A DNA stretch of 64,000 nt from Entomortierella parvispora E1425 (lineage: Eukaryota; Fungi; Mortierellomycota): NCBI GenBank assembly GCA_020891255.1, contig BQFW01000010.1, positions 682,001 through 746,000 of the forward strand. The letters are read 5' to 3'. The translations under genes and the position numbers were made by a program. A model generated the notes under the pieces. It worked only from the letters and a program-made list of their open reading frames with translations, had not been told where the DNA came from and ran no database searches. Positions 1-64,000 of this stretch are shown here, in pieces (the stretch's first letter is position 1; each line of letters starts with the position of its first letter).

Positions 1-1732
1 ATTGTCTGCACGCACGACCGTCAAGGTCGGTCCGCGTTGATCGCAGGCCATGTGGAAATTGGCCGCATCGAATCCGTCCCGGGTCGCTCGGTATTGGAGA
101 ACAAGCTTTGGCGGTTGAGAAGCTCCTGAGGAGGAAGAGGAGGAAGAAGAGGAAGTCATGGAGGAGTGGGAGGTGGCCTGTGGGATTTGCATTTGAGCAA
201 AAGACGAGTAGGCGGGTGGAATGGTCGCAGAGGAGGCGTTTGCACTTCCTGAACGAGTTGAACGGTGACCAATAGCCCGTCCTGGTGGCGACAAAGAAGG
301 TGCAGTAACTCCGGGCCGCGGCGGTGAGAAGGGTGGCGAAGAGGAAGTCATGTCCACGGACGAAAAGAAGGAGGATCGTACAGGGGACGATGCAGGAGTT
401 CCAGAGCCAAAAAAAGTGCCAATGTTCCCAGAGATGGGCGGTGAGCTGCTGTAGACACTTCGCCTATGCCAGGCACTGTTGGAAGACGCCGCTGTTTGGG
501 ATTCGAGAATGGCTGCCTGGAGCCAGCCCAAAATGACTTCCTTTTGTTCTTTGCCTAGAATGGTCGAAAACGCCATGCGCCGTCGAAGAGAGGTCTGGTA
601 TGGATCTGCCATGGAGGGGACAGAGTGATATCGGTATACTTTGGCGCACAATTGCACCGGCAGCAGTCCCGTTCCTTCAATCAACCGCAAAAAGTCAAGA
701 GAAGGAATCCTCATGAATCGAATGGCGGGCAGCAATGGCGCAATCAGCGACTGAAGGTCCTCGTGAACACTGGCTGACAGCTTGATCACGTTGTGGCTCG
801 TCACTTGCTCAAACACGGATCGTGAGGGTGTCCTGAATCCGTCCTCGTCGTGTTCCAGTCTGCCAATGTTAACATTGGTTCCATTCAATGGCACTTGGGC
901 ATCACCTCCGAAGCCATTGTCTAGACCATAGAGACCAACACTGTCTTCGTCTTGTATTTCTGGAGTCATGCTTGTCCCCGAAGTCTCTACCAGGACGCAT
1001 CCGTTGCCCTTGGGAAAGTCAGTGAGTGGACAGTGGGCCCAGTCCAGTCCCTGTTGATAATACGCCCAGCGAACGGCGATCTTCCAGATTTCAAGTTCGT
1101 CCAGATCAAGCTGGTCCATAGAAAGAATATCCTTGAGAATATCCGCATCAAGCGTCAGGATGGTCTTTCCTTTCTTGAGATGGTCAATGTTGGAGGCGAT
1201 AAAGTCCAGACACTCTGTCTTCAATTGTGAGAGGTTGTGGAGCGAGGCTGCTTCAACGAGTTGGAGAACATTATCCTTGGAGATCGTGGATAGCGCATGT
1301 CGTTCACATCCATGCAACAGATCTTCCATGCACAGTTCATCGGCTGCTTTGATAAGGTCCATCACAATGTCGTCCTCAAGCATCAGACGACCGCCATAGA
1401 TGTAGTGCAAGATGCGCTCAAACACAGCAGGCGATATGTTGGGTTTGTGAATGATCCGCTGACTTGCCTCCTTCCAGTCGTTTCCCAATGCCCTTGCGAA
1501 ATATGTACTCCTTGCCTGCAAAATTAGGGAGTGGGCGTGCATCATGACCTGCTCCTGACCTAGCACAGAAAGTTCACTGCAGGGTTACTTTTGATTCTCC
1601 CTGTAAGCCAGGGTAAACGATACAGAGAGAGAGAGACTGACCAATGACCAGCTGGATGTCAGCGCCGATGGGTGAATTGACAAGGCGCAATAAATCCGCC
1701 CCGAGGATGTCAGGGTTGGAGTATATTGGCAT
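1..1732 (-). CDS. BTB/POZ-BACK-TLDc domain protein, 3' end beyond window start; exon 1 1732-1642, intron 1641-1560, exon 2 from 1559
   Basis: Manual translation (absent from the ORF track because the stop lies outside the window). BTB-like: MPIYSNPDILGADLLRLVNSPIGADIQLVIG|QEQVMMHAHSLILQARSTYF...NISPAVFERILHYIYGG. BACK-like: ILSMDQLDLDELEIWKIAVRWA...LLPAIRFMRIPSLDF. TLDc-like: LVLQYRATRDGFDAANFHMACDQRGPTLTVVR. Confidence 0.88.
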
Positions 1733-2893
1733 GGCTCTGAACTAGGGTGTGTCGCGACAAAAAAAAAAAGGAAAAAAAAAGAAGAGAATACAAAGAGAAA
1801 CGCGAGGTGTGAAGGCTCGCAGTAAGCAAAGACAGGTGGAAAGACAGCCAGCGAGAAGGTAAAGAGAAGAGCGAGGGAAGGAACGAAGGAGAAGGCGAGT
1901 GGGGCAAGAGGCGGGGAGAAGGACGAAGGGAGGAGGGATAGACGGGGCAAAAGACGATCGTGAGACAAAAGGGCGAAAAAGAAAAAGAGACACGTCCGAG
2001 ACAGACAGAGAGACACGGCGGACACCGACACGGTGGAAAGACAGACAGACAGACAGAGAGACATGCAATGGATTCATCCTTCCATTCAAGGGATGAATGT
2101 GTCTCCTTCTCCTTCCTCCCTCCTCCCCTGCAGCTGACATCGAGTCGTCTGTCCTCGGTCGGTGTCGTCTTTGTCACGTCAGTCAGTCGTACAGCAAGGA
2201 TGGTGTTGGTCAAGTGCGGAATTCAACCGGCCTGTCAGCTGAGGCCAGGCGACATGTGTCTGTCTGTCTGACATTAAATGCATCATACTTCTCCCTGGAT
2301 TCAGGATTTGGAGTGAGGATGTGCTTATGTTATGTGCACATGCTGTCCATTGTGCTCATGGGGGGAAGGGGGTCTATGATTGACTGATCAGGAAGAAAGA
2401 AGGAAAGGGGGAAGTTGTGGCACGAGCGCAGTGCTCTCAAAATGCCGTTTTCTTTTCTTCCTCCACTTCAATTTCGCCCTCGTCATCCTTCCATGCTTCC
2501 CAGGGCATGCAGGCTGTTCCTTTGCTCCCAGACTAAGAGACGTCATGGGCCTGCTCTTGTCAACAAACAAGCCAGCCAAAGGTTGTTTGTTCTTTTCCTT
2601 CAGCATGTTGGTCAAAGCGCTTTAGACTTTATCCATCGGTTTGATTCGTGAGGACTGCCAAGCGCGTCAATTGAAGTGCCTACACTACAGAAGAAACAGA
2701 AAGCCACAGAGGAAGTGAGAGAGCAATAATGAAAATTACGGGATGCATCATCGAAGTCTTGCCACCTGGTTTGGAATTTTGTAATGGAGGTGTCAAAGAT
2801 CAACTCCACAGGAGGTAGGTTGTAAAGGGAGCATATCTCTGCATCTGCGGCTTGCAAATCTGTCTCTTTTTATTTCAATGCACCAGAGACTGT

Positions 2894-4964
2894 TTAAACG
2901 ATGGGATCTAGGCGTCTCCTCACACGGATTGGTAGACCCTTGTCCATAGGCAGAGTCAAAGCCGGACCGTAGGATGGTTCGTTGTCCGGATCGACCAATT
3001 CAAACGTAAACTTTTGGAAGAGCATCGACATGATGGTGATTGCCTCGATGGTAGCAAACTGCTGGCCCAAGCTATTATTGCATTCGTAGAGTTTGAAACA
3101 ACAGGACAAAGGAACGGAGTGTCGGTGCAAAGTCAGAAAGCATGGCATGTAAGCAACCAATCTGAAAAAATAAAACCTTGTCCAAAATCCTACCATGTGC
3201 GTGGCCCAAGATGAAAGGATACAAACTTGGAGGACGAGGCCTTTTCACCTGTTAGCCAGCGCTCCGGTCGATACACGGACGCATCTGGACCCCAGATCTT
3301 TGTGTCTCGACCCATGGCCCAGGAGCTCCAGCCAATCTTCTCGCCCTTGTAGACCTTGTGGCCGCTGGGCAACACATCGTCCTCGACACAAATCTTGATG
3401 TTTTGAGGGACAGAGGGGTAAAGACGCAGAGCCTCGTAAAAGCACGCTTCGGCGTACTTTTGGTTTTTGGTCGTCTCATATGTAGGGAGACCCACGGTTG
3501 GGTAGCGAGGGTATGTTTGAATGGTTGGTTCAGAAGTCGAGGTGGAGGTCGGTGATCCGTCGCCCTTTGACAAAGACTGGGCGCCTCGACCTAAGATCCT
3601 GTCTGTCTCCTCTGTGAGTTTCCTTAGGATGTCTCCTGAACTTTGCGAGCGATGGATCAGATAGAACATCCAGGATAGTGCCTGAGCCGTCGTGTCTCGT
3701 CCTGCCTGAGGAAATATAGAGGAGAGAGATCAAAGTCAGTGGTGCATCCACAGCAGATCATATTTTTCTGTCTGTGGTGCCCAATGCTACAACAAGAACA
3801 AAAAGCACAGCCAAAGCTGTTTTGTACTCACCAGCACAAAATTCAAGAGCGTATCTCTCATCATTTCGTCCGAAAGCGGTTCCCCGTTTTCATCATGAGC
3901 GTCCATGAACAACTGCATCAGATCCTTCTTTTCCCTCTTGGTTCCCGAGGGGGATTGACCCGGTTCTCCATTCTTCTTCTTCTCCTGGTTCTCCAGTTTT
4001 TGCTGTTGAAAAGCCCTTCGCTTTCGAATGACGCTGTACGCAAAGTCAAAGATAGTCTTTTGGTCCTTCTCCACCTGTTCAAGCAAACCGTTCCATCGAT
4101 CCGTCAAGGGCCACATTGGCGCATTGAATCTGTTGGCCAAGGTGGTGTTCAGTCGATCGAATGCTGTCGCAAACTCGACCTCTTGCTCGGGATCCTTCAG
4201 GCATCCGAAACTCTGACCAAAGGCAATCTCGCCAAAAGAGTCGAGCGTGTACATGTAAAAAATGGACTGTAAGTCGACAATATTCTGATCTCCTGCGCGA
4301 TCTGCCACAGTGCAGAGGTAATCCAAGACGAGCTGTCCCTCTTGACAAAACACATCACTGGTGTAGTTTCGGAATGCCGCAACGTTGAAGATGTGGGATG
4401 CTAGTCGTCTTTGCCACTTCCAGTGCTATTCCGTGAACATGTGTTTAAAAAAAATGTCAGTAAAGGTAGCAAAATTGTTGCCAAGATGAGAACCGCATAC
4501 TGCTGATATACCTGACCATCAGCACCGAAGATGCCAGAACCAATCAAGGGCCCCAGGATATGTCGAAAGTACTCGCCCTTCTCATATGCCCAAAAGTTAA
4601 CCCTTAGGACATGATCAAGACTTTCTGGATGGGTAACATTGATCACTCGGCCAATGCCTGGCAGTGTCATTGCATAGATTTGACCGTATATCCCATGGTA
4701 CTTTGTCTGTGTTTGGTAGTTGAGTTGTTTGGGCCGACGGACCATCTCGATCAGGTTGCCTAAAAGGGGCAGCCCAGCAGGGCCTGGAATGTCTGTTCGT
4801 GGGGTGGTGCCATAGGCGGTATGCCGATACTTGAACAGGGTATATAAAAGAGTGGCAAGAAGTACTGGCTTCGATACTCTGAACAGTGTCGAGAGGACAT
4901 GGATGAGCTGAAGAACGACCGAAGAGCTACTCTTTGTCGTGGAAAGGATGTTTGAAGAGGGCAT
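2894..4964 (-). CDS. Cytochrome P450 (CYP86/CYP704-like, possible fatty-acid/alkane hydroxylase), multi-exon
   Basis: ORFs 4401-4982, 3787-4353, 3190-3669 and 2894-3196 join across GT-AG introns. N-terminal anchor plus PGPAGLPLLGN; I-helix LNFVL|AGRDTTAQALSW; K-helix EALRLYP; PERW; heme motif FHLGPRT|CLGQQFA. Confidence 0.93.
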
Positions 4965-5328
4965 GGGAATGGTGTGGAGCAACAGGCGAAACAGCGAGGG
5001 AGGAGTGTGTGAAGAAACAAAGAAAAGGCAAAAATGCCGAGAACAGAGAGCAATCCTTTTATCTTATCACCTGTTATTGTTGCACAGCCCAGACGATGGC
5101 TAAGGCCACCTAAACAGGTTATGAATGGCTATTGCGATGACAAACAATCGGTACACGGATTCTCCGATGATTATCAAAAAAAGGCGTTGACTAGCATCAC
5201 AGCCATGTTCAAATTAGGAAGGCGTTCAGTGCCTCTGTGTTTTAATACAAGGATCATATACCGTATGTTACAAGCCAGTTGCGGCCAACAAAGTAAGGAC
5301 AGGCAGCTTGTGTGTAGCCCTCAACAAA

Positions 5329-8134
5329 CTAGAGCTCCATGGCTCTATCTACAAGTTTTTGCAGGTTCTTCACTCTCTTATGGACATCAAGAGTCTGAAC
5401 AAGGCCAAAGTATCGCAATGCGGGCTCCTTTTCTCCAAGGCTGATTTTGACACGGCCTTGTAAGAGATACACATTGACGTCCGGCGCCAGTTTCTCCACT
5501 TCTGCAAGTTGCTTGTCCGCTTCGTCAAATCGTTCCAGTTCGTACAAGATTTTTGCACGTTGGTAGCCTGCCATAGGGTTTTTTGGATCTAGAACCAGGG
5601 CCTCGCCGTACGCTTGTAAAGCATCACTATACCGCTTCAGACGTTCATGCGTGCGAGCCATTGCCTGGACGATAATAGATGTCCTTGGACTCAAGTGACT
5701 GGCATTCCGGAAGCGCACAAGCGCATATTCGTATTTTTGAAGTCTTTCTTCTACCAAGCCCAAGCCATACCTGCAGCATCAAAATCAAGTTAGTAACATG
5801 ATCTGCGTCAGTGTCATCATCACAACGGCGTAATTCGTGAGTCATCCTACCATGCATTGTAGTGTCGTGGGTCGTTTGCAATTGCGCTTTGAAAGTGTTT
5901 CCCTGCCTCTTCCAGCTCCTCTAGCTCCAAAAATTCGTGTCCAGCTAGCGTGTAAGCATACGTGAACAACCTATCCACGAAAATGGCGCGTTTGAAGTAT
6001 TTCAATGCAGTCGCGTGATCGCCTTTAAGCGAAAATTTGTTTCCCACAACGCAGCATGTTTCAGGAGATCGAAAATCCAGGTCTTCGGCGTCCATGGAAA
6101 GTTTGGCCAACTCAAAGGGTCTTCTGAGCTGCCAAAAGCATGTCGAATAAAGACCGGTATCCTCCACGCTCCATCCTTTCTCAAATGCCACTTCAAAGTA
6201 CTTGATCGCCTAGTTGATGCAATAGGAGCCGTTAGTGTGACCAGATCTAGCAAGAAGCCATACAAAAATCCATGCTCTTACTTGTTTGTAGTCAGACAGA
6301 CCGAACCTGCATTTTGCAAGCTGTCGAAGTACCCAGGGGCTGTTCATTAACCGAGGAGGCAACTTTTGTAGTCCAATTTCTGACTCTGAGAACTCATTCT
6401 TGCACAGGAGAGCATATGGGCCGGCCATATGTTTGATGAGCTCTGAGGTTTCGTGGAGTGCCCACGCTGTTCTATCAGTCGATCCAAGTAGCGGCGGTGT
6501 GGCCGATGAGGGTGATTGGGTCAGGGAAGCAGGTGGAGACGACGATGATTGGTTACTAGACTACGTAAGCCTGAATATGTTAGAATCCTCACATAAAAAG
6601 TCCTTATTGCAGATATCCAAGGCCATTACCTCTTGTACTGATGCAATAATCGCTGCCAATTTTTGTGGTTGCTGTTGGGTCGACTTCAGGAGAGTAGGTT
6701 TTTGGATCAGATTGGCCGATGTGGAACTCCTTCCTAAACTCTTCTTTAGGCCGACTTTGTCTTTCGATCCTAATACAGAGTTTGAAGACTACAACATTCC
6801 ATTGATGAAGCAAAGGTCAGTTCATACTCAATACTTTGTATTATGTGGCCTTTGCGGTAAAAAAGCACGTTTTGGGGTATGAACCATACTTGTGCTCGCT
6901 CAAATGTCCTTCTGGCATTGGCAGCGTTTCCTCGTTTTACGGTGGTCCTTCCTGTTGTTGTGTTTACGCCGGACGTCGAGGATGAAGACGAGGAGATGGT
7001 CAATCCGCGAGGGAGCGCCGGTTGTGACATTGGTGCCGTATGTGTACTATATGTTAAAGGATAGCGAGTACGTTTAAAATGGATTGCTTCAATGAGTCCC
7101 GTGGCTGCCCTGTTTTCTTCATTCGTTGTTTTGTCTTACTGTAATATGCCTGATCTCGAAATCGCCCCTTTCGATTCCACTTCCTCATCCACGATCGATT
7201 GCAATGATGGCTCGAGCCTTCCTGCTATCGGTTTACTTATGACATCTAGAGATTTGTTTTGACTGAAGAAGGTCTCGAACATTGCGTTTGAATCCAAGTG
7301 TCCTATATTCAACCGAGAGAATGAAAGCCAAAAAAAGGTTAATAAAAGCGATCTCTATGGTCGACCAATCTCTCGGGTCTCTTGTTCATGCAAGTTATAT
7401 ACCCATTTCTGCTAAATTTCGAATGGTCTCCCAACAGAAGGGGTTGCCTTTGAGTGACTCTTCCAGGTTTTCTCTCGACCAGGAGTGTATCCCTTGAGCC
7501 CTAACACGGATCATATTTCATCCACCATAAAAGACCCGTTAGATGGACGATACATACATAATCAGAAAATCAAGATGGAATGCTCTGTACCTTGCGATTG
7601 ATCCTTTGAGCGATAAAACTCTGGATCGGTGCGGGTGTCCCTCTTTTCCAGGCTCAGTCTGTCTGTCGCGAAAGTCTAGATTGATCTTCCTGGAATCAGT
7701 TCTCCGTTGTCATTCCATGTGGCATTTCGGTCCATCAGAATCCACGCGTCCTTACCGATGGGTAGACACTGGTCAGCCGGCATGAGGTTAAGGAGGCTTT
7801 CGACGACGCTACCCGCCTCGACAAAAAGCTTCAAATGGTAGCATGAGAGCGCGAGTTTGAATCGACATCGGATGGAGGTCGCAAGCATCTGCACATCGCC
7901 ACCATAAGCAATCAGCTTTCGAACCTCTGAGTATTTTTGCTGGCGAAAGAGACTTTTGGCGAGGCGATAGTAGCCATGCTCGCGTTGGGTCCATAGCCGG
8001 GTCTCGTCCGTGAGGAGAGCAAAGAGCTGCTCGGCCAACCAAGTTGCAGTCGCGTAGTCGTCCTGCAGGTCTGCATGGCAGATCAGGCCTTCGAGGGTCT
8101 GCTCCAATGGGCTGAGCTCAAGCGCATAGTCCAT
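5329..8134 (-). CDS. CDC27/APC3-like TPR protein (divergent), multi-exon; middle exons (about 7.0-7.7 kb) not resolved
   Basis: N-terminal MDYALELSPLEQTLEGLIC...TATWLAEQLF resembles the APC3 N-terminus. The TPR block SPETCCVVGNKFSLKGDHATALKYFKRAI...YAYTLAGHEF...DPRHYNAW and DPKNPMAGYQRAKIL match the CDC27 C-terminal TPRs. Confidence 0.75.
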
Positions 8135-8301
8135 GTCGCTCTGTCCTGCTAGCGTCCTGACTGTGTCCAGGTGAAGAAGATGAAGAAGACAAGGAAGACA
8201 GAGAAGCAATGCAATGCATGCTTCTTCTCACTCATGCATGCTGGCTACCTGTATAGCAGTCACAAGTTGGCTATCTCATGCTTGGTGCCAGCATAGAAAG
8301 C

Positions 8302-8330
8302 AGGGTCGACCAGTCTGGGAGGTCGACCCT
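8302..8330. repeat. 10-bp perfect inverted repeat with 9-nt loop in a divergent promoter
   Basis: AGGGTCGACC-agtctggga-GGTCGACCCT, between the ATG at 8134 (-) and the ATG at 8442 (+). Confidence 0.6.
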
Positions 8331-8441
8331 CACGATGAGTGATACAATTTATCCGCACTGCCACAGCGCCAAATAGCCATTGCCGCATCAAATTTTCATT
8401 CTTACTCCAACTTTCCAATTTTCCATCCATCCACCAAGAAA

Positions 8442-11190
8442 ATGAACCTCAACAGCAGCAGCAGCGGCACAGCAAGAGACAACTATCGCGGAGTGGGCGG
8501 CGCCATGGTATCTAGGGCGCATCCGCCAGCCCACCATCGCCGTCAAAGCAGAATCCGTGCTGAAATCGACCTTCCTGGAGGGCCATCCCCAACATACCAG
8601 GCTATGCAGCCGTTTGATGTTGTCAGAGAAGAACATCGACTCTTGGCTAGAAGGGCAGCAGTAGCAATGACGGTATCACCGCTCCTCCCGAGTACTCTCC
8701 TCCAACAAGCCATCCGCGATCACCTCTAGAGATACCAGAATTGTTCAGGCTGATCGGTGAACGAATTCCCCTTTGGGTCTTAGATTCATACGCGTATGTC
8801 TTCAGGTTCTATCCAAAAATATTGGCCCGTTGTTCTTCCGTCTCAAGGCTTTGGCATCAAGTCATGACTCCTTTGGTCTGGTACCTGATCGATGATTCCC
8901 AACCGTACAAGATTCCTATCGAAGTATTGAGAAGAAACGCTCATTGGATCCGAATCTTGGAGCGACATCACAGATTTTTGGACCTGAACTCCATCCTCGT
9001 CGACGACGATGCATGTGGACAGCCTTGCTCTCCTCTCTCAAAGGAACAGCGACCTCAATCAGCCAATACTCGGGAAGTCAGGTCACCTTCAACGTCGACC
9101 TATATGACCCAATCGCCGCCGTCGAGGATTTCTACCGCTCCTCGATGGCGCCTTCCATGGCGAAGGAGTCAACAGCGCCCTCCAGAGACGACGACGCATC
9201 AGGGTCAACAACGACCCAATTTATATAATAGCAAGAAGGAGCCGCCAGCGAAACAAACGACATTTTCAAAATCAGAGGTGGCACAACCGCGTATAACGAT
9301 AAAGACATCGTCAGGCATGGTGCTCCTGAAACAGTTGACTTTTTCGGCCTGGATCCCAGGTGTTGACAAGGTGCTCAGAATGAACCCAAACCTCGAGCAA
9401 CTGACATGGCAAGGGGCAAGCTTAAACAAGGACGTCCCCGTGGGAATATGGGATGCCCTCCTCGGCGACATTCCATTGTCGTCATCACTTTTATCAGAAG
9501 TACCTTCGCCTTTTCAAAAACTGCGAGACATCCATTTCAAAAGGTGTAATTTGGACGCTACTTTGCTGCTCCCAGTGTTGGAAAAGCTGCCTGGGCTGAG
9601 AATCTTGAGATTCACGGATGTAGTCCTTCTCAACATGAACTCCGTTCGACCTTCAAATACGAGTACCGATCTTGCCGTTGGTGGGGTATCGACCAACAAC
9701 CCCCAGCGACGGAGAATGATCCCTTCTTACCGGCTCCATCAAATTCGCCAAATCCGGTTGGGTATCGGTCTCCAAAAGAGCGGTAGTCTAGAAGCAATTG
9801 TTCGGTATTGCCCTTACCTGATGCGACTTGTCCTCGAGAGTGATTTCGACGCTTGGTCCGGAGGGGGTGTGCTTTTTCATCATCACCTACAGAGTCTCGA
9901 TCTCGAAATGTTGACCCACTGGCTGTCTCCACCTGCTGCGGCCGCTCTGGCACCAAAGCAGGACACTTTTTTAGTTTTTGTCCAACACCTCAAACAGTCA
10001 TGTCCACGATTGAGGGCTATTGAGTACGTGGCTCCACGGGCTCGATTGGAAGGTGTTCCTCTTCTCTCAGATGAGCAGGCATGCATATTTGCCCAGTGTT
10101 TAGAAACTGGAGGGGCCATGGCCTTACCTAAGCAATTCATGATTGGGAGCTATCAGCCATTACTTGGTGATGCAGCGGAAACTCGAGCGGAACCGAGAGG
10201 CATTCAATCGGAACAAGAGTCAATTCGGGCGGCTGACGAGCAAGACGAAAAGGATCTTGCTATTTTCCTAGCCATCAACAGCGGTGGTCGGGTGAAAATC
10301 GAAGATTTGCCGTCGTATTTCAAGGTGGAGTTCAAGGCTGATTTGTGCCGCCTTGACCACTTGACAGCCTGGGCGCTCTGTCAAGCCTCAATGACCCTAC
10401 AATCCGTGTCACTGTTTCTCTCTCACGGCATTATCAATGGCGAGGAGGAAAATATTCGTCATAGCCTACGGAACGCGTTTCAAATCTTGACGACCTGTCA
10501 GGGGCTACGATCCTTCAAGCTCGAGTTTGATTACCAAAACTCCACATCCCAGCCCATCGCCCTTGCAACTTATTGTCACGACATTCCGAATCCTCAGCAT
10601 CTGACCCCTGCAGCATGGATTTTGTTTGATGCGCCTTGGAACTGTCCTGGTCTGGAGACTCTGGTCTTGAGTGGGATCAAGAGATCGATATATTTAGATC
10701 GGGAAAAATCACTCCGGACCTTGTCTACGCTTTTCACAAACATTGCCCCGGAAGTCAATTATTCGTTCCTGTCAAAATGAAGGAGTTGATGGCCATTGCA
10801 GGACTAAAAGACACGGAGCTGGGCATAGACCAGCGCATCGATACAGACTTGGATGAGTTGCGTCAGACAGGTGATCCTGACCTTCCAGCTGGCGGACTGA
10901 CTCAAGGCCTGCGACAGTTTCAACAAATCATGTTTACTCAGCTGGCTCGCCTTTCCGAACTGAAAGAGTTTTCACTGAACGGCTCTAGCTTCAGAGAGTT
11001 TTCTAAAGTGCACCGAATCATTAGCAGCACTTCTCATTGACAAATCATGAAATGAGGATCAAAAATATATTAAATATATCTTTTTTTGTTTTTTTGCAAG
11101 AGACTTGGTCAGGGCAAGCTAATTGGACAGAGCCCAGCAGGGGATCACAGAAACTTTTGCTCCGAACAGTGGCCCTTTCTCAAATTATAG
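8442..11190 (+). CDS. F-box-like/RNI-like LRR protein with apparent frameshifts (possible pseudogene or assembly indels); start and end approximate
   Basis: Main ORF 8741-10780 has F-box-like SPLEIPELFRLIGERI...KILARCSSVSRLWHQVMTPLVW and WNCPGLETLVLSGI. The C-terminal motif QIMFTQLARLSELKEFSL is in another frame (ORF 10636-11040). A putative last exon after the acceptor at about 11100 ends CSEQWPFLKL*. Confidence 0.6.
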
Positions 11191-11208
11191 GCGCATCATA
11201 CGGAGGAA

Positions 11209-12528
11209 TCAGCAAATGAGGGGCATGTCCTTGTTATTGCCTTTGGCTCCTTTACGTGTTCCAAGATCCAAATGCAAGTTTCGGTGGAACAACTCAAGAA
11301 GCAAATCAAAGCAGACCTTCGCAATGGCGGCATCGTATCTATAAGAACAGCGATATGTGTGAGTAATAGCATCAGTCGACCATCGCTTGGAGCTAGGGTC
11401 TTCATATTCCTCTACTCACCTTCCTTTGCTTAGCTCATCGCGGATAAAAGCGTGTTGAGCCTGAACCTCAAAGAATGTAGTTGTCACATCAGCATCCTCC
11501 AAAGTCTTGCGGATCAAATCCCGACCGGCTCTAGGAACGTGGTCGTCCTGCTTTCCAAAAATCATAACAACCTCACCCTGGATCTCTGGAACTCGACGCA
11601 ACGAGTCCGATTGCTTGTTCTTGCCCAGTGTTTCCGAGTGAATATCGGTGGCGAAGTAGCACACACTGGCCAACACCCTGGGGTCGAATGCAGCCTTGAG
11701 GAAGAAGAATGTAAGAATAAAGATTTACAATTATACCATCGCCACAGCGCTAGATCAGATGCTCAACAAGGACCTACGCGGAAAGCAAGATGGCCTCCAA
11801 GGCACATTCCAGTGGCTCCGACCTTGCCTGTGCAGTCAGGACGGCCCATCAAGTGGTCGATCACCACAGTGGCGTCCTCGTCATATGCAGCCAGTTCTTT
11901 CTCGATCTTGTAAAAGTTACCCTTGTCTTGACAGAACGATAATTAGAGCGAAAACGAGGTATCGGTAGCGACGACAAAGACAACGATAGCTCTCTTACCA
12001 GTTCCTGGGCCATCATAGGCAAGAGGAGTTCCGAGAGGCTCAAACTCATGGAAAGACTCGTTACAAGCAACAATATATCCCTGACTAGCGATTTGTCTAA
12101 AATTGAAGGTTGAAATAAGATAACATCCTGCGCGTGAGCATGAAAGGTTAGGAGGCTCAACGGCGAGCACCATGCTTTTTTGTCCGAAGGCGCGGTCGAT
12201 CCTGTGTTGCAAAAAACGGAGACAAAAAAAGGACACCTTTCACACGAACCTGCAGAATCTGTCCAATGGTCCAGTAACCTGGTAAATCTCTACATTCATC
12301 GGAGAGAGAATCTCCTACGTTAACCTTAAGAATGAACCAGTTTCCCAAGTCATCCCTTTGTTCATGCTCTTCCATTCACTTCGGTTGTGCTCCGCGTCCC
12401 ATACCGGTGAAAACAGCGACACCAGGGAATTTAGCGTTGGGGTAGTCTGGCACGTTGGGTTGGTAAATGAAGGTGCGCATAGGACCCGAGCTGGTCTGGA
12501 GGTCGACGAATGATTCCTTGACAAGCAT
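11209..12528 (-). CDS. Dienelactone hydrolase family protein, multi-exon
   Basis: MLVKESFVDLQTSSGPMRTFIYQP...FPGVAVF; RQIASQGYIVACNESFHEFEP; nucleophile motif GATGMCLGGHL; MIFGKQDDHVP; QAQHAFIRDE. Confidence 0.9.
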
Positions 12529-12722
12529 GGTAGCAGTTCCTGTTGATGAATGGTTAATGAATGGAGAACAGAATAGGGAGGACGCGCCAAAATCCGACAA
12601 GAATCACACAAGGGGACTCTTGCAGTCCATGCGATGAGGAATTCTTCTTGATGAGAAAAAGCTGTTGGATATATTGCAAAAGATGAATGAATGCTATGAC
12701 TACAAGACGAGGGACAGGAGTT

Positions 12723-13869
12723 TTACACATGTTGGTAAGAGGGCTGGGCCTGGTAGTGTGGGCGATGGGTCTTGGGCACAAACGAGCCACGGTGCTTCCA
12801 GTACTGGAAGCACGCTCCAAAGACCATCATGGCCAAGCTACCAGCGAGCATGCCGTACACCTTGCCCGAGACCTCGTATGTGAATGCTGTGTGGTTGCCC
12901 GCCAAAAAGGCAGTGAACGCGCCAGAGAATCCAGTGTTGAGGAAGTTGTCGAGGCCGACAAAGAACGAGCCCGAGCCGACGATAGCAGTGCCGATAATGA
13001 CAACGTGTCTCTCCACAAAGAATGTCAGAACAATACCGATAATGACACAGGCAATGATGAAGATGGTTCTGCCAGTGCCGTTGGAAATCAAGCCCGACTT
13101 TGCCCAGGAGAGGACAAAGATGGCAAAGTAGAATCCAGCAATGGCTCCGATAGCAGCAAATCCAAGGCGCCAGAAACAAAGGAAGAGAGCACCTCCAATA
13201 ATACCAGCTGCGCCAGCCACGCCGAGATAGACCCACTCAGAGTGAGTGCCATATCCGTCCGTTGGTTGGAAGTTGCGAAGAGCGATCCAAGCCAATGTGC
13301 CTAAATGAACGATTATCAATTTTTTTTGTTAGTTCAGATCTTTAGTCCTGCGTACGGGTTGACTGTCGAAGGGGTCATCTGTCGGCTTTGGCCTAAACAA
13401 ACTATTTTCTTTGATTTTGGTCCTGCCCAAGGAACACAAGGCAGTGCCACACCCTGTCCTGCCCCGGACACAGAAGGAAAACTAGCCCCTTTGCCATTGG
13501 TCATGATCCACTTACTCAGAGTGTAGAATCCAGCAAGGAAGAGAGTGATCTTGAAGAACTTGTGACCAAAGAACGCGAAGAGGAATCCGGCAACCATCAA
13601 AACAATGGCGACAACGGTACCACTGACGGTAATTTTGAAGGTGGCTGTTGGATGAAGTTAAAAAAGTGATTAGTATAAGCAATATCAGTTTGCCGACAGA
13701 AGATAGGACAGAAGCACTGTTATTGCAGAGGCTGGGCCTTACCACCGGGACTGTTTGGGTCAGGGGCTTCGATAGTGCCATCAGGAAGGGCCTGGACCAT
13801 GGATGTGAAGAAGCAGAAGAGAAGGACCAGGAAGGCCATGGACCTCTTCTGTAATGAGCAAGACGCCAT
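12723..13869 (-). CDS. DUF4203/TM7S3-like multipass membrane protein with signal peptide, 3 exons
   Basis: Exon 1 MASCSLQKRSMAFLVLLFCFFTSMVQALP; exon 2 VLMVAGFLFAFFGHKFFKITLFLAGFY; final exon (ORF 12723-13319) has several TM helices with AIGAIAGF and IIGTAIVGS. Confidence 0.8.
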
Positions 13870-16800
13870 TTGTGTGGATAGGAGCGGGAGTGGCGAAAGA
13901 TGTAGTCAGACGGGGATGCGCGGGAAGAAAGAAAGAGAGATGGAATGAATCAATGAATGAAAAGAAAGGAGGAATGAAAGGAGCGAGATGGAGTGAAGAC
14001 AAGAGACAAAAGTCTCAGTGAAGAGTGTCGCACTCCTTTTATACGGCGCCCTTGTACCTGGATGGGACGGGCAAGACACTCACCCACAGAGGGAGAGACA
14101 TTGCAGACACACGCTGGGCCACAGCCCGCAGTCTATTTTTGCCTCCTCTTTCGTCGCTTTGTGCCAGTCCAAGAGACTCTGCCTCGACCGCCCCCTGCGT
14201 CGATCCCGCTCTCTCTGGCTCTTTTCGCTCTTGTTCTGTCCTGGGTCCTGCTAGAATTTAGACTGCAAACTGCAATTTACGCCTCATGACTTCACGCCCA
14301 ATCGTCCGCCGCTGTGGCTGGACGGGGCAACAGCCATTGTTCTTGTGCTCAACTGTCATCAGCCACAGCCTTCTCAAGCTTCTAGAGTCTAAAAGGTCCC
14401 TGACCTTGTTGCCAAGATAGCAACATGGAACGGCCCATTACCAGGCATCTCAGAATTCAGCCCGGTCCCTGACTATGGATAGACTGTGTTTGTCAGCTGG
14501 TGAGGAAAAGTACGATGCCCATTTTCAGTCTTGGAGCAACGCTCTCCTCTTCACTGTCACTGGGCGCATGTCCTTACCCACTTTTTTTTATTTTTTATTT
14601 TTTTATTTTGTTGCTCTGTTTTTATTTGTGCTACCGCCCACCGCCCACGCTATTGTCAAACGACCTTGTTCCTTGTTGTGAGATGAAAAATGATGAGGAT
14701 TGCCTCCGTTTCCCAGAGGACGTGACTCCAATTTCTGGAGAATCGCCCCAGGGCTGTGCAACGCCCAGCTCGATCTATTCTTAGAATCATTTGCCAAGTT
14801 TATTGTTTTTTTTTCAAAGTTCGTTCCCATCATCTTGCGCGACTGCTAGAGGTGATCTTGACTGGTTGATAGGGTGTACTGTACATTGCTGAAACTTGAA
14901 TGGCGAATGCAGATGAAGTGCGAGAGCATTTTCATTATTGCATCTTGGATCAGAAATTGAGGGATATTCCTTCGCTGGTCCACATGGCCCTCAATTTCTA
15001 TTTCAAGGAATATTTATATGATGCGTTGTTATCAGCAGCGGCCATCAGAGCCGCCCTCAACTAAGCCTGAGCTCCAACCAGGCTCTACCCTGGATAATGA
15101 GCGGAAAAAGTTGAAAGCAAACAGTGGATTTTGTATGTATGAGAGCTGTTCTCGGTTTGATATTAAACCCAAGCTGCACTTTACACAGCTTGGTGGCTTA
15201 TCGCTGCCACAGCAAAATCAAAGCTCTCACCATCACTGATGGATCGCGCGAGAGAGAGCATACATGCAGTACCGGTACCTAAACACATTCCAACGTTATT
15301 ATGTTATTAATCTATCGACCGATACTTTTATAAAATGTGATATCCTCGCAAGTCAGCTAACGCAGGGGCCAATGAATTATGGGCGGTGTCTGCTTGGGCA
15401 TCTATGAAGAAGAGGCCAAAGTATTTGATGTGGGATAGTGTTCAGGATATATAATAACCCTTGACTTGCCAATTCATATTGATGTAGGAGCACTGGACGT
15501 GTGGCTCTGTTTTAACAGATGTACACAGTGGCCCAGACGGAAAAAAAACTGGATTATCAGTGGAAGCCCTCGGGGAATCTAGACATCCCGTCCGCAATGC
15601 CGTTTTGACTGATGTAGGTTGCTTTCCATTGATGCATCATAATCAATAGTCGTTTTGGAGAGAGAACTCAGGAGGCAAGGATCGAAGTGAATGGGCGATC
15701 AATCCTCGAAATATTGTGAACAACCATCAAGACAAGCCCCCTTCTCTTTCATTTTTTATGCAAAGACCAGTTTCCATATACCATCGCGCCTGTCAGATCC
15801 TAAGAGGTGGCCAAAGCTGTGGCCAATCTATTGGTTTCACAACCAAGAACCTCATCTAAGAACGGTATCCTATCTACCAGTGGCCAACAGCACTGCCGAT
15901 CCTTCGACTTGACCTTGTATGGGGTTTTATGAGAGCTGTGATTAACGGTCTCAATGACTGGTCATCATGGAGAGGACAGGGACCGGGATGGCTATGTCCT
16001 CTGAGGCTCACCCCCTCTGGTGAGATGGTCAAGTCCAAGATCGACCTCTCGGTAGAGATTTTTTCCTCCCATCATCAGGCCTTCAGCCTTCTCAACCGTT
16101 GCTCGGAGGGAAATAGAAACGGAGGATTTCCAGACCGCTTGCAAGGAAACCGTGGCTACTGACAAGAGACATCTGAGAGATAAAGAAACAAGCCAGTCGT
16201 CGCTTTCACCACTACTGCTGCTGCAAAAGGAGACAAGGAGCCGATTGCCCTTGAAAAAAGTCACTTTAATACAAATAAGCATACAGATCAAAACATTTCA
16301 AACGTCTTGGGTGAAGAGCCACGCGGTCTGAGCGCACTCAGGAACTTTTGGGCGAAGTCGCTTATTTGCATATGTGCCTGATCCTGAGACAGACATGAAT
16401 GTCGTAACCAGAGAAAGAATGCTTACTTAGACGAGGTACTCCTGTCATTCTTTCCTTCGGTTCAGCTTTCACATGGCGTGGGAAAATGGCTTTTCAGCTT
16501 GTGCATGCGTGCGAAATGGAGCTAAACATTGACCTTCATGTCGCCATTGTTGTTGCTCATTGCCAGCGAATGCATTCTTTGGGACCAAGAGCAGTTCACT
16601 GTTCAACTGTCTGAAAGTTTATTTCGTTTGCCATTTCTATCTAGTGGTCTGCTCTCAGTCAACCCGGGCTCTTTGATCAAAGAACCGAAGCTGTGCAGGA
16701 TGCGCCAACGAGCAGGCGGCAGACCTTTCGCATCCCAAAAATGTGCGGTGGCAACCCATCATCGTGAGGAACATCAAGGACGTGTCTTGTTCAGACGATT

Positions 16801-18905
16801 CATCTCCTTTATGAACTTACGAGGCTCCTTCTGGAACCGTTTGATCGGTATCCTTCTCAGAGAACTGATCTCGCCGACAACCTTGCCACCTTATACCCGA
16901 CCTTCCCCTAAGCCAAGTAGAGATCCGGCGGACGTAGCGCCTTCATGTCAATAGTGCATAGGTCAGTTGTATCATCGACCAAGGAGGGAGGATTACGTCC
17001 TTGTTCAGGTAACTCCTCTGACAATCGGCAGTGGTGATCGGGTCCGAAGCCTCAATAATAAAGTGAGCAGCCCCTCGAGAGGAACATACTACACTGGCAA
17101 CTAGTACACCGCACTCCTCTCGTCAGCTCGGCTGGGATACGAGGATGCTCGTTTCAGCGCCGCTATGCAGTGGCCGTGAAAGAACTCGCCGACAATACAA
17201 ACTCTTCCCTCAAGACATACCTTCTGATCGCACTAATGAAGTCCTTAGACTCCCTCATGTGAAAAGGCAATTCTCAAAAAGTCCACGATCAGCCAAACAG
17301 GGCTCCGCCCTTCCTTTGTATTGGAGTGAAGAGAGCTCGTCCTCAAAAAAGCACAACAAAAAAGGACACGAGCTCCTTCAACTCACACCGGTGAACTTCA
17401 GCTCAAGGTGGATACTCACACATCCACTTGGGCCTTGCGTCTCTCAACCAGACAAAGACCTGGGCATAAGCCTCAAAGATCTAAACTGAACCCAGAGTAG
17501 AAGGTCACTGGGCTTGGGCATCACCCCAGAGCCGTTGACTTTGAACAAGGGTTCGACCCACACTTCCGGCCACGCTCAAAGGACGAGCTACTGACCAGAG
17601 GTTGTGGCAGAGAAGTGTTGTTGTCCGGGCGGTGTAGAGAGGGGAGCGTGAAGTTACCTTTGGTGCTTCCCTGAAGGCTTTCTTGCCGGGTCTTGGAGGA
17701 TGGCGGTGAACGAACCCAGCATCGCGAGAACAGGGTAAGGACAGAGACAAGGATCTCCAAGACAGAGCAGACAATATGTGCAAGCAGAGAACTTAAAGTA
17801 TAAGTGAAGATGAGTGGTGGGTAGTTGGGAAGTGGGAGGTGGGATGGGTGAAGAGAGAAGGAAAAGAAGGAAAAGGAAAGAAGCAAAAAAACGGCTTTTT
17901 ATGATGAACTGGCAAGCAGGGTCCAAAGGTCCAGCGCTCCTTAATCATCAACAACGCGTGCCAAGCGCATTCAACTCACAGTATGGATATCCATGTACTA
18001 CATGGAGATTCGCCCATCGCGTACTGGTACCATGCGGCAGTTTTGTCAACCATCGCAAAGGTCGAGCATCAATGGCAATCCTGCTTAACAGTATGGCGGT
18101 CTGCGGGATATCCGTGGAGGTACTGAGACATTGCACCAGCCCTCATCGCCCGCTGGCAAGAGCTTCTTCCTCTCACGGATGCCCTATTTGTGTAGCTAAT
18201 CCGCCCATGGATGACAGGGTCGCGCACTCTACACTCTTCCGGCCCTTGCTATTGACAATCAGCTACCAGCATGGGGTCATACGAGCATTTCTCCTTCTTG
18301 GCACACTAATGAGCAATGACACCCTAACGAACAATGGTGCCCTTCACCAGCTTCCTTCTCCTCGACGTGACTTGGGGTTGCTGTTGTGTGTCTCATTGTC
18401 CCTCACCCCACTGCTCATTCAAAACTCCACATGTCGCGTCTCCCAGCGGTGCGCATTTTTTTCCGCGCTGACACACATGTACACGCCACCAATTTGGGAA
18501 CTTTTTTTTTTCTTTTTTTTTGAGCTTCCATGCCGCACGTTTTTGCTCAACAGCACGAGGAGGTAGACCTTATATTAGTGGTACAGATGAATGCACAGAC
18601 AACTCCTCACCAATATAAACGGCTAACCAACGATCCTCATATACAGTCCCGTCGACCAGAACGATCGAGGATTTACAATAGAAAGGAAAAGGGCTCTGTA
18701 GATCCGGTTTACTCTTCTTTCTCGCGTATCAAAGGGAGAAGTGCCCAATTGGCGAAGCTGGTCATCATGGACGGGGAAATACGAGAGTTTAAGCCACGTC
18801 TCGTAGTATACCGTGCACAATGTACCAAGATACATCGATGAAAGGACCAACAACGGACATCACTTGAGATTTATTGCGTGAGACAATTGCGACTCCATTT
18901 TAGAT

Positions 18906-19088
18906 TTAGGAAGGACATCTTCCAACAAACACCCCGCATTGGAGTTGACCTTTAATGATGCAGCAGCGCGGGACTTCATCGACATCGGCGGCAATAGTGT
19001 TTTCGGCGGCAGGGATAGCAGCGGCAGAGGTCATAGTCAAGACGACGGAGAGGACAAAGACGGTAGCGGAGGCGATGTAAAACTTCAT
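18906..19088 (-). CDS. Small secreted cysteine-rich peptide precursor (60 aa)
   Basis: Signal peptide MKFYIASATVFVLSVVLTMTSA, acidic pro-region ENTIAADVDEVPR, C-terminal CCIIKGQLQCGVFVGRCPS. TATTTAAA about 85 nt upstream and AATAAA about 30 nt downstream of the stop. Confidence 0.75.
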   Translation of the reverse strand: MKFYIASATVFVLSVVLTMTSAAAIPAAENTIAADVDEVPRCCIIKGQLQCGVFVGRCPS

Positions 19089-20119
19089 TGTTGGCAGTGA
19101 AAGGAAAGGTTGAGTTTTGAGATATTGGGTGAGAATGGATAAGAAAAAGAGGAAGAAGGACTATAACTTGGTTTAAATACCTTCTTGGCAGAAAAATGTA
19201 ATGTAGGAATGTAGGAAGCAGCAATATTTGTGCCATACCAAATGCAAGAAAAAAACACGAACCATTCGCCCCATCCTCTCCCATAATTCTACGGCCAAAA
19301 GGCAGAATGCGATGTTCTTTGTTTGTAAACATGGTCGTCTTGGCAAGGACAGCCGCGTTACAATTGAGCGAAATAAGTGGAGCAGGGGCAGCGATGAGCA
19401 TTTTTGGACCAAACGCAACCGTTGGACGTTCACTCCCACGGGCGCAAGATCCAAATGAGGGCGCGTTCCACTGTAAACCTAGTTTTTTGCCCCCACCCCC
19501 CGTCTCCAGTTTGCCGTCAAGAACGAGTAAATATTGTTTCTTGCCCGTGTTTGTCGCCCTACCTATATGATGTCCTCGGCAATTCTTGTCAAGTCACCTG
19601 AACCTCTTCCTATATTAACTTGCAGGATGCGTAGGTGGTAATGGTCATGCTCAGTGGGTCGGCGAGGGCGTTTTTGGGCAGCATTCTGTCACTTTCAAAT
19701 ATGTCGTTAAGTTTTGTGGTCGAGAGCCTATTGACGGGTAGATAGATATTGAAGATAGCATGAGCAGTTCGTGCGGACAATATCCTTGCATTGCACCTTG
19801 GATTAACCGATATGGTCGTTTATGATCTCTAGGTACCCGGGTCAGAGCTGAACACGCGTCTTGTAAATGTACACCAGTTATTGTTTCTTTGTTTGACAGA
19901 CTCGAAATGCACCATGGATACCTTGGTGACTTGTCGTCTCTGTCACAGCGACAAGCCAGGTTCGTCACAAAAGGCTCTCAGACACTGGCTACTAGGTCCA
20001 AAAAAACCTGGTGCCTGATTGGTACACAAGCTTAAGGGTTCCGAGGACAAGGTGCATTGTTTTGTGAATCACTTCGATTCATCACCTCCATCAACAATAA
20101 CCCTTCGTTCATCCACATC

Positions 20120-21694
20120 ATGGCCTTCCATTCCCTTAACCACCTTACTCAACCCCTGCAGTCGTTTGTGTTAATTGATTCTGAGGCTTCAGCCGTGTCC
20201 GCCGCTCTCTTGACTCCCGAGCCTTCAGACGTCATCTCAGCTTTTGATATCCAAGAGCCCACAATCGTGGGGCCCGTTATTTCAACCTCCAAGCAACAGT
20301 CCATACCAACAGGCGCGCTAGATCTCCCTGAGGTTTTGGAGCAGGTCTTCAAGCATCTCCCTGATTCGGATCTGCTGCACTGCTTGACCGTTTGCAAGGC
20401 GTGGTTTGAGTCTTCTACGCGCAAACTGTGGCATTCTCTCAATGCCAAGGACTGGTCCCACCCAAGCATCGTCCAAAGCGGCCACAAGTATGTCCACTAC
20501 ATCGAAGAGCTCCACTGTGCACCAACGGCCAGCCTAGCCCCCTTTACTAGAGCTGCACAGGGTAATTTGAAATTGCGGGTTTTGGAGCCACCTACGCTGA
20601 CTCTGGTCAACACAAGACAGGTCCTCGAGACGGTGATGGTTGCACAAAACACGATCGAGGACCTGACTCTTGTATTTTCTCATGCGGATGATCACCTCCA
20701 CAAGGAATTCTTGGCCGCCATCTCACAGCTTCAAAAGTTGAGGTCCCTTGTCCTGCACAAAGCACGCGCTCCCATTGAGTCATATGAGCGCTTTCTGGAA
20801 CAGGCTCCTAAGACCTTGGAATATTTGAGCTTTGAATGCTGCTGGACTGTGGCAAATTCAGCGCAATCGGATTCTTATGACCAACAAAAACGATCTAGGT
20901 TGACACCCGAGACTCCCACCAACAACTTGAAGCGGATCCAGATTATCGGTCCTCAACATAGCTTTGACACGGTCCTCAGGATTACGCGGTACACTCCGTT
21001 GCTGGAATCGTTAATACTTTCTGATGGAGTGCAGCCGTTCTTTGATGTGCGTGGCGCTCCTGCGGCTGATAACCGGCCTCTCAAGGAACTCAAAGGACTT
21101 TTACCTGTTCATTGTCCTTTGCTCACAAACCTCACCATGGAGACGCTGGCTAGTATTGACGCTTTAGGATTCAGGTTGCTTTTGGAAGCTGTTCCCAACA
21201 TTCGGTCTTTCACGACAACTCAAAAGGACAATCCCACAAATTTTATAATGCAGCAGCGACTGAGAAACTACCAGCTGTTTATGTTTTCCAACATGAAGAC
21301 TTTGGGCAGCGTTGTTGGTCCTAAACTGGTGTCGCTCACCGTGGAGTCGGCAGTGGTCCTAGCCTTAATTTCGACTGAAGCCTTGACAATGTTCCCAAAG
21401 CTGAAATACCTAAAGTTGGTGGAGACAGGGATTCATGTGGATGACTCTACTGTTGTGAACTGGGTGTGCAAGGATCTCGAGACGTTGGAGATGGTGGCGA
21501 TCGGACCTCGTGATTGGACACCTCCGGAGACACATTCAGAATGGATCAAGGAAGGCAAAGGTATGCCGTCGACAGGAGCAGATTTTGTCCGCAGGAACAA
21601 TCGATTCCAACTCTTTGAGAAATTTGTTGCCAAGGTCAATGGTCTGCGCAAGTTGGACAAGCACCGTATTGAATTTTACAGTTTTCAGCAATAA
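20120..21694 (+). CDS. F-box domain/RNI-like LRR protein, single exon
   Basis: ORF 20057-21694 with likely ATG at 20120; F-box ALDLPEVLEQVFKHLPDSDLLHCLTVCKAWFESSTRKLW; LRR-like repeats; WVCKDLETLEM. Confidence 0.85.
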   Translation: MAFHSLNHLTQPLQSFVLIDSEASAVSAALLTPEPSDVISAFDIQEPTIVGPVISTSKQQSIPTGALDLPEVLEQVFKHLPDSDLLHCLTVCKAWFESSTRKLWHSLNAKDWSHPSIVQSGHKYVHYIEELHCAPTASLAPFTRAAQGNLKLRVLEPPTLTLVNTRQVLETVMVAQNTIEDLTLVFSHADDHLHKEFLAAISQLQKLRSLVLHKARAPIESYERFLEQAPKTLEYLSFECCWTVANSAQSDSYDQQKRSRLTPETPTNNLKRIQIIGPQHSFDTVLRITRYTPLLESLILSDGVQPFFDVRGAPAADNRPLKELKGLLPVHCPLLTNLTMETLASIDALGFRLLLEAVPNIRSFTTTQKDNPTNFIMQQRLRNYQLFMFSNMKTLGSVVGPKLVSLTVESAVVLALISTEALTMFPKLKYLKLVETGIHVDDSTVVNWVCKDLETLEMVAIGPRDWTPPETHSEWIKEGKGMPSTGADFVRRNNRFQLFEKFVAKVNGLRKLDKHRIEFYSFQQ

Positions 21695-21738
21695 ATATTT
21701 ATTAACCATATATGAGTTGACAAAGTGGCTCATGGTGG

Positions 21739-24411
21739 TTAAGGAGCACTAACACGGAGTCGTGGCATACGACCATTCAATGATTTCAAAAGAGGCGCAA
21801 TAGATTTCACATATGTGTGATGGCCATCGTAGCCGGAAGATTCAGTACCTCGTGGCAGTCTCATAGCACGCAAAAGATTTCCGAATCCAAATCCAGGTGG
21901 CCCTGGGAAACGAGCTGGCACGTCACTGCTTGACTGGTACATTCTGTCAGGGTCATAGTTTGCCTCTTTCAATCGATCCTCGGTTCGGCGCGAGATGAGT
22001 TCAATCACCTCCAATTGAGGCCAGTGTCTAGAAATCCAGTCAAACTCAGCTTGGCCCATCCTGTCCTTTCGCAGGGTCCTGTCTTGACGAAAAGACCCTC
22101 GCAGCTCACGAAGATGAGTAAGACCAGCCAATGCAGACAGGTACCCGCCGCTCTGAGATCTCATCCTCTCTTTGTTCGAGCTTGAGTGGCCGAAAGTTTC
22201 GAAGACCAGCTCATCCGCAGAGTCCAATTTGAGCCATCCAGGAAAATTGAGATCTTTATAATGCCGCTCTAATGGAACGTGCTCGTGTTCCATTGTTTCA
22301 GACCTAGTGGCGATTTGCAAGTCCAAGACCCTCAACTCGGTCAGTCGTCCAATCTTTCGACACAGACGTTCCAATGCGCTTGCTGAGGCACATCCTGGAC
22401 CCAAGTCAATATTATCTGAAAGGGCCATAGTTTCCGCAGACAAAGTCGTCCCTCCTCCGTTTGCATTACCTGCAGGCGTTGGTCGGGTCTGCTGAGGATT
22501 AATGTACAGCTTCAAAAACTGGATCTTGTCGCAAACCCAACGTACAATGACTGCGTCGCCCAATCCGATAGCGCACTGACTAGGGGAACAACAGTCAACC
22601 TCCAGATGCTCAAGGCCAGAACAAAGACTTAGTATTGCTTGGAGGGTCGCACTCCTGACCCCGCGGCACCCAATAAATCGAATCACTGTCAGAAAAGGTG
22701 CCGAGTGTAGAGACGAGAGAGACGTATTACTTGCACAGAGTTTCGCATGGCGTTCGATCGCTCGCATTAGTCCACTGTCTTGATCAAGGAAATATTGAAA
22801 GTGAAGGCTTCGGATAGTATAGTCCTCTTCCCTCGACTCTCGTTCTTGAGACTGAGCTTGGCCACGAGGTTGATGATGCTGAGGTAATTGCTTTGGCAAG
22901 GCCTGTGCTCGACCTTCGGAGATCTGGTTCATCAGAGTTACGGCCTCTTGGTTTAAATCAACGTGGCGCTCTAGGACCGCTATGTGTCTCAGTCGTGGGC
23001 AGTAATGTTGAACTGACTGAGCCATTATCTCCACATCGTCTGAGCCTTCCATGCGCGGCACGTTTAATGATTCCAGAGCAGGGCACTGCTTTAAAATAGC
23101 TCTCATTAGATCGCTTGGATATCCAGAGGCCATTAAAGGCAGCTGAAGAAACTTGAGATGCAATAGCGGCATCATTCGAGCAGAGACAGGTCGATCCCAT
23201 AACGGGTCCAATTCCCAGTCTAAATCGCCATAAGCGCAGCTGTCACGAGCAAGTTGATTAGGATTAAAGAAAACACCTTCGCGTTCCACGAATCCACTTT
23301 CCGTATTGATGTCATCCTCGACATCCTCAAAATGGCGTGTCTTGTTGACAGTAAGATCCATCAAAGGAACCCGAATGTCTATGCGGAATCTCATGATAAG
23401 CGACTCCAAAGATTTTGATGGGCAAGCAAAGAAGATGACTCTGCAGGCTTGAAGAGGTATAGGTCCAGTATTGAACGTGTTGATCTCAAATTTCCGTAAG
23501 CACTCGAGATGCGGGAGGGTTTGGGCCAGAACGCGTACCACGGAGGCGTTTTCCAAATCGAGTCCATGCAGTGTGAGATGAGTCATGAGTGTTGAAACTC
23601 GAGACTTTGCTGGTGTGAAGCGTGGGCGAGGTTCTTCATGTAGAGAACTTGGATGTATACGCAAGGAGGTGAGAGCATCCGTTTGGAGTATAGAGGCCTG
23701 CAAATGGCATTGGAGTACCCATAAGACTTTCAGTGAAGATGAAGCTGTCTTGGATGGATGCGCTTCTCTCAGAATGGCGCACTCAAACCGTCTAAGACAG
23801 GCAAAGGGTGCAACCGGTTGGACGTCAACCTCTGGTCGATTCAGGCGAGGCCGTCTATTGACGAGGCTCTCATATGCGGATCTCGTTTTTGAATCATTGG
23901 TCTTGATAAATGTGCCGTCGCTTGCCATGAACATTGGAGCAAAAGAGTCCATGGCCAGCCATTGGTCCAAATATGAGGTCAGAGAGTCAAAGTACGCGTC
24001 CTGAAACACGCTGCGGCTTTTGACCAAGAAAACCCGACCCGCATTCCTGGCCAAAGCAGCCATTGCTTCCTGGGAGCTGACAAAGACTCTGTCGGACATG
24101 AGTTGCCGCCGATCGTGAAGAAGCCTGCGATCATCCAAAAAGTAATATTCGAACGCACTGCCTGACGAGAACGGAAGTGAATCCAGTGGCATAAACGGTG
24201 ATGTGACACCTGGTGGAAGCTCCCTGTTCTCACGCAGCTTCTGTTGTGGCAAAAAATCTATACCCTTGGTCCAAAAGCAGGCCTGTACGATGGCATGGAG
24301 GGACTTGTCAACTCTCATTAGCCAAAGTTGCTCACGCCGTGCAAGATGGAGGGTCAGGCACTCGACAAGTTCTGGAGTCTGGAAAAAGATCCTGCATGCA
24401 TCGACAGACAT
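21739..24411 (-). CDS. F-box-like/RNI-like LRR protein, single exon of about 890 aa
   Basis: Long uninterrupted ORF; F-box-like FFQTPELVECLTLHLARREQLWLMRVDK; LRR-like LKQCPALESLNVP, WVCDKIQFLKL, LCRKIGRLTELRVLDL, WISRHWPQLEVI. Confidence 0.8.
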   Translation of the reverse strand: MSVDACRIFFQTPELVECLTLHLARREQLWLMRVDKSLHAIVQACFWTKGIDFLPQQKLRENRELPPGVTSPFMPLDSLPFSSGSAFEYYFLDDRRLLHDRRQLMSDRVFVSSQEAMAALARNAGRVFLVKSRSVFQDAYFDSLTSYLDQWLAMDSFAPMFMASDGTFIKTNDSKTRSAYESLVNRRPRLNRPEVDVQPVAPFACLRRFECAILREAHPSKTASSSLKVLWVLQCHLQASILQTDALTSLRIHPSSLHEEPRPRFTPAKSRVSTLMTHLTLHGLDLENASVVRVLAQTLPHLECLRKFEINTFNTGPIPLQACRVIFFACPSKSLESLIMRFRIDIRVPLMDLTVNKTRHFEDVEDDINTESGFVEREGVFFNPNQLARDSCAYGDLDWELDPLWDRPVSARMMPLLHLKFLQLPLMASGYPSDLMRAILKQCPALESLNVPRMEGSDDVEIMAQSVQHYCPRLRHIAVLERHVDLNQEAVTLMNQISEGRAQALPKQLPQHHQPRGQAQSQERESREEDYTIRSLHFQYFLDQDSGLMRAIERHAKLCASNTSLSSLHSAPFLTVIRFIGCRGVRSATLQAILSLCSGLEHLEVDCCSPSQCAIGLGDAVIVRWVCDKIQFLKLYINPQQTRPTPAGNANGGGTTLSAETMALSDNIDLGPGCASASALERLCRKIGRLTELRVLDLQIATRSETMEHEHVPLERHYKDLNFPGWLKLDSADELVFETFGHSSSNKERMRSQSGGYLSALAGLTHLRELRGSFRQDRTLRKDRMGQAEFDWISRHWPQLEVIELISRRTEDRLKEANYDPDRMYQSSSDVPARFPGPPGFGFGNLLRAMRLPRGTESSGYDGHHTYVKSIAPLLKSLNGRMPRLRVSAP

Positions 24412-24599
24412 GAGGAACAATGGTTTCTGAGAAATGCGTCACGGAAGAAAGAGAGAAGGGTGAATGTAGGGTTGAAGGAAGGGAAAGACTGCGGATGATT
24501 TGCCAAGGATGGGCGAATCAGAATGACCTGGGGATGGTGGCAAAAAGCAAAAACTCCACGCGGTGGCAACGCGCCACATGACGTGTTTTATTTTAGAGC

Positions 24600-26481
24600 T
24601 CAGTCCTCAAACTGCACAAGGGCCACCTCCTCAAAGTACCGTACACTGCTGTCGCCTTCTTCTCCCGAGGCCGCTGTCTTTCCAAAGCAATCTGCGACAC
24701 AACTGTAAACAAGAACTGTACCCCACTCCATCCCAATGTCAAAAGCCTGCGCACCTTTTCTTTCTTGACTGGCCTGCTTCTCCTGCTCCGAGAGGTACTC
24801 GGCCTTGGTCACATCCAAAAGCGACAAAAGGTTGGGCATGAGTTGGAAATCAAAGCCACGAGGTCCTCCACACGCTTTGCACCGTGGGATCCGGTGTGCT
24901 GATGGCTTTGTGTGCTTGTATGAATGTTGTTTTGTGTTGGGTGGCAGGAGAAGTTGAGCAGTCGCATCACTGTAGGTGAATAACATAGGAGTTCCTGGCA
25001 TAAAGTCATATCGAACACATTGTTCAGGCCAAAGTTGGACTCGCTCCGTAAACTTCTGGAACGCCTTATCTACTCCCTTGGGTAGTGCCTGCTTCTCATA
25101 GGCTTCTCCGCCCCATGTAGCCGGTGCTCCTTTTCCACCCTTGCTGTCTCCCTGAGAGTCGTCGTCGAGATCCACTCCTCCATCAGAGTCATTTCCTTCT
25201 GCCATGGCAAGGAGGTGTCCATACTTTTGTTTGATTTCCTCATCCAGAGCATCCTCTAGGACTTCTTCGGCGTGGTAGAGGTAATATGGCGAGAATCCCG
25301 TAACTCCAGACCAGTCCCTATCAATGGCTTCAATCTCGTCGTCTAGAATTTCGCTCGATGTGGTTTCGGGTTTTGGAATGTTTGACGCAGTGACACCGGC
25401 AAACGATGAAGACGAGGGCTGAGATGATATTTGTGGAGTTGAACCGAATCCTGGTGGTGGGGCAAATGGATTTGATGACCCAACACCTCCAGATGGCTAT
25501 TGTAGCGGAGAGGATTGCATTTAACTTAGTATCAAGTGCATTATTCGAAATAAAGATGTGTGCATAGCAATAGATAACCTACCGCAGCAAATGGGTTACT
25601 GAATCCAGCATTCGCGCCCCCAAACAGAGCATTGCCCATATCAAATGCTGCCGGAGTAGCGAACGGCTATCATGCGAAAACGCAGGTTAGAGATAACGAG
25701 AACATATTATCAGTTGAGTACGCATGTGTGTCGCTTACATTGGCAGCTGGCAATGCAGCTGTTGAGGATGTAGGGGGCTTAGGTTTTTTATCTAGCTTCT
25801 TGGCGTACTCCTTGTTAAGTTTGAGGGCTCGGACAACCTTGAAGCTTTTAAATAAAGAGAACAGCGTCAAAAGTTAATGGCGCTCCACTGAAAACTATGG
25901 TCACATTGGCATCGTATTTCTCACAATTCATCGTCTGTCATGCTTACCTCCCCTTCTTTCGCATGCAAAGTCTTTGGTTGCATGCCCACACGTAGACCAC
26001 ACGGTCATATGGCGATTTCTCCAGGGGTATGTATGCTTGGAGAAGAAGGTACATTTTTCCCTTGCAGCAGTCGCACAGTCCAAACTTTGAAGGGGCTGGT
26101 CGGTCTTGATCCAGCCAGAGCTATAAAGAAAGGAACGACCGTTAGACCTGCATCATCTAATTCTCTTTGTATCATATTCAAGTCGCGCTGACCAAGGCGT
26201 CGACTTACAGGTATGCCTCCAATTTTGGTGATATATGGATCAATGTCGTCTTTAACATCCATAGGCGAATCAGGCAATCCCAACAAGACTGGAGCCAATG
26301 TCGCCTTCTTGGTGTTGCCTCCTTTGTTGCTTTTTTTGTCTCCCTTCGTTGACTTTGCACTTCCAGACTTGCTGCTGGCACTGCTCAAAGTCATGTTCTT
26401 GAATCCAAGTGTTGCTGCATCCACGGCAGTCTTGCTGGCGGATGCGCCTGCATGTTTGCTTCCCGATTGCTTTCTGTCCAT
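24600..26481 (-). CDS. TSR4: TSR4/PDCD2-like protein (PDCD2_C domain), multi-exon
   Basis: N-terminal VLLGLPD...YITKIGGIP; C-terminal DKAFQKFTERVQLWPEQCVRY, IPRCKACGGPRGFDFQLMPNLL, MEWGTVLVYSCVADC. Confidence 0.85.
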
Positions 26482-26678
26482 GTTAAATGAGACGCCAAGA
26501 GAGATGTGCACAAGAGTACACAAGCTAAGTCACCGACACGAAAAAAAAAAGAAAAAAAAGTGACTGCTTGTTGATTTGACTGCCGCCCTGAAGATCACGT
26601 GTAACGGCACCTTTCAGTCAATGGTTGCATGCAATTTCGAGATCTCTTAATCAGTTATACAATCGACTAGGCACAGGA

Positions 26679-27942
26679 ATGGATCAAGAAGGTACGACAG
26701 GAAGCACCTTTGTCTGCTGAATGAAGAACACCATTATACTCTCTAGGAAACATCATCGTCTTTTAAAGAGCTGATTCTGCAACAACCATTCTCCAAGCTA
26801 ACCAACCGGGCATGCATGTCGTTAGACAATATTATCAGGACGCGTCTCAGTGTGAACGAGCGACCTCTCAGGAGACTCGCCACCCGCTACCAGAAATGGG
26901 TCACAGGCCTCTCCGATGGATCAGAGCAAGACATGTAATCCTTAATTGCAAAGCAAAGGACATCTGAAATCTTGTGGCCACTACTTTCTATCTTTACTAA
27001 TGGATCGACCCGTTCTCTGTTTTTTTTTGTATCTGCAACAGCGGCGGAAGTTTAGAATCTCTTTTACTTGAAATATCATATTTTGAGCTAGGCCTCTCGA
27101 AATCAAAACTAGTTATGGAGATGGCAGAAAGGGAACGGATCCATTACGACCAAGAACAACAAGGAATTCTGAACAGTATTGTAGTATCTCAGGCAGAGCT
27201 GGAGGATTTGGCCCAGGAGTTGGAGGTCGCAAAAAGAGAAAGAACACACAAAATCCAATACGACGAACTGGCGCTAGAGCTCGGAAAGTTCCCAAGCAGA
27301 GAGGCCAGTCAGGCCTCGATTGCGGCATTGGAGGCTGAGATCCAGGAGCTTGAATGGGAATCGAGGCAACAAGACTTGGCCATGACACAGAGAAAGCAGC
27401 AATTTGACATGGCGCTCCAATCCTTAGCGACCATGCAGGAATCGATTCAGCAGGAGCAGCTGGATGTTGTGAAGCGACAATTCTTGAAGCGGACGACACA
27501 AGAAGACGACGATGCCCTGGACGAGGAAGAAGAAGGGTTTGTCGAAACACAGGGAGAAAATGGCACTGCACAATCAACAGAGAATACAGCTGCCAAGGCC
27601 GCAACTCCAGCTGCAGATGACCAGCAGGAACAACAAGAGTCAGAAGACCAACAGCCGCCATCTGCGGAAGGGCTTGAGCGAGTTTTATCTATGGAGGGTC
27701 ATCATCGACACTCTTCATCCTCGGATCGATCAAGAAGAGGTGGATCGGAAAGCCCAAGGGATCTGGATTCGCCTAACATGAGTGTTATCGTTTCAGAGTC
27801 GACAACCGATGGGGGGGGTGACGTCTTTGTCGTTGACCTTCAAAATCACTCAACATCGACGCCTACAAACCTGTCATTGAGCTTGGAACGAGCCAGTGCG
27901 TCAACATCACCGTCTGGATCACGGACAAGCACTCCCAAGTAG
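26679..27942 (+). CDS. THOC7: THO complex subunit 7 (THOC7/Mft1-like) with acidic tail, 3 exons
   Basis: MDQE|DNIIRTRLSVNERPLRRLATRY; then LEISYFELGLSKSKLVMEMAERERIHY...LEVAKRERTHKIQYDELA, a THOC7-type coiled coil. Confidence 0.82.
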
Positions 27943-28360
27943 TGAATCCAGAATTATCCAAATGGGCAGTTGACAAGATCATTGCTAAATAAAAGTGCCA
28001 AGAAAGTGGAGACAACAGCATACGCTTGCAAAGCAAGATCTGTCCAGGTGGATCGAATGCCCGGAAAGAGCCCTTGGCAAGCCACGAAAACAGGGACACA
28101 GACCCCCATTGCCCCGCATTTTTCTTTATCTCGTGGAGTCTGCAACAGCAGAGGGTTGAGAGCACAGGAGGTATGCTTCCGGCATGGAACCCACCTTTCC
28201 TTCTCTGTGCACAACAGCAAGTTCCTGCATAGCTCCCTTTTGCAGTTGATTCCCATGGAGAATCACTCCTCCTCGCGCATCCTCTCTTCATTGCCACTTG
28301 CATCGTCTTTACCCTCCTTCCTCCCATCCGCTGGTGCGTCAAGAGCTCAGCAGCATCGAC

Positions 28361-30247
28361 ATGGCCACAGAGAATTCCGTGGTAAGCCATGTCTCGACCG
28401 ATGCGCCTCCTTTGCCAGAAGTGAATCCTCCTGAGGAATCTCCTATGGTGGAATCCCTTTCCCTGGAGACATCTGTTCAAGAGACCATCTCACTAGACGA
28501 TAGTGAAGCTGTCCAAGACGAGAGCGAGGTTGCCCCAATACCCGCCACAGATCCTCAGCCCCATACATGTCCAGAAAACCCAGCTCGACCACCTTCGTTC
28601 CACCGTTACTCCCAGGAACCTCGTCCACCCCCTGGACATCCAACCGAGCCGTTGGCTCCTTCTCTGTTATCACCCATCAGCAGTAATGATGACAGTTCAG
28701 TGGACTCTCCCGACATAGTCTCCTCACCTCATCCTCGCCTCCCTCCTCTGTCCCTTGGCGCTCTTTCCAACTTCCACCCCCAGCGCGCGAATGGTCCGGC
28801 ATTCTCCTCGGCAGACGAGCCTCCTCCATATTCGCCTACACATACCATTCTCCCACATTACTTTTCGCTAGAGCCCATACCAGTGCGTTCCTACATCATC
28901 AAGGACTCCACATCGCTCCCCTTCATGTTTGATTTTTGGCTATGCTCTACCACCAATTCCAACCCTTTTCATGAGCAAGCAACCGCGTCTTTGTCGGCCT
29001 CAATGTCTCCGATACCCACTGCCGCCGCCACCACCAACACCACTCCTGAATCGCGCCCTCACTCACCCACGCTACAACTTCAAGAACGAGGTTTGGCTTC
29101 ACAACAGCATCAGAACGAGCTCAAATATTGCATCATCCGACCAACACACACCGATCGAACAGCAATTCCTTTGAATGGCTCTACCGGCCCAAATGCCTAT
29201 TTCATTCCAGCATTGGCACTTGTGGCTGCAAATTATCCCTCAAGATGGATTTGGTGGGGGACAGAGGCTTTGCAATTGGTGGTTTTTGGCCGCAATCTCA
29301 AGAACATCGTGATGGAGTGGCGGTGGAAACATGGTCGGACAAGGATCGGAGGGCCAATCGTTCATCGACTAGTCGGCTGCAGCTTCCGTGTGACACCCGA
29401 CCGGAGGTATTGCTGGAAACAAGGAACAGGCAAGAGGAGATCTACCACTCACTCCACGGAGAATGGTCGCCGCACAGGTCGTTCTTCGGGAATAGGCACG
29501 CAAAGCCGTAGAGAGGTGTCTGGAAGTTCCGGTCTCGTGTCAAATGGTGGCGGAAGCTGGTTTGGAACCTTCTTTTCAAGAGGTCGCGTTCCTACCGATT
29601 TTACCACTGCAGACACAACCGACATCCCTTTGGGTAATGTTCATCCCCTACCTACCTTAAATGAACAGGACACTATAGCTGACCGACAAGAGCATACACT
29701 AGATGAAGATGAGGATGGTGATGAGGAACTAGGCTGCTATCACTGTAGAGAGGAGAGTCCAAGCGGTGTCACGGGAAGGATTGTTGCCATTTACAAGCCA
29801 GGAAGACCTGCAAACCGTGCTCGAGATCGGCCGGCTACCTCTCGCAAACTGGAGATCTATACCGAATTGGGTGAGCGATGCGAGACAGCAATGATGCTTA
29901 TGTGCACTCGTCTTGAGGACTTGTTCGTGTCTGTTCCAGAGCAAAAAAAGGGGCCTTTTATTGTCCGTTCTCGGCAAGAGGCGCCCTCGACAGAGAATGG
30001 GACCGAGGCAGGCGCTGACAATGGAGAAGTGGCCGAGATTGGAAATGAACAGGAGCGTGGCGAGGGTCTAGAGCTGGATGCAACTGAGCTATCGATCCAG
30101 AGGTCACGGTCGCTCCAGTCCATGTCTTTGAAGCAACGGATCGTTGGGACAAAGGCAGCTTGGAAGATGCGCGTCAAGTGGATTGTCGCGGCGGTACTGA
30201 TTGCAGTTGTGGCCGTGCTCGTATTTAAGCCAAAGTCTAGCCATTGA
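28361..30247 (+). CDS. Uncharacterised protein with Pro/Ser-rich N-terminus, PPPY motif and C-terminal TM helix
   Basis: ORF 28298-30247 with likely ATG at 28361; EPPPYSP; C-terminal WIVAAVLIAVVAVLVFKPKSSH*; AATAAA just after the stop. Confidence 0.8.
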   Translation: MATENSVVSHVSTDAPPLPEVNPPEESPMVESLSLETSVQETISLDDSEAVQDESEVAPIPATDPQPHTCPENPARPPSFHRYSQEPRPPPGHPTEPLAPSLLSPISSNDDSSVDSPDIVSSPHPRLPPLSLGALSNFHPQRANGPAFSSADEPPPYSPTHTILPHYFSLEPIPVRSYIIKDSTSLPFMFDFWLCSTTNSNPFHEQATASLSASMSPIPTAAATTNTTPESRPHSPTLQLQERGLASQQHQNELKYCIIRPTHTDRTAIPLNGSTGPNAYFIPALALVAANYPSRWIWWGTEALQLVVFGRNLKNIVMEWRWKHGRTRIGGPIVHRLVGCSFRVTPDRRYCWKQGTGKRRSTTHSTENGRRTGRSSGIGTQSRREVSGSSGLVSNGGGSWFGTFFSRGRVPTDFTTADTTDIPLGNVHPLPTLNEQDTIADRQEHTLDEDEDGDEELGCYHCREESPSGVTGRIVAIYKPGRPANRARDRPATSRKLEIYTELGERCETAMMLMCTRLEDLFVSVPEQKKGPFIVRSRQEAPSTENGTEAGADNGEVAEIGNEQERGEGLELDATELSIQRSRSLQSMSLKQRIVGTKAAWKMRVKWIVAAVLIAVVAVLVFKPKSSH

Positions 30248-30393
30248 GTGCAAAGCAATAAAAGTTTATAAAACGCATCCAGGGTCCCCTTATGCAGCCC
30301 CACTCGAATGAGTGAGCAGGAAATAAAAGATCCCGTTGTAGTGTGTATCTCCTGATACATGAAATTGGTTTAAGACCATTCACGAAGAGGAAT

Positions 30394-30516
30394 CCACATT
30401 ACAAACAGGTATACTTACAAGCGGTATGAAAAAGTCGAGGAAGGAGGAATGCAACCACATTACAAACAGGTATACTTACAAGCGGTATGAAAAAGTCGAG
30501 GAAGGAGGAATGCAAC
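30394..30516. repeat. 61-bp tandem duplication (2 copies)
   Basis: CCACATTACAAACAGGTATACTTACAAGCGGTATGAAAAAGTCGAGGAAGGAGGAATGCAA begins at 30394 and again at 30455. Confidence 0.95.
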
Positions 30517-31720
30517 GAGGACAATCTGCCGGTGCTTTTGAATTGTCCAAGTCCCACAGCAATGAGGACATGGTTTGCTGGTTTCCGGTGCTCTCCTAGT
30601 CTCCCTCTGACCACACCAAGTAGTCTGGCTGCAATAGCCTGAAACTCCATTTTCTGTGCCCGCCTCAGATGCCACCGGTGCCTTTTAAACCGGTGCCTCT
30701 TTCCTCCGTAGAAGTTCAACAGGCGCTCTTCCACTGTCCCCTCATCTCCCTCCACAAGGTGTGGGCCATCTTCTTTAGTCTATAGGTATTTGTGGTAGTT
30801 GGCGACACTTGCTGAATGGCCACAAAGAGGCGGAAGACGCGACTCCAAATCAGTGACTGATTGGGCTTGACCTTCTGCTTTTAACCCCTTTTCTTCCTCT
30901 AGCCATCGTCTATGGCGGAAGACTGGTTCATTAGCGGCCTTTTGATTAACGGTGAGGTTGTATGGGCGTGGGGGTCCTCGGGCAGATGGGTATACGCGCC
31001 CACAACAAACGCCTGCCCTGCGTTCAATGTCAATATCTTGACGTCTTTTGCTTTAGCGCCCGGAAATAGGCGCTCAACATCGTCTGAAGTCCAAATGACG
31101 TTGCGAATTTCAGTCAAGAAGTAGTCTGTGTCCCTTAACGTACTTGTTATCCTTTCCGGCAAAAGGTCCTGAGAGAGCCTTCGGTATTGGACAGCTTGCA
31201 GCTCCTTCAGTTTAAATACCAACAGTTATCCCAAAGTCATCTGTCCGCACTATACCACGCGAGATACAGCCGTCCTTAATGTACGACTTCGGATCAAATC
31301 CAGGCTGGTCAAACTTTTCCAGGTGCTCCCCAAGGGTTGCTGTGGACTTCAACTTAATTCTAGCACGAGAGCTCGGCCTGCCTTTTGGCTACTGCTCGAG
31401 CTGATGTCTGGGATATAGTTGTTGATGAAAAAGCCTGGGGTCTTGGTCCCAATCCAAATCTGGATCTCGTCCAAGGTCCTGAAAAATCCATCCTTGCCAG
31501 GCAAATCCAGTAGGTTCTTCTGCAAAAGTCCTCATCTCCTGTACAGTAAAAGAATCCTGCCAATTCGCGCTCGCTAAATTCGAGGTTTGGCTGGTCTGAT
31601 GAGGTTATTGGGACGATTCGTGGGATTTGTAAAATGTCTGTTGAGGGCAAGATAGTTTTCCATGGCTGACATCTCCTCTCTAATTTGAATGTCCACCATC
31701 GATACTGCCAAAAGGCCTTT
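30485..31720 (-). pseudogene. Degenerate Fanzor/TnpB-like RuvC gene fragment (transposon-associated), 3'-truncated
   Basis: Stitched across several frameshifts and a TAG (30780-30782): SAMENYLALN / RIVPITSSDQPNLEFSERELAGFF / IWIGTKTPGFFI / FDPKSYIKDGCISRGIVRTDDF / VFKLKELQAVQYRRL...DYFLTEIRNV...KILTLNAGQAFVVGAY (RuvC-I-like) / NLTVNQKAANEPVFRHRRWLEEEK...LESRLPPL / FYGGKRHRFKRHRWHLRRAQKMEF...VLIAVGLGQFKSTGRLSSLHSSF. The family assignment is from recall, not a search. Confidence 0.65.
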
Positions 31721-31903
31721 GCCAGTTGCGCCGCCAACTGAAATTTAACCGCTGTCCCAAATCGCTGTCCAGACGCCCACGCACCCATTGGAGTCACATG
31801 ACAACCCAAGGGGTGCATGTGTTGTGTCTCTTCTCCTTTTGCCCTTCTTTCTCTTCGACACACTTCCACCGCAACCCCGTTCCCAACAGATATCACAACA
31901 GCC

Positions 31904-34429
31904 ATGGCCGACCCCAGCAAGCAAGAGATCCAGGACATCTTCAAGAAGCTGTCTCAACAGCGCGCCAACAAGGTAATACGCCACGATCTCCGCCACACGG
32001 TCTCTTCTCTGAGCAGGGGCCTGTGAGCAGGCGTGCGACGTGGCAGAGGGTTCTGCATGTATGCATGCATTCATTTTAACTCATTCTTTTCAAAAAAATG
32101 CCTCTTGACCCTCATGTCTAGAACTGCTTCGACTGTCATGCCAGCATTGACAACAACTGTTGGGCTAGCATTCCCTTTGGCATCTTTCTTTGCACCGACT
32201 GTGGAGCGCTGCATCGCAGCTTTGGAACACATATCAGCTTTGTGCGGTAAGCATGTTGGTCTGGTGCTGCTGTTCTTTCTACCAGGATACCTCGACGCCA
32301 GGACGCCGGTTATTACATGTGGGATGTAGGGTCGCAGTCGAGGTGTGGATCGAGGTTTGGGTCGGAGTGTACCCGTGTCTGGCTCCAAACTACGTGGCGA
32401 TTGGGAGCACCGTCACGTCTTTGCGGAGGTCGAGTGAGTTGAGCACTTGGACAGGGTATCCTTTTTTTTTTTTTTTGCTCATGCTCTGCTTCGAGCCCAG
32501 ATCATACTGCAGAACACAGATGCCCTTGGGCGCCTTCTTTCATCCCTTGATTTCTGTGCCCCCCGATTCAAGAATGTGGTGGCTGACTCGGTGAAAATCG
32601 TGAGAGAAAAAAAAAAGGGAAGAGGAAAAAATGCGCGAGTATGCGCGAGTCTCCTCCCAGTGGGGTCAAAGCTTACTGTGGCCAGGCTCTCAGTACAGTC
32701 CACCTTCTTGGGAAAGTTGGGACGTGCCTTTGCAGTCACTTGCTGGGGTTGCCGATTTGTTTTCATTATCATAGCAGAGATCGAATAATTGTCAACGCTA
32801 ACATAATTCTGATTATTTTACATCATCGCTGTCTTGTATATCAGCTCGACGGTCCTAGATAAATGGACTTGGGAACAACTGAGGGCAATGACCTTGGGAG
32901 GCAACGCTGCCGCCAAGGAGCACTTCAACAAGTATCCGGGTTCTGATTCAAAGGACGTGAAGACAAAGTACTCTGGCAAAGCTGGAATAGCTTACAAAGA
33001 GAAGCTCGCCCAGAAAGTAAAAGAAGACATGCTCCTGTAAGTGCAGACAGTAATGCTTTACCTCATCTGTATTTTCAGAGTACAGATTCATTAACAAACG
33101 TGCCTTTATTGTGATTTTCCATTAACTTAGTCACCCTGGTAAAAGTATCCTGGATCAACACACAGAGGAGAATGGAAAATCAGCTGCGCTTACGCCAGCC
33201 TCATCTGCTAGTGGGGATGACGATTTTTTCAACACCTGGAATCAACCAAAGAAGGCAACCTCCCCTACCACATCCAGTTCTGCTTCATCTATGGCGCCGC
33301 CTATAGTTGGCCTAGGAGCCTCGTTGAATAGGTCTGGAAGCACTTCTTCTACCCCTAGCAGCACTCTTTCTGCCTCTCGACCTGCCAAATCCACACTAAC
33401 CTCTGCCAGGAAGACAGGCATGGCATCGAAGCCCATGAAGCTCGGTGCCAAAAAGGCGGGAACAATCAATTTTGAGGAGGCAGAGGCCCGTGCTCGAGCG
33501 GAGGCTGAACGAATCGAGAAGCTAGGCTTTGAGGCAGCAGAAGAAGAGAGACTGCAAAAGATAGCGAACGAAAAGGCAAGAGCTGATGCTGCCAATGCCG
33601 CAGTATTGGGCGGATCTTCTGGTAGCGGTGGAGCAGAAGCTGGTGCACGATCGAATTACTACCAATCCAACACTGCCAACAAGTCAAGAGCGTCGTCTGA
33701 AGACATGGAGCGTCTTGGAATGGGCATGGGAAGGATGGGCTTTGGCGCCGCACCTGCCAAGGCGTCATCGACGACTCAAAGCCGATCCGGATTTGGAGGC
33801 ATGGGAAGTTATTCTCCTCAAGTAGAAGGTTAGTGATAGTTTGCTTTCAAGTTAAGTATCGAAAAACTGAATCCAGGAACTCTAACAGCCCAATTTCCAT
33901 CCCGCAGAAAATTCGACAGCAGCGCGGGAAAAATTTGGAGGCCAAAAAGCAATTTCTTCGGATCAGTACTTTGGTCGAAACCAATATGACGCCGATGCAC
34001 AGGCAGAAGCCTCGAGCCGACTCCAGAACTTCTCAGGTGCCACCAGTATCAGCAGCAACCAATACTTTGGTCGGCCAGAAGATTCTCCCACTCTTGGGAG
34101 CGATGGTGAGACTTAATTTTTCTTTCTAGGTTCTGAACTTATTTTTCTTATTCACACTCTGCCACTATACCATTTCTCTCCATAGTTTCGTTATCAACGT
34201 TGAGTAATCTATCAGGATCCGAGTTTGCCAAGAAACTGGGACAAGCGGATCTTGCCACACTGAAGAATGCAGTCCAGACCGGTGCTGGCAAGGTACGCTT
34301 CTGTGCTTTTACCAAAGATGACTTGTAGCCAAGTGAGGTTGATACTAACACCAAAAACTTTTTGCGATTTACTACTATTAGTTGACTGATATTCTTCAGG
34401 ACATGCAAGCACGTTACAACAACTACTAG
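31904..34429 (+). CDS. GLO3: ARF GTPase-activating protein, GLO3/ArfGAP2-3 type, multi-exon
   Basis: [23 protein letters not shown]|NCFDC...[25 protein letters not shown] (CxxC-x16-CxxC zinc finger); [23 protein letters not shown]; KPMKLGAKK; [13 protein letters not shown]-type Glo3 motifs; ends [11 protein letters not shown]. Confidence 0.92.
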
Positions 34430-34483
34430 GGTTTATCGAGTTGATATAAAAGAAGTCTTTCTTATACATATTTTATGACAAAT

Positions 34484-37400
34484 TTACATAAGCGGAGGTT
34501 GGCTCTGCTGCTGTTGTGGACGCTGTTGCTGCAGAATTTGCAGCTCTGCATCAATGGCTCTTGAGATAAAGTCTCTTCTGGACGAAAGATCCGTGCCCAA
34601 GATGCCCTCCAGCTGCGTCCTGATTTTTTTCTTGGTCACTGTCATCAAGTCCACGCCCGTCAATAACCTCCTGATATGCGCTTGTATATCAGCGTCGGTA
34701 ACTGCCGAATCAGACCCTGCAAGTCCCGATTGGATGACTGGCAGAGGACTAGATGAAGGCGTGAAAATCATAGGGCCTATGACGGGCGATGAAGTTGCCG
34801 CCGACGACTGCTGCAGGAACTGCTGTTGTTGAATCAACTGTTGCTCGAGCTGTGGGTTGTACTGCTGCTGAGGCAGTTGTGAGGGATTCAAAAGAGGGGT
34901 TCCGAGCGTCATGCCCAAGCCCATCGTTGCCTGACTGAACTGATTCAACTCAATCATGCCCGGCTGATGGGATGCGGACGACATCATGGAGCCTCTCTGC
35001 TGCACCCTGTTCTGGGGATCCATAAAAGGTCCTCCTCCGTAGCTCACAAACGGCGATTCATTGCCTCCGCTAGCAGGTGGGAGAGGCGATGTTGACCGGG
35101 GGCGACCTCCGGCAGATCCTGGAAGGAAATTTGTCGGTATTTGGGAAGGTACACGAGAGTGACTAGGATTATTGAGCTGGATTGCGTTCGAGTCTCGGTA
35201 GTAGTCGTGCAACACCTCCTCGCCAAATCCTCCTCCGCCTCCATAGCCAGAGTAGACACTCTTGTTATTATCGCCTCCAATGACACTTCCGCCATCATAG
35301 TGATGAGGTAAAGGTGAGGGTGTTCCCGATCGACCATAGAGCGAATCCAACTTTGTGTACTGGTTTGACTGGTAGGCTCCTCCTCCTGCAATCATTCCAG
35401 CATGGTCGTAGCGTCCCATCACTGATCCAGTTTCATCTTGATAATTCGATCCAACCACTGAGCCGTTACCATCCATGTAGTAACCACCACCAGTGACACT
35501 ACCATTGTTCATCATCATAAGTCTCTCCGCTTCATAGGCTTCCAGGCTCTTGAGGGGGATAGAGTTGGGGTCAAATCGAGTCTGAGCCTCAGCCGCCATA
35601 ACCATCTTTTTACCATCGGCGCCGACGACCTGTCTAGTGTTTCCCCAAGAGAAATCATCGAAATGCCAGAACGAGTAGAGCGGAATGAAGACGGAGAAGA
35701 AAGGCATCGCAATGATGTAGATGATCATCCATCCAATATGTTGCCAAGCTCCCTTGAGAATGAAAATCAACGCCTGCAATCCATAAACGGCCGCCAAGAT
35801 GGCTACGGCGACAATCGGAAGTGGTTGCACATGGGTAGCGACGACAATGATCAAGTAAACCAGGTACACGAAAGAAGCCGGCAAGATCAACGTTCCCAAG
35901 AGATCAATAAGAACAATAAATCGCATCGAGAAACAACAAAATCCGCAAAGCTCTGACAGGACCATGAGCTCCCCCAAGTTGTGAATTGTAGAGTTGATCC
36001 ATCGGCGACGTTGAGACAACAGAACTCTCCATCGGTCGGGGGCAACGGTCTTGCAGGTGGCATCGGGAGTGAACTTGAGCTTGAAGTTCGGGAAGTATTT
36101 CATCATCAGCGTAGTCAAGTAACGATCCTCTCCCAAGTGCAGTAAATTCTTCTTGTGCAGCGTGTCCACATCGTTATGACTGTAGTCGTGCACGATCTTG
36201 TTGGAGATGATCAATGGCTTGCCGGCGACAGTCAAGATTCGGTACATTGAGAAACATCCGGGCAGACAGGTCACGGACCCAAATAGCGATTCGAAAGACT
36301 TTGCAAGATGATGCGAGATATAGTATTCGTAGACCTGAATCATGGTTGTGAATGATCGGTCCTCGTTGGCCACTTGAGTCTCTCCGCACAGCCCAATCAC
36401 CTTGGAATCTGCTACCATGCAAGCGACTAGTCGGTTCAAAGAATCAGGCATAACCTCAGTATCGGCATCCACTTGAAGGATGTACTATTTTCCAAGCAAA
36501 AAAGGTGTTAATAACAAAACTAGCCTGTTGTGGGTTTATAAAAGCAAAGGTTACACGTGGCTGTACCTCATAGAGATTGGGGTGGACACCGATGATATGC
36601 TTCATATGATGGTACATTTCCAGCTCCAGCGGACACATCTTCTTGCCAGTGTGGATACTGTTCAAGAAGTTCATAAGAATCAACTGTGAATCGCGCTTTC
36701 CTCGGTTTCCTGGCTTTGCAGTCTCGTTGGGCATGCCAACCTTGGCCACGACCAAATAAGGGACCATATGGCCCTCAAACTCGTATAATCCCGAGTAAAC
36801 CTTGCATTGGTTCAGCTGCTGTCCTCCAATTCCCAATGCCTTGTAGGCCACAGGCTCGACATCAACTCCTTCGGTAGGTTGCCATCCAAGCACATCTAGG
36901 ACAATCTTGGGTGTCGGGTAGTCATTTCCTGATCCAACAATCATTCCGTCGGCAATGACCATTAGAAGCTTTCGCTTGTCGTCGTATTGCAGTGCTGCTA
37001 GGGAGTTCAATGTCTTTCGAAGTGATTCCTCGCCTTCCGTGTAACAGGGCACCTGACAGATTACAAACTTGTCGTAGTCAATTGGCTCGCGCTTTGACGT
37101 CAACTGCAGGGCAGCCAAGAACTTAATCAAGATGACACCACCCATCAGAGCTGAGGCAGCAACTAGGACCCAGTTGCCAAACTGACACTTCACCGAGTTT
37201 CGCTCGTCCAAAACGCCTACATAGAAGGCTCGATTGAGGCAAGTCAGGGTATCCGACTGGACCTGCTTCGACAGTTGTTTGAACTGTTTCGTAATGTCTG
37301 TGCCATAGTTGTTTGTGAAGAGGTCAACAACGTTTTTGTCCAAGAAGGCCGTAAATGAGGGGTCCGGAATGAAGCCGGGTGGAGGGTTGGTGTTGACGAC

Positions 37401-40400
37401 ATACGTTGTCAGATCGTAAATTTTCCCATCGATCTGGGCCCACATGTTGCTTCCAGATTGATTTTGGAAGACATCCACTTCGATCGCGACGATACCCTTC
37501 TTCATCGTATTGAGTTTCGGAAGGATTGTGTCTGCATAATAGGTGGAATCGCTGTACCATGGCAGATTCTTGTCAGTGTTACGAGGCGAAGGACCATGCG
37601 TAGGCATGTACATCTGCTGGTATGGAGCCTCGGGGATCATCAGAACAGGTGTCGTCACCAGGGCAGGGCACGCCCACCTCAGATCCACAGGGAACTGAGA
37701 GGTGAGATCCTGTCCTGCAGTATACGCCATGTACGAAGGAGAAGAGGGGTAGGTACCAGAGTTGGATCCCGAGTGATCGGTCTTTGCGAATTTAGTGATG
37801 TCGTAGACGTTTCCATAGACCGAGACCCAGAAATCTGTCGGGTCTTGATGATAGGACACCTCCGTGGGATTATACATCAGGTCAAAATCCGGGCACATTA
37901 CTTTGGGCAGTCCAATGATGAAAAAGATCACCATCGCAGACAGCCAAAAGACAATGAGGCAGAGCGTGACCTTTTCACGCCATGCCATTTGAACATCAGG
38001 TCGTTTCATCCGTCCACAGAAGCTAAGGAACACGGATGGAATCCAGAAAGTGTTCATCCAAACAAAAGCAACCCAGGCTCGGCGGGTTTTCGTCTTTGCT
38101 TTTGGAGGCTGAACGGATTCATCAGCCTTTGTCCTGTTCAATGCTAGAGTAGGCTTTCGCTTTAGGTCCCCATCTGTCCTGTCGTAGCCTCTGAACATCA
38201 TTTGACTGCTATTAAACAGAATTGAACGTGTAAGCAAAGTATGAACAAAGAATATATGCAATTTCATAACCATTTGATCCTTATGACGTCTGATCGTTAA
38301 ATCACACTGCGTTACCTCTCATTGTCCAAGCCAGGTGTGTCAATGGTCTTGTTGTCGGACACAGGCGAGTCAGAATCACGACCGTAGGCTTGATACCCAG
38401 GATTGTACGTAGGGTTGTATCCTACAAAGCCGGATTCAGCTGTGTTGGGGTAAGCATGCGAAGCCCGGGAAGCGTCTGACTTGTCCGACGCATCAGATTC
38501 TGCTCGAGGTCGGTATGCGGTCAAGAGCTGTGTGCTCACGTTGGAATCATCACCGGTCATTGGTGCTTTGTATGCCATGGACTCGTTGACTGGGGGTGTC
38601 ACAAAGCTGCTGAACTGACGCTGCTCCTCCGGATCTGCCTCAAAACCAACCGAGCCCCCCTCAGTTTTCTCAATTGAAATGCACTCATCCTCCAGTATAC
38701 TCCACGCCGAGAAAGATATCCAGACGTAGCTGTGCCCGATCGAACCATCCTTTGGCATGTTCCAATGCAATAGAGTTGCCAAAGCTTTGCACTGCTCTGC
38801 ATCTGGAGCGGTTTTGTCATAAGACAGACCGCGCCGTTCGAAGAGTACCTTGTATCGTTGTAAGAAAGAGGCATGGTCGAATGATACGCAGTAGTCGGCC
38901 TTGACTTTGGACTGGACAAGGGTACTCAGCCTGAAGGATTCGATCTGGGACCGAACAAAGACAGGGTCACACTCAATCAATCCCTCAGACATGCGATTGT
39001 TGGGTCGAATATGCACCACTTGATAAAGTTGAGTCCCATCGAGCGAAGTGCAAATGTCCCGCAAAGTTGAGTGAAGCTGCTTGATCACTGTCGAAACTGC
39101 ATTGTTGGATCGTCCCTTCCTTCGAGCTTGAACCTGGGTCAGCTTGCTCTTTCTAACACTAGGCTGCCGAAGAGGCATGGTAGAAAGCTGGGCCTTGACG
39201 ATTGTCTCCTTGGAACGTGGGTGACTCTCCATGACCAATGATGGATTGGATTCCAGCATCTGAAGCATAAAAGGATTGTGCGAGGTCTGGAAGAGCGAGA
39301 TGAAATCTGGCGAAAGCATGTCCTGGTTCCTGATAAAGAAGCTGGCCAGGTTGTATTGCACATCGCCTCCATAATGTTTGATTCCAAAAGAAGATGCATA
39401 GGCTGATCCACTGATGTAGGAGCTGTTGGACTGGAAGGCGCGGTTCATTCCAGGCAACATTGAGCTGGATTCGGCATCACTGGACTCTTTACTGGCCTTG
39501 AGTGTCGCTTCGTGCAGGAACTTCACCAAGCCGCGAGGTGAAGCATCGGTAAGAGTATCCATTCCACATAAGAGGTCCATGCTGGCTTGACTGCGCTCGT
39601 CAAGTTTTGGCTCTGTGACCAGAAGACCATCACCGGACATGGCCTGTGGGTCTTCGACAAAGGTTTTTTGCTGCAAGAACCCTTGGAGTGCCTCATTGCA
39701 AAAGTTGGTGCAAAAGTTTTCAAATCCTGTGGGTGAGTGAGTATCAAATCCAGGCATATCCAATATACCGATAAAGGAAACCTGATCCTCCTGTCTTCTG
39801 CACATTTGTTTGTTCATGGCCTCAACCAAGAACGTGAAGACAAGACTGTACAGTCCTCGAGCTAGACTGTCACATTGTTTCTTAGCAGCCTCAGAGTCCA
39901 GAATCACTGTGCACATGTCACCAGCAATCATCTTGCGCTTGTAAGAGAGTGCTTGCTGCAAAGCATCTATTTCGGTCCACAAATGCCACTGGTTAAATAA
40001 ATGCAACATATGCTCCTTTTTTGATGACCCATCACGCTGTTCGTACCTTCTTCGACTCCTAATAAATCTGCGACATGTTCAAAGATGTGTCGCTGTCGCG
40101 GAACAGTTGCCATGACGGTGGGATCCAAAGTCGAGTCCACAAAGTCGATCCTGCCCAAGTGAAGTATCGCAGCCAAGAGTTGCCATATTTGAGAAATCGC
40201 TTTTGGTTTGAATCCCATGGCGGCAAAGGCAGGTGTCAAATTGCCGGTGGCATTTGCTTGGTCCTTGTGAGGGTGATAAGGAAGATAGCGGAACTCGGAG
40301 ATATTATTGCCTAGTCGAAGTCGCTTTCGGTCCTCGCCAGATGCATCCCGGAACATTGCATAAAACACTTGGTAGGACCCAAGGTGGCTAGGCGCATCCG

Positions 40401-41251
40401 TGACAAGGTCCTGACTAAGCATGAAGGGCAAGAGCTTGGCTCCAAAGAGTCGGCCCTTGGCCTTGTATTGTAGCTCGAGGTAGAGAGAATGCCGGGAAGC
40501 ATTTGGTCCGTGCTCAGACAAGCAATTGCCAAAGGCCTCCAGGATATCGCGCGAAGCTCTGATCTGGGCTGCGATCTTTGATTCTTGGTTGGCCTTTGTA
40601 CCGAGACGGATCAGCTGTTGGACAAGATGCCGCTGCGAGGTGGTTTTTCCTGAACCGGCAACACCGCTTTTTCAGAAAGGGGAACAAGGGGGAGAAGATG
40701 GAAAGAGATGGACAGGGGCAGGGGTTAATTTCAGCGAGGAGTGCTGGAGCCTTGCACAGTAGAGAAGCTATCTGCGGGAATTCGATCAGGATGACCGCTG
40801 CAGAAAGAAAAAGGCTGAAACGATTGAAACGAAACAAATAACTGGCGCCTTACCTTAAAACTACACCCTGATCCAGCTCTGTTCGCTTCATATGAAAGTG
40901 CATGGTGGTGGCAAGCTCGAAGATATGGGGTTCCAACGACGACGTGGCTGCTGCTGTTGCCCCAGGCCTCTGTGATGATGGCGTCTGTGCCTGTTGCTGC
41001 TGTTGTTGTTGTGTGAGCGCGAGATCGACATAGAGCTGGCCGTTGGCCTCCGTGTAGATATTCAAGGCGTGGTTAGGATTGACGGCGATCAAGGTCGAGG
41101 TACCCACGCGGGTGTAAGGGAGGCCGAGATGGTGTCGACGTGTCAGGGCCGAGAAGAGGGCGTCTTGGCTCAAGGACTCGCTGTCCTGGACACTCTCGGA
41201 CGAAGAGGACCCTTCCCTGGCCAGTGCGAGTAGATCTTGTGGAGGCAACAT
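34484..41251 (-). CDS. Myosin-motor-domain chitin synthase (class V/VII, CsmA-like), multi-exon
   Basis: Myosin head: PYTRVG..LIAVNP, P-loop [23 protein letters not shown]. Cyt-b5-like region. Chitin synthase core: [49 protein letters not shown]-terminal DEK_C-like [16 protein letters not shown]. Confidence 0.95.
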
Positions 41252-41916
41252 GTTGAGAGCTGATCAGGTGGACAATGCGACAAGGCGGCAGAAGGAGAGG
41301 CGGAAGGAAATGCAATCCAATAAGCAAGAGAGATGGGATCGGTGATGCAAAGAATGGAGGAATGTGAAGGACAAAGGGTGCCACCAAGAGATTCAGTGTC
41401 TGGTACAGTCTCCAGCGCTGGTGGATATGGGAAGAACAAGGAGAAGGCTCGACTCGAAGAGCGACAGGACTGAGGACGGAGGAGGGTGCTGCAGTCAGGC
41501 GCTGGCAATCGAGACCAGAGACGGAGGGAGGGACAGAGAGGGAGAGAGGGAGGGAGGGAGGAACAGACGAGGAGAGAAGAGGAAGAGAAGGAGTGAAAGA
41601 AACAGAAACAGGACCATGGCCATTATTGCCATGCTTCCACCCCAGAGGTAAACAACAACAACAATAAGATGCAGGCAAAGCAATAATAACATGGCCAACA
41701 ATAATGTTATAAAAATAGGGCGTCATGTTCGGTGTCACTCGACATCCTTCTTTGTCGTCGCTCTGTCCACCCACTCCGCACCAGAAATAGAACTTCTTCT
41801 TCGGTGCGATTTATTGTGTTTTTCCTTCGCGCCCTCCCTTGAAGGGCCAGGCCTTGTATGTACTCCCTGCCCTCGTACAGCATACGGTACCGTACATCAT
41901 GGCCCGCATCCCATCT

Positions 41917-43338
41917 TCACTCTCTGCCAGCGACGCCAACAATCCGCTCGGCCTCCGCCCTCATCTGAGCTGCTGCCTCCTCAACACTTATCCGCCCCAT
42001 CATCGCATCCTGGATCATTGGAAACAGTCCGTCTTCCAGCTCTGGGTAGACCTTCAAATGTGGAAACATGGCCATATCCGACTCGACTGTTGCACACAAG
42101 CACTTCAATCGCTCCGCGTCCAATTGCCTCCAAGCAGCTTCACCCTCGACCTCTTTAGCTTGGACCGGCGTGGTTGTGTCCAACAACCTCTGAAGCACCG
42201 CCTTTTTAGTTGGGAAACTGCCGGAACTTGAAGCTTCTAACCATTGCTGGTCGTCTCGGATCAAGAACTTCAGAAGCATCAATGCAGCCTCAGGATGGCG
42301 ACAGCTCTTGGGGATCGCAAAAGAATGCATACCCGAGTATGCAGATCGCTTGCTGTTCCTGCCACATGGGTATCGCATCACACCGATCTTTGGCGGGCCT
42401 GTCTTGGAAGACGAAGAGGAAAGAAGCTTTCGTTTCATCTCACCATAGTACGATGGCCAGTCTGCCACCATGCCACATTTGCCCTCTGCAAACAGATTCG
42501 AAACCTCGTCAAAGTAAAAGGATTCGATTCCTTCTGGCACGGCACTTGTTTCCACGAGCCCTTTCAAGTACTCGAGAACTCGAATGACAACTCCTTCGTC
42601 AAAGATTGGACGATCGTCTTCACCAAATAAAGCCTCCCCTGATTCCATTTCCATCATGGCCAGCTCGTAAAAAGTTCCAAAGAGCCCCGAAAGTTTTCCT
42701 GGAAATACGTATCCCTCAAGTATTTCCTGGGTAACCCCGGTACCAGCGTCAGGTGGGACCAATATGGAGGCCTTTCGAATATGACTCGCTGCCACCGCCA
42801 AGTCCTGCCATGTCTCTGGGGCTTTTAGTCCAAGAGTTTCAAAGACATCGATCCGATAGAATAGCACTCTAGTGTCGACCATCCGAGGTAGTTGGAGTAG
42901 ACGGCCATGCACTTTGGAGGCCTCCAGTGCTGAAGGTAAAAACGTGTCTTGGTCTTCAACAGAAATTTGATCCGATCCCAACTCTTGGAGAAAATGCGCC
43001 TGGGACGGCGCGTATTTGATGTGAGTCGAACACAGATCAAGATCAGGAACCGCCGTTTGAGAACCTTTATCATAGTCTTTAAAAGTCTTTGACAGGTAAT
43101 CATTTAGAGCCGGGTGTGGGCCTTGAAAGATGATCTCGACCTTGTGACCAGTCTCTTGCTCAAAGAAAGGGAGTCTCTCGTAGAGCCGATCGTACTGCGG
43201 TCCGCCTAAAGCATAAGCGCGACAGTTAATCAGTAGGCGGAATGTGGCAGCATTCACTCTTGTCTCATGCACATGCTTACCAACTACTGCAATCTTGAGT
43301 GTACATGGTGCACTAGATGGTGGCATTACAGTCGACAT
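41917..43338 (-). CDS. Bacterial-type sugar ABC transporter substrate-binding protein (solute-binding family 1-like), with predicted intron 43280-43206
   Basis: FEQETGHKVEI, PDLDL, FLPSALEASKVHGRLLQLPRMVDTRVLFYRIDVFETLGLKAPETWQDL, FAEGKCGMVADWPSY, FAIPKSCRHPEAALMLLKFL, AMMGRISVEEAAAQM are typical SBP family 1 motifs. GTAAGC...TTTAG (75 nt, in frame) splices to LKIAVVGGPQYDRLYE. Confidence 0.88.
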   Translation of the reverse strand: MSTVMPPSSAPCTLKIAVVGKHVHETRVNAATFRLLINCRAYALGGPQYDRLYERLPFFEQETGHKVEIIFQGPHPALNDYLSKTFKDYDKGSQTAVPDLDLCSTHIKYAPSQAHFLQELGSDQISVEDQDTFLPSALEASKVHGRLLQLPRMVDTRVLFYRIDVFETLGLKAPETWQDLAVAASHIRKASILVPPDAGTGVTQEILEGYVFPGKLSGLFGTFYELAMMEMESGEALFGEDDRPIFDEGVVIRVLEYLKGLVETSAVPEGIESFYFDEVSNLFAEGKCGMVADWPSYYGEMKRKLLSSSSSKTGPPKIGVMRYPCGRNSKRSAYSGMHSFAIPKSCRHPEAALMLLKFLIRDDQQWLEASSSGSFPTKKAVLQRLLDTTTPVQAKEVEGEAAWRQLDAERLKCLCATVESDMAMFPHLKVYPELEDGLFPMIQDAMMGRISVEEAAAQMRAEAERIVGVAGRE

Positions 43339-44561
43339 GACTTTTTGGTGTCTCTGCATCGGAGGAAGACGATCATGCCCATGGCAGGCTAACATCCCCT
43401 GAATGCCACAATCCGCATTGGTGCCCCTTAATGGATACAGAGCTTTAGGCTCTTTTGCTGGCCAGAGAAAGCAGTGAGTGTCTGTACAATGGCGAAGGCT
43501 TTATATGCTGTGAGGGCCATTGGGCTTGACCTATGGTAAGATGAATCGGCACAATACGTAAATGCGGGCATTTGGCACCCCGGTAAGTGGTTCCGGCACA
43601 AGAAAGACTCATAGAACGTAGGGGTTTCGTCTCCAACCCTCCATTGCGTCGAGAATTGGTGTGAACAATGTTGTTTTTGCAGGTCCGCCTTGCCAATCCT
43701 TTCTCGCCGTGCGGGGTGCAATGGTTTGACTGCTGGAGTCAACCCTATTCGCCCGCTGCCTCAGACACTCTGATGTCCAGTCGACATGTAGCGTATGTAG
43801 CATGCAAGCGCCTCCTCTCCCCCTGGACTACCGGGGAGAGCCCGAAAGATCTCCCAGGTGTCTCTCTCTCCTCCCTGCATGCAGCATCGCCACAATCGCA
43901 CTGCAGCATCAAATGTCTTGGTTGCACACGACCAGACAAGGAAGCATCCAGGAACCACCCTGCAGTGGTAAGAGAAAGAAAATGCGAGTGAAAGAAACGG
44001 CGGTCTCCATTGATGAAGGTTATTACACTGGAACATTGCAGTGTACTTTGTCGGTCAGCGGCATATCCGAAGAGGGTATGAGGCTGTCCGTTTTTCCCTG
44101 CCTTCTCTTATTCTTAATCGTCCAGGCGCATCCGCGACGACGTCTGTCGCTGTCAGGGGATAGGCGAGGGAGGGAGAGATGGACAGATGGAGGAGAGAGC
44201 GAACACACGCGCCTTTGCTCTCTTGCAGACCAACCAGCGGACAGACGGACAGATGTCCGAAGGTTTTTTAGCTTGTGTTCCCTTTCCTATTGTTCTTCCT
44301 TTTCTTCCATTCTTCTCTTTCCTTTGTTTTCCTCTTCTCTTCTTCTTTCCTGTCTTCCCTCTTCTCTCCTCCTCCCTCTCATCCCCCTCTTCCTCGCTTG
44401 CTTGGTTGGTCTCTGTACCCTCAGGACTGAAACCTGCATTCCTGATCTCATCTCCTTTGCATTTGCAAAAGAGAATCGTTCATCTCTCAGCTCCTTTCCT
44501 TGTCCCACACTGAACGGACTGCAGATCGGCTGGCTCCCTCTCTCTCTCGCTCTCTCCTGTC

Positions 44562-47500
44562 ATGGCCTTCCCATCCTTTCTCAGGTAGCGGATCAGATCT
44601 CTGGATCTAGTGGCCACACAATAACCTCACACTGACTTACCACCTTCTCCCCTCTGACAGCACCGCAGAAGATGTCCTTCCTGCCCTCTACTCTTTGGCC
44701 TCGGCGTTGATCATTATGTACCTGGCCAGAAAGCCAGTGCAGCTGAAAGAAACCAGCTCTTTAATTGACAACTATGCCGATGATCAAGGCGAAATTGACC
44801 AGCATTTTGAAGGCGAGCCTGTTGCCGAAAGCTCGGTGGCAATAGAGCAAGTGCAAGCCCAATATCAGGCACAGCGCTCAAACAGCATGTCTATCAACCT
44901 TGCCCGCTTCGGACTGACTGCTGCTCAACTTGCGCTCGCTCTCTTCCTCGTTGTCATTTCACGCGCTGACTCCAATGGCACCGAGACAGATGAAGATTCG
45001 AGTTTGAACCCACACACAGCGGTTGAGAAGGCAGTCCAGATTGCTGGATGGTCGTATGCGCTGATCCTCTCCCTTGTTCACATTACCAGACCCCGGGTTG
45101 CTTTCAATTTTAGTCTGCGACCTATGATGGATTTGTTTTACGTTCTCGAGTTTAGCCTCATGTCCTTGCGCCTCTATGAGAATGAGTTGGTCTATCTGCC
45201 CTCTAACTTCTGGCCCTTGTGGCTCGAGTTGGATATGCTTGCCTGGGCTGACTGTGCTTTGTTGCTCTGGGTCTCTTTGGTGACTCGTCCTTATCAGATT
45301 CCGACTCCCGTGAAAAAGCCAAAGGGGGATGAGGTCTGCCGTCTTCCTTCTCCCGAGTATTCATCGTCCCTTTACTCCCAATTGACCTTTTCATGGGTCA
45401 ATCCTTTGGTGTACTTGGGCTACCGACGACCTTTGCAAGACATCGATCTTGCTGACATTGAGCAGCACGATTACTCTGTTGTCTCTATCCGTCGCTACAA
45501 CCTTGTCAAGTAAGTCTTGTGCCCTAGCGCAACTTCGAATTTTTTTTTTGTTCGTTGGGTGGTTGGGCGGTTTATTGGTTTGTTGTCGCCTTTGTCTCTT
45601 GGGCGCGTGATGGACATACGTCTCTGTGTTCAGCTGTTGAGGTTTGTCTGGGCACAGGCGATCGGCGATCGGATGCTGGACGTGGCGATTCCTGGGAAAA
45701 GATCGTGTTCACCAGTGGTGGCACAAGTGCTCTTTGCGATAATCGCTCACATAATCCAAATGGCCGGAGGATCCTTTCTTAATTTGGTCCTGATGCGGAA
45801 ATCGAGCCGCGAAGGTTAACGTGCTAACAATCCGCACTATGCTGTCTCCTTTAGGCAAAGTTCGCTCTTCTGGTCTTTGATGAAGGTCCTCAAGTGGGAA
45901 TTCTTTGCACAGTTTCTGTGGGCTCTTCCTTGGTGCATCCTCATCAACGTCTCGCCCTACTGCTTGAATAAGATCATCCAGTATGTTGAGTGTGAACAGT
46001 GTGGCCCACCCACCATCGTGCAATACCTGTACGTCTTTGGTCTTTTGGTTTCCTCCTTGCTCGAGTCTCTCTGCAACCAGAATGCCCTCCACATCGGTCG
46101 CCGCATCTTTGTCCATACTTTCTCCATCCTCAATGTCGAGATCTTTGAAAAGGCCCTGAGGCGCAAGGACATGGCCTCGCCAGCCGACAAGTCTGAGGAG
46201 GAAAAGGCCAACGACAAGAAGAAGGATGGAACTCTCAATATTGCCAGTGAGTAGACAATTGCTACCTTAACGCTCACAGATGGCGCCATTGATCCTATTC
46301 GGTCACTAACTATAACGTGACATTTCCGTTTCTCTCACTTTCTCTTTGTAGACTTGATTGCTGTTGATGTCAAGAAGCTGGAAATCCCCTTCAGCTACGT
46401 TTTCTATCTGTATGGGTTTCCTATCCAGTTCATCCTGGCTGGTGTTCAGCTGTACTGGCTCCTTGGTAACGCCTCTTTGATTGGAATTGTCTGTATGTTT
46501 GTCACGTACCCAATTCCAGCCAAACTGTATGCCATGATCATGAAACTCTTCAAAGACATTATGAGCACCAAAGATGATCGCATGGATGCCCTTAACGAGA
46601 TGCTTTCTGCCATCCGTATCGTAAAGTTCTTTGGATGGGAATCAAAGTTTGAGGAAAAGATCACAGCCGCCCGTGAGAAGGAACTGCAGCGTACCAAGGA
46701 GTCGTATGTCAAGATGATCTTTACCGATGTCGTTTGGATGATCGTTCCTCTCCTAAATGTGGTCATTATCCTGACAGTCTATACCAAGGTCTTTGGAAAC
46801 GAAATCTCGGCCTCAAAGATGTTCACTACCCTAGCGCTGTTCAATATCATGCGTCAATCCCTCAACACACTTCCCTGGCAAATCAAGAACACGATGCAGG
46901 CTGCAGTCAGTTTGAAGCGTATGAATAAGTTCCTGTTGGAGGAGGACCTCGTTAGAGACACCACCGTGACCATGATGGGGTCCAAGACCAGCATCACTGT
47001 CTCATCCACACCTACCATCGGCTTTGTTAATGCGTCCTATATATGGCCCAACAAGGAGCACAACAAGGGTGAAACCCCCACCAAATCACCAACAAAGCTG
47101 TCCTGGGCTGAAAAGGTGAAAGCCAAGTTCACAAAGGCACCTACCATTGTAATTGAGGAGCCAGTGGCAGAGGTCGTGGCCCCCCAGGAACGCTTCAAGC
47201 TCAAGAACCTCTCTATCGACTTCCCAGTAGGAAAACTCTCTGTCATCGTTGGACCTACTGGATCAGGAAAATCCGCCCTGCTGTTGGCTCTTCTAGGAGA
47301 ACTGGAACGTTTGGAGGGAAACATGTATTTGCCTCGTTTGGACTATGGCAGATCAACCCACAGTGAGCAGGGCTCGGGACTTGCTTATGTTGCTCAGACC
47401 GCCTGGCTGCAGAATACAACCATTCGCAACAACATTCTCTTCGGACGCGAGTTCGACCAAGAACGATATGATGCTGTTGTCGAGGGATGTGCTCTTGTTA

Positions 47501-50126
47501 CCGATTTTGAAATTCTGGAATCTGGCGATATGACAGAGGTCGGCGAGCAGGGTATCACTCTGTCCGGTGGCCAGAAGCAGCGTCTTTCTCTTGCTCGTGC
47601 TATCTACTCCAATGCCCGAGTGTTGTTGTTGGATGACTGTCTCTCTGCTGTCGACACCCATACTGGCAAACATTTGTTCCAGACCCTGACAGGACCATTG
47701 ATAGAAGGCAGAACCGTCTTGATGGTGACTCACCAAGTTCAGTTGACCATGAAGGCTGCCAGTTTAGTTGTTGTGTTGAACAAGGGTGAAATTCTCGGTC
47801 AAGGAACCCCTGAGGAAGTAGTCCGCAACGACTGGGTGGATTATGTCAGTTTGGTCGATGCTGTTGATGGCGACTCAAGCGAGGTCAGCACCCTACACAA
47901 TGAGGACAATGAGGAGGAGAGCGGCCCCGAACCCAAGAAGGATAGGAAGGAAAAGGTCAGCGTTAAATTGACAGAAGACGAGAAGAAAGCCGAAGGTGCC
48001 GTCAAGTGGCATGTATACAAGACCTACCTCATTGCGTCTGGTGGATGGCCTTTCTGGATTGGGCTTGTCATCTTGTTTTTGACTCGTGAGGTCGTTGACG
48101 TTGCCCAAAATGCCTGGTTGGCTGTTTGGGCCAACAAAATGGCATTGGCCACTGGCTCTGTCGCCATCAAGTCATTCGATTACCTCATGCCCGCACCCGT
48201 TGCCCAGTCTTTGTACTCTTCTTTCACCCCTTCTGGAAACCATACTTTTGGTACCATGACCATGCATGTATTTGGCAAGGGCGAGCCCGAAACAGTTGAT
48301 GTCGACTTTTATCTTGGAATCTACATCTTGCTCAGCATCTCGACTCTTGTCTTTGCCGCTTTAACAAACTACTATACTATCTTTGGAGGACTCGCCGCCT
48401 CTCGATCTCTCCATCAACAGTTGTTGCGCAAGGTATCGCGTGCTAAAGTCCGCTTCTTCGACACTACACCTATCGGTGAGTACAAAGTTCTCTTTTCTTA
48501 TTTCTCATTTAGATTGTCCTCAAGGCATGAATGGAGCAACCCTCGCTGACAACTTTATCTCTCCTCTATAATATAGGCCGAATTGTCAACCGTTTCAGTT
48601 CTGATATCTCGACCATTGATGATGATGTCAGCAACGGACTTCAGGGAATGTTTGGGTCCTTCGTCACTGTCCTGGGTATTGTTGTGATCATCTCGGCCAA
48701 TATGCCAATGTTCATGATCCCCGCTGTATTTATCGTCGCAATCTATGGAGCCATCGGAGCTCTCTACGTTCCTGTTTCCCGCGACCTGAAGCGATTGAAT
48801 TCCAACTCGCGCTCCCCGATTTTGAATCACTTCAATGAGGCCCTCAATGGTCTCGCTACGATCCGTGCGTATGGATTTGAGCGACGATTCCTTTACAAGA
48901 ACCTCACGAACCAGGACAACAACAACCGGACCTTCTTTTTGCTTTGGTCCACCAATCGCTGGTTGCATTGGCGCGTCGATATTGCTGGAGCTTTGGTTGC
49001 CTTCGTTACTGGTATCTTGATTCTCCAAAACTATGGCCGGATCGAGCCTGGTTGGGCAGCGCTCAGCTTGACCTATTCTCTCATGTTTACAGGCACGATC
49101 GTATGGTTGATTCGCATCTATGCTCAGAACGAGATGAATCTGAACTCTGTCGAGCGAGTTGCCGAATACATGAATCTGGAGGAAGAGCCTGCCGCCATCA
49201 TTGAAGGCTCTCGTCCTCCTGCATCCTGGCCCTATGCAGGAGAGATTGTCGTAAAGAATTTGACAATGAAGTACGCCCCAGACGCCCCCTCGGTTATCAA
49301 GAATGTATCGTTCAAGATCAAGGCCGGAGAAAAGGTTGGAGTTGTAGGTCGCACAGGATCTGGAAAGTCAACTTTTGCAATCAGTTTGTTCCGCTTCATG
49401 GACCCCGTTGGTGGAACTATCACTATTGACGGCATCGATATTTGCAAAATTGGACTTCAGGACCTTCGATCCAACTTGACTATCATCCCTCAAGATCCCA
49501 TTTTGTTCAAGGGTTCACTTCGTTCCAACTTGGATCCTTTTGGAGAGCGGGAGGACAGGGAGCTCTGGGAAGCTCTTCGCCGGAGTCACCTGATCCCTGA
49601 CGCAAGATACTCCTCCAGGTTATCGACTCGCCGCAACAGTCTCGAACTCACCTCCGCCGCCCCCTCGTCTAACGATGCTGTCGAAGTGGAGGAGACTCTG
49701 GATCCTGCAAAGATCACTCTTGATACCCCCGTCAAAGAGAACGGCTCCAATTTCTCGCAGGGTCAGCGCCAATTGATTGCATTGGCCCGTGCTCTCGTCC
49801 GGCAATCCAAGATCATTGTCATGGATGAAGCAACAGCCAGTGTTGACTTTGAGACTGACCTCAAAATCCAGGGCACGATCCGGGAAGAGATGTCTAACTC
49901 AACCATCCTGACCATTGCACATCGTATCCGCACGATTGCGGATTTTGATCGTGTTCTTGTGATGAATGCCGGTGAGGTGGCCGAGTTCGACACCCCTTTG
50001 ACATTGATGCGGAGAGAAGACAGCTTGTTCCGTTCCATGTGTGAACGGTCCTCTGAGTTCGATGCTCTTTTAGCCATTGCGGAGGAAAAGGAGCGACGCG
50101 ATGCCGAACAACGGTTACAAAAATAA
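44562..50126 (+). CDS. ABCC/MRP-type full-length ABC transporter (Ycf1/Bpt1/Ybt1-like), multi-exon
   Basis: Exon 1 44562-44584 (MAFPSFL) splices to 44661. SSLYSQLTFSWVNPLV; NBD1 GPTGSGKS / LSGGQKQR / LLLDD; FFDTTPIG|RIVNRFSSD; NBD2 GRTGSGKS / FSQGQRQL / IIVMDEAT. Confidence 0.95.
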
Positions 50127-50245
50127 GAACGCAGATGAAGACTGATTGTATAGACAAGGGACGTAGCAGGTGTTAAATAAAATTGAGAATATTTATGGTA
50201 TAGAAGTAGCTGGGTATATGTTCTCAGGTTTTTTTTTTTAGCTAT

Positions 50246-50793
50246 CTATTCTTGGGCTTGTTTGTCTAAACCCTGTACCTCCTCTTGAGGCCTCGGCAGC
50301 GATTGCAGAATGTGTACTGACGTTACGTTGTCAGTCGCAGCAGGCAGTACTGACGGTGAATGTTGATTAGTGATGCCCAGCTGCAAGATTCGCTCCTCTG
50401 GACCCGACTTACTCATGCTTTCATTGCTGTTGCGACGACCGTCGTTAACACTGCTTGACTCGGACAAGAGGTGCGGCGCCGCCACTACCTCCAATACTGT
50501 GGAAGTAGGGGCCGCCAAACTCGCGTCACTACCCGCTCTGGAGCGACCAAAAAAGGCGCTTGTATTTGATCCGACAAGTCTTAATTTCTCAGAAATATTG
50601 CTGATGACACTTGCGGTCGAAGAAGATCGTGGCCGACCCTTGGAAGCTCCCACTCCTGGAGATGATAAAAGTGTCCCGGGAACCTTCAAGTGTATCCCTG
50701 AAGCTCCTTCAGTGTTAGAGTTGCGCCTGCCTCCGTCACTGCCTGTATCGTTTTTCTCCTGTTGCTCCAGGTGATCTTGTTGCTGTTCCTGTT

Positions 50794-50884
<91 letters not shown>

Positions 50885-51886
50885 ACGCTCTATCAACTCC
50901 CGTCGGTGCTGCGCATTCGCAGTTTCAAGAGCGCGGCGTATTCGTTGTGTAAAGGCGTCAAAGTTGGCATGCTGTTGCTGACGGTAGGTGGCATATGTAG
51001 GATAATTTTCGGTGGATTGAGTCGAGTCCCCTGTCAATGCCCGCGGTCGAGTTTGAAAGTGAACTACGTTGGAAGTGCTAGTTGGAAATACTGCTGGCTG
51101 CACCTCTTCCTGAAACTGATTTTGTTGCCCCTCTGTGTCATCGCTCCTGCCTTGGCCTTCTCTCTCAAGCTCTTTGCCTGAATCGTCAGCAAATCTAGCG
51201 CCTCTGCCGGGAAGGCGTGCCCTTGGCTTTCCTTCGGTCGCGGACGATGGAGCAGCGTTTTTAATCGCAGGTGAAAAAGGCAATGCATCACGACCTGCAG
51301 GTTTGTACAGAAAGACTGGAGGGGCTGGACTGGGAGTGTGGGTTGGAAGTGTAGACTCGACCGTTTGGGAGGCGATCCCGAGCCTTACTCCTAACTGCAA
51401 ATAAGGAAAATAATGAGCAAATTGCTCACTAAACAGGTTTTGCTCTTCTCCCCCGGCAAAGGCCCAAAAATTAGTCCACGGCAGCACAACGAAAAAAAGG
51501 GGGAACGGACAATCGATCTACCGGCTGGAGGGTGCTGCGAGCGCAGTCCTCTCCCATTCGTCACAGGGAAAAGAAAATACCGACGTTGAGGGTCCAAAAG
51601 GGGGATCCATGCAGGGTCACCTTTAGACAGACAGACAGACAGACGCCTGCATGCGCGCGCACTCACGACACACTCCTACTCAAGAGGTTGCATCCCGAAT
51701 ATTTCTTACCGAAAATGCAATCCAAAGACCAAAGTACAAGACAAGGACGATGATGACTGTGGTTGAGGAGATATCACCACCGTTCTCGCCATAGAGAACA
51801 GGCAGAGTAATACAGAGTATCACTGCGACAACAAAGATGAACTTTTGAATGTTGCTATGCCAAGGTGGATAGACATGCTTGGCCAT
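50246..51886 (-). CDS. Uncharacterised protein with two N-terminal TM helices and a disordered polyQ tail; exon 1 51886-51710, exon 2 51394-50246
   Basis: Exon 1 is 177 nt, ending FIFVVAVILCITLPVLY...VIIVLVLYFGLWIAFS. A GTAAGA donor and TGCAG acceptor join it in frame to LGVRLGI in ORF 50246-51487. Confidence 0.72.
50796..50885 (-). repeat. (CAGCAA)n hexanucleotide microsatellite encoding about 30 Gln
   Basis: Regular (CTGTTG)n tract on the + strand inside the CDS. Confidence 0.95.
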
Positions 51887-52447
51887 GCTGCTCCTGCAAC
51901 AGATCTCTTTGCTCCAGAGATTTTCAATCGGTCGATAGAATAAGAAAGAGTAAGCAGGAATTGCGATGCAGTGATCGACCGAACGAGAGGCGGTAAGGTC
52001 GATTCAAGGGATAGATGATTGAGAGGAATAGCGAGATAGAGGAGAGTATGAGAGAGTGAAAGGTAATGATGGAACGAGGGAACGAAGGAACGAAGGAGCA
52101 GTAAGAAGAGACAGCGAGAGAGAGGGAGAGAGAAAAGTCCGCCGTCGCGTGTCCTCTTTGTTCCTGGGCCAACCGCCAGCTGTCACAAAACAAAGCAAAA
52201 ATACCCTTAATTTTTGTTGTTGCATGTTACTGTACATCAACAAGGCATTCTACATCTGTTGTGCATGCTCCTCCCGTCGTCATCTGTACAATCCAACACT
52301 TGTCGTGGCTGGACCCAGATCGCCAACCTGTGATTGCATCGATTCACATTCGATTGGATTCACCTATATCGCGCCCCACTTCATAGAACGGAGCTGAGTG
52401 ACAACGACAAGATCCGCCTATTCTCCTGATTCAACTGAAGCACGACA

Positions 52448-55400
52448 ATGACGGACGGTAGCATGCCCCATGAAACCTTGGGCATGAGAAGCGCCGGTTC
52501 GGAGTATAGTCCAGCGCATATGCTTGTGGATAAGGCAAGAGATGGTGGGATACTGATCTCGTTCAACAAGGGCCTCGACTATGTTTCTAGCGATCCTAGG
52601 GCGGCACCAGGGACCGCCATTGGAACCGAGATAACTTTTCTGTCACCGGGGCAGGCAGGAAACGAAAGTCAGATGGCTGATGTGGGTAATCATCCATTCA
52701 AATCCTCGGTCCCTGTCCGAAACTTTGATCCACCCCACTCCTTATTTGAAGGCACTTTCTTACCGCCTGCGCCTGAGGAGAACGGACTATACCATGGACA
52801 TTTAGATGGCGAACCACAGTGCTATATCAAGGTGGAGGAGCAAGAAGAGATGCCTTATTCATCAGCTCGCCTACAGGATGAACAATACATTCGCTCCAAC
52901 CATTACAGTGGCTATCCAGTGGAAGAGCAGGGAGGTATACACGCCCATCACCTCAGGCACGGAAATAAAGTGCAGGAACAAACACAACAAAACCATCGTA
53001 AGTCGACTAGGACAGAAAGTTGAGATGAATCATGTGAAGCAGTGACACCATTATCATGTTCTAATTGCTGCTTGAACAACATTTTGTATGTGAGTAGATG
53101 TTCGTCATAAGAAGCGTATGGATCCTGAAAAATCGGCCCTTATTGAGGAACGTATCAAAAGAGAGAGGCCAAATCGTACGCTGTTCATACGGAACCTGGG
53201 GGTAAGTGGAGTTGATTTGGATGTGTTCTACGCTGAATGCATGAACGATGCCGTTGGCTTTAGACCGCTAACCAACCTTTCGTTTACTTATGGCAACATA
53301 GTATAATGCTGATTTGGAAGACGTCCGTGCACTATACGCTCCGTTCGGGGAAATCAAATCATTATATTCTCTTATCGAGAACCGTGGCCTAGCATTCATC
53401 ACATATGTAAGGATCTACAGCATGGTACCCCTAAGTACATTTTTGATTGCAAGTTGTAACCTTCACTGTACATATAGTTTGATATTCGAGCTGCTGAGTA
53501 TGCGAAGAGGGAGACCCATGGAATGGAACTCGATGGACGCGAGGTGAGACTAGCATGATACCGTTAGTTGAAAAGGTTGCAATTCTTGATTTCCCTTTTT
53601 GACATTATTTATTAACATTTCTTGATAAGCTTGATGTTCATTACTCATTGCCTCGCGATGGTCAGTATTCTAAAGACTGCACCAAGGACAATAACAATGC
53701 AAGTTGACAAATGCTAAATAGTCACCACGTTCCATATCAGAATCAGTGCATTTGACTCACCGTCGCCTTTCTTTACATCTATAACTCATAGGGCACAATA
53801 TTTGCTTTCTTGAAGTGTCCCAGATCGACTATTTTGACAGACCAGGATGTCGAGGATTTTTTTTCTGTTTACGGCGAAATCAAGCTGATTAAAAAAAATC
53901 CTCACACCCCTGGACCGTATGTATACTTCCTGGGAGCTTACAGCGTAATAATCTCGTACATTCATCTCGTACATTCATATCTAATTATTGTGAGCACCAT
54001 AGATGTCGATTTGTCGAGTTCTTTGATAGCCGGGCGTGCGTTCGGGCAGTCTCTGAAGGAAAGGATCAACGACTTCTTGGGGGAGTTCTCGACTGCAAGT
54101 TTGCCTGGGACCAGCCTCGCGGGTATGTTAATGTATGTTTTATGACTTTTTTTTTTCTTGATCTTCACTCTCTACTAAACGATTAATTTGGCTATATAGG
54201 TACCCTCCCGTATATTCTAAGAGTGGCGGTCACGCTGCTCGCGATGAAAAAAGACATATGTCTCGATCGGATCACCACGCCAGGATGCCTTCGCCACCGC
54301 GCTCGCATCGATTATATAACCCTGACGAAAATGCGTACGAGGCCTCCCTACGACGAAGAAAGAGTTCGGACATTAACCGCGAGCAGACAGCAAGTAGGCG
54401 CGAATCCTATGGCTCTAGCTCTCGCCTCGACAGGAGTGAATCGCGGGATCGTGGCTCATATCACAGCCGTAGCTATCAAGAACGCTCCGTTAATGATAGG
54501 CAAGAGGATAGGCAAGAGTCATCTTACGACGAACGCTCCAAACGGGAGAGCTCCTATGATGTTCCTGCAAAACGCGAGAGCTCATATGATATTCGGATAA
54601 AACGTGAAAGCTCGCATAGTTTTCGTCTACGACCGTCTGACCGAGATCTGGAAAAAACTAACTCCAAGGAATGGGGACGTGACACCTTCAGAAGTCGCAG
54701 CCGCAGTCGCAGCCGAGGTCATTCAGAAAACCATGGTTGGACTTTTGAAAGTAGCTCCGCCACTTATGACCGAGATCATATTGGCTCTTCATCGAACGAA
54801 CAACTGCAGTCAGGTATGTTAATATTGGCAGTATATCGTGGGTGACAGTGCAAACAGAGAGTTACATTAACACCTTCGTTCTTTAGCGGCACGGATATTT
54901 GATGAGCAGAGACAACCCACTTCGGCACCTAGTTTTGGATCACGGCCCCTAGGGTCTCTATCCTTTAGGGTGGCTGCAAATAGTCCTAAGGGGGTCACTA
55001 GTCCGACTGATATAACTTTAGCTTCAGCCACATTGAAGGAACGTATGGAACAAGCACAAAAAGCACAAATGGTATGCAGCATGGCCAGGTATTTTGATCC
55101 CCAACTTCAGTAAGCCAGCGCCATTAACCATCCCATTCTTTGTATCGACGTTCAGTTGATGAACACCGTTTTGCAGATGTCTAAAAATACTGGACCAGGA
55201 CAGACAGTCGCAGCAGTGAAATTGGAAGATCGAAGCACTGTCGAACCTCAAAGACCACCAACTCCTGCTGTGCATCCTGCAGTCTCCTCAAGAGGCGAGT
55301 ATGGTAACCACAACACCGACCCACTTGTAAAATCACGACAAACGTCAGGTGTGCCGCTTCCCATGCCCAATTTTATAACATCACCTGTAGCTTATAATCA

Positions 55401-57070
55401 GCTTGAGCAATCACATTCGCCACGACAGAAGCTGTATGATGAGTGTTCCACATCTAAATCCCATACCGGATTAACCACAAGTCCACCATCTGGCCCATTC
55501 GTCAAAGCCCCAATAACGCCCTCAGCACCATCACATACTTCTAGCACTGAAGCTCAAGTGCATCAACTGCTTCAACTTTTGGTACGTATTGTGTATAACT
55601 TCACTGAAAATGCTAGTTATTTTTACCTTATCTTGTCTTCGACTAATTTACAATGTTTATTCTATTATGCAGACGCAAGTCCAACAACAGAGTCGAGCTT
55701 CCACAAATGGGTCATCAGCACTCGCTCAAAATGCTAATGGCCCAGATTTGATGTCGCTTATGCCGCACCTGAGTCAACTTTCAACGCTTGTGCAACAAAG
55801 TCTTCGAGGGCCAAATGAGCAGCAACAACCACATTTACCTCATTCTTCTCAACTACCTTTCCAACAAACGGGAGGTCAACTGACTAGCAAACCCCCGCCC
55901 ATGTTCCAGCAGGATATCAGGCCCGTGGAGCTTAACCTTACTCGTGGTGCTGGCACAGGCTCTATAGCGACCCCACCGCCTCCACCAGGACCGAGGCCCT
56001 CTATGCCTACTCAATCGTGCAGTAATGTTGCCAGTGCTAGGAATCCTTCTATGGCATTTCGGCCAATTCGCACACCATTGCTGCCGCAGACAGATACAGT
56101 ACTATCCGCATTGCCTATGTCGGATATTCAACGTTCGTACATTCAAAGGAAAAATAATGGCGATATACTGAGCTTTGATCCCACTGCTAGTTCTTCTCAA
56201 ATTGAAATTGAGAGAAAACCACAACCTGGAGTTGCAGTGCCTCAGATATCGAGAATTTCTAGGCCTATGGGGTCACAAGGTCTTTTTGCAGGTAGTCATA
56301 GCAGAGAATCACAAGGAGCTTCCGACAGAAGCAAGGATTACAGGAAACTGGACGAAAATTTTGAGAATCAATACCGGAATCGCACATATCCTAAGGTCGA
56401 AACGCGGCCACGTTCTGACTCAAAGAAACGTCGGCTCGAGGACGATGGAGATGGAGAATATTCAAGAAGAAAAAGGAACTATCGAGAAAGAAGTGCCATC
56501 CAGGAGGATCACGATTACGACAGAGGTGGCGAAAATGGCTGGCATCGTAGCAAGAACTTTGTCAAGAGTAACTCTTGTGAAGAAATTAGTTATGCTCAAC
56601 CCAAGACTAAGGGGCAGGAGCCATCGTTCACTAAGACAACCTATGATACTAACTACGGCAACCGTGAAAACCACTACAACCACCTCCGCCATGGTAATGT
56701 CGATCAAGTCGAAGAACAAGGCCGTGTATTTCAACGTGAAGGCGCAATGCCTGGTGCACGTGGTAGAGGAAGAGGCCGAGGCTCTCATCGCGGAGAATTC
56801 GGTAATGGTGGACGTGGTGGGCGTGGACGCGGTCGGGGTCGGGGGGTTTTTCATCCTGATAATGGCCAGTCTCTTCGCTACGAAAATTTTGATGACCAGA
56901 ACCACGTTGGAGCCAAGGGCTCAATGTCCAGAGTTGTATCTGGCGGAAGTATAGACATCCAGCAAGCTGGTCAGTATCATGATCAGATCCAGCGCCATGG
57001 CCAGAATGAGAATTATGGACCGGCAGGGCGAATTGTGTCTGTCAGAGAAGAGCGGATACAAAGGCGGTAG
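52448..57070 (+). CDS. Mei2-like tandem-RRM RNA-binding protein with RS-rich, Pro/Gln-rich and RGG-rich C-terminal regions, multi-exon
   Basis: RRM1: ERPNRTLFIRNL...DVRALYAPFGEIKSLYSLIENRGLAFITY|FDIRAAEYAK...LDVHYSLPRD. RRM2: QGTIFASL...DFFSVYGEIKLIKKNPHTP|RFVEFFDSRAC. Also RSRSRSRSR and GRGGRGRGRGRG. Confidence 0.8.
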
Positions 57071-58849
57071 TGGTGATGGAGGACCAATGATTGTGATTTG
57101 GTTGCACTGCTGTACAAGAAAGCCACTTAAATAACACTCCCAGCTCGGTTTTTTTTCTTTTGCACTCTTCCTCCCCAATTTGATTTTTGCTGATGTTTCT
57201 TGGAGGGCTCTCGTGACTATCGTCATTGGTCTCGCGAGAACGCGATTCGTATGGGGTACCTAATGCAGCTTCCTCTTCTCTCAGGCATTCGCGTCGTCCA
57301 CTGGGTCATCATTCTCAAACTTCAGAACCACTTGACTTTCTCCTAAACACTACTTATTGTCTAAGGTGAAGACCTTATGTATTGCTGTTTTATTCTCACG
57401 GTGCATGTGCAACGCGTCATTGCTCATTGTGGGTGTGGATTGTTTTCCGCAATCCAGAAAGCCTTGCGTTTTGGTTACGCTCACTGTCGCTCATCATATG
57501 CCTCACAAATGTCAGCTAATTGATCTTGAATCTTATCCCACTTTGATCCATTTAAAATTCTCAATGTGACATTCTAGGTGATCGTCAAGCACTTTTCTCA
57601 AAATGAAAGCTTTTCCAGAGTTTTGTAGTTGAAGATACCCTTGACCATGCCAAATTTGAACAGCAGTACTCGTGCTATATATCATAAGTGGAAAACAAAG
57701 AAGCGACGCCCTGTACTGAACATGACTGAGTATGATTGCATATGAAAGTATGGTATTGCTTGGGAACGCGACTTGCTCTTATGTAAGTAACAGCGGTTCT
57801 TGGTCATTCGTTTATCACCAAGCTGCGGGTAAGAAATGCGGTGGCATATATTTGCATACTGAACCTTTATAATTTTTTATAGCACGGTGCAAGGTGTAAA
57901 AGCAGAAAAGGGTATACCAGCGAAAACATCATATCAGCCCCCTTCACCAGGCGAGGGTTCTGGATCTGCGTCTTCTTCGGGTTCACCATTTCAACATTTT
58001 TAACATTTTTTTCAATTTTTTTTTTCAGCCGCTGTCTGAATTGTCTCTGACAGGACTCTACAACCAACCATGTCGGCCAGTCCGGCGTCAGGACGAACCC
58101 TCTAAGCACATCAAAGGTTCGAGGACTACAAGGTATGAATTTTATTTTCGTGATTGTGTTTCAATGCGATTCGAACTTTCTCTTACGCTATGAATTGAAC
58201 AGATGTAGAAAGTTGGCTGGCCCAAATATCTATTACTCCTTATACCGCTTCGGCCACACGTTTGCCTTTTACGCCATCTGGTCCAACAACTGCGCCCTCT
58301 TGCTCGAGCATTGAGTCGACGTCTTCTACAAAAGCGTCCCCTTCTCTTACAGGGACACCAACATCGAGCCCAGATTTAGTGTATCGCCCAAGCCTCTTCT
58401 CTGCCGGATCCATCCCGGATTCGAACCCTGTACCTTCAAACATGGCCAGTCATTTCTGCCTCGAACCCAGCATCGGAATTGAACTCTGCCGATAGCAATC
58501 CCTATCCAATCGACACTCGTAATAATCTTAATGTTGGAAGAAATCATGGTATTCCAAAAAAACGCGGCCTAACAATGGAGGAGGATGGTCCACTTAAGCA
58601 ACGTATGTCTTATTGAGGAAGCATGCTCATTGTTTTGCTTTAGCTGGACAACTAATGTGTTATCCTGACGTAGGCGTCAGAAGAATACTTATCGAAAATG
58701 AGTCTGACAACGACGATGAGATCGAAGCCACCTGTCAGGATGCGCAAGCTCAAACGAGGTACAGTATGTTCCTCCGTCACCGTTAAAGAGTAGACTTGGT
58801 AACTTCTTCATCCCGCATCCATGACCATTCATAACCAAGAGCATTTCTC

Positions 58850-59689
58850 ATTTAGCAAGTTCCTGACATGGGAGGTAGTAACAACATCGTTGGTATGAGT
58901 GAATCTGACGACCTTCTACTATCAATCGCATCCGTTAAGCACAAAGAGTGCTTCAAGGTAAAGCTACCTCCGCTGTTTCATATCCACAGTATTGTGGTTG
59001 ATTTCTGCTCTTTAATGAAGTTATTCACCAATTTCGTATCCATTGTGCAATGGCTTTAAGATAGGAAGTGCGTGTTATGTATGCTTGACCAATACAAGGA
59101 ATTAGCTATCAAAGCGCTTCAAGAAACAAGGTTAAGCAAGGAGACCCTGCCGGACATAATATAGGAGTACTCCGTGAATATGATCAGAACATACGAGTTT
59201 ATAAACCTATTTTATAGGTGCTAATGCCATCGTATTCGCTTTGATAGGATTGTTACAGGCACATCAGGCACATTTGCACCCTGGAGTCCCTCAGTGCTGA
59301 TGAAAAAAGGTGTTTGGTAAACAATTTCTCAAGAAAATGCAGACTCTCTCGCAATGAAATTGGACGCAGCTGACGATAAGGAGAGCCTGTGCGTTATTCG
59401 ATCGATCCATGTAAGATTGTAAGATTTCATTGCAAAATCACCCGAAATAACAATACGTTAAAACCACTTAGTGGGGAAAGCAGCTGAGATTCTTAGGTGA
59501 AATCAAGCTGCGGTGGTAGTTTCATACAATGTAAGTAGAATGCGCGCCGTTTAGTTTCAGTGTAGAATGTGCTAACTAACCAGCATTGGTTAACTGATGT
59601 ACTGTATTAAGGATCGAAGAGTTGCCCGACAAAAAACAAGGAGGCATATCCGAGGGGACCCTTTTTGCAAATCACGTACAGTATCCCTC
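58850..59689 (+). pseudogene. Possible decayed multi-exon gene ending at the LTR insertion
   Basis: Exon-like segments flanked by AG/GT that carry in-frame stops: KFLTWEVVTTSLV*VNL..., KCVLCMLDQYKELAIKALQE..., VLMKKGVW*TISQENADSL..., IEELPDKKQGGISEGTLFANHVQYP. No family recognised with confidence. Confidence 0.3.
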
Positions 59690-60139
59690 TGTCACGGTCG
59701 GACAAGGCAGGAACAAGAGAAAGAGGGAAGGTATGGTTTATTGGGAATTGTGAATTGCAGACTGGGGAATACAGCTATGAATCAAGGGGGTTTTTATACT
59801 AGAGAGAGGTGCGGGCCTGGACCTAGTCTGCGTTGTGTCAGGGAGGGCGCCGGGAAGTATAATCATAAGCTCGACCTATGAGTTGGGTCGTAGATGGCGA
59901 CAACGGTGATGAAGGAGGAGATGGAGGTCCAAATGGGTGCAGCCGACGGATATATATCAATGATAGATAGAACATCCGAAGTCTAGACCCTGGAGGACTC
60001 CAATGGGTTTGACCCTAGATCCTAGGTTCGGATCCTATATCAAGCAAGACGCGTTCCGACAATGGGTGGAATGGAGTGACCAATTGGTGCCCAGCACGGC
60101 ACGTGACAGATCGCGGCTGATATCTGACGGTTCGTGACA
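59690..60139 (-). mobile_element. 3' LTR (450 bp) of Ty3/Gypsy chromovirus element A
   Basis: TGTCACG...CGTGACA termini; polypurine tract AGGGGGAGGAT immediately upstream on the - strand (60140-60150); TATAAA and AATAAA in - orientation; near-identical copy from 63738. Confidence 0.95.
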
Positions 60140-60148
60140 ATCCTCCCC

Positions 60149-60596
60149 CTAGGAGCGAGCTCCGCGAGCGACTGGGGGTGGACTTGGCTTGAGTGGGAAG
60201 CGAGAGTGGAAGCCGGCAACAAGTTCCGGCGAGTTCTCTGTGTTGACTGCAGGTTGCCATTCCGGATCTGGGTAACCTTTGAATTTGACCAAATACCAAA
60301 GTTGTTTTCCTCGAAATTTAGAGTCCCAAATCTCCTCAACTTCGAATTCTTCATTACCATCGATCTCGATAGCGGGAGGTGGTGGGGCTGTGCGACCAGG
60401 TATTGTGTTGGCACGATAAGGCTCCAGGAGAGAGACGTGAAAAACTGGATGAAGACGAGACATAGTGGGCGGAAGCTGAAGGCGAACCGATCTAGTGTTG
60501 ACTAGCTCGGTAATCTTGAATGGACCCAAATTCTTGACATCCAATTTACTGGAGGGTCGGGTGGTCTTGATGTTTGTGCGCTTTAACATGACGAGA
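60149..60596 (-). mobile_element. Element A integrase C-terminus with chromodomain
   Basis: LVMLKRTNIKTTRPSSKLDVKNLGPFKI...LHPVFHVSLLEPY (GPF/GPY motif) followed by chromodomain EEFEVEEIWDSK...WYLVKFKGYPDPEWQP. Confidence 0.95.
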
Positions 60597-60688
60597 TGCA
60601 ATAGTAAAGGCCAAGGGAAGAGCACGAAGATTGAATGATGTTTATTGATATGAAGTCCGGGTATTTATACTAAAGGTTGCGGTGGTGG

Positions 60689-63257
60689 TGTGGTGTTGCT
60701 ACAATGGGTTGGGGATCGGTCGTAGCTCAAGGAGAGAGGGGCTGGTCACAAGTGATCAAGGGAAAGGGGATTGCTTGCGAGGGGGAGGATAGACGTTGCA
60801 GAATCTCACTGTCTAAACTGTGTGAACCAAGTATCAATAAAGATCTCAGTCGGGTGGAAGCTCAAGACTTGTACGAAGGCAAGCTTGATCGGCAGAACAG
60901 GGTCTGTGATATCCAAAGGTAAAGGGGGGGGAGGAGGTTAGACTAGCTACTAATAGTCTCAGCAATCGGAATTAAGGCGTCGATCTTGCTGCTGCTGCAA
61001 AGGGGATATCGGGCAGGAAGTGGGGGGGGGGGAATGTGTATGTGTTCTGTAACGATCAAACAAAAGCAAACGAAAAAGTAGGGAAGGAAGCGACCCAGAG
61101 CAATTACTGCTCTGAACACGAAATTATATTAACGCAATCTTTTAAGGGTATCTAAACTGACTTCTACAAATGTGTGATCTGTATCTACTACACCACACCG
61201 ATCCCAGCTGCCTCATACGAGCTATTCAAGGCGAGTGCCAAGTGAGTTGCTAATACCAAGAGCTAAGATCCCCAAAGTCGACATAAGGAGACCAAAACAT
61301 ATAGTAGAACAGAAGCAAATAAAGGAACGGTAGTGGCGGCCAACTACAAAGTAAATAACGACTGAAGGGCAGTCATTACTACGTGCGAGCGCGAAGACTG
61401 GACTCAATTCGGGATCCATTGAGTGCCACTTCGAATAAGAATGTTCTTGAGCCAGACGAATGGCCTATTCGACTGGAGGGAGCGATTCTTATCCTTGCTT
61501 GTTGTACTTGAAAGATTATAATAACATTGATCATAAGGTAGGCCCAATAAACAATCTCAATATCCAGAGACTCTTATCAGATATATTATGATCTTGTTAT
61601 TCATATCCAGATGGATGTCACCAGTGTTCCGGGATCCAGTCCAAGGGATTCCTGTACATTAACGGTCAATGATCGTCGGTATTGTTTCTCTCGTACGCGC
61701 CTAGTCCGCGGTACTTGTCAACGGGATCCTGAGTTGAAGTTCAACGGCTAAGGGTGAGGGGCGCAATGCTCGACGGAAACAAGACTGGTAAGACATGATT
61801 CGGCTTGGGACTCGAGACTCTGGCGGCAAGAACAAGGTAGAAGATCGAGCGAAAGGCAACAAATAAAAGATAACGGGTATTGAACGATAAAAAAAAAGGG
61901 GGGGGCAATAAATCGCTCGATAATCAACCAAATTCAAAACGAAGGGCAGTTTTGAAATCCACACGAGAAAAGAACATAGAAAGGTCGTGGTTTCAAAGTA
62001 GGTTATAACGTGGGAGGTAGTGCGTCGAATTCTGCATGTGCCAAAAAAAAAACAATTAATTGAATTACTTGCTCTAATTCAGCCCATGTGAGAAAAATGG
62101 TCGTGGAAAAAAAATCGGTATCCGACAAAGACAAAATAAGGGACTGAGCACTTCATCCTTGACGGTTGGAAGAGGTTGTAAAAGGATGGAATGACGCGAA
62201 AGGAGAGAAGGAGAAAGAAGGCGAGTGTTCAAGGTGGACAATGGGTCGAAAAACAGCAGTGAAAGACGAAAATGCTGTGGCTCAGCTAATACTCAGCGGA
62301 TTTCAAAACAAAGGACGGTTCTGGAATCTTCTCGAAGAACGAACATAAGAAGGTACCATTCTTAAGGTAGCTCATAACAGAGTGTGACTGCTCCGAAATG
62401 TTCCGAATGGAGAAAAAAATGAAATTAATTCAGATCCGAGATCTCAATTCGGGTGCATGCGACCACAAATGAACACAAATGAACACGAATGAAGACGAGA
62501 TTTGTTGAGGAAAATACCGGGAAGTATTATCCTCAGCAGAGGGATAGGGACGAAAGCGGAAAGAAGACGCGGGGGGCAAAGGAGTGAAAAAAAAAAAAAA
62601 AAAAGAAAAAGAAAAAAGAAAAAGTCCAAGAGGGCCGGACGGGGACCATATAAACAAAAGTGCACACAGTGAAGTGGACCTCTGTCTATATCCTCTTATT
62701 GCAGTACCCAGCAATGGTTGCCCAGGTTCTCCACCATTTTCGTTCGGGTGTGGTGTTGCTACAATGGGTTGGGGATCGGTCGTAGCTCAAGGAGAGAGGG
62801 GCTGGTCACAAGTGATCAAGGGAAAGGGGATTGCTTGCGAGGGGGAGGATAGACGTTGCAGAATCTCACTGTCTAAACTGTGTGAACCAAGTATCAATAA
62901 AGATCTCAGTCGGGTGGAAGCTCAAGACTTGTACGAAGGCAAGCTTGATCGGCAGAACAGGGTCTGTGATATCCAAAGGTAAAGGGGGGGGAGGAGGTTA
63001 GACTAGCTACTAATAGTCTCAGCAATCGGAATTAAGGCGTCGATCTTGCTGCTGCTGCAAAGGGGATATCGGGCAGGAAGTGGGGGGGGGGGAATGTGTA
63101 TGTGTTCTGTAACGATCAAACAAAAGCAAACGAAAAAGTAGGGAAGGAAGCGACCCAGAGCAATTACTGCTCTGAACACGAAATTATATTAACGCAATCT
63201 TTTAAGGGTATCTAAACTGACTTCTACAAATGTGTGATCTGTATCTACTACACCACA
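60689..63257 (-). mobile_element. Non-autonomous LTR element C (TRIM/LARD-like): 509-bp LTRs at 60689-61197 and 62749-63257, about 1.55 kb non-coding interior
   Basis: The two LTRs match base for base by eye (offset 2060); TGTGGTGT...ACACCACA termini; 4-bp TSD GTGG (60685-60688 and 63258-63261); no long internal ORF. Confidence 0.92.
62719..62736 (-). other. Primer-binding site complementary to the 3' 18 nt of a tRNA-Ala
   Basis: The - strand reads TGGTGGAGAACCTGGGCA. The + strand TG-CCCAG-GTTCTCC-A-CCA fits tRNA positions 59-76 with U70, A73 and CCA, consistent with the Ala G3:U70 identity. Confidence 0.8.
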
Positions 63258-63366
63258 GTGGCAATGGTGGCAATGGTTGTAGTTGACCCTTTGTTTGTGG
63301 CTTTGTGAGTGAAGGCGCTGCACGGTCAGTCTGATTTGACTGTTGCACGAGGTCTATTTGTTTGCA

Positions 63367-63737
63367 CGAGATCTCCAACGGCAAAGTCTGGTTGTGGCTG
63401 GAATCGTTTGTTGTAGTTGCGTTCTTGGTTTTCTTGCGCTGTCTTGATATAGAATTGCAAGTCTTCTTGGATGCGTTTCAGCTCTTGGAGGCGGTCCTTT
63501 GCGAAGGGGCTGCTAGCCGCGACCCGAGGGACGTTGACGCTGAAACGAGGGTGGTAGCCTTGATGAGCAAAGAAGGGAGTTTGCTTTGTGGTTGCTTGCA
63601 CTGAATTGTTGTAACAGAGTTCGGCCATCGGTAAGTGGCTACTCCAGTCGTCCTGTTGATAACTTGTGAAGCAACGAAGATATTGCTCCAGAGTGGCATT
63701 GGTGCGCTCCGTCTGTCCGTCTGTCTGTGGATGATAG
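63367..63737 (-). mobile_element. Element A integrase core fragment
   Basis: YHPQTDGQTERTNATLEQYLRCFTSYQQDDWSSHLPMAELCYNN...TPFFAHQGYHP...DFAVGDLV; no stop codons. Confidence 0.93.
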
Positions 63738-64000
63738 TGTCACGGTCGGACAAGGCAGGAACAAGAGAAAGAGGGAAGGTATGGTTTATTGGGAATTGTG
63801 AATTGCAGACTGGGGAATACAGCTATGAATCAAGGGGGTTTTTATACTAGAGAGAGGTGCGGGCCTGGACCTTGTCTGCGTTGTGTCAGGGAGGGCGCCG
63901 GGAAGTATAATCATAAGCTCGACCTATGAGTTGGGTCGTAGATGGCGACAACGGTGATGAAGGAGGAGATGGAGGTCCAAATGGGTGCAGCCGACGGATA
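63738..64000 (-). mobile_element. Second copy of LTR A (partial, runs off the window end), abutting the integrase core
   Basis: Matches 59690-59952 with one substitution seen (59825 A vs 63873 T); begins at the exact TGTCACGG terminus. Confidence 0.95.

Follow-up and report, generated by a model that had tools for sequence, protein, structure and literature searches.

EMPS_07446 of Entomortierella parvispora, a gene at 41917–43338 on the minus strand of the window (the whole 64-kb stretch of DNA that was analysed), encodes a solute-binding protein (SBP) of the SBP_bac_1 family with 448 amino acids and is a real, old bacterium-to-fungus transfer that has been fixed in the Mortierellaceae. The reading that we prefer, to which we give a probability of roughly 70%, is that a single leaderless SBP was transferred into the ancestor of the Mortierellaceae and that its product is a cytosolic carbohydrate binder which inherited, rather than acquired, its leaderless state. 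The features of the locus are as follows.

34484–41251, minus strand: myosin-motor chitin synthase gene, immediately downstream and on the same strand (Pfam Myosin_head, Cyt-b5, Chitin_synth_2 and DEK_C)
41753–41916, minus strand: 3′ untranslated region of at least 164 nt (X2 record 9 spans 41753–43204)
41917–43205, minus strand: coding exon 2, with 428 codons plus the stop at 41917–41919, carrying the whole two-lobe SBP_bac_1 fold
43206–43280, minus strand: spliceosomal intron of 75 nt, GTAAGC...TTTAG, in phase 1 within a Gly codon
43281–43338, minus strand: coding exon 1, with the ATG at 43338, 19 codons and the first base of the Gly codon
43339–43347, minus strand: minimal 5′ untranslated region; the X2 contig ends at 43347 and is followed by Illumina adapter
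44695–50126, plus strand: full-length eukaryotic ABC exporter gene (ABC_membrane and ABC_tran, twice)

The minus-strand open reading frame covers 41917..43395 (492 amino acids); translation is annotated to begin with the ATG at 43338, and an alternative ATG is found at 43395. The database protein for EMPS_07446, P0001, shows 100% identity to exon 2 of the window. Exon 2 (window 41920–43203, minus strand) was the query in the searches, and P0001 was used for the fold and for the exhaustive search. EMPS_07446 is expressed and spliced. The 75-nt intron, which lies 58 nt into the coding sequence and had been proposed in a first-pass annotation of this DNA, is removed at the expected junction: a contig from run X2, from the same sample as the genome, joins 43204/5 to 43280/1, omitting exactly 75 nt, with CT..AC on the plus strand, which reads GT..AG in the direction of the gene. 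X2 carries no RNA label; it probably is RNA, judging by a depth close to zero between genes and by three canonical intron skips that agree in strand, and the genome paper describes a TruSeq RNA library made from the strain cured of its endobacterium (PMC8759367). That the X2 contig ends at 43347, with the alternative ATG at 43395 upstream of it, is a weak indication of the true 5′ end of the transcript, as contigs are unable to define ends. By chance, the intron is in frame and contains no stop codon. The GC and GC3 values of EMPS_07446 are in line with those of the neighbouring genes.

An intron of 70–120 nt is found at the identical phase-1 position in the four genera compared, that of the window included. 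Exon 1 has kept its homology to the N-terminus of the bacterial proteins (..TL[KR][IV]A[VL][VI]G), and its equivalent was found in loci L088, L005, L006 and L007. This retained homology and an intron position common to four genera support a gain of the intron after the transfer, as first suggested from the open reading frame.

Both flanking genes are fungal, in agreement with the first-pass annotation, and the ABC exporter gene lies 1.3 kb upstream of EMPS_07446. The orthologue is directly upstream of the myosin-motor chitin synthase gene in all five of the other loci read (L005, L006, L007, L088 and L089, from four genera of Mortierellaceae); the exporter is not conserved as a neighbour in Linnemannia, Gamsiella and Actinomortierella. 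EMPS_07446 sits on a 1.8-Mb contig, and a 19.4-kb contig from another sample (X3, ∼95% identity) is collinear with the window over 40300–45300, thus spanning the gene and both flanks. E. parvispora E1425 is a natural host of a Burkholderiaceae-related endobacterium (PMC8759367), which would suit a reading in which the gene came from a bacterium associated with the fungus (Mycoavidus, or a bacterium of the soil), as a contaminant or through a chimeric assembly. However, the sequenced line had been cured of the endobacterium (PMC8759367), the gene is interrupted by an intron that is spliced out, its exon 1 is fungal, and the nearest bacteria are Chloroflexota and not Burkholderiaceae. Splicing, the contig from the second sample, the synteny kept in the other genera and the cured strain rule this reading out, the size of the contig also speaks against it and we give it a negligible probability.

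The fungal proteins form a monophyletic clade (SH-aLRT 100) nested in a bacterial radiation of Chloroflexota, Acidobacteriota, Armatimonadota and Gemmatimonadota. Their sister group consists of P0037–P0043 and L008, the latter from a Ktedonobacteraceae genome (SH-aLRT 95, with 95 also at the next node), and the fungal protein is 45–48% identical to it. The support values are SH-aLRT only; the placement of the fungi is the same under LG+G4 and LG+C20 PMSF. Together with the synteny and the common intron, this nested position bears out the old horizontal transfer from bacteria that had been proposed for the gene. Orthologues were found throughout the Mortierellaceae, and a dN/dS of 0.094 at a dS of 0.72 shows that the gene is under strong purifying selection. 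Exhaustive phmmer searching of 1.84 billion representatives gave two clusters above the bacterial level, both from Mortierellaceae, and no other eukaryote-like cluster; in the ten clusters that follow, every member with a name is bacterial, and the nearest Atlas clusters are 100% Bacteria. Many of the relatives are unlabelled metagenome proteins, among which a rare eukaryotic homologue could have escaped notice. The stem of the fungal clade is long (0.6–0.9 substitutions per site), and this, with the host-like intron and composition, would fit an ancient eukaryotic gene that was inherited vertically and lost nearly everywhere else, or a gene passed from fungi to bacteria. Against such a history, the fungi lie several starred nodes deep within a group carried by at least 429 bacterial species (GTDB) from at least five phyla, and the exhaustive search found no second eukaryote-like cluster; we consider it highly improbable.

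The assignment of the protein to the SBPs made in the first-pass annotation holds: Pfam SBP_bac_1 (PF01547) matches with 72 bits against a cut-off of 26, over profile positions 15–306 of 307, and SBP_bac_8 with 63 bits against a cut-off of 27. The AF2 model of P0001 has a pLDDT of 92.4 and a pTM of 0.91. According to Foldseek, it matches the solved CUT1 sugar-binding proteins with PDB codes 6dtq, 6j9w, 7yzs, 1eu8 and 5ysf with a probability of 1.00 (TMt 0.68–0.85, TMq 0.64–0.75), the best solved matches being MalE3, TMBP, the Thermus alpha-glycoside-binding protein and SmoF. The first β-strand of P0001 is preceded by only 12 residues, all polar, and inspection of this N-terminus revealed neither a hydrophobic stretch nor a lipobox, as had been read from the open reading frame. 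The protein is almost certainly intracellular in the fungus. The low-complexity loop insertions reported earlier are real but modest in size in P0001, where five fungus-specific loops (residues 66–72, 169–182, 206–208, 284–288, which is the SSSKT stretch, and 367–378) coincide with dips in pLDDT; very large surface loops occur in the Actinomortierella copies, which have 617–633 amino acids.

The motifs of the clade, GGPQYD, D-L-[IVL]-S-T-H-x-K-Y-A-P-S-Q, PR-x-VD, SGLFGTF[YF]E, ADWP and HSFAIP, are all present in P0001, and of the 65 columns with a conservation of at least 94% among the bacteria, 60 are retained in at least 18 of 20 fungi. The strictly conserved polar residues are D25, H50, N54, D76, S79, T80, H81, K83, Y84, Q88, R127, D130, E200, D252, D268, W269, R306, Y309, H313, R385 and E410; they are conserved in the fungi and across five bacterial phyla. 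The profile alignment to MalE3 would place the conserved residues in the cleft.

The bacterial relatives decide what the missing leader means. The bacterial N-termini pass straight into the first strand. Of 80 bacterial loci analysed by tblastn and by a search for upstream stops, 35 have an in-frame stop at most 12 codons upstream of the start of the alignment. Canonical SBPs with a leader are reached only below about E = 1e-40 in phmmer, and the outgroup P0076, one such canonical SBP, has a lipoprotein (lipobox) leader. The whole bacterial clade is already leaderless. The claim that the fungus lost a signal peptide does not stand, as the closest bacterial relatives and the rest of their clade had none to lose, and the claim of repurposing fails with it, the bacterial genes being both leaderless and uncoupled from SBP_bac_1-type permeases. 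These two properties of the bacterial clade imply a cytoplasmic, transporter-independent role that predates the transfer; from a leaderless donor family the fungus received a ready-made cytoplasmic protein. An appealing but wrong story, in which the fungus stripped the signal peptide, is thereby corrected.

A receptor for transport or uptake could in principle have been kept, reaching the outside by unconventional export or acting at a membrane and handing sugar over to a transporter of the fungus, for example the ABC protein encoded next to it. The full two-lobe SBP fold is retained and an ABC transporter gene does lie nearby in E. parvispora, but a signal peptide is absent from all of the fungal and bacterial members, the adjoining gene encodes a eukaryotic full-length exporter and not a BPD_transp_1 importer, and this neighbour is absent from the Linnemannia, Gamsiella and Actinomortierella loci. 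We regard a receptor role as very unlikely. A tblastn search for BPD_transp_1/2 permeases found none in the 64 kb of the window, confirming the absence of a cognate permease that had been noted before.

In the bacteria the gene lies in operons for sugar-acid catabolism, in many cases immediately behind an L-fuconate dehydratase gene. An SDR is present in 37 of 72 bacterial loci and an MR_MLE dehydratase in 20 of the 72, immediately upstream in 12 of the latter; the dehydratase is of the L-fuconate-dehydratase type in 17 loci, and in L008 the gap to the preceding L-fuconate dehydratase is 20 nt. Pairs of BPD_transp_1 genes occur in only four or five of the 72 loci, and in L068, the one that was read, a separate second SBP adjoins them; ∼20 loci contain a separate ABC importer of the ribose type, which has a binding protein of its own. 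A fucosidase, lactonases (SGL, Amidohydro_2) and an FAH hydrolase recur near the bacterial genes. The context is heterogeneous: alginate-lyase-like genes, sulfatases, a GT4 glycosyltransferase and a mannonate-oxidoreductase-like SDR occur in it as well. The members of the clade, among them a Ktedonobacteraceae MAG (L008), Pyrinomonas methylaliphatogenes K22 (L060), Paenibacillus mangrovi (L067), a Cohnella sp. and many Acidobacteriota and Chloroflexota MAGs, are annotated as 'extracellular solute-binding protein' or 'multiple sugar transport system substrate-binding protein'. They make up a sizeable and unstudied bacterial clade of cytoplasmic SBP-fold proteins that is mislabelled in the databases; in the literature that we searched, neither this gene nor a leaderless SBP clade is described, and no SBP is reported as a partner of fuconate dehydratase.

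The bacterial context points to L-fucose or sugar-acid catabolism and not to maltose, trehalose or chitobiose. The recurrent pairing with L-fuconate dehydratase and the sugar-acid operons favour a ligand of the L-fucose type; a 6-deoxy-hexose or sugar-acid metabolite is most likely and is our best guess, judged solely from the genes that adjoin it in bacteria. In the fungus the gene lacks sugar-acid metabolic neighbours, and no FucD homologue was found in the 64-kb window. The best 120 matches to the L-fuconate dehydratase of L008 in a set of 5.8 billion proteins are filled by bacterial proteins of at least 76% identity and are hence silent on any copy in Mortierellaceae.

Enzymes with an SBP fold exist; thiaminase I and the HMP-P synthase THI5/NMT1 have SBP-type folds that work inside cells with no transporter. 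The leaderless clade shares this concept of a cytoplasmic SBP fold with them; the subfamilies are unrelated, the only link being a weak NCBIfam match of the fungal protein to the thiamine pyridinylase BcmE (22 bits against a cut-off of 175). The fungus may likewise have imported an enzymatic activity, such as that of a mutarotase or epimerase or a lactone-handling step in a non-phosphorylative L-fucose or 6-deoxy-sugar pathway, and not just a binder. The unusually strict conservation of polar residues over five phyla and the fungi would fit this, as would the position of the gene directly after L-fuconate dehydratase, the different transporter with its own binding protein that the host operons already have and the BcmE match itself. 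On the other hand, a catalytic motif was not recognised, all of the nearest relatives of solved structure are binders only and lactonases co-occur in some of the loci, so that the gene is not simply a replacement for a lactonase. We consider an enzyme to be a tenable but unlikely alternative to a binder.

For the preferred reading, a cytosolic binder inherited without a leader, the sequence of events is as follows. A member of a leaderless cytoplasmic branch of SBP_bac_1 (CUT1) proteins passed once from a soil bacterium, the nearest known relatives of which form a clade with a Ktedonobacteraceae genome (Chloroflexota), into the ancestor of the Mortierellaceae and was inserted just upstream of the gene for the myosin-motor chitin synthase. 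There it acquired a fungal promoter, one phase-1 intron, the base composition of the host and a few expansions of surface loops, and it has been retained as a single gene under strong purifying selection. The protein would stay in the cytosol and use the cleft between its lobes as in bacteria, binding and possibly converting a small carbohydrate, and would not serve as the receptor of an ABC importer; the absence of a signal peptide and the cytoplasmic role would both be inherited, neither having been lost or invented by the fungus.

A more specific proposal, which we consider doubtful, is that the leaderless clade represents a new cytoplasmic use of the SBP fold as an enzyme or metabolite-handling partner of L-fuconate dehydratase in 6-deoxy-sugar or sugar-acid catabolism, and that the Mortierellaceae acquired it for L-fucose-type sugars. 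The cell walls of Mucoromycota contain L-fucose-type sugars (PMC8092308), and if the proposal is true the fixed site upstream of a chitin synthase gene could reflect a role related to the cell wall. The role of the clade beside L-fuconate dehydratase would fill a gap in the sugar-acid catabolism of soil bacteria and, once worked out, would also account for the retention of the gene in the Mortierellaceae.

Compared with the CUT1 sugar-binding proteins Thermotoga maritima MalE3 (PDB code 6dtq), Thermococcus litoralis trehalose/maltose-binding protein (1eu8), Thermus alpha-glycoside-binding protein (6j9w) and Agrobacterium SmoF (7nbz), the protein is of the same Pfam family and has the same two-lobe fold, with a profile E-value to MalE3 of 1e-49, although the identity to solved CUT1 proteins is only 17–23%. 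The CUT1 proteins are exported and their genes adjoin those of BPD_transp_1 permeases, whereas the leaderless clade lacks a leader, lies in catabolic operons and has its own invariant motifs (GGPQYD, STHxKYAPSQ, PRMVD and SGLFGTF[YF]E) in place of the usual CUT1 cleft loops. The fungal copies resemble the leaderless bacterial clade in their identity to the sister group, the 60 of 65 conserved residues, the leaderless N-terminus and their placement in the tree; they differ from it in their intron, their expanded surface loops and their eukaryotic neighbourhood by the chitin synthase gene, and have lost its operon partners (FucD, SDR and others).

The gene is a clean and well supported case in which a bacterial gene became fixed at the base of an entire fungal family; its common insertion site, common gained intron, expression and purifying selection make it useful for dating and for following how transferred genes accrue introns and loops. 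Further genes imported from bacteria are on record for the genome of E. parvispora. Events of the same type, each involving a different protein family, are known: SBP_bac_3 genes in Neocallimastigomycota (Ciach et al., 2024; PMC11291939), where SBP_bac_1/PF01547 was not found in the main text or in the supplements searched, a bacterial-like NRPS in Mortierella alpina (10.1101/2020.08.21.262279) and, within the Mortierellaceae, ice-nucleating proteins of bacterial ancestry (PMC12978214).

The minus-strand open reading frame of EMPS_07446 spans 43395 to 41917. Exon 2 (41920-43203, minus strand) has 100% identity to the database protein P0001 (EMPS_07446, Entomortierella parvispora, 448 aa), the length of which corresponds to 19 codons, one split codon and 428 codons. 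Exon 1 is too short for searching alone, and the search queries were exon 2 and the stored P0001. Pfam assigns the protein to SBP_bac_1 (72 bits against a cut-off of 26), with SBP_bac_8 also matched. Its GC content is like that of the neighbouring genes (GC3 of 0.53 versus 0.55-0.58), and both flanking genes are fungal, in agreement with the first-pass annotation.

Features of the locus
34484-41251, minus strand (that of EMPS_07446): myosin-motor chitin synthase (Pfam Myosin_head, Cyt-b5, Chitin_synth_2, DEK_C)
40667-40853, minus strand: chitin synthase intron, 187 nt, skipped in contigs of sequencing run X2
43280-43206, minus strand: EMPS_07446 intron, 75 nt, GTAAGC...TTTAG, phase 1, splitting a Gly codon (sequence and X2 transcript contig)
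43338, minus strand: start codon ATG (first-pass gene model)
44582-44657, plus strand: ABC exporter intron, 76 nt, GT..AG, near the 5' end, skipped in X2 contigs
44695-50126, plus strand (opposite EMPS_07446): full-length ABC exporter

Two ORFs beside EMPS_07446 in intergenic or UTR DNA, 43802-44635 (plus strand, 277 aa) and 41073-41774 (minus strand, 233 aa), have a Ser-, Leu- and Pro-rich composition and lie in strongly strand-skewed stretches (AT skew of -0.34 at 44000-44500); they probably represent non-coding simple sequence.

Logan contigs of four runs were compared with 40300-45300. X2, which shares its sample with X1, the probable source run, behaves like a transcriptome. Three canonical introns (187, 76 and 75 nt) are absent from its contigs, each with the dinucleotides that fit the strand of its gene, and its depth drops to about zero across intergenic 43473-44140. 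A single X2 contig of 1543 nt joins 41753-43204 to 43280-43347 and then runs into Illumina adapter. The predicted 75-nt intron is thus exactly removed, and EMPS_07446 is transcribed and spliced as predicted, with a 3' UTR of at least 164 nt; the alternative ATG at 43395 lies upstream of the transcript 5' end. The genome announcement describes a TruSeq RNA library made from the same endobacterium-cured line of E1425 (PMC8759367). Run X3, from another sample and study (∼95% identity), has one 19.4-kb contig collinear over the entire 40300-45300; as it spans the gene and both flanks, the fungal linkage is independent of the source assembly. X3 carries unrelated letters at two short intergenic stretches (43479-43590 and 40749-40782; 30-40 nt replaced by 63-190 nt) and a 21-nt deletion at 41745, a sign of indel turnover, at the level of strain or species, in the promoter and 3' flank of EMPS_07446.

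A word-indexed search found orthologues at 55-86% identity in Mortierella, Linnemannia, Podila, Dissophora, Gamsiella, Lobosporangium, Haplosporangium and Entomortierella, and longer copies (617-633 aa) in Actinomortierella. Five further fungal loci from four genera were examined: Linnemannia elongata (L005), Gamsiella multidivaricata (L006), Actinomortierella wolfii (L007) and two copies of one metagenomic Entomortierella-like contig (L088 and L089). In all five, the next gene downstream of the orthologue, on the same strand, is the myosin-motor chitin synthase, so that synteny holds in related genomes, while the gene on the far side varies from genus to genus. The intron (70-120 nt) sits at an identical phase-1 position in the four genera compared, in the Gly/Ser codon preceding GPQYD. 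Since exon 1 retains homology to the bacterial N-terminus, the intron was inserted into the transferred coding sequence, and this happened before the family radiated. The gene is under constraint, with a dN/dS of 0.094 (dS of 0.72) between the window and L088.

Beyond fungi, the next matches had 32-48% identity and were prokaryote-style proteins 375-420 aa long, the sole named one from a Ktedonobacteraceae MAG. When one genome per GTDB species was scanned with a pattern, relatives turned up in 429 species, mainly Chloroflexota, Acidobacteriota and Armatimonadota, plus some Gemmatimonadota and Paenibacillaceae. In an LG+G4 tree of 136 rows and an LG+C20+F+G4 PMSF tree of 52 rows, the Mortierellaceae form a single clade (SH-aLRT 100 in both), with P0037-P0043 and the Ktedonobacteraceae genome L008 as its sister (SH-aLRT 95 in both), and the two together lie within a wider bacterial radiation in both trees. 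Because a claim of transfer depends on absence elsewhere, an exhaustive phmmer search of 1.84 billion representatives was run: two clusters, the main Mortierellaceae and Actinomortierella, and no further one, scored above the bacterial level, followed by the bacterial sister clade at 47% identity and then matches at 43% and below. Every named member of the next ten clusters is bacterial, as are 100% of the Atlas neighbours. These results show a bacterial origin of the fungal gene. Four points rule out contamination from the natural Mycoavidus endobacterium: the strain had been cured, the gene has an intron, its synteny is conserved, and its affinity is with Chloroflexota. Bacterial genes have likewise been fixed in early-diverging fungi for SBP_bac_3 in Neocallimastigomycota (PMC11291939) and a bacterial-like NRPS (10.1101/2020.08.21.262279), and in Mortierellaceae for ice-nucleation proteins (PMC12978214).

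The proposal that the fungus had lost a signal peptide does not hold. The nearest relatives belong to a bacterial SBP_bac_1 branch lacking an export signal (here the leaderless clade); they start M-x(2-6)-L-R-V-A-L-I-G-G-P-Q-Y-D, directly entering the first strand. At 35 of the 80 bacterial loci (L008-L087, for example L008:4111-6623, L063:6593-15160 and L085:2872-14734) an in-frame stop lies within 12 codons upstream of the alignment start at the DNA level, leaving no space for a leader; where longer N-terminal extensions are possible they are mostly non-hydrophobic. Full-length phmmer matches down to ∼1e-45 align from subject residue 2-6, and canonical leader-bearing SBPs (aligned from residue 30-115) first appear at ∼1e-40; in the tree alignment the distant outgroup P0076 carries a classic lipoprotein leader. 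The leaderless state therefore predates the transfer. As the first-pass annotation noted of cognate permeases, no binding-protein-dependent permease is encoded in the whole 64-kb window; of the two transport-receptor features tested, export signal and permease linkage, EMPS_07446 has neither.

Neighbours at 72 bacterial loci were clustered and annotated by Pfam and NCBIfam.

Gene families beside the leaderless clade (loci of 72)
SDR dehydrogenase: 37; one example above the D-mannonate oxidoreductase cut-off
Ribose-type importer: Peripla_BP_4 22, ABC_tran 19, BPD_transp_2 17
MR_MLE dehydratase: 20; immediately upstream in 12
NAD epimerase/dehydratase-like: 14; immediately downstream in 10
GFO/IDH/MocA oxidoreductase: 13
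Alginate-lyase-like: 12
SGL lactonase: 11
FAH-family hydrolase: 10; resembles 2,4-didehydro-3-deoxy-L-rhamnonate hydrolase
Sulfatase: 9
Altronate/galactarate dehydratase: 6
Alpha-L-fucosidase: 5
BPD_transp_1 pairs: 4-5

Seventeen MR_MLE genes are 63-74% identical to that of L008, whose nearest database relatives among the matches listed bear the name L-fuconate dehydratase. In the sister clade the SBP gene comes after L-fuconate dehydratase with a gap of 15-20 nt, and in another clade an Amidohydro_2 lactonase, a fucosidase and an MR_MLE gene surround it. Since the ribose-type importer brings a binding protein of its own, it does not need the leaderless SBP. The permeases that partner SBP_bac_1 proteins are of the BPD_transp_1 type; at L068, the locus of this type examined, the pair comes after a separate second SBP. 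Going by established pathways, we take the neighbour set to represent the non-phosphorylative route that oxidises L-fucose-type sugars and related sugar acids, and this context points to the leaderless clade as a putative cytoplasmic component of sugar-acid catabolism, not a transport receptor. The clade, present in at least 429 bacterial species, recurs directly behind L-fuconate dehydratase in sugar-acid operons with a ribose-type ABC importer of their own; its database label 'extracellular solute-binding protein' is probably a misannotation. A literature search found no paper on EMPS_07446 or the leaderless clade, and this uncharacterised bacterial clade behind the fungal gene merits biochemical work. 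Some loci hold two SBP-cluster members (L045:3147-4310 and 9809-11101; L068:679-2304 and 7821-9176); at L068 the second, longer SBP and its permease pair form a canonical importer beside the leaderless paralogue.

The AF2 model of the EMPS_07446 protein is confident (pLDDT 92.4, pTM 0.91) and resembles solved CUT1 binding proteins (TMt 0.68-0.85, TMq 0.64-0.75, 17-23% identity), namely Thermotoga maritima MalE3, the Thermus alpha-glycoside-binding protein, Thermococcus litoralis TMBP, SmoF and a sophorooligosaccharide-binding protein. In a profile alignment to MalE3 the invariant motifs of the leaderless clade stand where canonical members have sugar-cleft loops, suggesting that they line the cleft. 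The protein has many invariant residues of the His, Lys, Arg, Asp, Glu and Tyr types, as would suit catalysis or a ligand that is polar or anionic. Of the 65 columns with at least 94% bacterial conservation, 60 are retained by 18 or more of the 20 fungi; most of the exceptions are conservative, such as R353K, which all the fungi share. Short fungus-specific surface loops (66-72, 169-182, 206-208, 284-288 and 367-378) match dips in pLDDT. The low-complexity insertion SSSSSKTGPP is a 5-residue lengthening of a loop that exists in bacteria too.

In the fungus, the protein would stay in the cytosol, and its conserved cleft may bind small carbohydrates of the same class as its bacterial counterparts do, or convert them; the likeliest candidate is an L-fucose-type or sugar-acid-type metabolite. 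Mucoromycota are known to have fucose in their walls, and the GDP-L-fucose pathway of M. alpina has been characterized (PMC8092308), which makes such a ligand plausible in the fungus. A functional tie to the cell wall is speculative; the conserved place beside chitin synthase may simply mark a single ancestral insertion site.

In Actinomortierella (L007:10001-11974, A. wolfii; P0036) several surface loops are swollen into long acidic or low-complexity inserts, with the core motifs kept. The annotated Linnemannia elongata protein P0021 has an extra second intron and a 25-aa tail (L005:11460-11648); this 3' exon looks like an annotation artefact, because the L005 genomic frame has a stop right after ..ALQPF, where the other orthologues end.
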